A DNA stretch of 64,000 nucleotides from assembly GCA_951406725.2 (NCBI GenBank), contig OX597820.1:110546001-110610000 (forward strand), written 5' to 3'. Shown here one piece after another: positions 1 through 64,000 of the stretch (position 1 is the stretch's first letter; the number at the start of each line of letters is the position of its first letter). The position numbers and the translations under genes were made by a program. This DNA is from Octopus vulgaris. Taxonomy: Eukaryota. Under the pieces are notes generated by a model. The model saw nothing but the letters and a program-made list of their open reading frames with translations. It had not been told where the DNA came from and did not search any database.

Positions 1-78
1 ATCGTTTTTTTTTATATTACTAAGATTCCAGATGTTTTTGATTTAGCTGTGTATGTTTGTATTTATGTATATGTATAT

Positions 79-356
<278 letters not shown>

Positions 357-357
<1 letters not shown>

Positions 358-1922
358 TCGCATTATGACCCATCGTTGCCGGGTCATAGTGCTAGTGCAT
401 GTATATATGTGTATATATATATGTGTACATATTACATGTACATCTATATATATATACATCTACACATAAAATACAAAATACAAAGTTATATCTTGATATC
501 GCTAGTGATAACAATACTCAAAATATATAACAGACTGGAATTGTAGGCCCGTCTCTTGCAATTTCGATCAATTGTATCTTGTCCTCCCTCTTGTATAGAA
601 GTGTGACTACAATCCAGCCTACCTCTACTTCTGGGGGAACATTTAAAATTTTTATCCGGGACGTCCTATGTCCCAGATATAAAGGTAAAAATAAAATATT
701 TCTACTTTGCAAGGTTCGAGTCGAGTACTCCCTTGCACGCTCTGTTGACTCGAACCTTGCTTCTATTGTGGCGAATTTACCGCCTCTAGTTAGATATATT
801 TCGTAGTCGCACCAAGACACTTTTCGATGGTGCTTTCCTCCAGGTCTTCAAATCTTTTTTTCTCTACATTGTATACTTTATAGACAGTAGTCTTTTCTTT
901 AATTTAATTTTTTATTTCGTTTGGTGGTGTTATCCTAGATTCACCATCTTTGTCGGTGATCAATCCATATTTCTTCCATTTTAATTTCAATGAGTTCGCG
1001 CCCACCGACGGCTGCAGCGAAATTCATTTTTGGACTTTCTTCTATTGGAGGCATTCTAACAAAAATGCTTCCGTGTAAATGGTGAAAATATCATCAATTT
1101 CCCCAAACAGAGACACAATTCAATTTTTAAACAATAACCAAAGCTCCTTCTCCCAAAGGGGGAGGGTTACAGTTTATAATTATTTAACAAATGCAACACA
1201 ACAATGTTTCCTTTACGAGGGACCAACAAACGTGATAACAATAGTTAAACAGTAATAATAATGACAAAAAAAACCTTACAATGAATCAGAAAGCAGTAAG
1301 CAGTTGAAGCTTTAGTCCTTTATGTATAAGAAATAAACCAACAGCAGTACTCTGTAGAACCGGCTGTTCGAGAAAACAGATATTACATACAGCTAAACTT
1401 CATATAGATACTTAATGCTAGTTAATTAGCAGATAATCTAATGTAAAAGCACAGCTCCATCTGGACTATTCCATTTCTGCACGCTAGTTTTATTTTTAAT
1501 TTATTCCCATTCATGTGAAACCACTTATTCAAGTTCAAGTCATTGATGCAATTTTATACCAATTGCTAGTTTTACTTTTGTTATGTTACGATTATATTAT
1601 ACTTTAGTTTGATTTTAATTATTACTTACAACATATAATTCAATTGTTATTATTATTTTTATTGTTAAAGTGAAAGTATCTGACATAAAATAGAGAAATG
1701 TTTTTGTTTCACTTTTAACACGTAATACTGAAATAGTGGAGAAGATATGATATCGCTATGGGCTCGCTCTAGGCAAGAAGTTGAACATTTTTTTGCCCAT
1801 GAAACTACATGGACCCTAAGTAAGGCATGTGTAAAATTTGAATGAAATTGGTTGTGTAGTTCTCAAGTTTTAGGGAAACACACAGACAGACACACACACA
1901 TTCTCAGTTTTATATATATAGA
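357..1922 (-). mobile_element. Non-autonomous Helitron-like element containing a LINE ORF1 fragment
   Basis: Minus-strand 5' end TCTATATATATAAAACTGAGAATGTGTGTG at ~1922; palindromic CTAG-type terminus at 357-396. Confidence 0.5.
516..1370 (-). pseudogene. 5' fragment of a Tx1/L1-type LINE ORF1
   Basis: YLTRGGKFATIEARF...FLPLYLG...KILNVPPE aligns by eye with ORF1 of the element at 25016-30608 (YVTRGKRFGTMEVRF...LVPTYLG...KIDIVPPE). Confidence 0.75.
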
Positions 1923-1929
1923 GATATAT

Positions 1930-3241
1930 ACTAGCAAACGCACCAATCCTTTGGATGGTTTAAGTTGCTTTCATGGTATTTTTTTCACCAAATAATTGAA
2001 CTACTGAGAAGGTTTATGTGTAGCATGGCAATCTGTTTCTGATTAACCTTGGAACAGAAAATCAAATTGAAGGCTGGTTATTGTGGAGATCATTGCACTT
2101 TGATTATCATAGAATATATAAGTTTGCAAGTGATGTAAAGTAGAGCTACTGAAGTGTTTTGGGAGTAGATTACGGATAACGACTACAAAATATAGTTGTT
2201 TTACATGAAAGCAAAATTTCTTGTCAGAAACAGCCACATAAATGGTGTGGTGTAAGGAAATTGAAGGAAGATGTTGAAACTTCCCCTCTGTGAGTTTATT
2301 TTTTCCAACAGCAAAGGGAGCTATTTTCAGAGAGAAAAGCTAACAAAAGCCCCTTTATTCTATCTTCCCACATAGCGTGCACATAAACTAACAGCGAATG
2401 CTGCATAAAGTTAAAGTGGTATGGAGCTTCCTGAAAAATACATACAGTTTTTGCTAGTGGAAGCAAAACTCTTATTTAAAGATTGATTCTTTGGGACGAA
2501 TCATATGTGAGTGTTTAAAAAATGCTTGAATGACAATGCTAAAACCTATTTGAAACAATGGACATCAGTCGAAATATCCTAATGGCTGGGTAAAGAAGCA
2601 TCCTTAAAGTGCAACAACGGTATTGAAGGTAAAAAAAAAGGTATCAACAATCAGAAGAGAGGGAAGGGAACAAACATCACCTTTCAAGTAACTCAGAATA
2701 GGTAAAGGTAAGCTTGCCAAAGTTTAATGCAGTTTCAATATCTAGACTAAGATAGTTTGGTATTGGATATTCATCACGTATAATTTTCCTAGTCAACTGA
2801 ATCATTGTCGTAAGTGGAGAGCAGAAATAAATAGATGAAATCCTTTCACTTTTATAAAAAGATTAAAAAGAAAATGAGGGCAAAAAGCACTTGTTTTTTC
2901 ACAACGAAAAATCGTTTCCTAGTAGCTGGAATTTCACGACAAAATGTATGTTTAATAAGCACAACACCCTGCAGTGCATGCCACTGGGCATTAAAAGCCA
3001 ATCACACAAATCTAGAGGGGCTCTGGCCCCTCTTGAATCGATAAAAAATCACACTTTTTGCCATAGCAACCACATCTTTATAGCTTGTGAATTTTAACCA
3101 TCAAGGGTCTCATCCTCACCACACATTTAGTATCTCTGCCAATTTTCAGCTTGATCCTAGCCTTGGTTTGGCCGCCATTAACTGTCAAAGCAAAATGTGC
3201 AGACAGTTTTCGTCCAAGAACTGTTTTATATATATATATAT
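1930..3241 (-). mobile_element. Non-autonomous Helitron-like element
   Basis: ACTAG plus a subterminal hairpin (acc-aatcc-ttt-ggat-ggt) at 1930-1960; TA-rich Helitron-like 5' end near 3240. Confidence 0.45.
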
Positions 3242-3671
3242 ATTCAAATAGTATTTTAATAATAAAGGGTAAAATCGTAAAATCAATAATAATTTTACCA
3301 GGTAGCCAGTGCGGAAACAGTAAGCAAAATTACTTTTTACTTTAAGTTCGAAATGCATTCATAGTTAATCAGTCTTATTGATTCATTATTTTTCTTTTGC
3401 TTGCCTACAATAAAGTGTGTTACTCTCAGAGATTTTAAGGTAGTAAAAAGACTTTACTGTCTATTTCTTACAGTGCATGGTGAGGTATAAAGCCAACCCC
3501 TTGTTATAATTGTGTATATAATTATAAAATATTTATATATATAGTTGAAATTTACAGAGACAAAAACAGGTGTATAAACAGTTGTATAAACAACAAGCAG
3601 GTGTATTAGTTTGATGCTTGGGAAGGTGAGAAAGATTTATACGTTTTGAGCCTACGCTCTTCAACATATAT

Positions 3672-5052
3672 ATCATCATCATCGTTTAGCATCCGCTTTC
3701 CATGCTAGCATGGGTTGGACAGTTCAACTGGGGTCTGGGAAGCCAGAAGGCTGCACCAGGCCCAGTCTGATCTGGCAATGTTTCTACGGCTGGATGCCCT
3801 TCCTAACACCAACCACTCCGTGAGTGTAGTGGGTGCTTTTTACGTGCCAGACGAGGCTGGCAATGGCCATGATTGGATGGTGCTTTTTACGTGCCACCAG
3901 CACGGAGGCCATTCGGGGCAGCACTGGCAACAGCCACGTTCGGATGGTTCTCTTATGTGCCACCAGCACTGGTATCACTGCTACAATTTCCATTGATGTT
4001 AATCGATTTCGATTTTGATTTTCACTTGCCTCAACAGGTCTTCACAAGTAGAGTTTTGTGTCCCAAGAAGGAAAGGTATGCATAAGTGGACTGGCTACAT
4101 CCCAGGTAGAGGCCACGGGTTATGGTCTCACTTGTCCTGCCGGGTCTTCTCATGCACAGCATACTTCCAATGGTCTCGGTCTCTAGTCATTTCCTCAGTG
4201 AGACATGAAGTTCGAAGGTCGTGCTTCACCACCTTGTCCCAGGTTTTCCTCTTCCACAGGTTCCCTCAACCGCTAGGGTGTGACACTTTTTCGCAAAACT
4301 ATTCTCATCCATTCTCGCCACATGACCATACCAGCGCAAATGTCTCTCTTGCACACCACAACTGATGCTTCTTAGGTCCAACTTTTCTCTCAAGGTACTT
4401 ACACTCTGTCGAGTATGAACACTGACATTACACATCCATTGGAGCATACTGGCTTCATTTCTTGCGAGCTTATGCATATCCTCAGCAGTCACAGCCCATG
4501 TTTCACTGCCATGTAGCATGGCTGTTCATACACATGCGTCATACAGTCTGCCTTTTACTCTGTGCGAGAGGCCTTTTGTCACCAGCAGAGGTAATAGCTC
4601 TCCGAACTTTGCCCAAGCTATTCTTACTCTAGCAGTTACACTTTCAACACACCTGCCCCCGCAACTAACTTGGTCACCTAGATAATGGAAGCTATCAACT
4701 ATTTCTAGTTTTTCTCCTTGGAATGTGGCGGAAGTTGGTCTCTGTGCATTTTCAGTGTTTATTGCTCCCGAGCATCTGCCACATACAAAACTATCTTCCT
4801 AGTTAACCTTCCTTTGACGTTGCTGCACCTCTTATGTGTCCATAGCTTACACTTGGTGCATCTTATAGAGTTTCTACCTACGCCTTTTCTACAGATAGAG
4901 CAGGGCCATCTACTTGAAGGCGTTTGTGATTTGTCTACCTTCCTACTTATTAGGACTTTGATTTTAGCTAGGTTGATTCTAAGGCCCTTCGATTCTAATC
5001 CTTGCTTCCACACCTGAAACTTGTCCTCCAGTTCTGATAGTGACTCAGCAAT
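3672..5052 (-). mobile_element. 5'-truncated RTE-clade LINE (end of RT, C-terminus, 3'UTR, (GAT)n tail)
   Basis: MLHGSETWA..., [15 protein letters not shown]; closely similar to 49050-50456 in inverted orientation. Confidence 0.9.
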
Positions 5053-5075
5053 TATATATATATATATATATATAT

Positions 5076-5293
5076 GTAGTTGTGATACCTGTGCCAGTGA
5101 CACGTAAAAAGCACCCACTACACTCATGGAGTGGTTGGCATTAGGAAGGGCATCCAGCTGTAGAAACACTGCCAGATCAGACTGGAGCCTGGTGCAGCCT
5201 CCTGGCTTTCCAGACCCCGGTCGAACCGTCCAACCTGTGCTAGCACGGAAAACGGATGTTAAACAACGACGATGATGATGATGATGATGATGA
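5076..5293 (+). mobile_element. Short retroposon sharing the RTE 3' end
   Basis: ggttggcattaggaagggcatccagctgtagaaac...aaacggatgttaaac followed by a (GAT)n tail; same as the 3' end of the RTE copies. Confidence 0.8.
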
Positions 5294-5368
5294 TCTACAT
5301 ATATACAAATACAGCTATACACAGCTAAGTCAAAAACATCTGGAATCTTAATAAAAAAATGACCACAT

Positions 5369-6655
<1,287 letters not shown>

Positions 6656-6706
6656 CTGTTTCAACACACGACTTCACATAAAAATTCTTGCACAACAAAT
6701 ATTTAA

Positions 6707-6753
<47 letters not shown>

Positions 6754-7759
6754 ACGTTAAGTTTTGTACCAAGAGCAGTGGCCTTTGACCGCCAAAGGCA
6801 ATAAAAACTGGAGATAAAATTCTTTCTGTATCCAAAACAAGGCATGCGTGCGTGCACACACACACACACACACGTACACACACAGACAAGTCTCTGTGTG
6901 TGTGTATGCATGTATGTGTATCTATCTATGTATATATAAAGGGATACAGATATTGTTTGCTCACTGTCACTAAGCATCTCAGTTCATTCGTTTGAACTAA
7001 TTTGTGATCAAGATATTTTATTTTGCAAGGTACTATTTTTCCTTTTCATTTATGATTTCAGAGAAAGGTAGGAAATTCTTCATATTTTGTATCTTTGGTA
7101 CTTTGACTTTACAGTTTGAATTGCAGATTCTATATTTTTAATTCTATATTTCACTGTCAGCTGTTGCAATATTTCAATTGGATAAATCGAAATATTGCAA
7201 CATCTAACAGTGAAATATGGAATTATAAAAAACGCTTTTTCAACTGAGATTCAAATCCTTGAGAACATTCACATCTATTTTTCAAAAATTAATAATTTGA
7301 AAGTTCGCGTTTGTTTTGGACTGAAAATTTTTTTTGGATTTCATTTGTGCGAGTATTCTTTAGAGATTTTTTCTAAGATTCTAACCTAACTTGATTTGAA
7401 ATGGACATTCATGGATATTTTAAACATGGGAAAATCAACTCCCCCCCACCCCTCAGGAATTCCCTTCCCCCACATCATTAAATGATTCACCACATCCTCG
7501 TCAAAGTGGAGAAATCTCAACTTGAATGGGCAGCAGATTGTAGACTTCTTCCTGTGTGTGTTTGTGTTGGGGTTCTCCCCTAACACCTCTTGACAACAGC
7601 TGTTAGTTTGTTTACATCCCTGTGAATTACTGTTTCAGCAAAAGAGACCCATAGAATAAGTACCATGCATTACACAAAAATAAGTCCTGGGGCTGCAGTC
7701 TAGTGACTGAAACAGGCAAAAGAATAAAAGTATATATCTATATATATATATATATATAT

Positions 7760-9173
7760 TAAGTGCATGATTAATTTATTGAATGAAGTTCTACAAATCC
7801 AATCATATTTGTCAAAAATGGAGGAGATAAAATGTTAAAAATTTGTAAGAAGTTTATTCATGCACACAATCGTTTCATTACATAAATATAAATTCAGTTT
7901 AGAATTTGCAAATATCAAAGTACTCATCAGTGCAGAAAAAATAATAGGAACTTAAAAAAAGAGCAGAGAAGTTGGATCTATGAGTTTCATGTTTAGCTGT
8001 TCTTATCCATGTTTAACTGTTCTTATCCATGTGTGATAGTGATGAGAGCCCCAAGAAAAACAACGGCGCAGTTGGACTGTCGAATCCACCGACTTTTGGA
8101 AGGCAACCGAATGCTGACAGCTGTTGACATTTGTAAACAATTGTCCAACGAGAATGGTGTTATTTTTACACTACAAACCGTCCGCAACCGTTTGAGAGAA
8201 TTTGGACTACATGGACGAATCGCTAGGAAAAAGCCAATAATATCCAAAAGAAATTGAATCAAACGCCTTAATTTTGCAAAAAGCCATGCGCAATGGACTG
8301 CCACACATTGTTGCAGGGTCCTTTAGAGTGACAAGTTACGCTTCTGTATATTTGGATCAGATGGTAAAACATACGTCAGACATCGCCCAACTGAGGAATT
8401 CCATCCAAAATGCATGAAAAAGACGGCGCAAGTGGGGAATGGGGGTGTGATGGTGTGGGTGGCATTCAGTAGCTTTGGTGTTGGCCCTCTAGTTAAAGTT
8501 GATGGAAAGCTAAATAGTGTAGATTATATGAATCTAATAAAGGATAATGTTGTGCCATATTTGACTCACCAAATGCCTCCGGGGGGGGGGGGGGGGCTAT
8601 TTATCAGCAGGACAATAGTCCTGTGCACAAATCCAAAAAGGTTATGGAATTTTTTGATCACCATAATATTGACATAATTGAACAGCCTCCCCAGAGCCCA
8701 GACCTGAATCCGATCGAGAACCTGTAGAATTATGTTTCCAAAAGTCCATGCTAAAAAACCATCTAATCTAAAACAATTATTCAATTATATCAATGAAATA
8801 TGGCAAAACATTCTCATAGATTTTGAAATCACTTAGCAAATTCAATGCCAAGGCATTGTTCAGCCATTATTAAGAATAAAGGCTACGACACAAAGTACTA
8901 ATATGTATTTCGTTCTTGTTGCTCATTTTTGCTACAATCTTAAGCTTTAAATAAAATTAAACTAACTTTGCCGGTAAATTTTAAACATTTATATTAATTT
9001 AGCATTAGAATTCTTCAAGTTGTGTAAAAATAGCTATTGTCTGCATCACTCAAAAGAGAATAAAATTCTGCATAAGGTATAAAAAATAAAAATGATTTGT
9101 ATGGTGTTAGTAACAAAATATTTTGTAAGAAATAGAACTTTTATCATCGGTTTTAAATTTATTTTCACCAGTG

Positions 9174-9175
<2 letters not shown>
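7760..9175 (+). mobile_element. Degenerate Tc1 transposon
   Basis: TVRNRLREFGLHGRIARKKP, GGVMVW, QQDN and PPQSPDLNPIENL across frames; ends in CAGTG-TA at 9169-9175. Confidence 0.85.
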
Positions 9176-9244
<69 letters not shown>

Positions 9245-9459
9245 GCATAATAATAAGATTAGGGAGTATATCCAAACTTACAGGGAAGAATTAGATTTAG
9301 GATTAAATCAAATTTCATAGTATAAATAAATTAGAGATAAAACCACTATTAGGCAACTCAAACAGTGATAGACATAAACCCAAACATAAAAAACAAAAAA
9401 TAAATATAATTAATATAATATATAATATATTATATAAAATATAGAATTTAAAATTTAAA

Positions 9460-10530
9460 TTTGGTTGTGGATTTCAACTCCTTACTTGTTTTTCTAAAAT
9501 GCACCATAAATGTTCAATAGTATTGAGATCTGGGGACTGTGGGGGCCAGATAAGATGTTCAACTTCACTAGAATGTTCCTTGTGCCATTCAGTAACAATT
9601 TTAGCTGTGTGAATTGGTGCATTATCATCCTGAAAAACTGAGTTTCACTCCAGAAACAATTCTGCAACCATAGGATGAATTTGATCAGATAAAATGCTTA
9701 AATAGTTCTGCTATGAAGGGAAACCATTGGGCTGGCAGATTTCCGAGATATACCCCCCCGCCCCAGTTCATCACCGATCCTCCATATTTAACAGTTGGAA
9801 GAAGGCAGCCTGGGTCAAATATTTCTTATGGTTGTCTCTACACATATACTTGGCCAGAGGTCAAAAATAAGGTAAAGGATGATTCATCCAAGTAAATAGC
9901 ATTCTTCCACTGCTCTAGGGACCAATTCTGTGGCTTTTACTCCACTCTAAATGCTTTGCAATGTTTGTTTTTGAAAGTAGTGGTTTTCTGACTGCAGCCC
10001 TCTCATGAAATCTGGCTTTGTGCAGCTTCCAGCAAACAGTTTTTGTGGAAACTGGGTTCTCAAGGTGGTCATTAAGCTCTTCAGTAATTTTGGGAGCTGT
10101 ACTTTTGTGATTCATTCTAACAATTCGCATAAGAGTCTGACGTCCCTATCTGAAAATTTTGGTCTTCTTCCGGAGTTTTCTTTTGATGAGGAGGTTTTTT
10201 TCCTTCTTTCTCAAAGGCTGTCATTACTTTCGAGACAGTACTTCTTGATACACCTAACATTTTGGCAGTTTTCATTACGTTTGTGCCTGCCATATGAGCA
10301 CCAACAATTTGACCTCTTTGAAAGTTCAATAGATCTGTCATCTTAATGAATTTTAATTACCTTTTTCTGATGCTATCTGAAAAGAAACAGCAATTTTAGC
10401 AAAACATATTAAGCAACATTAATAATAAATCAAAAAACATAAAAATAAACAAGCTTTTGACGGTTTTATAGATATTTCAAAATTATGATGATAATGCAAA
10501 GTGTTTCCATTATTTTGTCCAGCCCATGTA
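9460..10530 (-). mobile_element. Degenerate Tc1 transposon, 3'-truncated
   Basis: N-terminal HTH (FQRGQIVG...AKMLGVSRSTVSKV), FQDDNAPIH and WPPQSPDLN; terminus next to TA at ~10530. Confidence 0.85.
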
Positions 10531-11709
10531 TATACACACACATTATATATATATACACACACACACACACATACATACTCATTTATATTGATATATATAT
10601 ATATATATTAGCAAAGTATATATGAGGCACTTTGAAGTATCAAATTAGTCCACGAGCATCTTGAAGAAATTCAAAACATGTTTTACAACAGTACCACGTG
10701 GTAAAGTTGGGATATGTTCTGTTTGAATACAGATTTCTAATTCTTCTAATTTTGTTCCATTGTTCTCAAATTTGATGTACCAATATAGTTTTGTGTGCTA
10801 ATTATGGAAATGAAATTCTTTTTTGTTATAAATTAATACATAAAAAAGTTGCAAATTTTGGGTAATTTTAACCAATCAACAAGCTGAAAAATATAACTGC
10901 TAGTTGCCATAGTAACAAACAGCAACAATTTTTACCTCCTGTGTTTTGGGTATGGGACCATGTGATAGTGGTGATGGTTGTATGAGTCTCATCAAATGCA
11001 TACAACATAACACACACAAACGTCATAAACATGCACATATACTCACTCTCATACATACCAGGTACACACACACTCATACACAGATACACACATCACATAT
11101 ATACATCATGCGCACACATAGTGACACATAGATACATACATGAAAACACTTTAACACACATCACATGTACATATAATGACATGTAGATATATACATGGAC
11201 GCACTCTCACATACAAATGAAGGTACACACATATCATACACGTGCTTTTGTTGCCTATGTTTTTTAATATTTGATATTTTCCTGCCTTGTGTATAAATTT
11301 TACCTCTTTGTAATGTTTTCCTTTAATTTTGCAATTGTTTACATGCCTCATTAAAATTCATTTAATCTTTATCGATTCATACTATTCCCCCTCCCTCAAT
11401 TTTCATTCTTAGTAGAAATTGCTATTTTGCCAGATCTTGTTTTCTGATTTGCTAATAATTAAACCTCTGTAACATTTTTCTAAAACTTTAAACCTCTGTA
11501 ACATTTTTCTAAAATTTTTCTGGAAAAAGTGAAAAATTACATTAGTATACTAAATTTGAAAAGTTTTACTTAATTTGAAAAGTTAAAAAAATCTGTTTTT
11601 CAAACAGAATAGATCCCAATCAGGAGGAAGCTAATTCTTTACATGTGCCAAGCCAATCTGATATGTAAAATTGAGGATTTTCTGTGTATTATTTTTTCAG
11701 ATCAAAACT

Positions 11710-13508
11710 ATGGCTTCATCAACCTTGTATAAAAAAAAAAGTGTAGGCAGTACAGTGTTGACTACCTCAAGTATGGGTTTATTGCAGCTCCACACAACCA
11801 ACAGCAACCACTTTGTCTACTCTGTAAAAAGACTTTTACAAATGAAGCGATGACACCATCAAGGCTTCAAGAACACTTGAATAAAATGCATCCTGATAGA
11901 GCACAAAAAAGTTTGAATTATTTTCAATCCCTTAAAAATAATTTCCACATGAGAAAAACAATAGAAGTTTTTTCCCCAGTTCATCCAGTCAGTCTAATGA
12001 TGGTTTATACGCTTCTTATAACATATCACTTCTAATTGCAAAGTCCAGTAAACCTCACACTATAGGGGAACAGCTAATCCTGCCAGCTGTAAAAGAAGTC
12101 CTGAAGTTGTGCTACACAAGGCACCAGAGCCAATTATCAAAGGTATTCCTCTGAGTGATAGCTCTGTCCAGAGAAGGGTTGATGAAATGGCAGATGTCAA
12201 AGACCAACTCTGCACAATTCTGAAGAAGACAGAATTCAGCTTGCAGTTGGACGAGTCTACTCTGCTAAGTAATGATTCCCTCCTCCCATATGTTCGTTTT
12301 GTGAAAAAGGAAAATGTATGCCAAGAACTGCTCTTTGCCGGACTATTGGAAACTAATACCAAGTGTGAATCCATTTTCAATATGGTCAAGAGCTTTATTG
12401 ATAAAAAGGACATCCCACTGAATAATATTGTAGCCTGTACAACTGATAGTGCACCATCTATGACTGGCTGTCATCATGGCTTCATCAGTTATCTTAAAGT
12501 CAGTCTACTTGATGTCTTCATGATGCACTGCATGATTCACCAACAACATCTTGTTGCACGAAACCTCAGTGATCATCTTCATGATTCCCTAAACACAGTC
12601 ATCACTACCCTCATCACTATCAGCATCAATACCATGAATAAAATAAAATCTCATGCTCTGAACTCTCGCTTGTTTCAACAACTTACTTTAAAAACAATGA
12701 AGACTTTCAAAACTTGCTGCTCCATACTGAGGTGAGGTGGTTATCATGGGGAAATTGTCTGAATCGCTTTAATACTTTGAATGAACGGAGTTCATTGATA
12801 TCATTGTCCCAGAACATAGTTTGAGGCTTAAATGTATAAAGAAAGATATTGCATACTTGTCTGACTTATTCACTAAATTCAATGAAGTGAATAAGTAGCT
12901 GCAAGGAGATGGTGTTAATCTCATCCAAGTTTAGTCAACCATCTCAACATTTCAAGTGAAACTTGTTATGTATAAGCACAATATTGGACGCAGGGAGTTT
13001 TTCCAGTTTCCTTGCTTGTCTGGTTTTGAAAAGGACAGAAAACTTGCAGACAAGGATCTGCTTGTCCTTTGCTCCTCCTGCCCCACTGCACAAAGATATG
13101 GAGCATCGATTTCATGATCTGTTTGCTTTTCAAGTTCCTGACTGGATTGTCAACCCCTTCATTGACATCAGTGAAGAAGTGAGTGGAGAGTTAAAAAAGG
13201 AGCTGATAACTCTTCAAAATGATATTGAACTGATGCCTAAATTCTGCAAGTGCTATCAAGAATTTTGGCTTCAAAAGGCTATCCACAACTGCTATCTGGA
13301 GCTTTGGAAGAAAGTCAAATTGTTTTTCATTGCCTTTCCAACATCTTGTTTGGTTGAGAGAGGATTTAGTGCAGTCATTTGCCTTCTTACGAAGCAGCAG
13401 TGTAAACTCCAAATTATGGAGCATGGTGATCTCAGGTTTATTCTTAACACAATTCAACCTGAAGTTAAGAGGCTACTTTCACTTCACCAAGTTCATCCTT
13501 CTCATTGA
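11710..13508 (+). pseudogene. hAT (Buster/Charlie, ZBED5/SCAND3-like) transposase pseudogene
   Basis: BED finger (PLCLLC...PSRLQEHLNKMH), FSLQLDEST, TDSAPSMTG, HCMIHQQHL and FPTSCLVERGFS; multiple frameshifts. Confidence 0.9.
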
Positions 13509-14580
13509 ACCCCTCCCTAAAAACCCACCTGGATGGGCTGTTTTAGTGGTATACTATTATGGCTTTAGTCTTTCATCTCTTTTCTTTTGATATAAACACT
13601 GCAGCAACATACACTTTTTTAATGTACGAACTTTGTGATATTTATATGGACAAATTCTTGTTATTGGTGTGAAATTCCTTTCACACAGGACTTATAACAT
13701 TACCTTTTTTATACATTCCTTTGTTGCATGTATTTCTTTTCTTTCGTGGGAGACTCTTGTACCATTGATACTGCTTCACTACTAGTAATCAAGGCCTGCA
13801 CTAGCAACCACTTATTGACCACTGTATTTTGTGATTTCTATTTCATGTAAAGTTGTGCATAGGTTTTCAGAGGTCATAAATTACACACTAACTCTACAGA
13901 AATTACCTTTAAGGGAAACATACTACTGTTCTCAGTATGTTTGCATATTTTGTTCTTTATTTTTCAATATTGCTTCCCTTTTTTCCTAACACCTTATTGG
14001 CTTGCCATGGGATAATATGGTGATGTATCAAAGCGAGTTAACTACTTTTCTTCACATACTGTTTGTGTTTACGAAGTGGAAAGCTCTGTTTACCAAAACA
14101 CTACTGCTGTGCATGAGTGGAGCACCTTGCTGAATGTTGTCACTAAAAGTTCTTTTGCAAAACAGATAGGCAACAAGATTTGTTTCTACTGTACCTTGAA
14201 GAGAGAACTGTGACTAAAGTATGAGTAATGTTGAACCATCAGAAGATCTTGGAAACTTTTGTCCAACAGCTGAATGCTTTTGAGCACCTTTCTCTCTCAC
14301 ATTCCTGAAGAAAAAGATTATTTCTTCTCTATGAAAATTCAATTAATTCACTGTAAGTTTTGTATTATGATATTTCAACACAGATCATCATATATTCTCT
14401 GCTTACACCAAAATGCCTTTCTTTGACACACTTAGCCAAATCTGCTACTCTTACAATGTTTGTTATTTGTATATATAATTTATGACAAATAAAATTATTA
14501 TTCTGTTGTGTCTGGGGAGAGTCATTTTCTTTTTGTGCCTTACTGGTAAAATTTCTACTTTTTTCTTATTTTTATTTTCC

Positions 14581-14613
14581 TAAAATTTTCATTGTGTCTT
14601 GCAACCTTTTCAA
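14581..14613 (-). ncRNA. Hammerhead-like motif with a U3-A8 core variant
   Basis: UUGAAAA-G-GUUG(CAAGACA)CAAU-GAAAAUUUUA; palindromic stem III. Confidence 0.45.
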
Positions 14614-14954
14614 TAGTTTTGACTCAACACACGAACTCATATAAAGAATCTTGCAAACCAAATCCAAAAACGAAATAAAATTATTATGTTGTTGTTCAAG
14701 CGAGTCGATGATTTAATTTCACACCTAACATAGACACTTTGTTAAGTTCAAAGCCGTCTCCTTCTGATATAACTAAAACCTTTAAAAAACATGCATGCCA
14801 CTACATAGCTGACTTCTCTAATACGCGTTGTAAATTTGTGCATTATTTTATTGAGTATGAATATGTAATGAAGGTTTCTTTTTTGGCATGAACCCAAAGA
14901 ATTTGTACAGTCATGCAAAGTGCTGCCGGAAAGCTGCATACATTTCCTACTCTG

Positions 14955-15330
14955 TCAAGGACCTGGTTGTATTGTTGCTACATGCACCTCTGCTGCTTTA
15001 GTTCTTACATGTTTTAATGAATGGGCCTTAGCTTTGACAATGCAGCCTTCATGTTTTACCTCAAAAATGGTTAAGGGTCACTCTCACTTTTGATATGTCC
15101 TTTGCTTTGGTTTCACTAATCACCTCTTCTAAGTTAACTAGTTCTCCCTCTAATCTATTTCTTTCTGTTGATAGTTCTTTGCTAAACACTATTGCTTCTG
15201 CTCTAATCATTCTCTTCAGGATGCCCCACCACTGGTTGTTGACTGTTCCCATTACCTGCCACTTAATTTAGTCCTGGTAATCTTTCCATGCCAGTAAAGA
15301 TGCATTCAGTTTCCAGAAACTGGGTCCTCT
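14955..15330 (-). pseudogene. Tx1/L1-type ORF2 fragment
   Basis: VNNQWWGILKRMIRAEAIVFSK resembles INNNWWFALKRAIRVESIRFSK in the 25-30 kb element. Confidence 0.65.
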
Positions 15331-15339
15331 CTAAATCAA

Positions 15340-16230
15340 CTGAACAGACCACAAAACCATTATTCTTGGTGTTTGTTGACTTTAGCTGAGAATAAATCAA
15401 TAAACCATTGTACTTGACATTTGTTGACTGGGAGAAAGCTTCCAACAAAGTACCTTGCTGTATGATATGGTGGGCTCTGAGGAAGCTAGGGGTAGATAAG
15501 TGGTTTGTGAAAGCTGTAAAGACATTGTATAGAAATTCTGTCAGCAAGGTGACTGTTAGCCATGAGTACAGTGATGGATTTAGTGTACAGGTAGGCATTC
15601 ATTAGGATTTGGTTTTCTGTTTCATTCTATTTAGTGTTGCTCTCCAGGACATATCAGACTGGCTGCCCCTGAAAACTGTTATATGCTGATGATCTTGCTA
15701 TCATAGCTGATCCTGTAACAGAACTAGAAAAGAAATTCCAAGTGTGGAAGCAAAAACATGAAATCAAAGGGCCTTATGGTTGATTATGGTTGAGCAAAGA
15801 CTAAGATTCTTCTAAACAAGAAGACAGGCAGGACCTTACCCACTTTAGGTAAATGATAAGTAGGAAAAGCGTAGGCAGAAATTCTACACAGTCTACTCAG
15901 TGCACACTATGGAAACACAAGAGGTGCAGTGGAATAACAGGTAAGTTAAAGAAAGTAGTGTTTATATGTAGAAGAGGCTCAGGAGCCGTAAAATTTATAG
16001 ATACACAAGAAATTGAGTTTCTGAAATGCTCTGGAGACTCTCCCCTGTAACCTAGGGGACCTAATTAGTGGTGAGAAAGATGTACTGAAAGTGGAATTGG
16101 TAGAATAATAATATGATGGACAAAATTCAGAACGCTTTTACCTCTGTTGACAATCAAAGGTCTCTTTCTCTGAGTGAAAGGAAGATTGTATGATGCATGT
16201 GCATGAATAGACAAATGTGCAATGCTAGTG
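15340..16230 (+). pseudogene. Old RTE RT fragment
   Basis: LTFVDWEKAS, WWALRKLGV, YADD and a degenerate Cys/His cluster. Confidence 0.8.
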
Positions 16231-18430
16231 ATAAAGAGAGGGAAATTATCCAAGTCAGATGGGATTAAACTCCTAAATAGGACATCAATCTGAGCAATAA
16301 ATGAATGTAACCATTACAAGTACCTAGGTGTATTGGAGAATACACCTAACAGAATCCTCTGCCAAGAAATGAAAGATAGAGTGAGAAACAAATATCTCAG
16401 GAGAGTAAAAACGGGTACTAAGCTCAAAACTAAATGGAGGGAAAAGCATCTCGGCAGTAAACACATGGACAGTCTCTGTAATAAGATATTCTGCTGTTTT
16501 CTTAAACTGGATTAAAGAAGAACTGAGAGATATAAATTGTAAGACCAGAAAGATAATGTCCATGTACAAGTCATTACGTCCCAGAGACAGTGTTGATAGA
16601 TTGTACCTACAATGGGAAGAGGTAGGAGGGGAAGAGTTTGATATCAATAGAAGACTGCGTAGACATGGCAAAATAAGACATACAAGAGTATGTAAGGAGC
16701 GACCCAGAAAGACTGATTTTGCTGCCAGAGGAGAGCAGAAAGAAGCTGTGGAGACGGCAATGGAATACTAGAAAAGAAGAAAGCAGGGGTGGAAACGAAA
16801 CGTCTGGGGAAAGGAAATACATGACCAAATCTCAGGTAAATGTGGGACATTGCAGCAGAGAAGTCTTGGTTACAGCTGAAGAAAGGATACCTTAAGAAAG
16901 AAACAAGACTCCTAATGGCTTCTCAAAGCCAGTCATTGTGAATGAATATCACTAAAGCCAAAATAGACAAGTCCATGAAAAGTGCAAAGTGCAGAGTATG
17001 CAACGAGAAAGAGGAATCCATTATGCATGTAAGTTCCTGTAGTCCAGGGGTCACCAAACTATGGCCTACAAGGTCAGTTCATCCAGCCTGCCACTGCACT
17101 GTACCTTTTGTGTAAGTACCTGCAATGAGAGTACATTCCTGCAGTGATTGTGTTTCAACTTGCATTGCTGTTTTTAAACATTCTCTCCATGAGAATGTTT
17201 GCTGAAAATGAATTCGTCTCTCGTACAAGTTAAAAAATAGTGCGTAAGATGGCAGAGTGAGGAAAATCACTTACTGACCACAACTTCGTCAAAGAGTGTA
17301 TGATGGAATCAGCAAATGATTTGCGTCCTGAGAAAGCTGACTTGCATGGAAGTGTCAGCCTTTCAACAAGTTCAGCTGTGGAGAACAGAAGAGCTTGGAG
17401 AGAACATAGTGCGACAGATATGCGAGAAAGCTGGGAACATTTTGTGATATTCTCTGGCACTGGAAAGATCCTACTGATCTCACAAGTACGTCACAACTTC
17501 TTGTGTTCATTCGTGGTGTTAATTTAGACTTTCAGATCATAGATGAATTGGCAACTCACGGATGGAATTGCAGATGTCAACCTTGAGTTCCTGAAGATTA
17601 TTTGTGATTCAAATAAGCATTTTTTGGAGAGATTTTCAGATCTTGACAGAATTGAGAGAAACATTCTTCTGTTCCAAAATCCATTTGATTGTAAACTTGG
17701 TGCTCATTGATTTGCAAGCAAAGGATTTATTAAAAGAAATGCACAGAGAAGGAAAACTTATTAAATTTTATGGCTGCTTACCTCATGATGAGTTTTCAAA
17801 TTTGAAGAAACTTGCCTTTGGTATGGCATCAGTATTTGGAACAACTTATATCTGTGAAGTCAGCACATTGAATGATGTTGATTGAACACTTGAAAGAAAT
17901 TCTCCTGGTTGGATGCAGCAATTCCAAAGCAAATATTGATATCTTTAAATCTAAACAACAGTTTCACAAATCTCACTAACCATTTTTGCTGCTTAGTTTG
18001 TGAGATTCAGATACATGTGCACTGGGTGTGATATAACTATCTTATTGTTAATGTCAACTTCTTTGATAACTTTTTGGTAAATAAATATATTGGTTGTCAT
18101 TATTTTTTGTGTATTCACTGTATTGTATTGAACAAAATGGTTGCGTGGCCCACACTCGCCATTCCTTCAGTTATCTGGCCCTCTGTGAAAAAAGTTTATT
18201 GAGCCCTCCTGTAGTCCTTTGGCACGGAAGGAATATAGGCACATACATTACTGTGTGGCCAAGGCACTACACTGGGACATATTACAGTAAAAAAAAATTA
18301 AAGTAGGAAGAAAATGGTACAAACCAGAAAGTGTAATAGAGAATGACCTACATGAGGTTTTATGGAATTTTAGCATACAGACTGATAGTGAAATTCATTG
18401 CAGGTGACCAGATATGGTTCTTGCTGCATT
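16230..18430 (+). pseudogene. R4/Dong-like (restriction-endonuclease type) LINE 3' fragment, copy 1, interrupted by a hAT element
   Basis: YKYLGVLE, a CRVC...H...C zinc motif and a PD-type endonuclease remnant; ends at (AAT)n. Confidence 0.7.
17045..18208 (+). mobile_element. Internally deleted hAT (Buster-type) transposon with an 8-bp TSD CTGTAGTC
   Basis: CAGGGGTC left end; CTGTAGTC at 17037-17044 and 18209-18216; SVFGTTYICE dimerisation motif; the empty site is visible in the paralogous copy near 23957. Confidence 0.85.
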
Positions 18431-18444
18431 AATAATAATAATAA

Positions 18445-18658
18445 TTCTTTCTACTAAAGGCACAAGGCCTGAAATTTTGTGGGAAGGGATTAGTTGAGTA
18501 CATTGATCCAAGTGTTTCACTGGTACTTAATTTATCGACCCTGAAAGGATGAAAGGCAAAGTTGACCTTGGAGGAATTTGAACTCAGAACATAACGATGG
18601 ACGAAATGTGGCTAAGCATGCTGCCAGGCATACTGACGATTCTATCAGCTCGTTGCCT

Positions 18659-18699
<41 letters not shown>

Positions 18700-19086
18700 A
18701 TAATAATAATAATAATAATCATCATCATCATCATCGTTTAACGTCCGTTCTCCATGTTAGCATGGGTTGGACGGTTCGACCGGGGATCTGAGAAGCCAGA
18801 AGGCTGCACCAGGCTCCAGTCTTATCTGGCAATGTTTCTACAGCTGGATGCCCTTCCTAACGCTAACCACTCCGTGAGTGTAGTGGGTGCTTTTTACGTG
18901 CCACCTGCACTGGTGCCAGGCGAGGCTGGCATCGGCCACGGTCGGATTGGTGCATTTTACGTGCCACCTGCACGGAAGCCAGTCGAGGCGGCATTGGCTT
19001 CGGCCATGATTCGGATGGTGCTTTTTACGTGCCACCAACACGGAAGCCAGTCGAAGCGGCGCTGGCATCGGCCACGATTCGGATAG

Positions 19087-19134
<48 letters not shown>

Positions 19135-19700
19135 GTAATAATAATAATAATAATGTTTCTATATTAGGATGATGGGGCCAGAAATTTGGAGCAGTGGATA
19201 TCTTGATTATATTGACCCCAGTACTTGAGTGGGTCCTCATTTTATCAATCCTGGAAGGAGTAAAAAGCAAAGTTGGCCTCTATCAAATTTGAACTCAGAA
19301 GTAAAGAACTAGAACAAATACGGCAAGGATTATTTCTGATGTCCTAATGATTCTAATAATTCTTTCTACTGTCAGCAGTTGGGATAGTTCATTACATTGA
19401 CCCCAGTGCTCGACTGGTACTCAGTTCATCAACCCTGAAAAGACGAAAGGCAAAGTTGACCTTGGTGGGATTTGATGTCAGAACATGCCGCTAAACATTT
19501 TGTCTGACATTCTACTACTACTACTACTAATAATAATAATAATATTTGTCACTGATTTAAGCACAAGGCCTGAAATTTGTGAGGAGGGTGTTAGTTAATG
19601 TCATCAACATCAGTACCTGAATAGTACTTTATTTTATAGACCATGAAAGGCAAAGTTGATCTGGCAGGGGTGCAACTTTGTCTTTCACCCTTTCATCCTA
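18445..19700 (-). mobile_element. Cluster of SINEs and an RTE-3'-type retroposon separated by (AAT)/(ACT)/(ATC) tails
   Basis: Repeated gaaaggcaaagttgacct...gaatttgaactcagaac (B-box-like on the minus strand); the same family recurs at ~24500, 33930-35000 and 36035-36230. Confidence 0.75.
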
Positions 19701-22299
19701 AAATAAAGTACCAGTGAAGTGTTGTGGTTGGTACAATCAATTACCCTTCTTTTCAAAAATTGCATCATAATAAGAATATGAACAAATCTCTTTTTATCCA
19801 AACTCTTAGAGCCAGCCATCACCTGCAAACAAATATGGCTTGGTAACATGTACCATGTTTTCACTAATCATTTTAGGTACCTATGTAGCTATAAGCTGAC
19901 ATAGACACCTTTTCAGACCTCTTCACCTTTGATCCAACAGAACATCCAAGGTACGACAGTTGAAGAGACAGAAGGCTACACTAGCACTTGGATGGTATTC
20001 ATTTTGACCTGTGTTGATGGGTGCAGTATGAAACAAAGTACCTTGCTCAAGGATGCAACATGGCAACCAGTCTAGGAATTAAACTCATGAGCTGAACGTA
20101 AGTTGAACATTCTAACCTTTAAGCTACACATCTTCCCATACTCACTTGGAGTTTAATACTCTGTTAATTCAGATATTCCACCATCTTAAATGATTAATGA
20201 ATATTTCTGACATTTGTACAAGTCCACAAATTCACCAATAGAAAGAATACTAATACATGACTGATATTCATTTTATCAACCCCATATCAAAACTATGCTG
20301 TGACAGGATTTGAACTTAAACAATTATATACAAAATATTTTGTCCAACATTCCAACATTTCTGCTTTTCGATTGTTCCAGTAATAATCAACCCTAGTTGA
20401 TAAATATTTTATTGACTCTTCAGGAATAGAAAGGAAAAGTACACCTAGGTAAGATGTTGTTACTCAACAGGGTAAATCAGAGATCAGCAATTCCCTCCAG
20501 GTTGAACCATTAATTCTCTGCATTGAGAGGCCACAGCTCTGGTAATAGATATTGATTAGAATGTTTCAGGAAAGAATGACTAGATGGATTCTTCAAGCTG
20601 AGCCAACCAACAGGAGACCTAGGGTAGACCAAGAAAGAGATGGTTGAATAATATTCATAGTCTCAGTTGGTCTGTTTGGGAATCTAGCTGGAAAGTCTAT
20701 TGATGGCTGCTTCTGATAGGACTCTGTGTAGGAGGTGCCTGAGGACTTTACCCTCAGTCCCTCACATTAGGAATAGTGGGTGAAGAAGATGGATACACAC
20801 ACACACACACTAACAGATAATCAATTGTAAAGCTTTTGTTATATGAAGGCAACCACAATACAAGACATAGTAAGATTAGAATTTGAACAGTTGGTGTATG
20901 GAACTAAAAAAGTGAAAGACATTTTTAGACTTGCACTCTGCTGCTTCTTCTGCACTGCCACCTTCCAATTGCTGTTCAAAATATTAAAACAGAAGAGTGA
21001 CGGTTAGGGAAGAAGAAACAGGATAAACAGAAAGTAAAACAGCTGTTAAAATATAGCAAAAGTTAGTGGAGTCAGCAAATTAGGTTGTACTGAACACTAG
21101 TGTTCCCTCAGGGTGGGCATAATGTTATGCAACCAGTGCAATGCACAAACAAATTATATTACAGACATACATATACACACATTTTACCTGGCTGGCATTC
21201 TAATGTGTCTGCCAAATCACTTCTTTTAAACTATTTATAATGAGTTCTTACATTGAAAAGATGCCACAATTCTTTCAGAAAAAGGGTAAGCTGTTGTTAC
21301 AATAGACACCTCAAATCATGTTCTATTTATTATTGGCTACAGAAACACAAAAGGTAAAGTTGCTATTAGCAGGATTTAAACTTAGAATAGAAAAGAATAG
21401 AACAAAATATTATACAGCATTTAGTCCACTATTCTACTACCTCTGTCAATTGACAACACTTCCATCATTCATAATAATGCTTATTTTACACAATATTTCC
21501 CTTCGAAAACAGAATCAACCTGGTTTACTCTTGTCACCCACCTTTTCTTTTCATCTATTTAATAACCATATTAATTGAAAATTTATTGTCCTTTAGTCCA
21601 AAATCTCCTTACTTGCTCATATCTTCATCTGCATTACTTCTATTTACAATAACAACAATTATCATTTCTAAAAAGGCACAAGGCCAGCAATTTGCAGAGG
21701 AGGTTTAGTAACTTGAATTGAATGAATATTTGATTGGTACTTTATTTCATTGCTCCTATAATGATTCTTACAATCCATTTGAAAAACTATTTTCAGTAAA
21801 GGAACAAATTTATTGTTTTCAAGGCAAAATCTTAAATGTGCTCACATTTTTAACTGATAAAAACTTCTCTGGAGAGTTTCCAACGACCCGTTCAAATGCA
21901 TACGCCATGGCAAAAACACAACAATCATATGTACCAACTTGGGGATTAGTAATATGAACTGTAGGAATTATGTTTGTTTGTGGGAGTACAGCATTGTTAT
22001 CTGCGCTGTTAATTCCTGTGGTATGGTAAATTCAAACTGTTATAAACATAAACATCTCTGAAAAAACTGGTTGACAAAACAAAATGATTGTTCCTGGTGT
22101 GAAGAATGAACAGTGTGCAGTGTGGACTGTATGTTAGAAATTCCGTGTGAGAAAAAATGCTTGGTTGTATTGGAATTTCAGTTGGCTATTCATCAGGGTC
22201 TGGGACACCTCTCAAATGTCCTCTGGATCCATCACTAAATCTCGGGGCGAACCTTCTCCATCCAGTCGTTTGTTTGTAGTGATACTGATCATTTCTTTA

Positions 22300-23433
22300 G
22301 CACTGTAAGTTTTTACAGGGTCAGGTTGGTAGCCAAACACCTAACCTGCCTCCTTTCTCATATTCACACTGCATAAGATCGTAAAACAAAGATCACTAAT
22401 AATAAACTTCATTGATTTCAAAAAGGCATTTGACAGTGTGCACAGAGAAACCCTCTGAAAGATTGTGAAAGTGTATGGAATATCAGACAATTACATCAGT
22501 CTGCTAAGCAGTTTCTACAACTCAAGCTGCTGCATGAAAATAGAGTATGGATACACTGGGTTTTTCTTGAAATCATCACTGGAGTAAGACAAGGCTGTCT
22601 TCTGTCACCAATATTGTTTCTGATGGTCATTGATTTTGTTATATGAAAATCAATGGTGGGACTAGCTGTAGGCATACCATGGATGACAAGGGACTAGCTA
22701 ATAGACTTGGATTTTGCCAATGACACTGCCCTGTTGGCTGAGTCACCCAACATTACAAGAAATGACAACAAAAATGGAAAGGGAAGTGGCAAAGACTGGG
22801 TTGAGAATCAGCAGTCAAAAAATGAAGGTAATGTAAGTTGGGAAACAAGTAGAAAGTGTACCAGTGAAAGTTGAGCAAGAACCAGTTGAAGAAGTTACAA
22901 GTTTCATAAATCTGGGATGCATAGTGACAAGCAATAGCAATGCAGAGAGAGATGTAAGATGCAGAATTGGCAAGGCAGCATCAGTATTTAGAAGACTGAC
23001 AACACTTTGGTGTAGCAATAACATAAGTGTAGAACTGAAGATTCCTCTGTACAAACAGCAAGACTGCCAATAGAGATTTATGCAGCTGAGACCTGGAAAA
23101 ATCCTAAGAATCACTTATTGAGACAGAGTGACAAATGAAGCCATTCTCTAAGCAGCAAGAGTGCGGCCCCTGCATACTGAATGATGAATGAGAATGGCTG
23201 GACACATACTAAGACTGCCAGGGGAGAGGCTTGCTAAAACAGCTATGGGCTGGATGCCCCTAAAAGGTAGGAGAAAAAAAAGCCAGCCAAGGAAGATCTG
23301 GTGTAGTACCCTCAAAGAAGACCTATGCAGACTGAACATCATTTGGGAAGATGTGTACTAATTGGCCAGAGACAAACATAATTGTTGATCACTAACTGCC
23401 CGATGTGTTGCTCAAAGGAACCAATGGACCTAA
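22300..23433 (+). pseudogene. Second RTE-clade LINE family, RT remnant
   Basis: FIDFKKAFDSVHRE, GVRQGCLLSPILF, LDFAND and DVRCRIGKAASVF. Confidence 0.8.
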
Positions 23434-24480
23434 GGAAGGAGAAGAAGAAGAGATATAGATTGTAAGACCAGAAAAATAATGTCCATGTACAAGTCATTAC
23501 GTCCCAGAGACAGTGTTGATAGATTGTACCTACAATGGGAAGAGGTAGGAGGGGAAGAGTTTGATATCAATAGAAGACTGTGTAGACATGGCAAAACAAG
23601 ATATACAAGAGTATGTGAGGAGCGACCCAGAAAGACTGATTTTGCTGCCAGAGGAGAGCAGAAAGAAGCTGTGGAGACAGCAATGGAATACTAGAAAAGA
23701 AGAAAGCAGGGGTGGAAACGAAACGTCTGGGGAAAGGAAATACATGACCAAATCTCAGCTAAATGTGGGACATTGTAGCAGAGAAGTCTTGGTTATAGTT
23801 GAAGGATGGAGAGCTTAAAGACAGAAGGCTCATAATGGCTGCTCAAAGCCAGTCGTTGTGGATAAGTATCACTAAAGCCAAAACAGACAAATCCATGAAA
23901 AGTGCAAAGTGCAGAGTATGTAATAAGAAAGAGGAATCTATTATGCACATAAGTTCCTGTAGTTCTTTGGCACAGAAGGAAGATAGGCATAGACATGACT
24001 GTGGCCAAGGCATTACATCGAGACATGTTACGGCAAAGATTTAAAGTAGGAAAAAAATGATACAAACATCAACCAGAAAGTGTAATATATAAGATGTTAT
24101 GGGATTTTAGCATACAGACTGATTGTGAAATTCATGCCATTTGACCAGATATTATGGTTCTTGACAAGGGGTAAAAAAGAGTGTACCATCATAGATGTGG
24201 CTATATCTGCAGACATGAATGTAGCAATCAAAGAACAGAAAAAAAAAAAGAAAATACTAGAATTTGGTTGGGGAAATATGATGACTGTGGAGGGATTCTA
24301 CATAAGTAATCCCTGTTATTGTAGGTTCATACTATCATCAACAGACTTAACAACTACAAGAGTTGAATTGATTTAGAAATTTGCTCTGTTGGGAACAGCA
24401 AGGATTGTGCGAAAGGTCCTCAGTATTGAAAGTAACTGGTTATGACCTGGTATCAAGGAAACTGATTCTGAATGCAGAAC
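23434..24480 (+). pseudogene. R4/Dong-like LINE 3' fragment, copy 2
   Basis: Paralog of 16520-18430; CRVCNKKEESIMHISSC, RHRHD and IIDVAISAD. Confidence 0.75.
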
Positions 24481-25284
24481 ATTCATGCACAAAAATAATC
24501 CTTTCTACTAAAGGCACAAGTTGACCTCAGCGGAATTTGAACTCAGAACACAGCAACAGGTGAAATACTGCAAAACATTTCATCAAGCGTGCTAACAATT
24601 CTGCCAGCTCACCACCTTATTCATGCACAATAATAATAATAATAATGATGATGATGATGATGATAATGAGGGACTCTCCTGTCAAAGACAATGTATGAAT
24701 GCTCAGCTTTTGTGGAACAACCTGCACAAATAATTTGTTTATAGTGATCAAATATATATGCTGTATATTGGCTCACTCCCTCCATTAAATCAACTCCACC
24801 TGTTCAGGTGCATGGTGTGCCATGCATCAGGTGTCAAAAGTGATCACAGAGCAACTGAGATGTGTTTTACTCATGAACACAATGCCCCACCCAGTCCAGG
24901 AAATGAAACTTTGATCTTACAGCCATGAGTGCAACACCCTAATCACTAGGCCATGCATCCTCACTATGACTAATAATAATAATAATAATCATAATAATAA
25001 TAATAATAATAATTAATTCTTTTTATTGGCCACAAGGGCTGACACACATGATTAGAAAACATAAAGGGACAAAACAGGACGAAAGGTTACAAAGGGTTTT
25101 GTCCGTTTGTGAAAAAAATCGTGTAAAATCAGTGTAACAATCAAATAATATAACAACGAAAAACCCCCAATAGGGGGAGGCATTACGAAAGGTTCCTGGT
25201 GGAAAAAACCCATAAAAGCCAACGGGTGCCTGGTCAAAAGGGGGGGTAGAGAGCCCCTTTCTCCTTTTATAACACCTTTTTCAA

Positions 25285-28200
25285 TTACAGGCGAAACCTG
25301 AGAATTGGTCCATTTATACTGGCCATTCTTGCACAATTCACCCACCTTTCAGAAAACTTGCTATCGGACAGCACTCTCCTCTCTAACCTCATCTTCCTTT
25401 TCAAGTGAAACTTGAAAAAGTTGATGAGGCCTTGACCAAAGAGGAAAGTGTCTGACTTTAGCCCTTTCAAATGGGTCCACCATACAACCTCTTTTGCCAC
25501 AGCCACTAGGCACAGGAAAACTGCCTTGCCCTCCTTGTTAAAGGAGGTCGGCGGGGCAATCTTCACTATGGATTCAGCTGATAGCCGGATCCGTCCTATA
25601 CATGACAGTAGCTGTTCGACATAAACCCATAGTTCAGCAATACTCAGGCACTGGACAAGTGCATGCAGAACGGTTTCGTCGTCCTGGCAACACCTCGGGC
25701 AGGCCAGGCTGACGGCACTTCCGTGCCGGTAGAGTTTATCCCGAACAGGCAGAGCACTGCCAGGCGAGCGACCTCTGGAAACTATCAGTAACCACAGCAT
25801 CAGTAACCACAGCATGCCAAGGCCTCCGTTCAGCGGTCGTTGACAGCAGATGGATCGCCTGACCAGTGGCACCTGACCCTTCCACAAAAAGTCGAAGAGC
25901 AGGCGTACCAGCTTGGACAACCAGCGGTCGGGACAAGGGACGACGGTCAAGCGGTAATAGATGACAGTTGCGATGTACGCATTTGCCACCTCCACTCGAC
26001 CTTTCAGGGACAGCTTCCTCTCGGCCCATTTCTGGGTGAGATTGGCCACCCTGCTCGTCACTTCTTCCCAGTTTCTATCCACCTGGAGGTCCGGACCGAA
26101 CCAGACCCCGAGCAGTTTAACGGGTCCGTCTGTCCAGCGCCCTACGATGCTGTTGGACGGCATGGGTTTGCCTCTCCAGGTGCCCAGTTGCAAGCCCACG
26201 GACTTTTCCGCGTTAATCTTTGCCCCTGTCACCGCTTCGTACTCGTTTAGCGTCTCGCCAATCAGGTCAATGTGCCTGTGGCTCGACACCATCACGGTGA
26301 CGTCGTCGGCATAGGCAGACATGCTGTTTCCACCTCCTAGATCGCGCGGGATACTCCTCAAAGTCTCAAACTTGTGCAGTAATGGCTCGAGAGTCAATAT
26401 GTACAAGAGGGAGGAGAAAGGGCATCCTTGGCGGACCGAATGTGAGATGTCAAACGGTTCCGAAAGGTGACCGTTCACCCGTATCACCGAGCAGATGTTG
26501 CTGTATAAAGTAGCGATCCACCCGCGGAAGACTGGACCGAAGCCGGCTGCCTTGAGAACAGCTGCCAGGTACCAATGGTTGACCCTATCGAAGGCTTTAC
26601 TCTGATCTAAATTGATCAAAGCCCCACCCGCGCCAGCATCGTTACCCACCCTCTCTATGATGTAGTGCATGAGATGGAGGTTGTCGTGTATCGACCTGGT
26701 CTTGCCAACCAGTATGTCCATGACAAGCGCCAATCTCTTGGCTAGCACCTTGGCCAAAATCTTCAACTCTGCATTGAGCAGAGTGATGGGCCGAAAATTC
26801 CCTATAACGTCCCCCTTGTTTGGGTCCTTTCTCAGCAAAGCCACCACCCCTCGACAGACAAAAGCAGGAATTCTCCCGTTTTGCAGTAGGCGTCTGCCAA
26901 CAGGCCCGCAAACAAGTCTGGCATTGAAGTGTAAAGCTCGTAGGGCAGACCATCCAAACCCGGCGATCTACCTCTTGTGCAACTCTTCATTGCTTCCTCC
27001 ACTTCCCAGGCAGATATCGGTCCTTCGCTGCACTCTGCCTCGCTGCACTCTGCCTCGCTGTCCGATAGTTGCGGTAGGCCGTCCAGGTACACACCAAAGT
27101 CTGTACCGTTGTCCGTTCCACCGATCGTCCTAAACAGTTGAGCAAAGTGCCGCTGAAACACCGCACACATCTGCTTCGGTTCGGTAACCTCGTGCCCGTT
27201 CTGGTCCACCAAAGACCGAATGGTTGCTTTGTTGCCTTGCTTCGCCTCCACCACGCGGGCCCATCGAGCGGCTCTAGTCCCCTCCCCGCTTAGCGAACGT
27301 GCCTTAGCTCTGACAACGCAGCCTTCATGTTTGGTGTCAAAGTGTTGGTCGAGGGCCAACCTTGCCGCCAACACGTCGGTCGCGATGCCAGTCTCAAGAG
27401 CCTCGTCTAATTTCTTAACTAAATCCCGCTCTCTCTTCCTACGTTCAATCACTAGTGACTTACTAAACCTAATCGACTCTACTCTAATTGCTCTCTTGAG
27501 TGCAAACCACCAGTTGTTGTTGATGATTGCCCCCGTGAGCGCCCACTTAACTAGTAAACTAATCCGGTCTCTGTAAGCTTTGCACGCCGTTAACGATGCG
27601 TTCAGCTTCCAGTAACCAGGTCCCTGTCTATGTAGCCGATCTAAGTCGACCGTAGATCACGAATTTGTGGTCCGTGTAGTCAACTAGGTGGAATTGTGAA
27701 CACCCTATGCTGTCCTTATCCGCTGGCCTACAAAACACTCTAAGTACGATCTAGACGACCCGATGCGATTGGTCCAAGTCCATATTGGCACATTCGGCTT
27801 GTCTAGTCGAAACCTGTCGGACAGCTGAAAGCGTCCGAGTAGGTTGGCGAGGCTCTTGCACCCCCTCTCCTATCAGATGCTCCTCTGCCCACCCAGTCGA
27901 AACGTTCGCCTAAGACAGCGTTCCAATCCCCAACTAGCACTAGAGTGCGTGACGTTCCCAGGAAAACTTCCAGACGTTTGAAATAATCCGACTGTCCTGC
28001 TCTTGTTGGAGCGTAGGCAGCCAGCAGTCTGAAAGCACCGCCGTCACTACCGTCTACGTCAAGGACCACCAACTTACCTTCTGGATCTAGGAAGACTGTC
28101 CTTATTTTCAAGTCCAGGCCCTTCCGAAACAACACCGCAGTACCACCACCGCTCGCTCCCGGCCGACACGGAGATAGAAAGATCTTGTATCCGCCGAAAA

Positions 28201-28351
28201 GGGCTGCGAGTTCCTGCGGGTTGGAGAGCCTGGTTTCACTAATGGCTGCTACATCCACATCATGAAACCTCAGGTCGTTTAACAGGTGACCCTGTTTCCA
28301 AGGTGACCCGAGGCCTTTCACATTCAAGCAACCGATTCTAAGTTTTGCCAT
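25285..28351 (-). pseudogene. Tx1-type ORF2 (APE endonuclease, RT, C-terminal Cys motif), frameshifted
   Basis: LNVKGL, ISET, VGDWN, SPGLDGLP, FRPITLLN, LDQSKAFDRV, VRQGCP, YADD and CPRC...ETVLHA. Confidence 0.92.
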
Positions 28352-30301
28352 GTTTCAAAGGTGACAAAAAATAAAAGGAGAAAAAGGCTCTACTTACTGT
28401 TGTTGGTAGTGGGGGTGGCTTGTGCTTTTGCACGGGTGTTTCCACAATATTTTTATAAAGTTTCTTTGAGAAACTTCTCCCTAGCGATCCGACATAGTTA
28501 GGGAATATCTGTTTTATGTCACTGTATGTTTTTTGGTTAATTTTAATGGTGAGAATGTGTGCTGGTGGTGTGTTGTGTGTAGGTATAATGAAATCTGTAA
28601 TGTTTGTGCTTGTGTTGTCTATTATATATGAAACGAGTTTTTCATTTTTTCTGTTTATGGCTGTAATCGTGTCTGTGTGTGTTGGAGTGTGTGGCAGTGG
28701 CAGTAGTGGTGTCGAAAGTGTTGTTGTTTGTTGTTGTGAGTGTGTGTTGTTGTTGTTGTTGTTGATGTTGGGAAGCACTATTTGTTCGTGCTTCCCCTGT
28801 GTGTCGTTTTGCTTCTTCCTCCTCTTCTTCTTCGGAAGCACTGTATGCCATTCACCTTTCTCGGTATCAGTGCTCGCACAATCCGAGCTGTCCTGATCCG
28901 GAAAGGGGATAGCTGTCGGGTCCGCTTCAGCAGCAGGGTGAAAAATTGTTGGTTCTGCTCGTAGCGGTGGTGTTGCTGTATCTGTTGGTGATGGTGACGG
29001 TGTCGGTGATACTTCTTCCTTTTTTGTTGTTGTCTTTCTTGGTGCTGGGGTTGGTGTTGGTTTAATGGTTGTTGGAGGTGGTGTCGTTCGTCGTGGTGGT
29101 GGTGATGGTGTTGGTGATGTGGCAGCCTTTGGTGTTTCTTGCTGTTGTTGTTGTTCCTGCTGCTGCTGCCTCTTGCCGTCTGCCTCCATTCTTTTCTTGT
29201 AAATAGGGCAGTCCCTCTTTAGGTGGCTTTTGCTGCTGCAGTGGTAACATTTTGGCTTTCGCCCCTCCACAGCAACATGCAGCCTGGTGCCGTCCGGCAA
29301 ATTTACCGAGTCAGGTATGGCATTAATGTTTTCCTGCTGGATTTGTACCAGCATTTGAACTCCCATACCTGACCAGTTTTTTTCCTTCACTCTTCGTACG
29401 TCCAGAATAGTGGCAGTGTCCTCTATGCCATAGAGGACAGCCGCCACCAGCCATGATATATTTAGTTCGGGGGGTACTATGTCGATTTTTATTTTCGTGA
29501 CCCTCCGCCGAGGTACGTTGGAACTAGGAACAAATTTTCATTTTGCAAGGGCGAAATGGCATGCGCCCTTGCATCCTCCTCCATTGGGAAGCGAACCTCC
29601 ATGGTTCCGAAACGCTTCCCTCTGGTGACATAGCTCTTTTTGCCCCATATGGGCTTCAGAGCTATTTCCAATTGTTGGGGTGTTGTGTTAATTAGTCTTT
29701 TGTTTTTCTTGTCGAAAACCTTGTAAAATATTGTCTTCTTGTTAGTGTCATGTATGAGTTGTTGAGGTGTATTGAGGAAAACACTGTTCCCCTCTTTTCT
29801 CAACAACTCCTTTGCGCTTTTGATTTCCTCCATCGTAACATTCACCTCCTCCGAGCTTTGTTTTGCAGCGGAGGCGAAATTGCTACGATGGCTTGCTGTG
29901 TTGTTGCTGGTGGTGGTGTCGGTGCGGTTGCTGGTCATTTTCCTTCCCTCCTTCTCCGGTACTGGAGCACTGGTGGAGGGAAGAGAAGGAAAATCTTCGA
30001 TGACGTCAAAGGTGACGCCATCGTTGTCGCTTTTCTTTGGAACGCTCTTTCTTCCCTCCTTCTCCGGTACCGGAGCATTGGTGGAAGGAAGAGGAGGAAA
30101 ATCTTCAATGACGTCGAAAGTGACGTCCTGGTTTTCTTTCTCCTTTTGAATGCTGCACATGCTTAGAGCTTCGAAAGGAGGATCTTTGTTGCCTTTTATG
30201 GCACGAAGTAGGCGGTTTGGAAATGTTTTTGACAATGTGTGTGTTTGCGGAGGGTGTGGTGTTGGGAGAAGGGAACAGCCGACTGCTCGCTTCATAGCCA
30301 T
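28338..30301 (-). pseudogene. Tx1-type ORF1 (one frameshift near 29490)
   Basis: MAMKRAV start; CYHCSSKSHLKRDC zinc knuckle; Q/T/P-rich C-terminal half. Confidence 0.85.
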
Positions 30302-30624
30302 GTTTGTTGAAATGTACGTGTATACGTTTTGAAATTTGAACATTTTGAATATTATCATCATCATCATCATCATCATCATCACGGACGCTAAATGATGATG
30401 ATGATGATAATATTCAAAATGTTCAAATTTCAAAACGTAATTTTACCCCCAATGGAGTAAAATTTTGCCGAGCCAACTAGCTCCGCTAGAAGTTAGTTGA
30501 CTTGGCCACACAAATATTGAAAAATATAAAAACTTTTAGAGAAATTTCCAATCAAATTGGCACAAAACCCATAGAGCAGCTTCACACACGTCCGTCCTCT
30601 CGAGAAGGAATAATAATAATAATA

Positions 30625-30656
<32 letters not shown>

Positions 30657-30664
30657 AATAATAA

Positions 30665-31445
30665 TTTCAAACTTTCTGAAGTATAATTTCCAGTTATATC
30701 ATTCTAATGGAGTACTAGATTCAAGCAATATTAGCATCAGCTGTGGCATTTTCCAAGGCGACTTACTTTCACCTGGAATTTTTTTAATAGCTCTAATGCA
30801 CCTCATAAATGAACTTGACAGAACAGGGTATGATTATAAAATTGACAAGAAAATAAACTATTTTATACGGATGACTTAAAACTCAGAGGCAAAGATGAGC
30901 TTGAAAGCCTATTATGTTCTGTGAAAGCATTGGATGGAGTTTGGTCTTGATAAGTATGCCAAGACCACTTTTAAGAAAGGGAAATCAGGGAGGAATATCA
31001 TAGGAGGGTACCAGCAGTTCTGAAACCTGAGCTAAATTCACATAGCAAGATGTTAATCATAAATTTCTAGGAAGTTCCAATTAATACTTATAGTTTCAAT
31101 GCATTGAACTGGAACATCAGTGGAAAAACAAACAAAAAAATTGCAAGCTTGTAATAAGATACACCACCCAAAGGCCAATGTGGGTTGTCTTTACTTTCCC
31201 AGAACCCAAGGAGATTGAAGCTTGATCCAGTTGAAATTTCTTACAAAACCACAACTGGACTAGCCAAATGTCTTGAAACAGCTGATGTTGACCAAAATCA
31301 CACCCATCAGTGGTTAGGAAGCTCAAGGATAAAGGCTGAAAGTGAAGGCTTCATCCAAGCAGCTTGAGACCAAAGCTTAGTGACCCAGAACTACCAAGCT
31401 AATGTGATGGAAAAATGAGTAGATTCAAAATGGTGATTTTGCAAT
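30665..31445 (+). pseudogene. R4/Dong-like RT fragment
   Basis: GIFQGDLLSP, DDLKL and WLGSSRIKAESEGFIQAA (compare WLRSSGLKAETEGFLIAA at 41875). Confidence 0.7.
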
Positions 31446-32571
31446 ATATTTTGGCAAAAGAATGTAACAGGCTCACAAATCAGAAAAATTTGCTCATTGA
31501 AATCACAAAAAAATATGGCATCTCAAGGTGATTATAATATGTGTTGATATTATACAAATAATATCAACACATAAAAATTGGTGTTGATATCATGGAGAGT
31601 AATGTTAGTGTGTTTTTGTATGTGGTTTATGAGTTCTGTGTTGTTTGTATTTATGGTCATGTATGATGTTTCTTTGCAGGTGCTGTTCTTGTTGGTTCTC
31701 TCTCTCTCTCTCTCTTTCTCCCTCTTTGCTACTGCTTGATGGGGCTGGGGTTATCCCAGGTTACCGGTCCTAAAGAAGTTATTGTGTAGAGCCGACCAGG
31801 TCCACCAGTGCTCTCCATTGCTGGCAGTCTTGTGCCAGCTCCTCTGCATCCTCCAAGGTGACATCAAGCCTCTGGGGTGTCCTCCTTAATCATGTCCAGC
31901 TATCAGGTGCTGGGCTTGCCACAGGACCTCTTACAACTATGTGAGTAGTTCCTTTAAGTGTGGATTTTAGGTTGTGCTAGTGTTTACAATGTTGATGATG
32001 ACTGTGGTAGTAATGGTGATGATGATGATGGTATTGTTGAAGATGTTTCTTCTGTCTGTTCAAACTTCCCACTTTTTTTGGTCTCTTTTTCTTTTTGCTT
32101 GTTGATTGCCTCCTTCAATTTGGTTGCTTTCTTGTCACCTTTGCTATATGACATGTTTGAATAGTTCCAAGTTGGGAGGAAAATGTTCTGGAGGTGCTTG
32201 CCTTTTTGTTCTCTAGTTATTGGGTGGATTTCGGTTGCTGTTTCTGGTAGTAATGGGTGGCCCTTGAGAATAGTGTTTCTTTTGTTGTTGCTTCAACTGT
32301 TGATGTTTTTGTTGCTGCTTTCATGGCTGCTAATTTTACCATTACAGTTGCTGTTGCTGATGTGGTGATGGTATCAGGAGTAGTGGAGGTTTCCCTTCTT
32401 CCCTCTTTTGCTGTGGACAGAAAACCTTAAGATGGTCTGTGTCATCACACACAAAAAATTTCTTCCTGTGTGCAGATATCAATAAAATTGCAACCAATGG
32501 ATATTTTTGGCATGCTGTTTTCATTATTTATTTCTTTACTGTTAATGCTGGTGGTGGTGGTAATGATGGTA

Positions 32572-33841
32572 CGAGGGACGTTCAATAAGTAATGCCCCTG
32601 ACCCACTTCCCAAAGCAGTAGAGCAACGACACTTGGCAAAGTTATTAGTCTTTTTCTACATAGGAACCACCCAGAGTTACGCATTTCTCCCATCGTTTGA
32701 TGCAGCTCTGAAGACCGTTTTTGTAGAAGACCCCAGCTTGGTCCTCCAACCACGACGTGACTTCAGAAATCAAGGCTGCATCATCTGGGAAATACTTTCC
32801 TTTCAAAATCAACTTCATGGCTGGGAAGAGGTGAAAATCAGAGGGTGCAAGGGGAGGAGTTCATAGTTGCACGCCTGTGCTTCTGATCTGGCGACACGCG
32901 AGTTGTGGACCGGAGCATTGTCCTGCAGGAGGAGGATGCCTTTGCTGATCTTGCCCCGCCTCTTGATTTTGATAGCTTCTCTTAATTTCCTCAAAAGTGA
33001 AGCATAATAGGCTCCTGTAATTGTGGTACCCTTTGCCAGGAAATCTGTTATCACTACTCCGTCCTGGTCCCAGAAGACTGTGAGCATAACCTTGTCAGCA
33101 GAGGGCTGCACCCTTGCCTTCTTTGGAGGAGGTGAGTCACGGTGCTTTCACTGCATTGACTGGGCTTTGGTCTATGGATCATAGTGATGGACCCAGGTTT
33201 TATCCTGTGTGATCAGTCTTTTGAAAAATTTTGACTCATCTTCTTGGCACATCTCCAAATTCATCCTCGAGCACTCAACGTGTTCTTGCTTCTGGAAAGG
33301 TGTGAGCAACCTGGAAATCCATCTGGCAGACACCTTTTGCATATGCAAATGGTCATGAATGATAGTTTCCACAGACCCGGTACTAATCTTGACCTTATGG
33401 GCTATTTGGCGAATAGTTATGCGTTGACCTTCCAAAATGGCAGCCTCAACTTGACGGACAGACGTCTCATCAATGGCAGAAGGGGGCGACCAGATCTGGG
33501 AGCAGTTTCCACAGAGTTCCGACTATGTTTGGATTCACAATGCCAGCGTTTTACAAGGTCATATGATGGGGCATCATCACCATAAGTTACTTTCATTTCA
33601 TCAAAAGTCTCCCGTGGTGTGCGTCCTTTCAAATACAAAAACCAGATCACTGCTTGACACTCAACAGGCTCTATTTCACACTTGACTCAGTTCAAACACC
33701 TGTAAATCAGAAACCACAATTAGTTCAGAGCTGTAATTCGCCACTTAATCTATAGAGGTATAAATAAGTGCACATGCAAAATTTCAGCTAGATCAAACAA
33801 CTGCAAGTGGGTCAGGGGCATTACTTATTGAACGCCCCTCA
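32572..33841 (-). mobile_element. Full-length (1270 bp) mariner element with a disrupted transposase
   Basis: ~37-bp TIRs (cgagggacgttcaataagtaatgcccctgacccactt / aagtgggtcaggggcattacttattgaacgcccctca); TA on both sides; WISRLL, TQDKTWVHHYDP and LLQDNAPVH. Confidence 0.95.
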
Positions 33842-35104
33842 TAGTTATTGTTTTTGCATTAGCATCATTAGCAGGTGTGTTAATTTTGTTTTTGTACCTC
33901 TCGTCTTCATTGTTATTATTTCTGTTGGCACTAAGGCAGTGAATTTGCAAAATCATTAACATGCCAGACAAAAATTTTCAATGGCATTTTGTTCATCTTT
34001 ATGTTCTGAGTTCAAATTTTGTTGAGGTCAACTTTGCCTTACATCCTTTCGGAATCAATGAAATAAGTACCAGTTGAACACTGGAGTTAATGTAAGTGAC
34101 AACCCCTACCGCAAAATTTCAGGCTTTGAGCCTATAGTAGAAAGGATTATTTCTGTTGGCACTGGTGGAGGCAGTACTTTGGTTTAATGTGTAGAAGGCA
34201 GTGTTAACATTGCTGTTCCAAACCATGTTTAAATTCCTCTGGTTTTCTGTCGAATATTTCAATGTGACGCTTAGAAATTTTTAAAAAAGAAATACGTAAA
34301 TTTCACACTTTTACATATTTCTACAATTCTATCCCAAAAGGTGAAAGTACAATGAAAGTGAGGAACTCCTCAGAAGCTTGGTCACTTTACAAGAAGCACA
34401 GAGTAAACAGTTGTAAACATAGTCTTTTGAAATAGTTAAAGCAGACAAAATTTACAAGCAACTTGAAGTGACGTGTTATTGATAACAAAACAACAACTGG
34501 CACTTAGCCAACAATTTTGAGGGGTCAGGATTAATCAATATCACCAGCCTCAGTACTTGACTGGTATTCATTCATTTCATCGATCTTTAAAGCATGAAAG
34601 GCAAGTTGACTTTGGCAGTGTTTAAGCTCAGGAGAAATGCTACGAAGCATTTTGTCCAAGATGCTAACAATTCTGCCAGAATACTGCCTTAATAATATTT
34701 TCTTACCATAGACATGAGGCTTAAAATTTGGGATGGGGGACAGTTGACTAATATTTATTTTGACTCCCAACAAGATGAAAGTCAAAATTAACTTATAACA
34801 ACTATTTCTAAAATATGCAAATGGGGGTGAGGTTGAGGGAGTTGATAATATTTGATCCCAATACTTCACTGGTACTTTATTTTATTGATACCAGAAGGAT
34901 GAAAAGTAAGTCGACCTCAGTGGAATTTGAACTCAGAACATGAAGAGACGAAACAAGGTATTTTGTCTGATGCTTTAACAACTATATCAATCCACTGTCC
35001 TTTGGTCACTAGTACTAATAACTAAGACAAAGAGAAAATAGAAAGTTGATGAATTAATAACAAAGAGGAATTAATAAAAATGATGAGTTTATAACAAAGA
35101 TGAA

Positions 35105-35110
35105 TTTATT
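35105..35110 (-). promoter_or_regulatory. Candidate polyadenylation signal of PRP38A
   Basis: AATAAA about 80 nt after the stop codon, followed by U/GU-rich sequence. Confidence 0.5.
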
Positions 35111-35188
35111 TACAAAGAGATGATGAACCGGAGTGGTTTACTTTGGTTTTAATGTTTTTACAAACACTAAAACTTGAATGCATTCACA

Positions 35189-35390
35189 CTAAGGCCTAAG
35201 AGGGGCCATCCCAAGCCTGGCTCTGAGTTCATTGGCCTCTCGAATCTCATCTCGGCCCCCTCTATGACCTCTGTCTCTGTCTCTCTTGTCATCACGGTCA
35301 CGGTCACGCTCACGGCCTCTATCCCGGTGCCTGTCAGTATCTCGGTTGCGTTCTCTGTGATCCCGTTTGGCTTTCTTACTGCGTTTCTTT
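35189..35390 (-). CDS. PRPF38A: PRP38A last coding exon (RD/RE-rich tail plus HIND-like motif)
   Basis: tttcag acceptor, phase 2; KKRSKKAKRDHRER...DEIREANELRARLGMAPLRP*; in frame with the upstream exons. Confidence 0.88.
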
Positions 35391-37019
35391 CTGAAATTTT
35401 ATGAAAATATTTATAAAAGTAGCAAAAATATGAAATAGAAAGTTAGATATAGCATATCTGTATATGTGCTTTTGTTGGAGAAAGAGGAACGAGTAGATAG
35501 AAAGAGAAAGAGAGATATTATAAGAAAAGGAGTGGAAGTTATGAGAGGGAAGAAAGGAATATGAGAGAAAAAGGAGAAATGAGGGAAAGAGAAGAAAGTG
35601 CCAATGGGGGAGATAGAAGAAAGATGGAGTGTAAGAAAGAGGGAGAGTGAAGGCAGGAGGGAAATGCAAATGTGAGTGAGTGTATGCAAGCTTTAGTAGC
35701 AGGTAATAAGTTTACAGTGAATCAAGCCAGTAACCTGTCTTTTGGCTTTTGTTAATTTGGTATGCTACAAAGCTCCATTCTATTTACATGTAAATGTAAA
35801 ATTAATTTTCACTCAACATTTGTATTGATATATATATATTGTTAGTTTGTTGTTTTTAACTATTTACATTTCTGATTAACCTTTTCAAATATAGAAATTA
35901 CACAATTTGATTTTACTTTTTTTTTCTATTCTCCAGATACAATGAATAATATTGTGTTGTACCACCCAGTAAACCTAAGTGAAAGGTGATGCTTTGTGAA
36001 GAAAGACTTTGTGAAAAGTGTTGTAATAATAATAATCCTTTCTTCTATAGGCACAAGGCCTGAAAGGGGTTTAGTCAATTTTATCAGCCCCATTGCTAGA
36101 CTGGTACTTATTTTATAGATCCCAAAATGATGAAAGGGAAAGTTGATCCAAGTAAAATTTGAACTCAGAGCTTAAAGAGGGATAAAAATTCCACTAAGCA
36201 TACTAATGATTCTGTCAGCCTGCTGCCTCAGTAGAAGTAGTAGTAACACTAATAATAATAAAACTTTGGCAATGCGAAGTGAATAGAGTATAATCTACTG
36301 AATGCCCAAAGACAGCATAAATAAGATGAGAAGAATGGCTGGACATTAAAAGGTGTAACTTGATGTATGTTGAAGAGGAAGCAGCTATACTGTTTTGGCT
36401 GCACATGATGTATGGGTGACACATGTTGGGTAAAATATGCTGGCAGTGAAAGGTGTCCTTGTCAAGTGAAGGACTCCCAGATCAAAAGAAGAGCAAGGTT
36501 GATATAGGAAGAAGTAATCAGAATGTTGAGCTTCAGATATGAGAAGATATATAATTTGTGCTTCATTTCTGCATGGCAAAATGAATATTATGAAGGTAAT
36601 GGACTACTTATCCTGAATATAGTACATAAAATAAGTAATGCATGTACACATCTGTACTTCATGGCCCCTTGAGTGGTATGTCCATTTTCCAAATGCTGAT
36701 GGAGATACTACATTAGTGTGGAATATAGTATTTTCTCACCTGTGGCTAATGATCTTACTGTTTGAAGGCCTTTCTACAATCAATGGAATAAATGCTTGTA
36801 TTTATTATGCCACTACCACTCATGAAAATGTTATCCAAACTTAAAATCTTGCTCCCACCCCATCTCATATTTGTTTCAACAGTATTAACACAAACAAACA
36901 TGTCTTAGCAAACACACAGTAAAAAAATATTTTGCTTAACAAACATGATAAAGTAATTGTCATCAAATAAGCATAAGATAAAAATAAACAATCAACATAA
37001 AGTTTAATGTTTTAGTTAC

Positions 37020-37044
37020 CTGTCATCATCTCTGTGCCTCGTAA
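37020..37044 (-). CDS. PRPF38A: PRP38A 25-nt micro-exon
   Basis: tttttcag|TTACGAGGCACAGAGATGATGACAG|gtaact; converts phase 1 to phase 2, as the flanking exons require. Confidence 0.82.
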
Positions 37045-37560
37045 CTGAAAAACAGAAGCAAACATTTTTCAGTCAACATCTTTAAATTTGAAAGTGAATT
37101 CATAAAGTAGATAACATAACAGCTTATTGCTTCAGATTTTAGCCAATCCATTGTCTATTCTAAAATGGTCAGTAAAACTCCGAAGTTACTTCTATGATGA
37201 GCAAGACACATTTCCAGAAGAAAAGATAAGAAAGAAATGAAGAAAAAAGCAGAAGCTGAAACATAGCTTTTAAACAATCGAATGGATTTGGTTGGCTAAC
37301 ATGACGGTGTTATAACATCTGACATGAAAAGGACTAAGTATAGCATATGAGAGAGGTGAGGATACCAGACAGTAAGCGAGAGAATACTGAATGAAAGTGT
37401 GCAAGAAGAAAGTGTAAGCAATGACAAGTATTTCTCAGACTGATGGTTAAGGCACTTATTTACTTAAAACTACTGTTCCACCTAATTAGAACTCTAAATG
37501 CAAACAATGAAATATAATCATACTTTAATAAGAAATGTTTAAACATTAAAAGGTACTTAC

Positions 37561-37631
37561 CAGGTGAACGATGGCGGCGATCTCTGTTTCTAGAACTACT
37601 TCTTCTTCTGCTAACAGGGCTTTTTCTATCT
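37561..37631 (-). CDS. PRPF38A: PRP38A RS-domain exon (71 nt)
   Basis: ttttacag|...|gtaagt; DRKSPVSRRRSSSRNRDRRHRSP. Confidence 0.88.
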
Positions 37632-38789
37632 CTGTAAAAGTAACAAATTAATGAATTGTTACAAAAATACTCTGGTTTGGTTAGTGCAACAGATAACAAA
37701 AACAGTAAGGTACTGTAAAAACAAGAGTCAACAAATTATATCCTGGCATATGGTAACAAATGTATCGGGTGAGGGCCTATACATGCGTTTAACTCCCAGT
37801 AGTACTGTCTACTTTATTATGAGTATATATTACAGAGTGCAATGGCTCCCTACTGTGAAATAGTGTAGAAGTATATTAATGAGAGTCATAGATTATATGC
37901 TTCTAGACATCAGTCATGGAGTTTGTGGTTAATACTCTGTCACTAGAACTGTACTGTAAGCATGACCAAGATACTTATTTAACTCAGAACCGCTTCAATC
38001 ACCTAGCTGCAGTAGGTAAGTAGTTGAAATGGAGTGGTATGGTTTACAGTTGTAAACATTACCAGTAACACTTTAAAACTGATCAATGTTTTGTTAACTT
38101 ACTATGATAACTTTATGATTTCCTATAAGTTTTGGCCACAAATAGAAGTGCACACATAACTACCTTACTTTTAATACTACTACAATAAATTAAGGCTCCA
38201 GGATTGAAAATTAATTATCTAAGTTTTGATGTGCAAGACAATACGAAACAGAACATACTGACAGTTTATTATACACCATGACCACATTCTAACCCATCTA
38301 ATGTAATAACATACCCACCAAACAAAATTAAATGACACTATTTATATCGTGTTTTTCTATTTAACTGATTACTTATTTCAATGTCTGCTCTAGAAACACA
38401 AAAATTACAAGTTTTTTTTAATCAATGACTACTGAGCAAAATAAATTTCTTTACAACTTTTACAAGTTCTATGGATATTAAATACTCAGTTCACTTTAGC
38501 AGCTCTATTTGATATGATCAATTGTTTATATATAAAAACAAAACCAGCAATATGAGTAGTAACATAATTTTTTCAGATATTCATGGCTATAATAGTTAGT
38601 AGTGTACAAAAGACATCCTAATGCTGACTATAAATTGTTCTCTCAGAAAAAAAAATCCCGTTCATGTAAGTATGACATGCACAATAGAGTATCACATATG
38701 TAATATGGTGAGTTGAAAAACTTCCATTAACTGAAATCCCCTTTGCAAACTAAACTCTCTCCAAAAGGTCTTAAAAGCTAAAAATCTCT

Positions 38790-39409
38790 TCTCTCTATAT
38801 ATAAACGGCAGTTTGTCTGTGTGTGTTTCTGTGTGTCTGTTTGGTTGTACCCTCACCCTGACCACGGCTTTCAACCGATTCTGATGAAACTTGATACACA
38901 CATAGCCCAATGTCATAATTCATAACTAACGCAGCGAAAATTTTGAAAAGTTCCCCCAGTTCTGAAAAAAATTGATAAATTCGACATGGGGTCAAGAATC
39001 AGAAACACAAACCACAGACTGTCTAGGGGGCGCAACTCGGCCTTTTTAACTCTGACCTACCAATCCACTTCAGGCATTCTCAGTTTCCTGTTAAACTCTG
39101 CTTCGCAATGTCCATCAATAAATCCCAAGGCCAAACGCTACAAGTCGCTGGTTTACATTTGGGCGAACAGTGCTTCGCCCACGGTCAACTCTACGTGGGC
39201 TGTTCACGCGTTGGGAGGCGCAATGATGTTTTCATGTTTTCGCCCAAAACAGCTAGGAACATCGTATATACAGAGGTATTCGAGTGAAGACAAGACATTG
39301 CAACGTCTACATGCACCTTCGTTCCCTGGAGGGAAAGGACTACATTAGGATTAGTCGTTGCCTACTAGGGGCTCTTACATACCCGGGCAACGCCGGGCTA
39401 TGCTGCTAG
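38790..39409 (+). mobile_element. Internally deleted Helitron retaining the helicase C-terminus
   Basis: TC-TATATA 5' end; FPVKLCFAMSINKSQGQTL...HGQLYVGCSRV (Pif1-type motifs); CCCGG-hairpin then CTAG-T at 39406-39410. Confidence 0.9.
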
Positions 39410-39499
39410 TAATGAATAAAAGAGATAACTCCAACAATATCAACTAATACAGAGTTTCATAAAATTTGGGAGTGGATCTTGGAAGGAAAGAAGGAAGGA

Positions 39500-40125
39500 A
39501 AGAGGTGGTAGGCAGCATTACCAAATAACTAGAAGGACAACTGGATGACCGGTATGGTTGACTAAGAGTGAAGCAGAGAGGAACAGGCTGGTGCATGTCT
39601 TGCAATGTGAGGATCAGAGGTGTGAAGTGTTCAAAATCACATGAGAGAGAACCAAGATGTCAATGGCGAGAAATATATTTGAAATGATGAAGGCATACAT
39701 GTCATCATTATGGAAGACAAGAAAGTGATATAGAATTGCTAATATGAGAGGCTGTTAAGAGCATGGAGAATGCCTGGGATAATGAGGCACTACCTTATGC
39801 TGACCTTAAAGAGAGACCAGCAATTCAAATTGATAGCAGTGAAGTAACTAAGGCAATCGAGGACAGGAAGAGAGACAGAGAGAAAGCAGCAGGCCCATCA
39901 GAGATAATTGCAGAGATGCTCAAAATATCCAGTAAAGGATTACCACCTAAATAGTTAATCAAGTTAAGGCATTTGAAAGGGTATCACAAATAATGATATT
40001 GTGGTCACTAGGGAAACTAAGCATTGAGGAAGAGTTTGTGAGAGCCAAACAAACCAGGTACAAAGACACAGTAAATAAAGTGGGAGTCAACAACGACTTC
40101 AGTAAGGAATTTAGTGTGAGGGCTA
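39500..40125 (+). pseudogene. Old RTE fragment
   Basis: ENAWDNEALP...PAIQID...KAAGPSEIIAEMLK. Confidence 0.7.
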
Positions 40126-40791
40126 GGTATGTAAAGAAGTTTTATAGAAATGTCCAATGGAAAAGCATAGTTATGTTTGAATTAGGATATGACCTGACAG
40201 TTATAAACATTACTAGGTGTGGTGTGTATTTAAAAAAACTGTACATGATAATGAAATTAAACTTGAGAATTAAGTATGTGGATGGCTGCTAGAATGCAAT
40301 GAAAACAATATTAAGGGGTGGAAATGCTTAAAGAGCTACATAAAATGGAGTTGTGTTTGTGTAAGAACTAATATTTGTTTGTATGTATTAATTATAAGGT
40401 AAAAATAAAAAATAGGAAATTAGTTGTTAATAGTACAGATTTAGATCATAAATACTTGCTGTGGCTATAAATATCTAAAAAGAATGTTCAGAGGTTTAAT
40501 TAGAGGCAAACTGAAAATAACAATGTAGGGGAGATGATGGAGCTAGGAATAAAGAGTAGTAAAAAAAATTTTAATTATAAGTATCGATTGACCATGTTTA
40601 GGTATAAATAAAAGTATGAGTTAAGAAGCTAGTTTGGCATAAAGTGAGAGGGAAGTATATAGTAATATTATGTAATTAATAAATATTGAAGTAATAGGAG
40701 ATTCAGTTCTATATTTAAGAGATAAGGAATTATGCACATTATTTACATTATTTACATTTGACGGATATTTGTCCTCATTTTGTTTGTTGTT

Positions 40792-40833
40792 AACATGTTT
40801 TGGCTGATATACCCTCCAGCCTTCACCAGGTGT
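40792..40833 (-). ncRNA. Damaged hammerhead motif in a short repeat
   Basis: CUGGUGA-A-GGCUG(GAGGGUAUAU)CAGCC-AAAAC; two core substitutions. Confidence 0.5.
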
Positions 40834-41589
40834 CTTGGGGAAATTTCGAACCTGGGTTCTCATTCTTAAGGTATTTTTCGATGTTGTTGTTATTATTACT
40901 ATTATTATTCAGGTCACTGCCTGGAATCGAACTCGGAATCTTGGGGTTAGTAGCCCACACTCTTAACCACCATGCCATATGCCTATAGGCATTAAGAATA
41001 TACCAAAAAAATTTTTTTATGAGTAGTGGGTGCACATAAGTATACAAAATAATTCATATATAATATCATATAAAAAAAATATAAGGGAAAAAAATTTGTT
41101 AGTATATACTAATACATTAGAAGAGAACGTATCTGCAAATTAGTATACATAGGTATAGGTATTCTAGTTGATTTTTTACACAGATATAGGTATTCAAGTT
41201 GTTTTATTTGAGGGTGTACATGAAAGAAGGAACAGCGTACAAAAAATAAATAAATAAATAAATATACTCATACTGGTGCAAAGAGAGAGAGAAAAAACCC
41301 CACACATAAAAAATTTTTTATATATACACACACACACACATATATATTTATATGTATGTATATATAGTGGTAAATATATATGTGTGTGTGTGTGTGTATG
41401 TGTGGAACATGTATATGTATTAAAAATACATATTAGTGGTAACATTTAGCACATAATATAAGCACATAAGAAGAAGAAGAAAAATCTGACATAGAAAGGC
41501 TATATATACAACGTATAGAAGGTGGTAGAGGCCTTATACAGCTGGAAAACTACAATAAAATAACCACCATAGGACTGCAAAAATATCTA

Positions 41590-42648
41590 CTTCAGAAGGA
41601 AGGAAAACTGATACAAATAGTGGCAAAACACGAGCAAAACAAAAAACTGTTCTCAGTATTTAAGGAAGCTGACAAATACAAACAAGAAATCATGCCACCT
41701 AACAAATATGAAGAAGAAGATGAAGAAACAACAAAAGCTATAAAACAAATGAAATCTAAACTAAAACTAGAACAGCAACGAACCATGATAAAATGATGGC
41801 AAGAAAAGCCCCTTCATGGCAAATACTGGACTAAACTAAACGCAAAAGAAATAGACAAAGAAAAATCCCAGCAATGGTTGAGAAGCTCAGGACTCAAAGC
41901 AGAGACAGAGGGATTTTTAATTGCAGCACAAGACCAAAGCCTCCCCACCAGAAATTACCAAAAACACGTAATGAAAAGAAATATAACAAGTAACTGCAGA
42001 ATATGTGGAGATGGACAAGAAACAATAAATCATATTATCTCTGGCTGCCCAGTCCTGGCTAAGAAGGAATATATTCACAGACACAACAGAGTTGGGACCT
42101 ACATACACTGGAAGCTATGCCAACATTACAGAATAACAACAGAAAAAAGATGGTATAGGCACACACCAGAAAAGGTCACAGAAAACGAGAAAGCAACCAT
42201 ACTCTGGGATATGCCGATACACACAGATAGAGAAATTAAGGCCAACAGAGCAGATATAGTTGTCAGGGATCATGAAGAAAAAAATGCTTTCTAATTGATG
42301 TATCAATACCAGCAGATGACAACGTGTCTCTAAAAGAAATGGAGAAACTTTCAAAATACAAAGACCTGGAAATAGAGGTAACCAGAATGTGGAATCTAAA
42401 AACAGAAGCAATTCCTGTCATAGTAGATGCATTAGGCATGATAAAAAAATATTTAGACAAATACATACCAAAACTTACAAACACATATAACATACAGAAA
42501 ATTGCACTACTAGACACTGCACACATCCTATGCAGAACACTTTCCATACAATAACCATCAGAGCATCACAACAAATCACAGCACATACCCAAGGCACACA
42601 GAGCTGCGCTCGGTAGTGAAGTGAAAGCACGCTATAAAAATAAAACTA

Positions 42649-42697
<49 letters not shown>
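41590..42697 (+). mobile_element. 5'-truncated R4/Dong-like LINE with an (AAT)n tail
   Basis: CRICGDGQETINHIISGC, RHNRV, NRADIV, IDVSIP and EKLSKY (restriction-like endonuclease), then 3'UTR and (AAT)n. Confidence 0.85.
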
Positions 42698-42939
42698 GAT
42701 ATACACACACAATGACAAATAGGACTAATATACAGAAATGCACACATGGTTGTAGGCAAGTTGGACACCAAGAGGTATTATATGTGTTTGCATATATCAG
42801 GCATAAAATGTAATTAAATATCAGGTAGATTGGCAAGTAGCATAAAACAGTATTAACATAGGTAAGTGGAAGAGGTTTTTTGTTAAGGACATATTATGCA
42901 AATAAAATAAATTTTAAAAAATTAATAATTAATAAAAAC

Positions 42940-43600
42940 TTTTAAAACTCCAAATATGCTAAAATATTTAATAATAAAAAAATCAGATTTGGATTTTCAG
43001 TCTCTTCAAACCATTTTAGGATAATCTCTTTTAACAATAAGAAACTGGACGTACTCTATAACAAAAAAACTTCACCAAATATACCTAGCAACTCCAATAA
43101 TTCTATGACTAACAACTACTATTATAATAACAACCAAAACTCCATTATCTCTAATAAATATAGACATAACAACATAGTACCACTCAATAATTTAAATTGT
43201 GAAGTAGATAGAAATTGCAAAATGAAAGAAGTAGTATACCAAGCAATCATTATTACTCATAACTCCTAAATTTATATACATTGGTTGCACAAAAAATTCT
43301 ATAAAATCACAAATCAATAATCACAGATCTTCATTTAATGACCCTAGAAAAGAGAATAATACAGGTCTATCTAAAAAAATTTGGCAACTCAAAAGAAACA
43401 ATATTGATTACTCAATATCTTAGAAAATCCCTATCTTCTGCTCCCTCTTATAGATATAATAACAAAATTTGTAGGTTATGTTTGGGAGAAAGCTACAATA
43501 TGAGAATGAATGGACATCTGGTTAATACTAGGGATGAAAAGTTTTTTTCATGTAAACACATGAGCAAATACCTTTCTATTAAGCTCAAATAATTCTTACC
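42940..43600 (+). pseudogene. Penelope-like GIY-YIG endonuclease remnant
   Basis: VVYQA...YIGCT...NHRSSF...LSKKIWQLK...CRLCLGE across frames. Confidence 0.65.
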
Positions 43601-43929
43601 CAACCCCTTGAATTTTTTACTAACATTCCTATTTCTAATATCTTGATCTTTTAAAAAATATCTCTATACATTAACTCTTTCTATGGAATTCGATTACTCA
43701 TCACATCCTCTGCACATCATATTATCTTACACTATATTGTGATATATATTTGTTTGACTCTTCCCTCTAATAATTACATGACCCACATTTTCTCCAAATC
43801 TCCTGACACCTCCCTTTCTTTCAATATATTTTCTATAATTTCCTTTAGTATATAATATACCTATATTTTTTGTAATTCAATTTATTTGCATAATAATAAA
43901 ATTAACAATAACATTAAACACCAGGAATG

Positions 43930-44860
43930 TACAAAAAAAAGACTTCCTCATATACCGAGGAGGGGGGATCTCTAGAAGTAGTAGATAGTTTCCGTTAATT
44001 AGGCAACCAAATTAGTAGTTGGGGTGATTGTTCCAAAAGCATAGCTGCTAGAATAAGAATAGACTGGGTGAAATTCAGAGAGCTACTACCTCGTTAATAA
44101 TGAAGGGCCTCTCTCTTAGAATCAAAGGCAGATTGTATGAAGCCTGTGTACAAACAGCTATGCTACATGGCAGTGAGACATGAGCTGTGATTATTGAGGA
44201 AATGTGAAGACTTGAAAGAAATGAAGCTAGTATGCTTCGCTGGATGGGTAATGTCAGTGTGCATATACAACAGAATGTAAGTGATCTGAGAGAAAAACTG
44301 GGTATAATCAGAATCAGATGTAGTGTGCAAGAGAGAAGACTGCGCTGGTATGGCCATGTAATGCATATGAATGAAGACAATTGCATCAAAAGGTCATTAT
44401 CTCTAATTGTAGAGGAAACATGTGGAACAGGCAGACTCAAGAAGAAGTGGGATGAAGTGGTGAGAAAGGATCTACAGGTGTTGGGACTCACAGCAAGGAT
44501 GACAGAGGATTAAGACACCTGGTGGCTTGCTGTGCTAGAAAAGACATCAAGCTAAGTAAAAGTGTGGTTGCCCTTGCATACAGCCTTGTCCCCTGCAACC
44601 TTCCCAGTTGAGCATCTCTAATCTTGAGGGCTCATAGGTGCTGGTGGCATGTAAAAAGCACCTGTGTTGGTGCTGCATAAAAGCACCCAGTACACTTTGT
44701 AAAGTGGCTGGCATTGGGAAGGGTATCCAGCTGTAGAGACCATGCCAAAATAGGCATGAAACCTGAACAGCCCTTCAGCTGGTTAGCTTCTGTCAAACCA
44801 TCGAACCCATGCCAGCATGGAGAACAGACGTTAAATGATGATATAATGATGATGGCGATG
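43930..44860 (+). mobile_element. RTE 3' fragment
   Basis: MLRWMGNVS...LRWYGHV, 3'UTR and GAT tail. Confidence 0.85.
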
Positions 44861-45400
44861 ATATGTATATGTGTGTATGTATACATGTGCGCATGTGTAT
44901 GAAAGTTGATATTCCACAGCAGTCAGTACTTGAGTGAAACTTAGTTTTATGATGTTTACATCCCTTGTTGATATTAAACTGGTTACTTTGCCCTTTTGTA
45001 GATTGAGGAATAAAAAAATAAATCACCGACCTAGGGTAGTGAATTGATGGAACTGTTAGAGTACCAGGCAAGATACGTTGTGGTATCTGTTGTAGCCCTT
45101 GTGTTTCGATAGCAACTACTGTGACAACAGTAGTTGTAGCAACCCAAAAGCAGTGACAATTCTGTTGGGAGGAGTGGAGACTTGCTAGTGTAGGCAACTG
45201 CTAATCTTCAAATATAGAAAAAAAAAAATTTTTTTTAAAACTTGCTTAAGCCTGTGCACACAGACATAATGTTAACCCAGAGGAGACCTAATCTGGCTTT
45301 GGGGTTAAGAAGCCACATAACTGAACTTAATTCCTCTGGTTAGGAATTCAAATTTATTTTCCAATCTAAAAATCTGTAGTCAACAAATGACAAGCAGTAC

Positions 45401-45516
45401 CTTCTGTGTGGAGAGCGACTTCTGTTTCTTCTCCCTCGTGGGGATGGGCTTCTGTAACTTTTATCTTCTTTGTGACTCCCTCGTTTCCTTTCTGGTGTTG
45501 GACTACGGCGAGGCTC
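45401..45516 (-). CDS. PRPF38A: PRP38A RS-domain exon (116 nt)
   Basis: ttcag|GAG...AG|gtactg; EPRRSPTPERKRGSHKEDKSYRSPSPRGRRNRSRSPHR; phase 0 to 2. Confidence 0.88.
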
Positions 45517-46289
45517 CTGAATTCACAAAAACGACAATGCATTTTTATTCCTGTTTTGTAAGCATGGAGGGCATGAAGGGAAGGTTGTATTAAACATAAC
45601 TAATATGGCTGAGGATGACTAGTAGCCTGGCCCAGTAGGAGATCCAAGCTGTAACAGCTAGAGGGAGAGAGATCTGCACAAGCACTATGCTGTATGTTAT
45701 TTAAGAAGCAAGAGATGATACAGGTGGTGGATCAAGAGGGGATAGCGACAGATGGAGGTAGAGCAGAAGGTAGAGAGTGATGGACAGGAATGGAGGTGCA
45801 GTTTGATGGGAAATATCAATATGGGAGGGGGAAAGAAGAAAGAGATAAGAGTGGCTCAGGGATGATAGTTCGGGGAGAGACGATGAGCAAGGTATAGGAA
45901 CAGTGGGGAGGGAGATGTAGAGGTACGTAAGGGGTAGCTATAGTGAATAGGCATAGTGAAGGTCATAAGAGGGCACTGGGAATGATAGTAGATTCAAGAT
46001 GAAGATGGCAGAAGAAAAGAAGAGGAGGAATAGCATGTGAGAAAGGATGATAATAAGAATGAAAGCTGGAAGTGGAGAGAAGGAAGGAACTGGCAGTACA
46101 AAAAACTAGGGGATGTAATGTGTGTCAAGGAGGGGTGGTTTTTGGGTGAAAGGAGCAGGGAGATGAGATGTGGTGAATGCTTGAAGAAGTATGAGTGTAG
46201 GGACAGCACTCAGCATATGGGGAAAGGAGGATGAGTAAGGAGATGAGATGTGAAGGTGGTATGGGTGTAGGGACAAGGTCCAGCACATA

Positions 46290-47582
46290 CAAGCATAGGC
46301 AAAATTTTTTAGAACCTCATATTTGCTCTTATGATTGGGTCTTCTCAAACACGGCAAATCACAAATCAGCTTGGTTCTTTGTTATTGCATCCATGAAGCT
46401 CTGCATTTTTACTTCATTCCATGTCTTCCTGGGGTCTCCCTCTTCTAGAACATCCAACCACTTTAAGCAACTAGTATTTCTTTACTCAGCTGTCTTCATT
46501 CAAACACATCACATGACCAAATCAATGCAGTCTTCTCTTTTGCACACTACATCTGATTGTGCATAATTTCTCTCTCAGTACATTAGCACTTTGTCACACA
46601 AGCACACTGACATTGCACATCACTTGGAGAATACTAGTTTCATTCCTCTAGTTTCCACATGCCCTTTCTATTCAGATACTACATCTCATGACCACAGAGC
46701 ATTGTTGTACATACACAAGTATCATACAATCTACCATTCACTTAGAGCAAGAGAAAGATGTTTGTTGCCAACCAGGATAATAGCTCTCTGAACTTCCTCC
46801 ATCCTATTCTTATTCTAGCAATGAGAACTGTTAGAACATCCCCCATCACTGCTAATTATATTACCCAGGTACAGAAACTATCAACCACCTCCAGGGTATT
46901 TGAGGAAATCTATTTCCCATGTTTTCTTAGTATTTATTGCTCTTGTGCATCATCCACATATAGTCTACATTATCCATTAGCTTTCCTGTTATTCCACCGC
47001 ACCACTTATGTGTCCATAGTTTGCGCTGGGTACACTATATGGGGTTCTTGCCAACACCTTTCCTACATATTGAGCAGGGCTATTGACCTGAAGGGGATAG
47101 AGACCAGTCTGATTTCCTGCTTACTAGAATTTGGGTCTTTGTTAAGTTAACTTTAAGGCCCTTTAATTCTGGAATTTCTTTTCGAATTCTGTTACAGATT
47201 CTAGTATAAGAGAGATCATCACCATATAGTTATTCCCAGGGGCAACCTGTCTTAAATTCCTTTCTCCTCCATTATGGCCTAGAGGACAATAATGAATAGG
47301 AAGGGACTGAGAATTGAGGCCTGATGAATTTCTACTTGTATTCTAAATTCATTACTGAACTTGTTAACTCTTACTTTACTGACTGCACCCATGTATATGG
47401 CTTGTTCTAGGCTGTATCCCACTCTGCCAGATACTTTAAGTATCTCAGTGGTAATTCTTGATGGACTTGTTGTCTTACCCTTAATTGCCCTATCTATCAT
47501 TAACTAGGATAGCTGATCCCTCTCTCTATTGGGTCAATGTTAGAGAGACTCCCTTGCTCTCATGCCATTTCCACATTTAACC
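46290..47582 (-). pseudogene. Older RTE copy, opposite orientation
   Basis: LSPFLFIIVL, a CPWE-type motif and C-terminal RTE sequence on the minus strand. Confidence 0.75.
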
Positions 47583-50456
47583 TTCCCAGGCGAAGAATTT
47601 ACCTCACAACATAGACTGGTAGTTAATGACTTTAGGATCAGGACTAAGAGAATGACCAGAAGACGACCAACGTGGAGAAGAAGGATCTGGAAGCTTAAAG
47701 ATCCTGCGAATGGACAGAGACTTAGGGACATATTACTTGAAGCCTTTGACGAAGTAGAAGGGGATATAGCTTCACATGGGGTAGAAGACAACTGGAGGTC
47801 TCTAAGGGACAACCTGCTGAGAGCCATTGACCAGATCTGTGGCTGGTGCAAAGTCGCCTCTCGACCCAAAATAACGTGGTGGTGGAACAATGTTGTAGAC
47901 AGGGCTATTAGAGAAAAGAGACAGGCTTGGAAGGACTGGGAAAATGGTGGTAGCAGGGAGTTGTATTAGACTGCCAAAAGAGAAGCTAGGAGACAGGTTT
48001 ATTTAGCCAGAGGGGAAGCAGATAAGAAAAAATTTGCCAATGTTCTGCGCCGTGAGGACCAAAGACTTGAGGTATTGTTGCAAGACTGTTGCAAGACAGT
48101 GTGTGAGAGAGAATCGTGATGTGGTAGGAGAGAAATGTATTCGCATGGATGATGGCTCACTTGCGCTGAATGAGGATGCAAAGAGAGAGGTATGGAGACA
48201 CCATTATGAGAGGCTGCTAAATAAAGAAAATGAATGGGATAAAGAGAGTCTGCCGAATGTCGACCCAACAGAGGGACCAGCTATCCGAGTTGACAGTTCC
48301 TTAGTAGTTAAAGCAATTAGAAGCATGAAGACAGGGAAAGCCCCAGGCCCATCAGGAATTACTGCAGAGATGCTTAAAATATCTGGTAGTGTCGGCTATA
48401 GCCTAGTCACCCGTATAGTTAACCAGGTGATATACGAAGGAGTCATATCCAATGACTGGTGTAGCAGCACCATAGTCAACTGTTACAAAGGTAAAGGTGA
48501 CGCTTTAGATACAAATAATTACAGAGGTATCAAGCTTTTGGATCAGGTAATGAAGGTTACGGAGAGGATCATAGCCCAACTTATTAGGGAGAGAGTCAGC
48601 TTGGATGAGATGCAGTTTGGTTTCATGCCAGGGAAAAGCACCTACGATGCCATATTTCTGGTGAGACAGCTGCAGGAGAAATACCTAGCTAAAGATAAAC
48701 CCCTATACTTAGCTTTTGTGAACTTGGAGAAAGCCTTTGACAGGGTCCCCTGATCCCTTATCTGGTGGGCGATGCAGAAACTGGAGATTGACGAATGGTT
48801 AATAAGGGCTGTACAGCCCCTTTACAGAGAGGCTGTTAGTAAGGTTAGGATTGGCAATGAGTATAGTGAAGAATTCCTGGTAGAAGTAGGCGTCCACCAA
48901 GGTTCAGCCCTCAGTCCCCTTTTATTCATCATAGTCCTCCAGGCAATAACAGAGGAATAACGGGTTGCCTCTAGGAGCTTCTGTAAGGCGATAACGGAGG
49001 AATTCAAGACAGGATGCCCCTGGGAGCTCCTATATGCTGATGACCTTGCTCTAATTGCTGAGTCACTATCAGAACTAGAGGCAAAGTTTCAAGTGTGGAG
49101 ACAAGGATTAGAATCGAAGGGCCTTAAAATCAACCTAGCTAAAACCAAAGTCCTAATATGTAGGAAGGCAGACAAATCACAAACACCTTCAGGTAGATGG
49201 CCCTGCTCGATCTGTAGAAAAGGCGTAGGTAGAAACTCTATAAGATGCACCAAGTGTAAACTATGGACACATAAGAGGTGCAGCAATATCAAAGGAAGGT
49301 TAACTAGGAAGATAGTTTTTGTATGTGGCAGTTGCTCAGGAGCAATAAACACTGAAAATGCTCAGAGACCAACTTCTGCTACATTCCAGGGAGAAAAACT
49401 AGAAATTGTTGATAGCTTCTGTTACCTAGGTGACCAAGCCAGTAGCGGGGGCGGGTGTGCTGAAAGTGTAACTGCTAGAGTTAGAATAGCCTGGGCAAAG
49501 TTCAGAGAGCTATTACCTCTGCTGGTGACAAAAGGCCTCTCGCTCAGAATAAAAGGCAGACTGTATGACACATGTGTATGAACAGCCATGCTACATGGCA
49601 GTGAAACTTGGGCCGTGACTGCTGAAGACATGCGTAAGCTCGCAAGAAATGAAGCCAGTATGCTCCGATGGATGTGTAATGTCAGTGTTCATACTCGACA
49701 GAGTGTAAGTACCCTGAGAGAAAAGTTGGACCTAAGAAGCATCAGTTGTGGTGTGCAAGAGAGACATTTGCGCTGGTATGGTCATGTAGCGAGAATGGAT
49801 GAGGATAGTTGTGTGAAAAAGTGCCACACCCTAGCGGTTGAGGGAACCTGTGGAAGAGGTAGACCCAGGAAAACCTGGGACGAGGTGGTGAAGCACGACC
49901 TTCGAACATTAGGTCTCACCGAGGAAATGACCAGAGACCGAAACCTTTGGAAGTATGCTGTGCGTGGGAAGACCCGGCAGGACAAGTGAGACCATAACCC
50001 GTGGCCTCTACCTGGGACGTAGCCAGTCCAATTATGCATACCTTTCCTTCTTATGACACAAACCCTACTTGTGTAGACCTGTTGAGGCAAGTGAAAATCA
50101 AAATCGAAATCGATCAACATCAATGGAAATTGTAGCAGTGATACCAGTGCCGATGGCACGTAAGAGAACCATCCGAACGTGGCCGTTGCCAGTGCTGCCC
50201 CGACTGGCCTCCGTGCCGGTGGCACGTAAAATGCACCATCCGATTGTGGCCGTTTGCCAGCCTTGTCTGGCACCTGTGCAGGTGGCACGTAAAAAGCACC
50301 CACTACACAAACGGAGTGGTTGGCGTTAGGAAGGGCATCCAGCTGTAGAAACACTGCCAGATCAGACTGGGCCTGGCGCAGCCTTCTGGCTTCCCAGACC
50401 CCAGTTGAACTGTCCAACCCATGCTAGCATGGAAAACGGACGTTAAACGATGATGA
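47583..50456 (+). mobile_element. 5'-truncated RTE LINE (copy A)
   Basis: KAPGPSG, NYRGIKLL, QFGF, LEKAFDRVP, GVHQGS, LLYADD, PHD-like insert, 3'UTR and GAT tail. Confidence 0.95.
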
Positions 50457-51329
50457 ATAGTCTTAAAATCAAAAAATTAAGTTAGGGAAATTCTTCTTTG
50501 TGAATAAAAATACCAGACTTCTGTAACTGTTTTCACAGGATTTTTACAGCTGGATACCCTTCCTAACACCAATCACTCAGCAGAGTGGACTGAGTGCTTT
50601 TCACATGGCACAAGCACAGGAGAGGTCAGTTTAGGCAAAGTTTTTACAGCTGGATGCCCTTCTGAACACGAACCACTTTACAATGTGGACTGGGTGCTTT
50701 TAAGTAGCACCTGCACTGACAGGGTCACCAAGTACTTGCAAGAAAAAAATAGAAACTCTTTTGAGAGGAGAGGGGGCATTGGAGAAGGTGATCTTGTATC
50801 AGATGTTGAAAGGTTATAGTGAGGCAGAGAGACAGAAACAGGTGTCTTGCTGTAGAAGATGTACAAGGTTACCCAGCTAGGGAGAAAGAGATCAGGAATG
50901 AAGACAGAAACAGGTGTGCTACCGCAAAGGAAATACATGGTTACCCAACCTGAGGGAAGTGCAGGAGAGAGAGAGAGAGAGAAACGGCAGGATAGAGATG
51001 GTGGCAAAGTGCCAGGCATACGCAATGATACAATGAGAGGAGCATAGGTAAAACACACAAGTCAGAACTAGCAGAGAGCAATGACACAGTGGCACAGGGC
51101 CAAGAGGACAGGATTGGGGAATGAAGTGGAAATGTGAGGAAGAGAAGAGATGTAAGTTGGTTTACTGTGGTAGAGTGTGTGAGAAATTTTTCGTGTTAAG
51201 TGTGGGTGGACTATTGGAAATGAATGACAATGCTTGTATGACAATGACACATTTACAAGTAACATACAATGTCAAGACAAGGACACACACACATACATAT
51301 ATATATATGTATACAACATGCTTCTTTCA

Positions 51330-51465
51330 GTTTTTGCCAACCATATCCACTCACAAGGCTTTGGGCAACTCGGAGCTATAGTAGAAGACACTTGCCCAAG
51401 ATACCAGACAGTGGGACTGAACCTGAAACCATGTAGTTGGAAACCAAACTTTTTAACCACTGAGG
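51330..51465 (-). mobile_element. tRNA-related SINE head
   Basis: GGTTCAGGTTCAGTCCC B-box-like motif followed by cttgggcaagtgtcttctactatagc. Confidence 0.65.
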
Positions 51466-51490
51466 CATGTCTATGTCTAAAAAGTGATAC

Positions 51491-51595
51491 TTTACAGCAT
51501 TTAGGTTTCTTAAATGTTCATCCATCTAAAGAACTAACAAGGCTGAATGTTGCTTAACTTTGGTGACTAGATGAGAACATGATATGGTTGTAAGC
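51491..51595 (-). pseudogene. 5S rRNA pseudogene
   Basis: GCTTACAACCATATCA...GTTCTCATCTAGTCACCAAAGTTAAGCAACATTCAGCCTTGTTAGTTCTTTAGATGGATGA...TGCTGTA follows the metazoan 5S sequence with a short internal deletion. Confidence 0.8.
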
Positions 51596-51638
51596 AACCA
51601 TATGTTATTTTTAGATAACAACTGAAACAATTACTTAC

Positions 51639-51740
51639 AATAATTTCTTCTTCTTCTGAAGACTCTACATCTTCAATGTCTTCCTCTAAAGCACTTATTC
51701 GTGGTTCTAATTGATTCGTATCTTCTAGCACACTCCTTTT
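51639..51740 (-). CDS. PRPF38A: PRP38A exon (102 nt)
   Basis: ttcacag|...|gtaagt; KRSVLEDTNQLEPRISALEEDIEDVESSEEEEII matches the PRP38A KRxVLE..LEPR.SALEED motif. Confidence 0.95.
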
Positions 51741-53389
51741 CTGTGAAATACAAATAACAATTCTGTCATGTATTTTTTCTCAAGTCAAGTTTCAAAACAT
51801 TATAATTTAGTCAATTCATTAATAAAACTTGCAATTGCTTACTTCATCAAAGGACAATTTCAATTTTCTACACAATTTAATGTCATCATTTACATCTACA
51901 TGAAAATTTTAATTTTCTTTGTAATAACATACCTCAGAGATTTAAATATAAAATTTATTCAGATTAATTTTAAAGTATCTTCAATTGTTGAATTTTTCCA
52001 TTTTTTTTTTTCGTGTATACATATGCAGCCATTGTATAAATTTTCATGTATATATATGCAGCCATTGGCCATTGGCACAATACAGCCACCTGACTCTTTT
52101 CCAGTTTGTCTTACTTTACTGTATGTAGGACATTCAGTTATAATAGGCAGACAGAGCATCCAGCCATAAAACCATTCCAACAAATAAAACAATTCAACAA
52201 TGAAGAATTCTAAAAAATTTTTTAACCCTTTAGTGTTCAGATTACTCTGTTAGATGTTCTATCTCATATAATTTTGTTAAGTTAATTACTCGTTTCTTCC
52301 CCTGTTTAATCTCGTCTTTATTATCATATCTCGTCCTTCTGTCCCAAACAAAACTTTGCTTACTCGTTTCTCCTCACTTCCCAGTCTGTTCAATTTAATT
52401 CTATCACCATATTTTTGTCTCTCTGTCCCCAAACTAAACTCACTTCCAGTTGCAGCTTATCTGTTTAAAAACTCTCGTCTCATGTCATCTCTTTCCATTC
52501 CTTCGCCAAACGATGTCTGAGAAGCTAAGCTAAAAGTCTTTCTCTCTCATTTTCCATTCTTGTATGCATTTGCCTTTAACACCTTAAATGTATTATTTAC
52601 TAACAGCTTGTTATTTTTCATGAGCTAACCATTGAAAATGTCCCCTCAAAATATAATTTTTAATTCTATCTCATAATTTCGTTAAGTTAATTACTTGTTT
52701 CTCCACCTTTTTAATCTCATCTTTATTACCATATCTCGTTCTTCTGTCCCCAAACAAAACTTTGTTTGTTCGTGGTGCACCAGCCCTTTCCCACCCCCAC
52801 CACCAATACCGGATATCTCTATCCTATTGTCCCACCATCTACACCAGATATCCCTTCTCCCATCACCATTACCGGTGTCTATTCTCACACATATTTCACT
52901 GACTATCTTAGGTTTCATTCTGTCGAGAAATTTGTTACCACCCCTTCCAGTTATCTCTTCTCCCAGTTCCCCCTCTTCACTGGTGCTGTTCCCTATATTC
53001 CTGCACTCTCTCTTATCTCTCTCCCTCATTTCTCTACTGGGACAAATGCAACCAGGTATCTGCCCACCTACTTAACCGGTTATCTTTCGTTCCATTTTCA
53101 TTCTGTATAGAAACACGTCAACTACTACCCAGGAATTTTCCTTGGCATTATGAAGTGAAGGAGAAGCTATTTGGTTGCCCATGTGTGCTTATTCCTGTGT
53201 GTGGGTGTGCTTGTGTATATATAGGAATGAGCTTGTTTCCTCTCTCTGTCTGAACCCTTTCCCGCTGGTGGTACTCTCCATTATTCCTGCAATTCCCCCC
53301 TGTACCCAGGCAAACATAACCAGTTTCAGCTGACTCCCTCCTAACTTAACATTGGAATATCCATATTTTGCTACCCCACTTGAATCTAC

Positions 53390-53577
53390 ATCATTCGATG
53401 ACCATAATGCTTATGCTTACAACACTGCTAACACCAGCTCCTACCTCCAGTAAGGGTAACAATCTTAACACGCCTGAATGCTTATCATTCGATGACCATA
53501 AAACTTATGCTTACAACACTGCTAACACCAGCTCCTACCTCCAGTAAGGGCAACAATCTTAACATGCCTGAATGCTT
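53390..53577. repeat. ~94-bp tandem duplication
   Basis: atcattcgatgaccataa...cctgaatgctt occurs twice head to tail. Confidence 0.9.
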
Positions 53578-53716
53578 GAATGTTGTCAGGTCGGAAGAGA
53601 GAACAGATGAAACATGCCTAACAAACGAACACCACCACAACAAATCTCTTCTTTTCAGGTGCTGAACAACATCCCTCCTCCCCAAACTTCACCCCACATT
53701 CCCTTCCCAGTTTTCA

Positions 53717-56700
53717 GAGTTGGCACAATGAAAGGTAGGTCTAGTGAGATTGTAGAGATGCTTGAAAGGAGATGGGTTGATGTATGCTGCGTACAAGAGA
53801 TAAGCTGGAGAGGAGCTTCAGCTAGGGTCCTCACAGGCAAGGCACATAGGTATAAAGTCTTCTGGCAAGGTAACATGGATGGTGTCAGGGGTGTAAGCAT
53901 ACACCTCACAAAGAAATGGGTGGATAAGGTTATAGAGGTTGTTACAGTATATGATAGAGTGTTTCAGCTCAGGCTAGTCCTGCAGAATAGCACAGCTATT
54001 ATCTCCACCTACACCCCACATGTGGGGCTACCAAATGATCAGAAGGACCACTTTTATGATACCCTTCTACAGGCTACCTGAAAGACGAGTAGCAGTGACC
54101 TCATCTTTGTGGCTGGAGACTTTAATGGGCATGTCAGGCGGGAATCGGGTATCTTCACTGGAGTACACGGTGGCCATGGTATTGGCACCTGAAACGATGA
54201 GGGAACCAGGCTATTGGAATTCTGTGATGCATGTAACCTTTTAATCTGCAACACTAACTTCAGGAAGCCAGACAGCCACCTGATAACCTATCAATCAGGG
54301 GACTCTGCTAGCCAGATTGATTTCATCCTCACCAGACAGCGGGACGCAGGGTTGATTTTAAATACAAAGACCCTGCTGGGTGAAGAATGTACCTCCAAGC
54401 ATAGGCTAGTCATTAGTGACTTTAGGCTCGAGGCCAGAAGGATACCAAGAAGCAGACCAATCCAGAAAAGTATTTGGAAGCTAAAGAACCCTTCACATGG
54501 TCAGAGATTTAGGGACATCCTCATCAAGAAATTTGAGGAGAGGGAGGAGGAGCTACAGACATCGGACATAGAAGGTAGCTGTAAATTCCTACGGTACAGC
54601 TTGCTGAGTGCCACAGACCAAGTCTGTGGCTGGTGCAAAGTCCCTTCCAGACCTAGAGTTACGTGGTGGTGGAATAGTACAGTAGACAAGGCCATTAGAG
54701 CAAAGAAACAGGCCTGGAAAGCCTGGAAGGATGGGGGTAGCAGGGAACTGTACAAGGTAGCCAAAAGGGAGGCTGGGTGGCAGGTATACATAGCCAAGAG
54801 CGAAGCGGAAAAGAAGTTTGCCAATGTCTAGCGATGTGAGGACCAAAGAACTGAGGTATTTCAGATTGCAAGACAGTGTGTGAGAGAAAATTACGATGTC
54901 ATAGGAGAGAAATGTGTCTGAATGGATGATGGGGCACTTGCTTTTAATGATTCTGAAAAGAAAGAGGCTTGGAGAAGCCATTATGAAAGACTGCTGAATG
55001 TGGAGAATGAATGGGAGGAGGAGAGCCTGCCAAATTTTGACCCAGAAGAAGGACCAGCCATCCGAATAGACAGCTCCTTTGTAGTTAAGGCAATTAAGGG
55101 TATGAAACCAGGTAAAGCCTCCGGCCCATCAGGAATCAATGCTGAGATGCTTAAAACAGCTGGCTATGTGGGCTATGGCCTAGTCAGCTGCATTGTAAAC
55201 TAGGTAGTTCATAATGGAGTCATACCCAATGACTGGCGTAGCAGCACCATAGTCAACTGCTACAAAGGTAAAGGTGATGCTCTAGATAGAAATAACTACA
55301 GGGGTATCAAACTGCTGGATCAGGTGATGCAGGTCACGGAGAGGGTCATAGCCCATCTCATTAGGGAGAGAGTCTGCTTAGATGAGATGCAGTTCGGTTT
55401 TGTTCCGGGTAGAAGCACCACTGATGCCATATTCCTGGTTCGACAACTGCAGGAGAAATACCTAGCTAAAGATAAACCCCTATACTTAGCTTTTGTGAAC
55501 TTGGAGAAAGCCTTTGACAGGGTCCCCTGATCCCTTATCTGGTGGGCGATGCAGAATCTGGAGATTGACGAATGTTTAATAAGGGCTGTACAGGCCCTTT
55601 ACAGAGAGGCTGTTAGTAAGGTTAGGATTGGCAATGAGTATAGTGAAGAATTCCTGGTAGAAGTAGGCGTCCACCAAGGTTCAGCCCTCAGTTCCCTTTT
55701 ATTCATCATAGTCCTCCAGGCAATAACAGAGGAATAACAGGTTGCCTCTAGGAGCTTCTCTATGTGGATGACCTGGCCCTCATAGCAGAATCACTACCAG
55801 AACTAGAAAAGAAATTTTGGGTGTGGAAGCTAGGTTTAGAATCAAAAGGCCTTAGAGTAGCAAAGACCAAAGTTCTAGTAAGTAGGAAGGCAAACTCACC
55901 ACACACCCCCTTAGGTAGGTGGCCCTGCTCAATCTGTAGAAAATGTGTAGGTAGAAACTCCATAAGATGTGCAGCAACATCAAAGGAAAATTAATCGAGA
56001 AGATAGCTTTCGTGTGTGGCAGATGCACAGGGGCAATAGACACCACAGATACACAGAAAACAGATTCCATTACACTCCAGAGGGATAAACTCAAAGTAGT
56101 TGATAGTTTCCACTACCTAGGTGACCAAGTTTGTAGTGGGGGTGGATGCTCAGAGAGTGTTACCACCAGAATAAGAATAGCCTGGGCAAAGTTTAGAAAG
56201 CTTTATCCCCTACTGGCAACAAAGGGTCTCTTGCTCAGAGTGAAAGGTAGATTGCACGACACATGTGTGTGAAATGCCATGCTTCATGGCAGTGAAACAT
56301 GGTCTGTGACTATGGAGGACATGTGTAAGCTCGAAAGAAATGAAGCTAGCATGATCCACTGGATGAGTAATGTCAGTGTCCATGCACAACAGAGTGTAAG
56401 TGCCCTGAAAGAAATGTTGGACATAAGAAGCATCGGATGCGGCATGCAGGAGTGACGTTTGCATTGGTATGGTCATGTACTACGGATGGATGAGGAGAAA
56501 TATGTGAAGAAGTGCCACTCTAAAAGAGGTAGACCCAGGATGACATGGGATGAGGTGGTCAAGCATGACCTTTGAACGCTGGGCCTCACAGAGCCTATGA
56601 CAAAAGACCAAGACCCCTGGAGATATGCTGTGACTGTGAAGACCTGACAAATGAAGTGAGTTCATGGCTCGCAGGACAACCTGCTGTGCTAACCTTGGGT

Positions 56701-56984
56701 TGTAGAGTGACCTGCTGTACTTGAGGAGACCTATTGAGTCAAGTATGTCAACATCAACATCAAAGTAAAAATCAAATGGAAATTGAAGTTATGATACCCG
56801 TGTCGGTGGCATGTAAAAAGCACCCACTACACTCTTGGAGTGGTTGGTGTTAGGAAGGGCATCCAGCTGTAGAAACACTGCCAGATCAGACTGGAGCCTG
56901 GCACAGCCTCCTGGCTTCCTACACCCCGGTCAAACCGTCCAACCCATGCTAGCATGGAAAACGGATGTTAAACGATGATGATGT
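53717..56984 (+). mobile_element. Nearly complete RTE LINE ORF (copy B; APE and RT), many stops
   Basis: VGTMKG, CCVQE, AGDFNGH, QIDFIL, HRLV, RT motifs, 3'UTR and GAT tail. Confidence 0.93.
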
Positions 56985-57859
56985 TATGCATATTTATTCA
57001 TTGTTTTGAATTAATCATGTATTAACTTGTAGTTTTGAGACTTCAATGATGCAATGGTTTAATTTTAGAAGGATATTAGTGGGTGGAATATTTGGGCCAG
57101 ATATGACCAGATTAAATGCTAAAGAGTTAGATAAGTTTGCACCAATAGAATAAGTACCAGTACTTTAAAAAAAATAAGTACTGGGATCAATTCATTCAAC
57201 TAAAATTCTTCAAGGTAGGGCCCCAGTATGGCTACAGTCTAATGACTGAAACAAGATAAAAGATTTCCACTGCCACATGGTTTTTGCTTCAGTCTCTCTG
57301 CATGATACTTGAACAAGTGTCTCTTCTATTATGGCCTCCAGTTGATGAAATTCATAAGAGTGGATATAGGAGACTAAAACTGAAAGAACTCCATTACATA
57401 TATATACATATATGTGTGTGCCTTCTTGCCTTGACATTGCACAACAGTTAAAAATGAGTGTCCTTGTCATAGAAGTGGTGTCCTTATTTCTAATCTTCTG
57501 GCTATGGGGAAACAGCTGTGAATTGACAGCATGAAGGGCATTTGACTGCAGAAAATCTGCCTTAATAAATTCCATCTAACTCATGCAAGCAAAGAAATGT
57601 GGATGAAAAACAATGATGATATTTAGACTTTAATTATTTATCAAGAAGCTATATTTTCATCTCTTTCCAGATCCATCTCAGGCACTTCACCCTCTCTTCT
57701 ATAATGTGAGTAGCCATATACCTTCTCAGAAGCAAGAAACCGGTTTTGTTCTGGCCCCTTCACTCACACTTTAGTCCCTCATTCCATAGCATAAAACCGT
57801 TTAGGTCCCTACTGTAGCTCTACTTAGTCAAAGAAGATTCTAGTCTTTCAGGCTGCATA

Positions 57860-58038
57860 ACAACTTCACTAGTGATGATACTACAAAAAAGTACTCAGTA
57901 GATGCAGTAAAATGGTTGGCATTGGCATATGTAAGGGTATCTAGCTGGAGCATGATGTCTTCAGACTTGCTGGCTCCTGTCAAACTCTCCAACCCATACC
58001 AGCATGGAAAATGGTAATTAAATGATGCTGATGATGAT
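57860..58038 (+). mobile_element. RTE-3'-type retroposon ending at the PRP38A splice donor
   Basis: aacccataccagcatggaaaatgg...aatgatgctgatgatgat. Confidence 0.7.
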
Positions 58039-58041
58039 TAC

Positions 58042-58127
58042 CTGAATGCGGGGCAAAATAATGTCATAAATTCTCTCTTCTCTCAAAAGTTCATCTATGA
58101 ATTCATCCATGTGCACAATTTCAAATT
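58042..58127 (-). CDS. PRPF38A: PRP38A exon (86 nt), end of the conserved PRP38 domain
   Basis: ttattag|AA TTT...CAG|gtaatc; FEIVHMDEFIDELLREERIYDIILPRIQ matches the PRP38 H.DEFIDELL...R..DIILPR motif. Confidence 0.96.
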
Positions 58128-59482
58128 CTAATAAAATATAAAATGAAATTTAAATGAACAAGAAATAAAAATAAATGATATGAAATATGGGAAATAAAAT
58201 TTTTCTCAATTTGGTTCTAATTGCTATTGTAATATGAAGGTATTTGAAGTTAAAACTGTGAGTGACAAAACCAAGTTGCCAGTGTTGTCTCATCAACTTT
58301 ACTTCAACTTTATAAAAAGAGAAAAAAAAGATGAGTTAAATGATGGTGCTTTACACAATTTCATAGCATAATTTGATTTTAAAATCCTGTATCATCATGT
58401 TAAAGAGGCTCAACATCCTTCAACTCTTCATCTCACTACTTCTTTTTCATACCCTCAACTGCATTGGATAGATTTGTAATGGGATAGGTAGCAAAAGGTT
58501 TTGTTGATAATTAAGTGTACGTTGTCGGGTGTAGCAGATGGAGAAAGGCATGCTGGACAACATCAAAGGACAATGAGGAAAGCATCAGAATATAGTTTAA
58601 ATAATTCACTTGATCAACACTTGCATTTACATTTTGGATACACAAAGTTTGATTTACAATATCAATGAAGGCCGCTACATAAAGTTACCAACTGCTTCAA
58701 GTTGGCAAAGTAAAAAAAAAACAACAGAAGTAGAATGTTGATTTGATGAGAAAATACATGGCATATTTTGTGTCTGTGTATGCGTTGGTCATTTGGTAGG
58801 GTCATGTTGCTTTTCTATTCTGTCTGTTTGTGTTCTGCTAATGTGTTGTGTCATTGGCTATCATTGTTCGCTAAGTGGCTCTCTGTTGGCTGTTGCAAGC
58901 TGACTGCTTATCTTGTGCCTAAGGAAACCGTATTTATAACAGTCATCCTAGAGTAGTAGAATAGATGCACCATAGGAGTAGTTTCTACTTATCTAGGTCA
59001 CCTGCTGTCCAGCTGAATCTTCAGTAACACAGCTCAGGCCGGAGGTCAAATGGAAATCCATCCATCACTTTTTGACAAGACAATTTAATAGTTTTGCTAT
59101 TAATACTGAAACTATTATCTCATATATACCTCACATACATAACATATATATTATGTATATACATATGTACACAGCTGCACACACACACACATATACATGT
59201 ATATATATATATATATAAAAGCTTGGCCGGGCTTAAAAGTCATATAAGGGCATCCACATGGCAACAATCATGATTCATTTCAGTAAGTCTTCTTGGCAAA
59301 GGCCTTTCTTGTGTAACGAGGATGCAGCTGTGATATATACATATATACATATAAATATTATATACCTATATATGCATATATATTATATACCTATATATAC
59401 ATAAATATACAATGTGACCTAGTGTATACCGTTGGCAATTTTTTTTCCCTCTGTCTTCCCTTCTCTGGATCTTTCCTTCTAT

Positions 59483-59517
59483 GTTTCTGACGAAGAGCTT
59501 CGCTCGAAACGTTAAAC
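59483..59517 (+). ncRNA. Minimal type I hammerhead ribozyme with an intact core
   Basis: GUUU-CUGACGA-A-GAGC(UUC)GCUC-GAA-ACGU-U/AAAC. Confidence 0.8.
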
Positions 59518-59714
59518 CCTCCTTCTTTTCTGAGCATCCAATAATACTATATTTGTTCCACGTCCTCGCGTTGTTGTGTTTTTTTGTGCTTTCTTGTTTG
59601 GATTAACTAAATATATATATACATACATATATATATATATATATATTTCACACACACACACACACATATATATATATACACATATACATATATATACATA
59701 TACAAACACATATA

Positions 59715-62700
59715 TTAGAAGGTTTGGAGGTGATGTACAGGTATTATATATTAGATGAAATAAGGTACTCAGAAATCTGGATGGTTTTATAATTACAGAT
59801 TTTTATTAATATGTAACATATTTTTATAAATCATATATTAGCGCTTACATCCACTCTAGTGGATTCTTCAGATTTGAATTTTTTGAGAAGATTCATCTCT
59901 TTTTATAGTATTATTGAGTGTGTAGGGGTGGAGAGAGATATAGGATAGTAAAAGAGGGTGAGGAATGGGGAGAAAGTGAGAGAGAGTGTGTGTCTGTGTA
60001 TCTGAAAGGAGTGTCAATGGAAAAGAGAAGGAAAAAAAAGAAGGAAGAGAGAAGAAGAAAAAATGTGTTTACATCTATACAGCTGGTCAGTTCTTTCAAT
60101 AGAAAGTGATTCTTGGCCTTTGAAAATGGCAAAACCAGGTGGCTACTCCAAGGGAGTGGGGTTCTTGTTTTGATAAAAGTTATTTTTCAAAAAATTGTCT
60201 GGATTTCTTTTCATCATTGTCCAGTGAGAGAGTGTGTGTGTGGGTGCCTGTGTATCTGAAAGGAGTGTCAACAGAAAAGAGAAGGAAGAAAGAAAGAAGA
60301 AAAAAATTGTATTTACATCTATACAGCTGTTCAGTTCTTTCAGTCCAATGTTTGATTCCCATGCTGGTATGGGTTGGAGAATCTGGATGTAAGATTGTTT
60401 CTATTTATGTATATGCACATATGTAAAGTAGTGTGTGTGTGTTTAATACAATTTACTTTACAAAATTAGTCCTTAATCCAGTACAAATCATTACAGAAAT
60501 ATTTTCAGCCATTCAGTTTGGGGGAGAACTTTGTTATGAAGTATTTTTCCATATTTTTTTCTGAAGAAGGTGTCATTCCTTGGACATTCATAGAAGGGAA
60601 AGGTCTTAAATTTTCATTCTCCACATGTATCTAAGTGTTTACTCAGTGGAATCTTTCGCAGTTTCTCCTGTCGGATATGTTGTCGGTGAATTCTGATTCA
60701 TTGGCATAAAGAATTTCCAGTTTCGCCTATATAATTCTCCTTGCATGTGGGGCAGGTTATGCAGTATATTACGTTCTGCAGCTTGCAATTCATGTCTGCA
60801 TTTACTTTGAATGTGTGACCACTCTTAAATTTTATTTGTTTGTTTCCCCCTATATATTTATAGATGGGGTTACTGCAGATCCCACATCTACCATCTCCAC
60901 ACTTGTTTACAAAGAATTCAGTTTTAGTTTCTGATGAGAATTTTGCCCTATTAGTTGTTTCTTCAGGTTTTTCTCTTGGCGTTTACTGTTTTTTATGCAA
61001 TATCTGTTTAATATGTTTCCCATTTTGAGGCTTTGTAGGACTATTTGTAAGTTTGGATGTATTATTTGAAACATGTTGGTTACTCCAGGGTTGTGTGTGT
61101 TTATGAAAGGAATGATGTTTTCTTTGTTTTTCGTTTTTGGAGTTCTGAGTTGTGTGATGTCCAGTTTCATTGCTCTTTGAGATTCCATTTTTTATTAATT
61201 TGAGTGGGTATTTCTGTTCTAGTTGGAAGTTTTTAAGTTCATTTGGCATGTTTGTGAGTCAGTCACTAAGTTGCATATGTGTCTTGCAATACTATATGGA
61301 ATGTTTCTTTTTATGTGGGATGGGTGGCAGGAGTAGAAATTTAAATATTGGTGTGTGTCGGTTTTTTGTAGTAGTAGATGTCTGTTGTGACGATGGAGTT
61401 ATGTATCTTGATGTTGATGTCTAGGAAGGGAAGTTTGTTGTGGCTGGTATCTATCATGAAGTTAATAGATGGGTGCAGTATGTTGAGGATGTTGTGGAAT
61501 GTTCGTAGATCTTCTTCTGAACTGTTTCAAAAGATAAAACAGTCATCGAGGTAGCATTTCCACTTTTTCTTGATGTCTTCTCTGAAGTCGTGTTCAAAGA
61601 CTTTCCCTATTTCATCTTATATAGTTTGTTCTCAAGGAAACCCATCACTAAGTTGGCATATGACGATGCAAATTTTGTACCCATAGCCGTGCCCTTTATC
61701 TGTCAGTATGTCTTGTTAAATGAGAATGTGTTTTCTTCAAGAATTAATTGGGTGGCTTTGGTGATAAAGTCTGTTTTGAAACGTTTATCTATGAGTGCCC
61801 TGTATCTTTCTACCCATTGTTTTATCGCTTCCAGATCCAGGGTGTGTGGTATGTTTGTGTATAAGTTTGTGTATAAGCTTGCAAGTATGGTGTTTTCCGG
61901 AACCATATTTGGAATGTGTGTGAGGAAGTCTATGTCACCCCTTATGTAGCTTGGTATCAGTGAGCATAAAAGTTTGATGAGTATATCTATGAAGTGGCTT
62001 AGTTGCTGTGTTGGCGCCTGGGGCCTTGCTACTATTGGTCTCATTGTGAGGTCTTCAGGTCTTTGTATTCTTATATAATGGTTCCTCTGTTCCTTTATGG
62101 CTCTCAGTATTTCAGAGCTTTTATGAACTTTAGGTAATCCATAAAAGTTGCTTTCTTTGGTTCTTGAGTTGCATAAATAGTCTTTCTCCTTGTCTGTAAA
62201 AGAGTCCTGGTATTCATCAACTAATGTTCCAATTTTTTTTAATGTTGCTTTCTCTGTTTGCATTTATGTGTGTTGAGAGGGAATTTGGAAATTGTCTCTA
62301 TGTATGAGTCTAGGTGTTTGTCACTTCCCTTGTAAGGGGTGAAATGGGATTGTTTTCTTCTGATTGAGCTATCTTCTGTTTCCTTATTTTCAAAGAATTC
62401 CATAAGGCAGAGGCAGCAGCTAAAGTTGTCTATATCAGTTTTTAGTTCTATGAGATTTGGAGTGGGTGTGGGTGTAAATTTGAGGCCTTTTAGTAGTAGG
62501 TTCATTTCATTTTCGCTAAGTTCTCTTTTAGATAGGTTTAATATTTTGGCGTCTATGTGTTTTGAGCGTTCATTCGGAATTTTTGGTGTGTTGGGTCTGG
62601 AGTATGGTTGAAGTATCCTTTCCCTAAAAAAGGGGTTGTGTTGTTGCGTCTCCAAATTCCATTTTCAGGTCTTGGATTTTCTTGTAGAGGTAGGAGTGGT

Positions 62701-63351
62701 CTATATGGTCTGTATGGGTTGTTTTGTCTGTGGTAGTTGTTTTCTTCCCATCTTCTGTGTTTGTTGGGCCAATTTCCATTCCTGGGATTCAGGTTTCTTT
62801 GTGGGTAGTTGAATGGTTCATATTGTTTTGATTGTTTTGATAGTGGAGGTTGTTTTCTATCCATCTTGCAAATTTGTTGGGTCGCTTGGGGTTGATGTTT
62901 GTATGGTTTGGATTTCCTCAATGTTTGTTGTAGGTTATGTGTTGATTTATATCTACTTGTCTATTGCTCCATGTGTGTATCCATTTAGAATGTCCAGCGT
63001 TATGTGTTGGTGGTTGTTCATATTCTGTTTGTTCTCTCCAAGTGTTATAGGTTGTTGGTTGTATGAGTCGTGTTTGTCTTGCTGTCTTTGTGGGGTTTTG
63101 GGTCGATGGTCGTATTTCATATTGTGTGTGTCAGTTTATTAGGGGGTTTGGCAGTGTAAAGAGCGGGTTTTTGGTTTGTGAATAAAGATGACCAGCTGTA
63201 AAGATGTAAACGCATTTTTTCTTCTCTCTTCCTTCTTTCTTTCCTTCTCTTTTCCATTGACACTCCTTTCAGATACACAGACACATACCCTCTCTCACTC
63301 TCCCCATTTTTCACCCTCTTTTACTATCCTATATCTCTCCCCACCGCTACA
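59715..63351 (-). mobile_element. Penelope-like element (RT plus GIY-YIG), disrupted, with an inverted 5' terminal-repeat copy
   Basis: LLLKGLKFTP, FYGLPKVHK, RPIVA, LYTNIP, GTAMG, YLDD and VIYCITCPTCKENYIGET; 59921-60088 is inverted at 63189-63351. Confidence 0.9.
59839..59871 (-). ncRNA. Hammerhead motif in the Penelope 3' terminal repeat (GAAA changed to GUAA)
   Basis: CUGAAGA-AUCCAC(UAGA)GUGGAU-GUA-AGCGCU-A. Confidence 0.7.
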
Positions 63352-63379
63352 TCTGTGCATGATGCAGTTGAACTAATCT

Positions 63380-64000
63380 GTGAAGTGTTTGGCCCTTGCA
63401 CTGCCTTGAAAAGTACTTGTGGTAATTGGTATCAGCGCATTGAATCTGTTAATTATTCCCTGGAAGATCAACCTCGAGGTGGGCGCCCAGAAGTGATTGA
63501 TGATGATGCATTGTTGTAAGTCACTGAAGCTGATCCAATGCAAACTGCACGTCAACTTGGCGATACAGTTTGGCGTCTCCCATGTCACAATCATCAACCA
63601 CCTGCATTGTCTCGGCAAGGTCAGCATGCTTGGAAAATGGGTGCCACATGAATTGACTGAAGTGAACAAACAAGCACGTGTCACTGCATGTCCAAAGTCT
63701 GCCATGGTGAAGCCGAAGACTTGATTGGTTGGAGTCAATAATCACTATGGATGAAAAGTGGGTACTGTACTCTAACGTGAGGTGCAGACGATCCAGATGC
63801 AGCAACGCTCAACAGCTAAAACCTTCGCCAAAAGGACCGCTTGTACAAAAGAAGGTTATGATCTCAGTTTGGTGGTATTGCCGTGATGTGATCATGTTGG
63901 ATCTTCTCCCACGCAATACCACCATTGACAAGATGGCTACTGCAAACAAATCGACAGTTGTGCTGGCCGAAAAACACTCAAATTTGAAGAAGATGATTTA
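63380..64000 (+). pseudogene. mariner transposase remnant running off the window
   Basis: GKWVPHEL, ITMDEKWVLY and KKVMISVWW. Confidence 0.88.

What the first reader, a model, noticed from the sequence alone, without database searches (positions are those of the whole stretch)
35192..35251. HIND-like (Hub1/UBL5-binding) motif at the C-terminus of an animal PRP38A
Seen: the spliced ORF ends DEIREANELRARLGMAPLRP*. Known: the Hub1-interaction domain of Snu66/SART1 has the pattern IEETNxLRAxLGLKPL with an essential Arg. Plant Prp38 carries this motif at its C-terminus, and as I recall human PRPF38A does not. Inference: in this mollusc-like genome, UBL5 may be recruited to the spliceosome through PRP38, in addition to or instead of SART1. 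That would be a plant-like arrangement relevant to non-canonical splice-site choice.
Basis: partly seen in the sequence, partly recalled or inferred. Interest (0 to 1): 0.72.

Follow-up and report, generated by a model that had tools for sequence, protein, structure and literature searches.

The report
Ancestral PRP38 UBL5-tether, lost in vertebrates
A cephalopod splicing gene, PRP38A, ends in a short motif that likely binds the small protein UBL5; this arrangement is already known from plants, Plasmodium and the worm C. elegans, and here it is the norm among the invertebrates sampled and absent from all vertebrates sampled, so this copy is ordinary.

Summary
The motif is real but ordinary. 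Window 35251-35192 (minus strand) encodes the last 20 residues of a 337-aa, nine-exon PRP38A. Spliced contigs from four studies join this exon to the upstream exons. The peptide matches Pfam HIND at E=4e-4, below the 25-bit cut-off, and keeps the salt-bridge Arg. The genome's UBL5 keeps the partner Asp22.

It is not a plant-like oddity. C. elegans PRP-38 has a C-terminal HIND that pulls down UBL-5 (PMC7615767). Among the 120 listed homologues, 43 of 44 named invertebrates carry it, including amphioxus and tunicates; 0 of 55 vertebrates do, including lamprey and hagfish. Chytrids, amoebozoans and a green alga also have it; two hoverflies do not.

It most likely acts as a second, probably weaker, tether that brings UBL5 to the PRP38-SNU23-MFAP1 module of the B complex. 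Binding was not tested. Whether this species' SART1 keeps its HIND stays open: a transcript piece exists, but the gene was not located. I found no paper stating the vertebrate-stem loss.

The parts
35192..35251 (-). HIND (Hub1/UBL5-interaction motif), residues 318-337 of PRP38A; Arg327 corresponds to human SART1 R127
35189..35390 (-). Exon 9 (terminal coding exon): Arg/Asp-rich stretch, HIND, TAG stop
35067..35188 (-). 3' UTR covered by the spliced contigs; AATAAA starting at 35110
   Evidence: contigs cannot fix the true RNA end
37020..37044 (-). Exon 8, 25-nt microexon of the RS region
   Evidence: joints in 4 of 4 runs; AG/GT ends
37561..37631 (-). Exon 7, RS region
45401..45516 (-). Exon 6, RS region
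51639..51740 (-). Exon 5, end of the conserved N-terminal part and acidic linker
58042..58127 (-). Exon 4, end of the PRP38 domain (PF03371 positions 136-165). Exons 1-3 lie outside the window at window-equivalent 85839-85710, 78297-78138 and 68066-67945

Best explanation
This is the single-copy PRP38A gene of a cephalopod, and its spliced last exon encodes a HIND motif that likely binds UBL5 and would act as a second tether bringing UBL5 into the spliceosomal B complex. SHOWN here: gene model, splicing of the exon, motif match, conserved Arg, UBL5 gene with Asp22, wide conservation of the motif. FROM LITERATURE: the HIND helix binds UBL5 through an Arg-Asp22 salt bridge plus hydrophobic contacts; HINDs on Prp38 bind Hub1/UBL5 in Arabidopsis, Plasmodium and C. 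elegans; in the human B complex UBL5 Asp22 contacts MFAP1 R358 and UBL5 lines the 5'-exon channel. INFERRED: the motif sits at the end of a long, likely disordered RS/RD tail, captures UBL5, and hands it to MFAP1, a partner of PRP38 in the same module. It probably works in addition to a SART1 HIND as in C. elegans, and probably binds more weakly, because it has Ala for Thr123 and Asp for Leu118. INFERRED history: present in the eukaryotic and animal ancestors, lost on the vertebrate stem and separately in some flies and other lineages.
For: Splicing and frame. Motif. Of the 8 UBL5-facing residues listed for human SART1 (L118, I120, T123, L126, R127, L130, L132, L135; PMC4141198 passages), a gapless alignment gives 5 identical, 1 conservative (Met for L132) and 2 changed. 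UBL5 gene with Asp22 on G000:C23. 43 of 44 named invertebrates, 0 of 55 vertebrates and 15 of 21 unnamed proteins carry the motif, always 1-2 residues from the C-terminus, while the RS tail before it is barely alignable. 68 of 149 diverse representatives score >=12 bits at the C-terminus, among them chytrids, amoebozoans and a green alga. Binding by orthologues: PMC7615767, PMC6857937. Hand-over model and rescue by tethering Hub1 to Prp38: PMC12830679, PMC10943123.
Against: No binding was tested or modelled for this peptide. It scores below Pfam's cut-off and lacks the Leu-Ser...Thr front half that 11 of 13 SART1 HINDs show. In C. elegans the PRP-38 HIND was negative in two-hybrid, positive only in a crude-lysate pull-down, and PRP-38 was not seen in the UBL-5 co-IP. 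The invertebrate count is biased upward: only the best 120 of 2416 hits were listed, ranked against a HIND-bearing query. Insects were absent from them, and two hoverflies, Seison and Capsaspora lack the motif. N, R, L130, G and L135 are invariant partly because the filter demanded them; only Pro134 (58 of 58) and Ala128 (56 of 58) are free tests.
Confidence: 0.8

Rival explanations
1. PRP38A is the only UBL5 tether in this animal, because SART1 has lost its HIND, as in plants.
For: No SART1 HIND was found in G000; plants show that the swap is viable.
Against: The genome searches are blind here: one search also missed the PRP38A HIND itself, and no SART1 exon at all was found, although a SART1-like contig is in 4 of 4 runs. 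C. elegans and Plasmodium keep both HINDs. 13 long SART1 ORFs from metagenome loci carry a canonical HIND (chosen for having one; one further 675-aa ORF, probably cut short, showed none).
Confidence: 0.07
2. The motif is a degenerate HIND that no longer binds UBL5 well and is kept for another partner or as a C-terminal helix of the RS tail.
For: Sub-threshold Pfam score; Ala at the Thr123 position in 51 of 58 homologues; weak C. elegans data; dispensable in vertebrates and some flies.
Against: The conserved positions are those that face UBL5 in the crystal structure. Orthologous PRP38 HINDs bind UBL5 in plant, Plasmodium and worm assays.
Confidence: 0.11
3. Artefact: the exon is not part of the mRNA, or the match is chance.
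For: The peptide is short and under the curated cut-off.
Against: Spliced joints in four studies; open frame; the Argonauta hians model is 312 of 337 identical and ends in the same motif.
Confidence: 0.02

Closest known systems
C. elegans PRP-38 C-terminal HIND, residues 301-318 (Kolathur et al., PMC7615767; passages and supplement 1 passages seen)
   Same: Animal PRP38A orthologue, HIND at the extreme C-terminus, UBL5 with Asp22; binding shown by GST pull-down
   Different: Other phylum; binding not tested here; SART1 HIND shown in the worm, untested here
Arabidopsis AtPRP38 and Plasmodium Prp38 HINDs (PMC6857937, PMC4141198, PMC8431670; passages seen; Mishra 2011 not held, known only through these)
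   Same: Same position and motif
   Different: Plant Snu66 lacks the HIND, so PRP38 is the only tether there; Plasmodium has both
Snu66/SART1 HIND, Pfam PF19252, PDB 3PLV and 4PYU
   Same: Arg and hydrophobic core kept; best PDB hit is yeast Snu66
   Different: N-terminal in a tri-snRNP protein rather than C-terminal in a B-specific protein; SART1 has Leu/Thr at positions 118/123 (11 of 13 each), this motif has Asp/Ala
Vertebrate PRPF38A
   Same: Same N-terminal domain, acidic linker and RS region
   Different: Ends before the HIND in 55 of 55 vertebrate entries

Membership tests
PRP38A (PRP38 family, PF03371) | N-terminal PRP38 domain | tested here: met
   4 exon hits over the cut-off on G000:C7; model 312 of 337 identical to Argonauta PRP38A, which scores 5e-69
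PRP38A (PRP38 family, PF03371) | A-type rather than the B paralogue | tested here: met
   Named top homologues are 38A; a separate, divergent PRP38-family gene lies on C21, read as 38B from recall
PRP38A (PRP38 family, PF03371) | Acidic linker then RS domain | tested here: met
   domain layout from PMC4712676 passages
HIND motif (PF19252) | Score over Pfam's 25-bit gathering cut-off | tested here: not met
   20.1 bits, E=4.2e-4. Only 2 of the 58 motif-bearing homologues carry the precomputed PF19252 label, so the cut-off misses this whole subtype; 14 of 20 members of alignment A1 (15 invertebrates, 5 vertebrates; members not listed) hit at E<=0.05
HIND motif (PF19252) | Salt-bridge Arg (human R127) | tested here: met
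   Arg327
HIND motif (PF19252) | Hydrophobic UBL5-facing residues | tested here: inconclusive
   Of 7 besides the Arg: 4 identical, 1 conservative, 2 changed (gapless mapping)
HIND motif (PF19252) | Partner UBL5 with Asp22 in the same genome | tested here: met
   4 coding exons on G000:C23, about 9298528-9289880, minus strand
HIND motif (PF19252) | Arg/Asp22-dependent binding to UBL5 | not testable with these tools
   Shown for orthologues only
Plant-type arrangement (HIND on PRP38 only) | SART1/Snu66 lacks a HIND | tested here: inconclusive
   SART1-like contigs present, gene not located

The most novel reading that the evidence does not exclude
Two-tether UBL5 delivery (SART1 plus PRP38) is the ancestral eukaryotic and animal state. 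The PRP38 tether, an Ala-type HIND that Pfam's cut-off misses, preloads UBL5 on the PRP38-SNU23-MFAP1 module and was lost on the vertebrate stem, after the split from tunicates and before lampreys and hagfish, and again in flies. Human and yeast spliceosome structures would then show a reduced route of UBL5 recruitment.
Probability: 0.45. Interest if true: 0.45.

Novelty: new member of a known kind. Interest (0 to 1): 0.2.

Why it matters
The locus itself adds one more species to a known arrangement. The distribution is the useful part: the PRP38 HIND is common across invertebrate phyla, mostly unannotated because it scores under Pfam's cut-off, and missing from the vertebrates sampled. That weakens the published suggestion that double HINDs go with heavy trans-splicing (PMC7615767), since molluscs, amphioxus and echinoderms carry the PRP38 copy too (their SART1 was not checked). 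It also gives a simple test: add the motif to human PRPF38A, or delete it in an invertebrate, and read 5' splice-site choice.

Tried and rejected
SART1 in the own genome: not found with Pfam PF03343, motif patterns (30, 36, 41, 57, 58, 75), protein queries (64, 67) or tags taken from the transcript contigs (71, 73). Of the 50 pattern matches, 20 were translated in context, all chance-like; the 7 matches equal its 7 control matches. These blanks do not show absence. The Pfam HIND genome search gave 5 sub-threshold hits, missed the known motif, and its top hit L007 looks like repeat DNA. A search for long HIND-bearing proteins found none. No run was on record as RNA. No complex prediction was run: UBL5 is split over four exons with no whole sequence on hand, and UBL5-HIND is a solved pair that would likely pass by likeness. 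Mishra et al. 2011 is not held; its text and supplement may already show invertebrate Prp38 HINDs. Earlier findings of this scan: none. Paper searches for a statement of invertebrate-wide presence or vertebrate loss found none (listings, with passages read from 9 papers). Rejected: mollusc-specific gain; horizontal transfer from plants (the motif is in cnidarian, nematode, echinoderm and invertebrate chordate orthologues at the same place).

Full report
Observation. The 60 bases at 35192-35251 read DEIREANELRARLGMAPLRP on the minus strand, followed by TAG. A Pfam PRP38 search of the own genome found four exon hits upstream on the same strand of contig C7, three of them beyond the window end, and two hits of a separate gene on C21. 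With the neighbouring 30 kb I built a nine-exon model. After correcting a 3-base boundary error, all eight introns are GT-AG and the frame is open: 337 aa, HIND Arg at 327, 312 of 337 identical to the Argonauta hians PRP38A model. The genome is therefore likely a cephalopod (inference).

Splicing. Contigs of four runs from four studies were laid on 34300-52500. X1, X6 and X13 each carry one contig across exons 5 to 9; X5 bridges three of the four joints. The listed exon pieces show no mismatch. The runs are only guessed to be RNA, but the joints skip CT..AC stretches, which are minus-strand introns.

Is it a HIND? Pfam PF19252 matches at E=4.2e-4 and 20.1 bits, under its 25-bit cut-off. The best PDB sequence hit is yeast Snu66, aligned on its two HINDs. 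A profile made only from 13 SART1 HINDs of metagenome loci (one such ORF confirmed as SART-1 with HIND) ranks this place first among 2636 six-frame ORFs of the window, 18.4 bits against 8.2 for the next. The human crystal structure lists eight UBL5-facing residues (PMC4141198, passages). Mapped without gaps, five are identical including the salt-bridge Arg, one is conservative, and two differ: Asp for Leu118 and Ala for Thr123. The genome's UBL5 keeps Asp22.

How common is it? Of 2416 homologues, the best 120 were listed and all 120 were examined. The motif ends the protein in 43 of 44 named invertebrates (molluscs, annelids, brachiopod, nemertean, chelicerates, myriapod, nematode, coral, echinoderms, hemichordates, amphioxus, tunicates; the miss is a partial Lottia model), in 0 of 55 vertebrates (lamprey and hagfish included), and in 15 of 21 unnamed proteins. 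The vertebrate proteins stop just before the motif and none scores with the SART1 profile. The list is ranked against a HIND-bearing query, so the invertebrate share is inflated, and it holds no insects. Among 149 further representatives at 50% clustering, 68 score at least 12 bits near the C-terminus; many misses are fragments or degenerate forms. Thirty of the 149 were looked up by name, chosen by me. With the motif: four chytrids, two amoebozoans, the green alga Chloropicon; krill has a degenerate form below my threshold. Without: two hoverflies, Seison, Capsaspora and an agaric fungus; models from Anopheles, crayfish, Macrostomum and sea urchin also lack it but look frame-shifted, divergent or incomplete. 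Only 2 of the 58 motif-bearing homologues carry the precomputed Pfam HIND label, so the subtype is mostly unannotated.

What is known. Kolathur et al. [quoted passage not shown] Arabidopsis and Plasmodium Prp38 HINDs bind Hub1/UBL5 (PMC6857937; PMC4141198; review PMC8431670; passages only). So an animal PRP38 HIND is published. I found no statement that it is general in invertebrates or lost in vertebrates, but the founding paper, Mishra 2011, and its supplement could not be read.

Mechanism. In the human B complex UBL5 and MFAP1 line a 5'-exon channel and UBL5 Asp22 contacts MFAP1 R358 (PMC10943123, passages). HIND binding and MFAP1 binding may be mutually exclusive, with Snu66 escorting Hub1 and handing it over, and fusing Hub1(D22A) to Prp38 restores alternative splicing in yeast (PMC12830679, passages). 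PRP38, SNU23 and MFAP1 form one module. The best reading is that the motif at the end of PRP38A's flexible tail captures UBL5 and delivers it to MFAP1, as a second and probably weaker tether beside SART1. Every step after 'motif present' is inferred for this species.

SART1. The gene was not found in the assembly by ten searches. Laying four runs on a foreign SART1 locus placed one contig per run (445-2714 nt) on the conserved C-terminal motif over 46 bases, with near-identical flanks, so SART1 is likely expressed. Its N-terminus was not seen, so 'in addition to or instead of SART1' stays open; C. elegans and Plasmodium favour 'in addition'.

Verdict. Real, correctly identified and ordinary: a new member of a known arrangement, interest 0.2. 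The side result worth keeping is the distribution, which points to an ancestral second UBL5 tether lost on the vertebrate stem.

Noticed in passing
G000 (whole assembly) versus runs X1, X6, X13, X14: A SART1-like contig is in all four runs, yet neither of two tags from it nor any SART1 query matches the assembly; the locus may be in a gap, withheld, or cut by introns at the tags.
   Followed up: partly
G000:C21:2300658-2302203, minus: Second PRP38-family gene, divergent from PRP38A; read as PRP38B from recall.
   Followed up: partly
G000:C23: about 9298528-9289880, minus: UBL5 gene, four coding exons, Asp22 kept.
   Followed up: yes
window 25288-29537, minus: Decayed non-LTR retroelement: RT domain PF00078 E=3.6e-25 with zf-RVT, upstream endonuclease-like and zinc-knuckle ORF pieces (by eye).
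   Followed up: partly
window 32818-33686, minus: Fragments resembling a mariner/Tc1 transposase downstream of the gene (recognised from recall, not scanned).
   Followed up: no
window 39027-39284 +, 41470-42551 +, 61706-62263 -: Intronic ORF pieces resembling a PIF1/Helitron helicase, a non-LTR element and a Penelope-like RT (from recall, not scanned); the first two are covered by many contigs.
   Followed up: no
window 37020-37044: 25-nt microexon in the RS region, included in 4 of 4 runs.
   Followed up: partly
L013, acceptor of exon 2 (window-equivalent 78297/78294): Tandem CAGCAG acceptor; the first AG gives the conserved sequence, the second drops one residue.
   Followed up: no
P0056, P0062, P0081 versus window 35390: Several vertebrate models diverge right after the same Arg, which suggests a last intron at the place matching this gene's last intron; vertebrates may have lost the HIND by an earlier stop in the last exon (inference).
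   Followed up: no
P0132, P0276: PRP38 labelled as the beetle Zophobas morio, on short contigs, with a non-insect-like N-terminus and a canonical HIND; possibly a contaminant.
   Followed up: no
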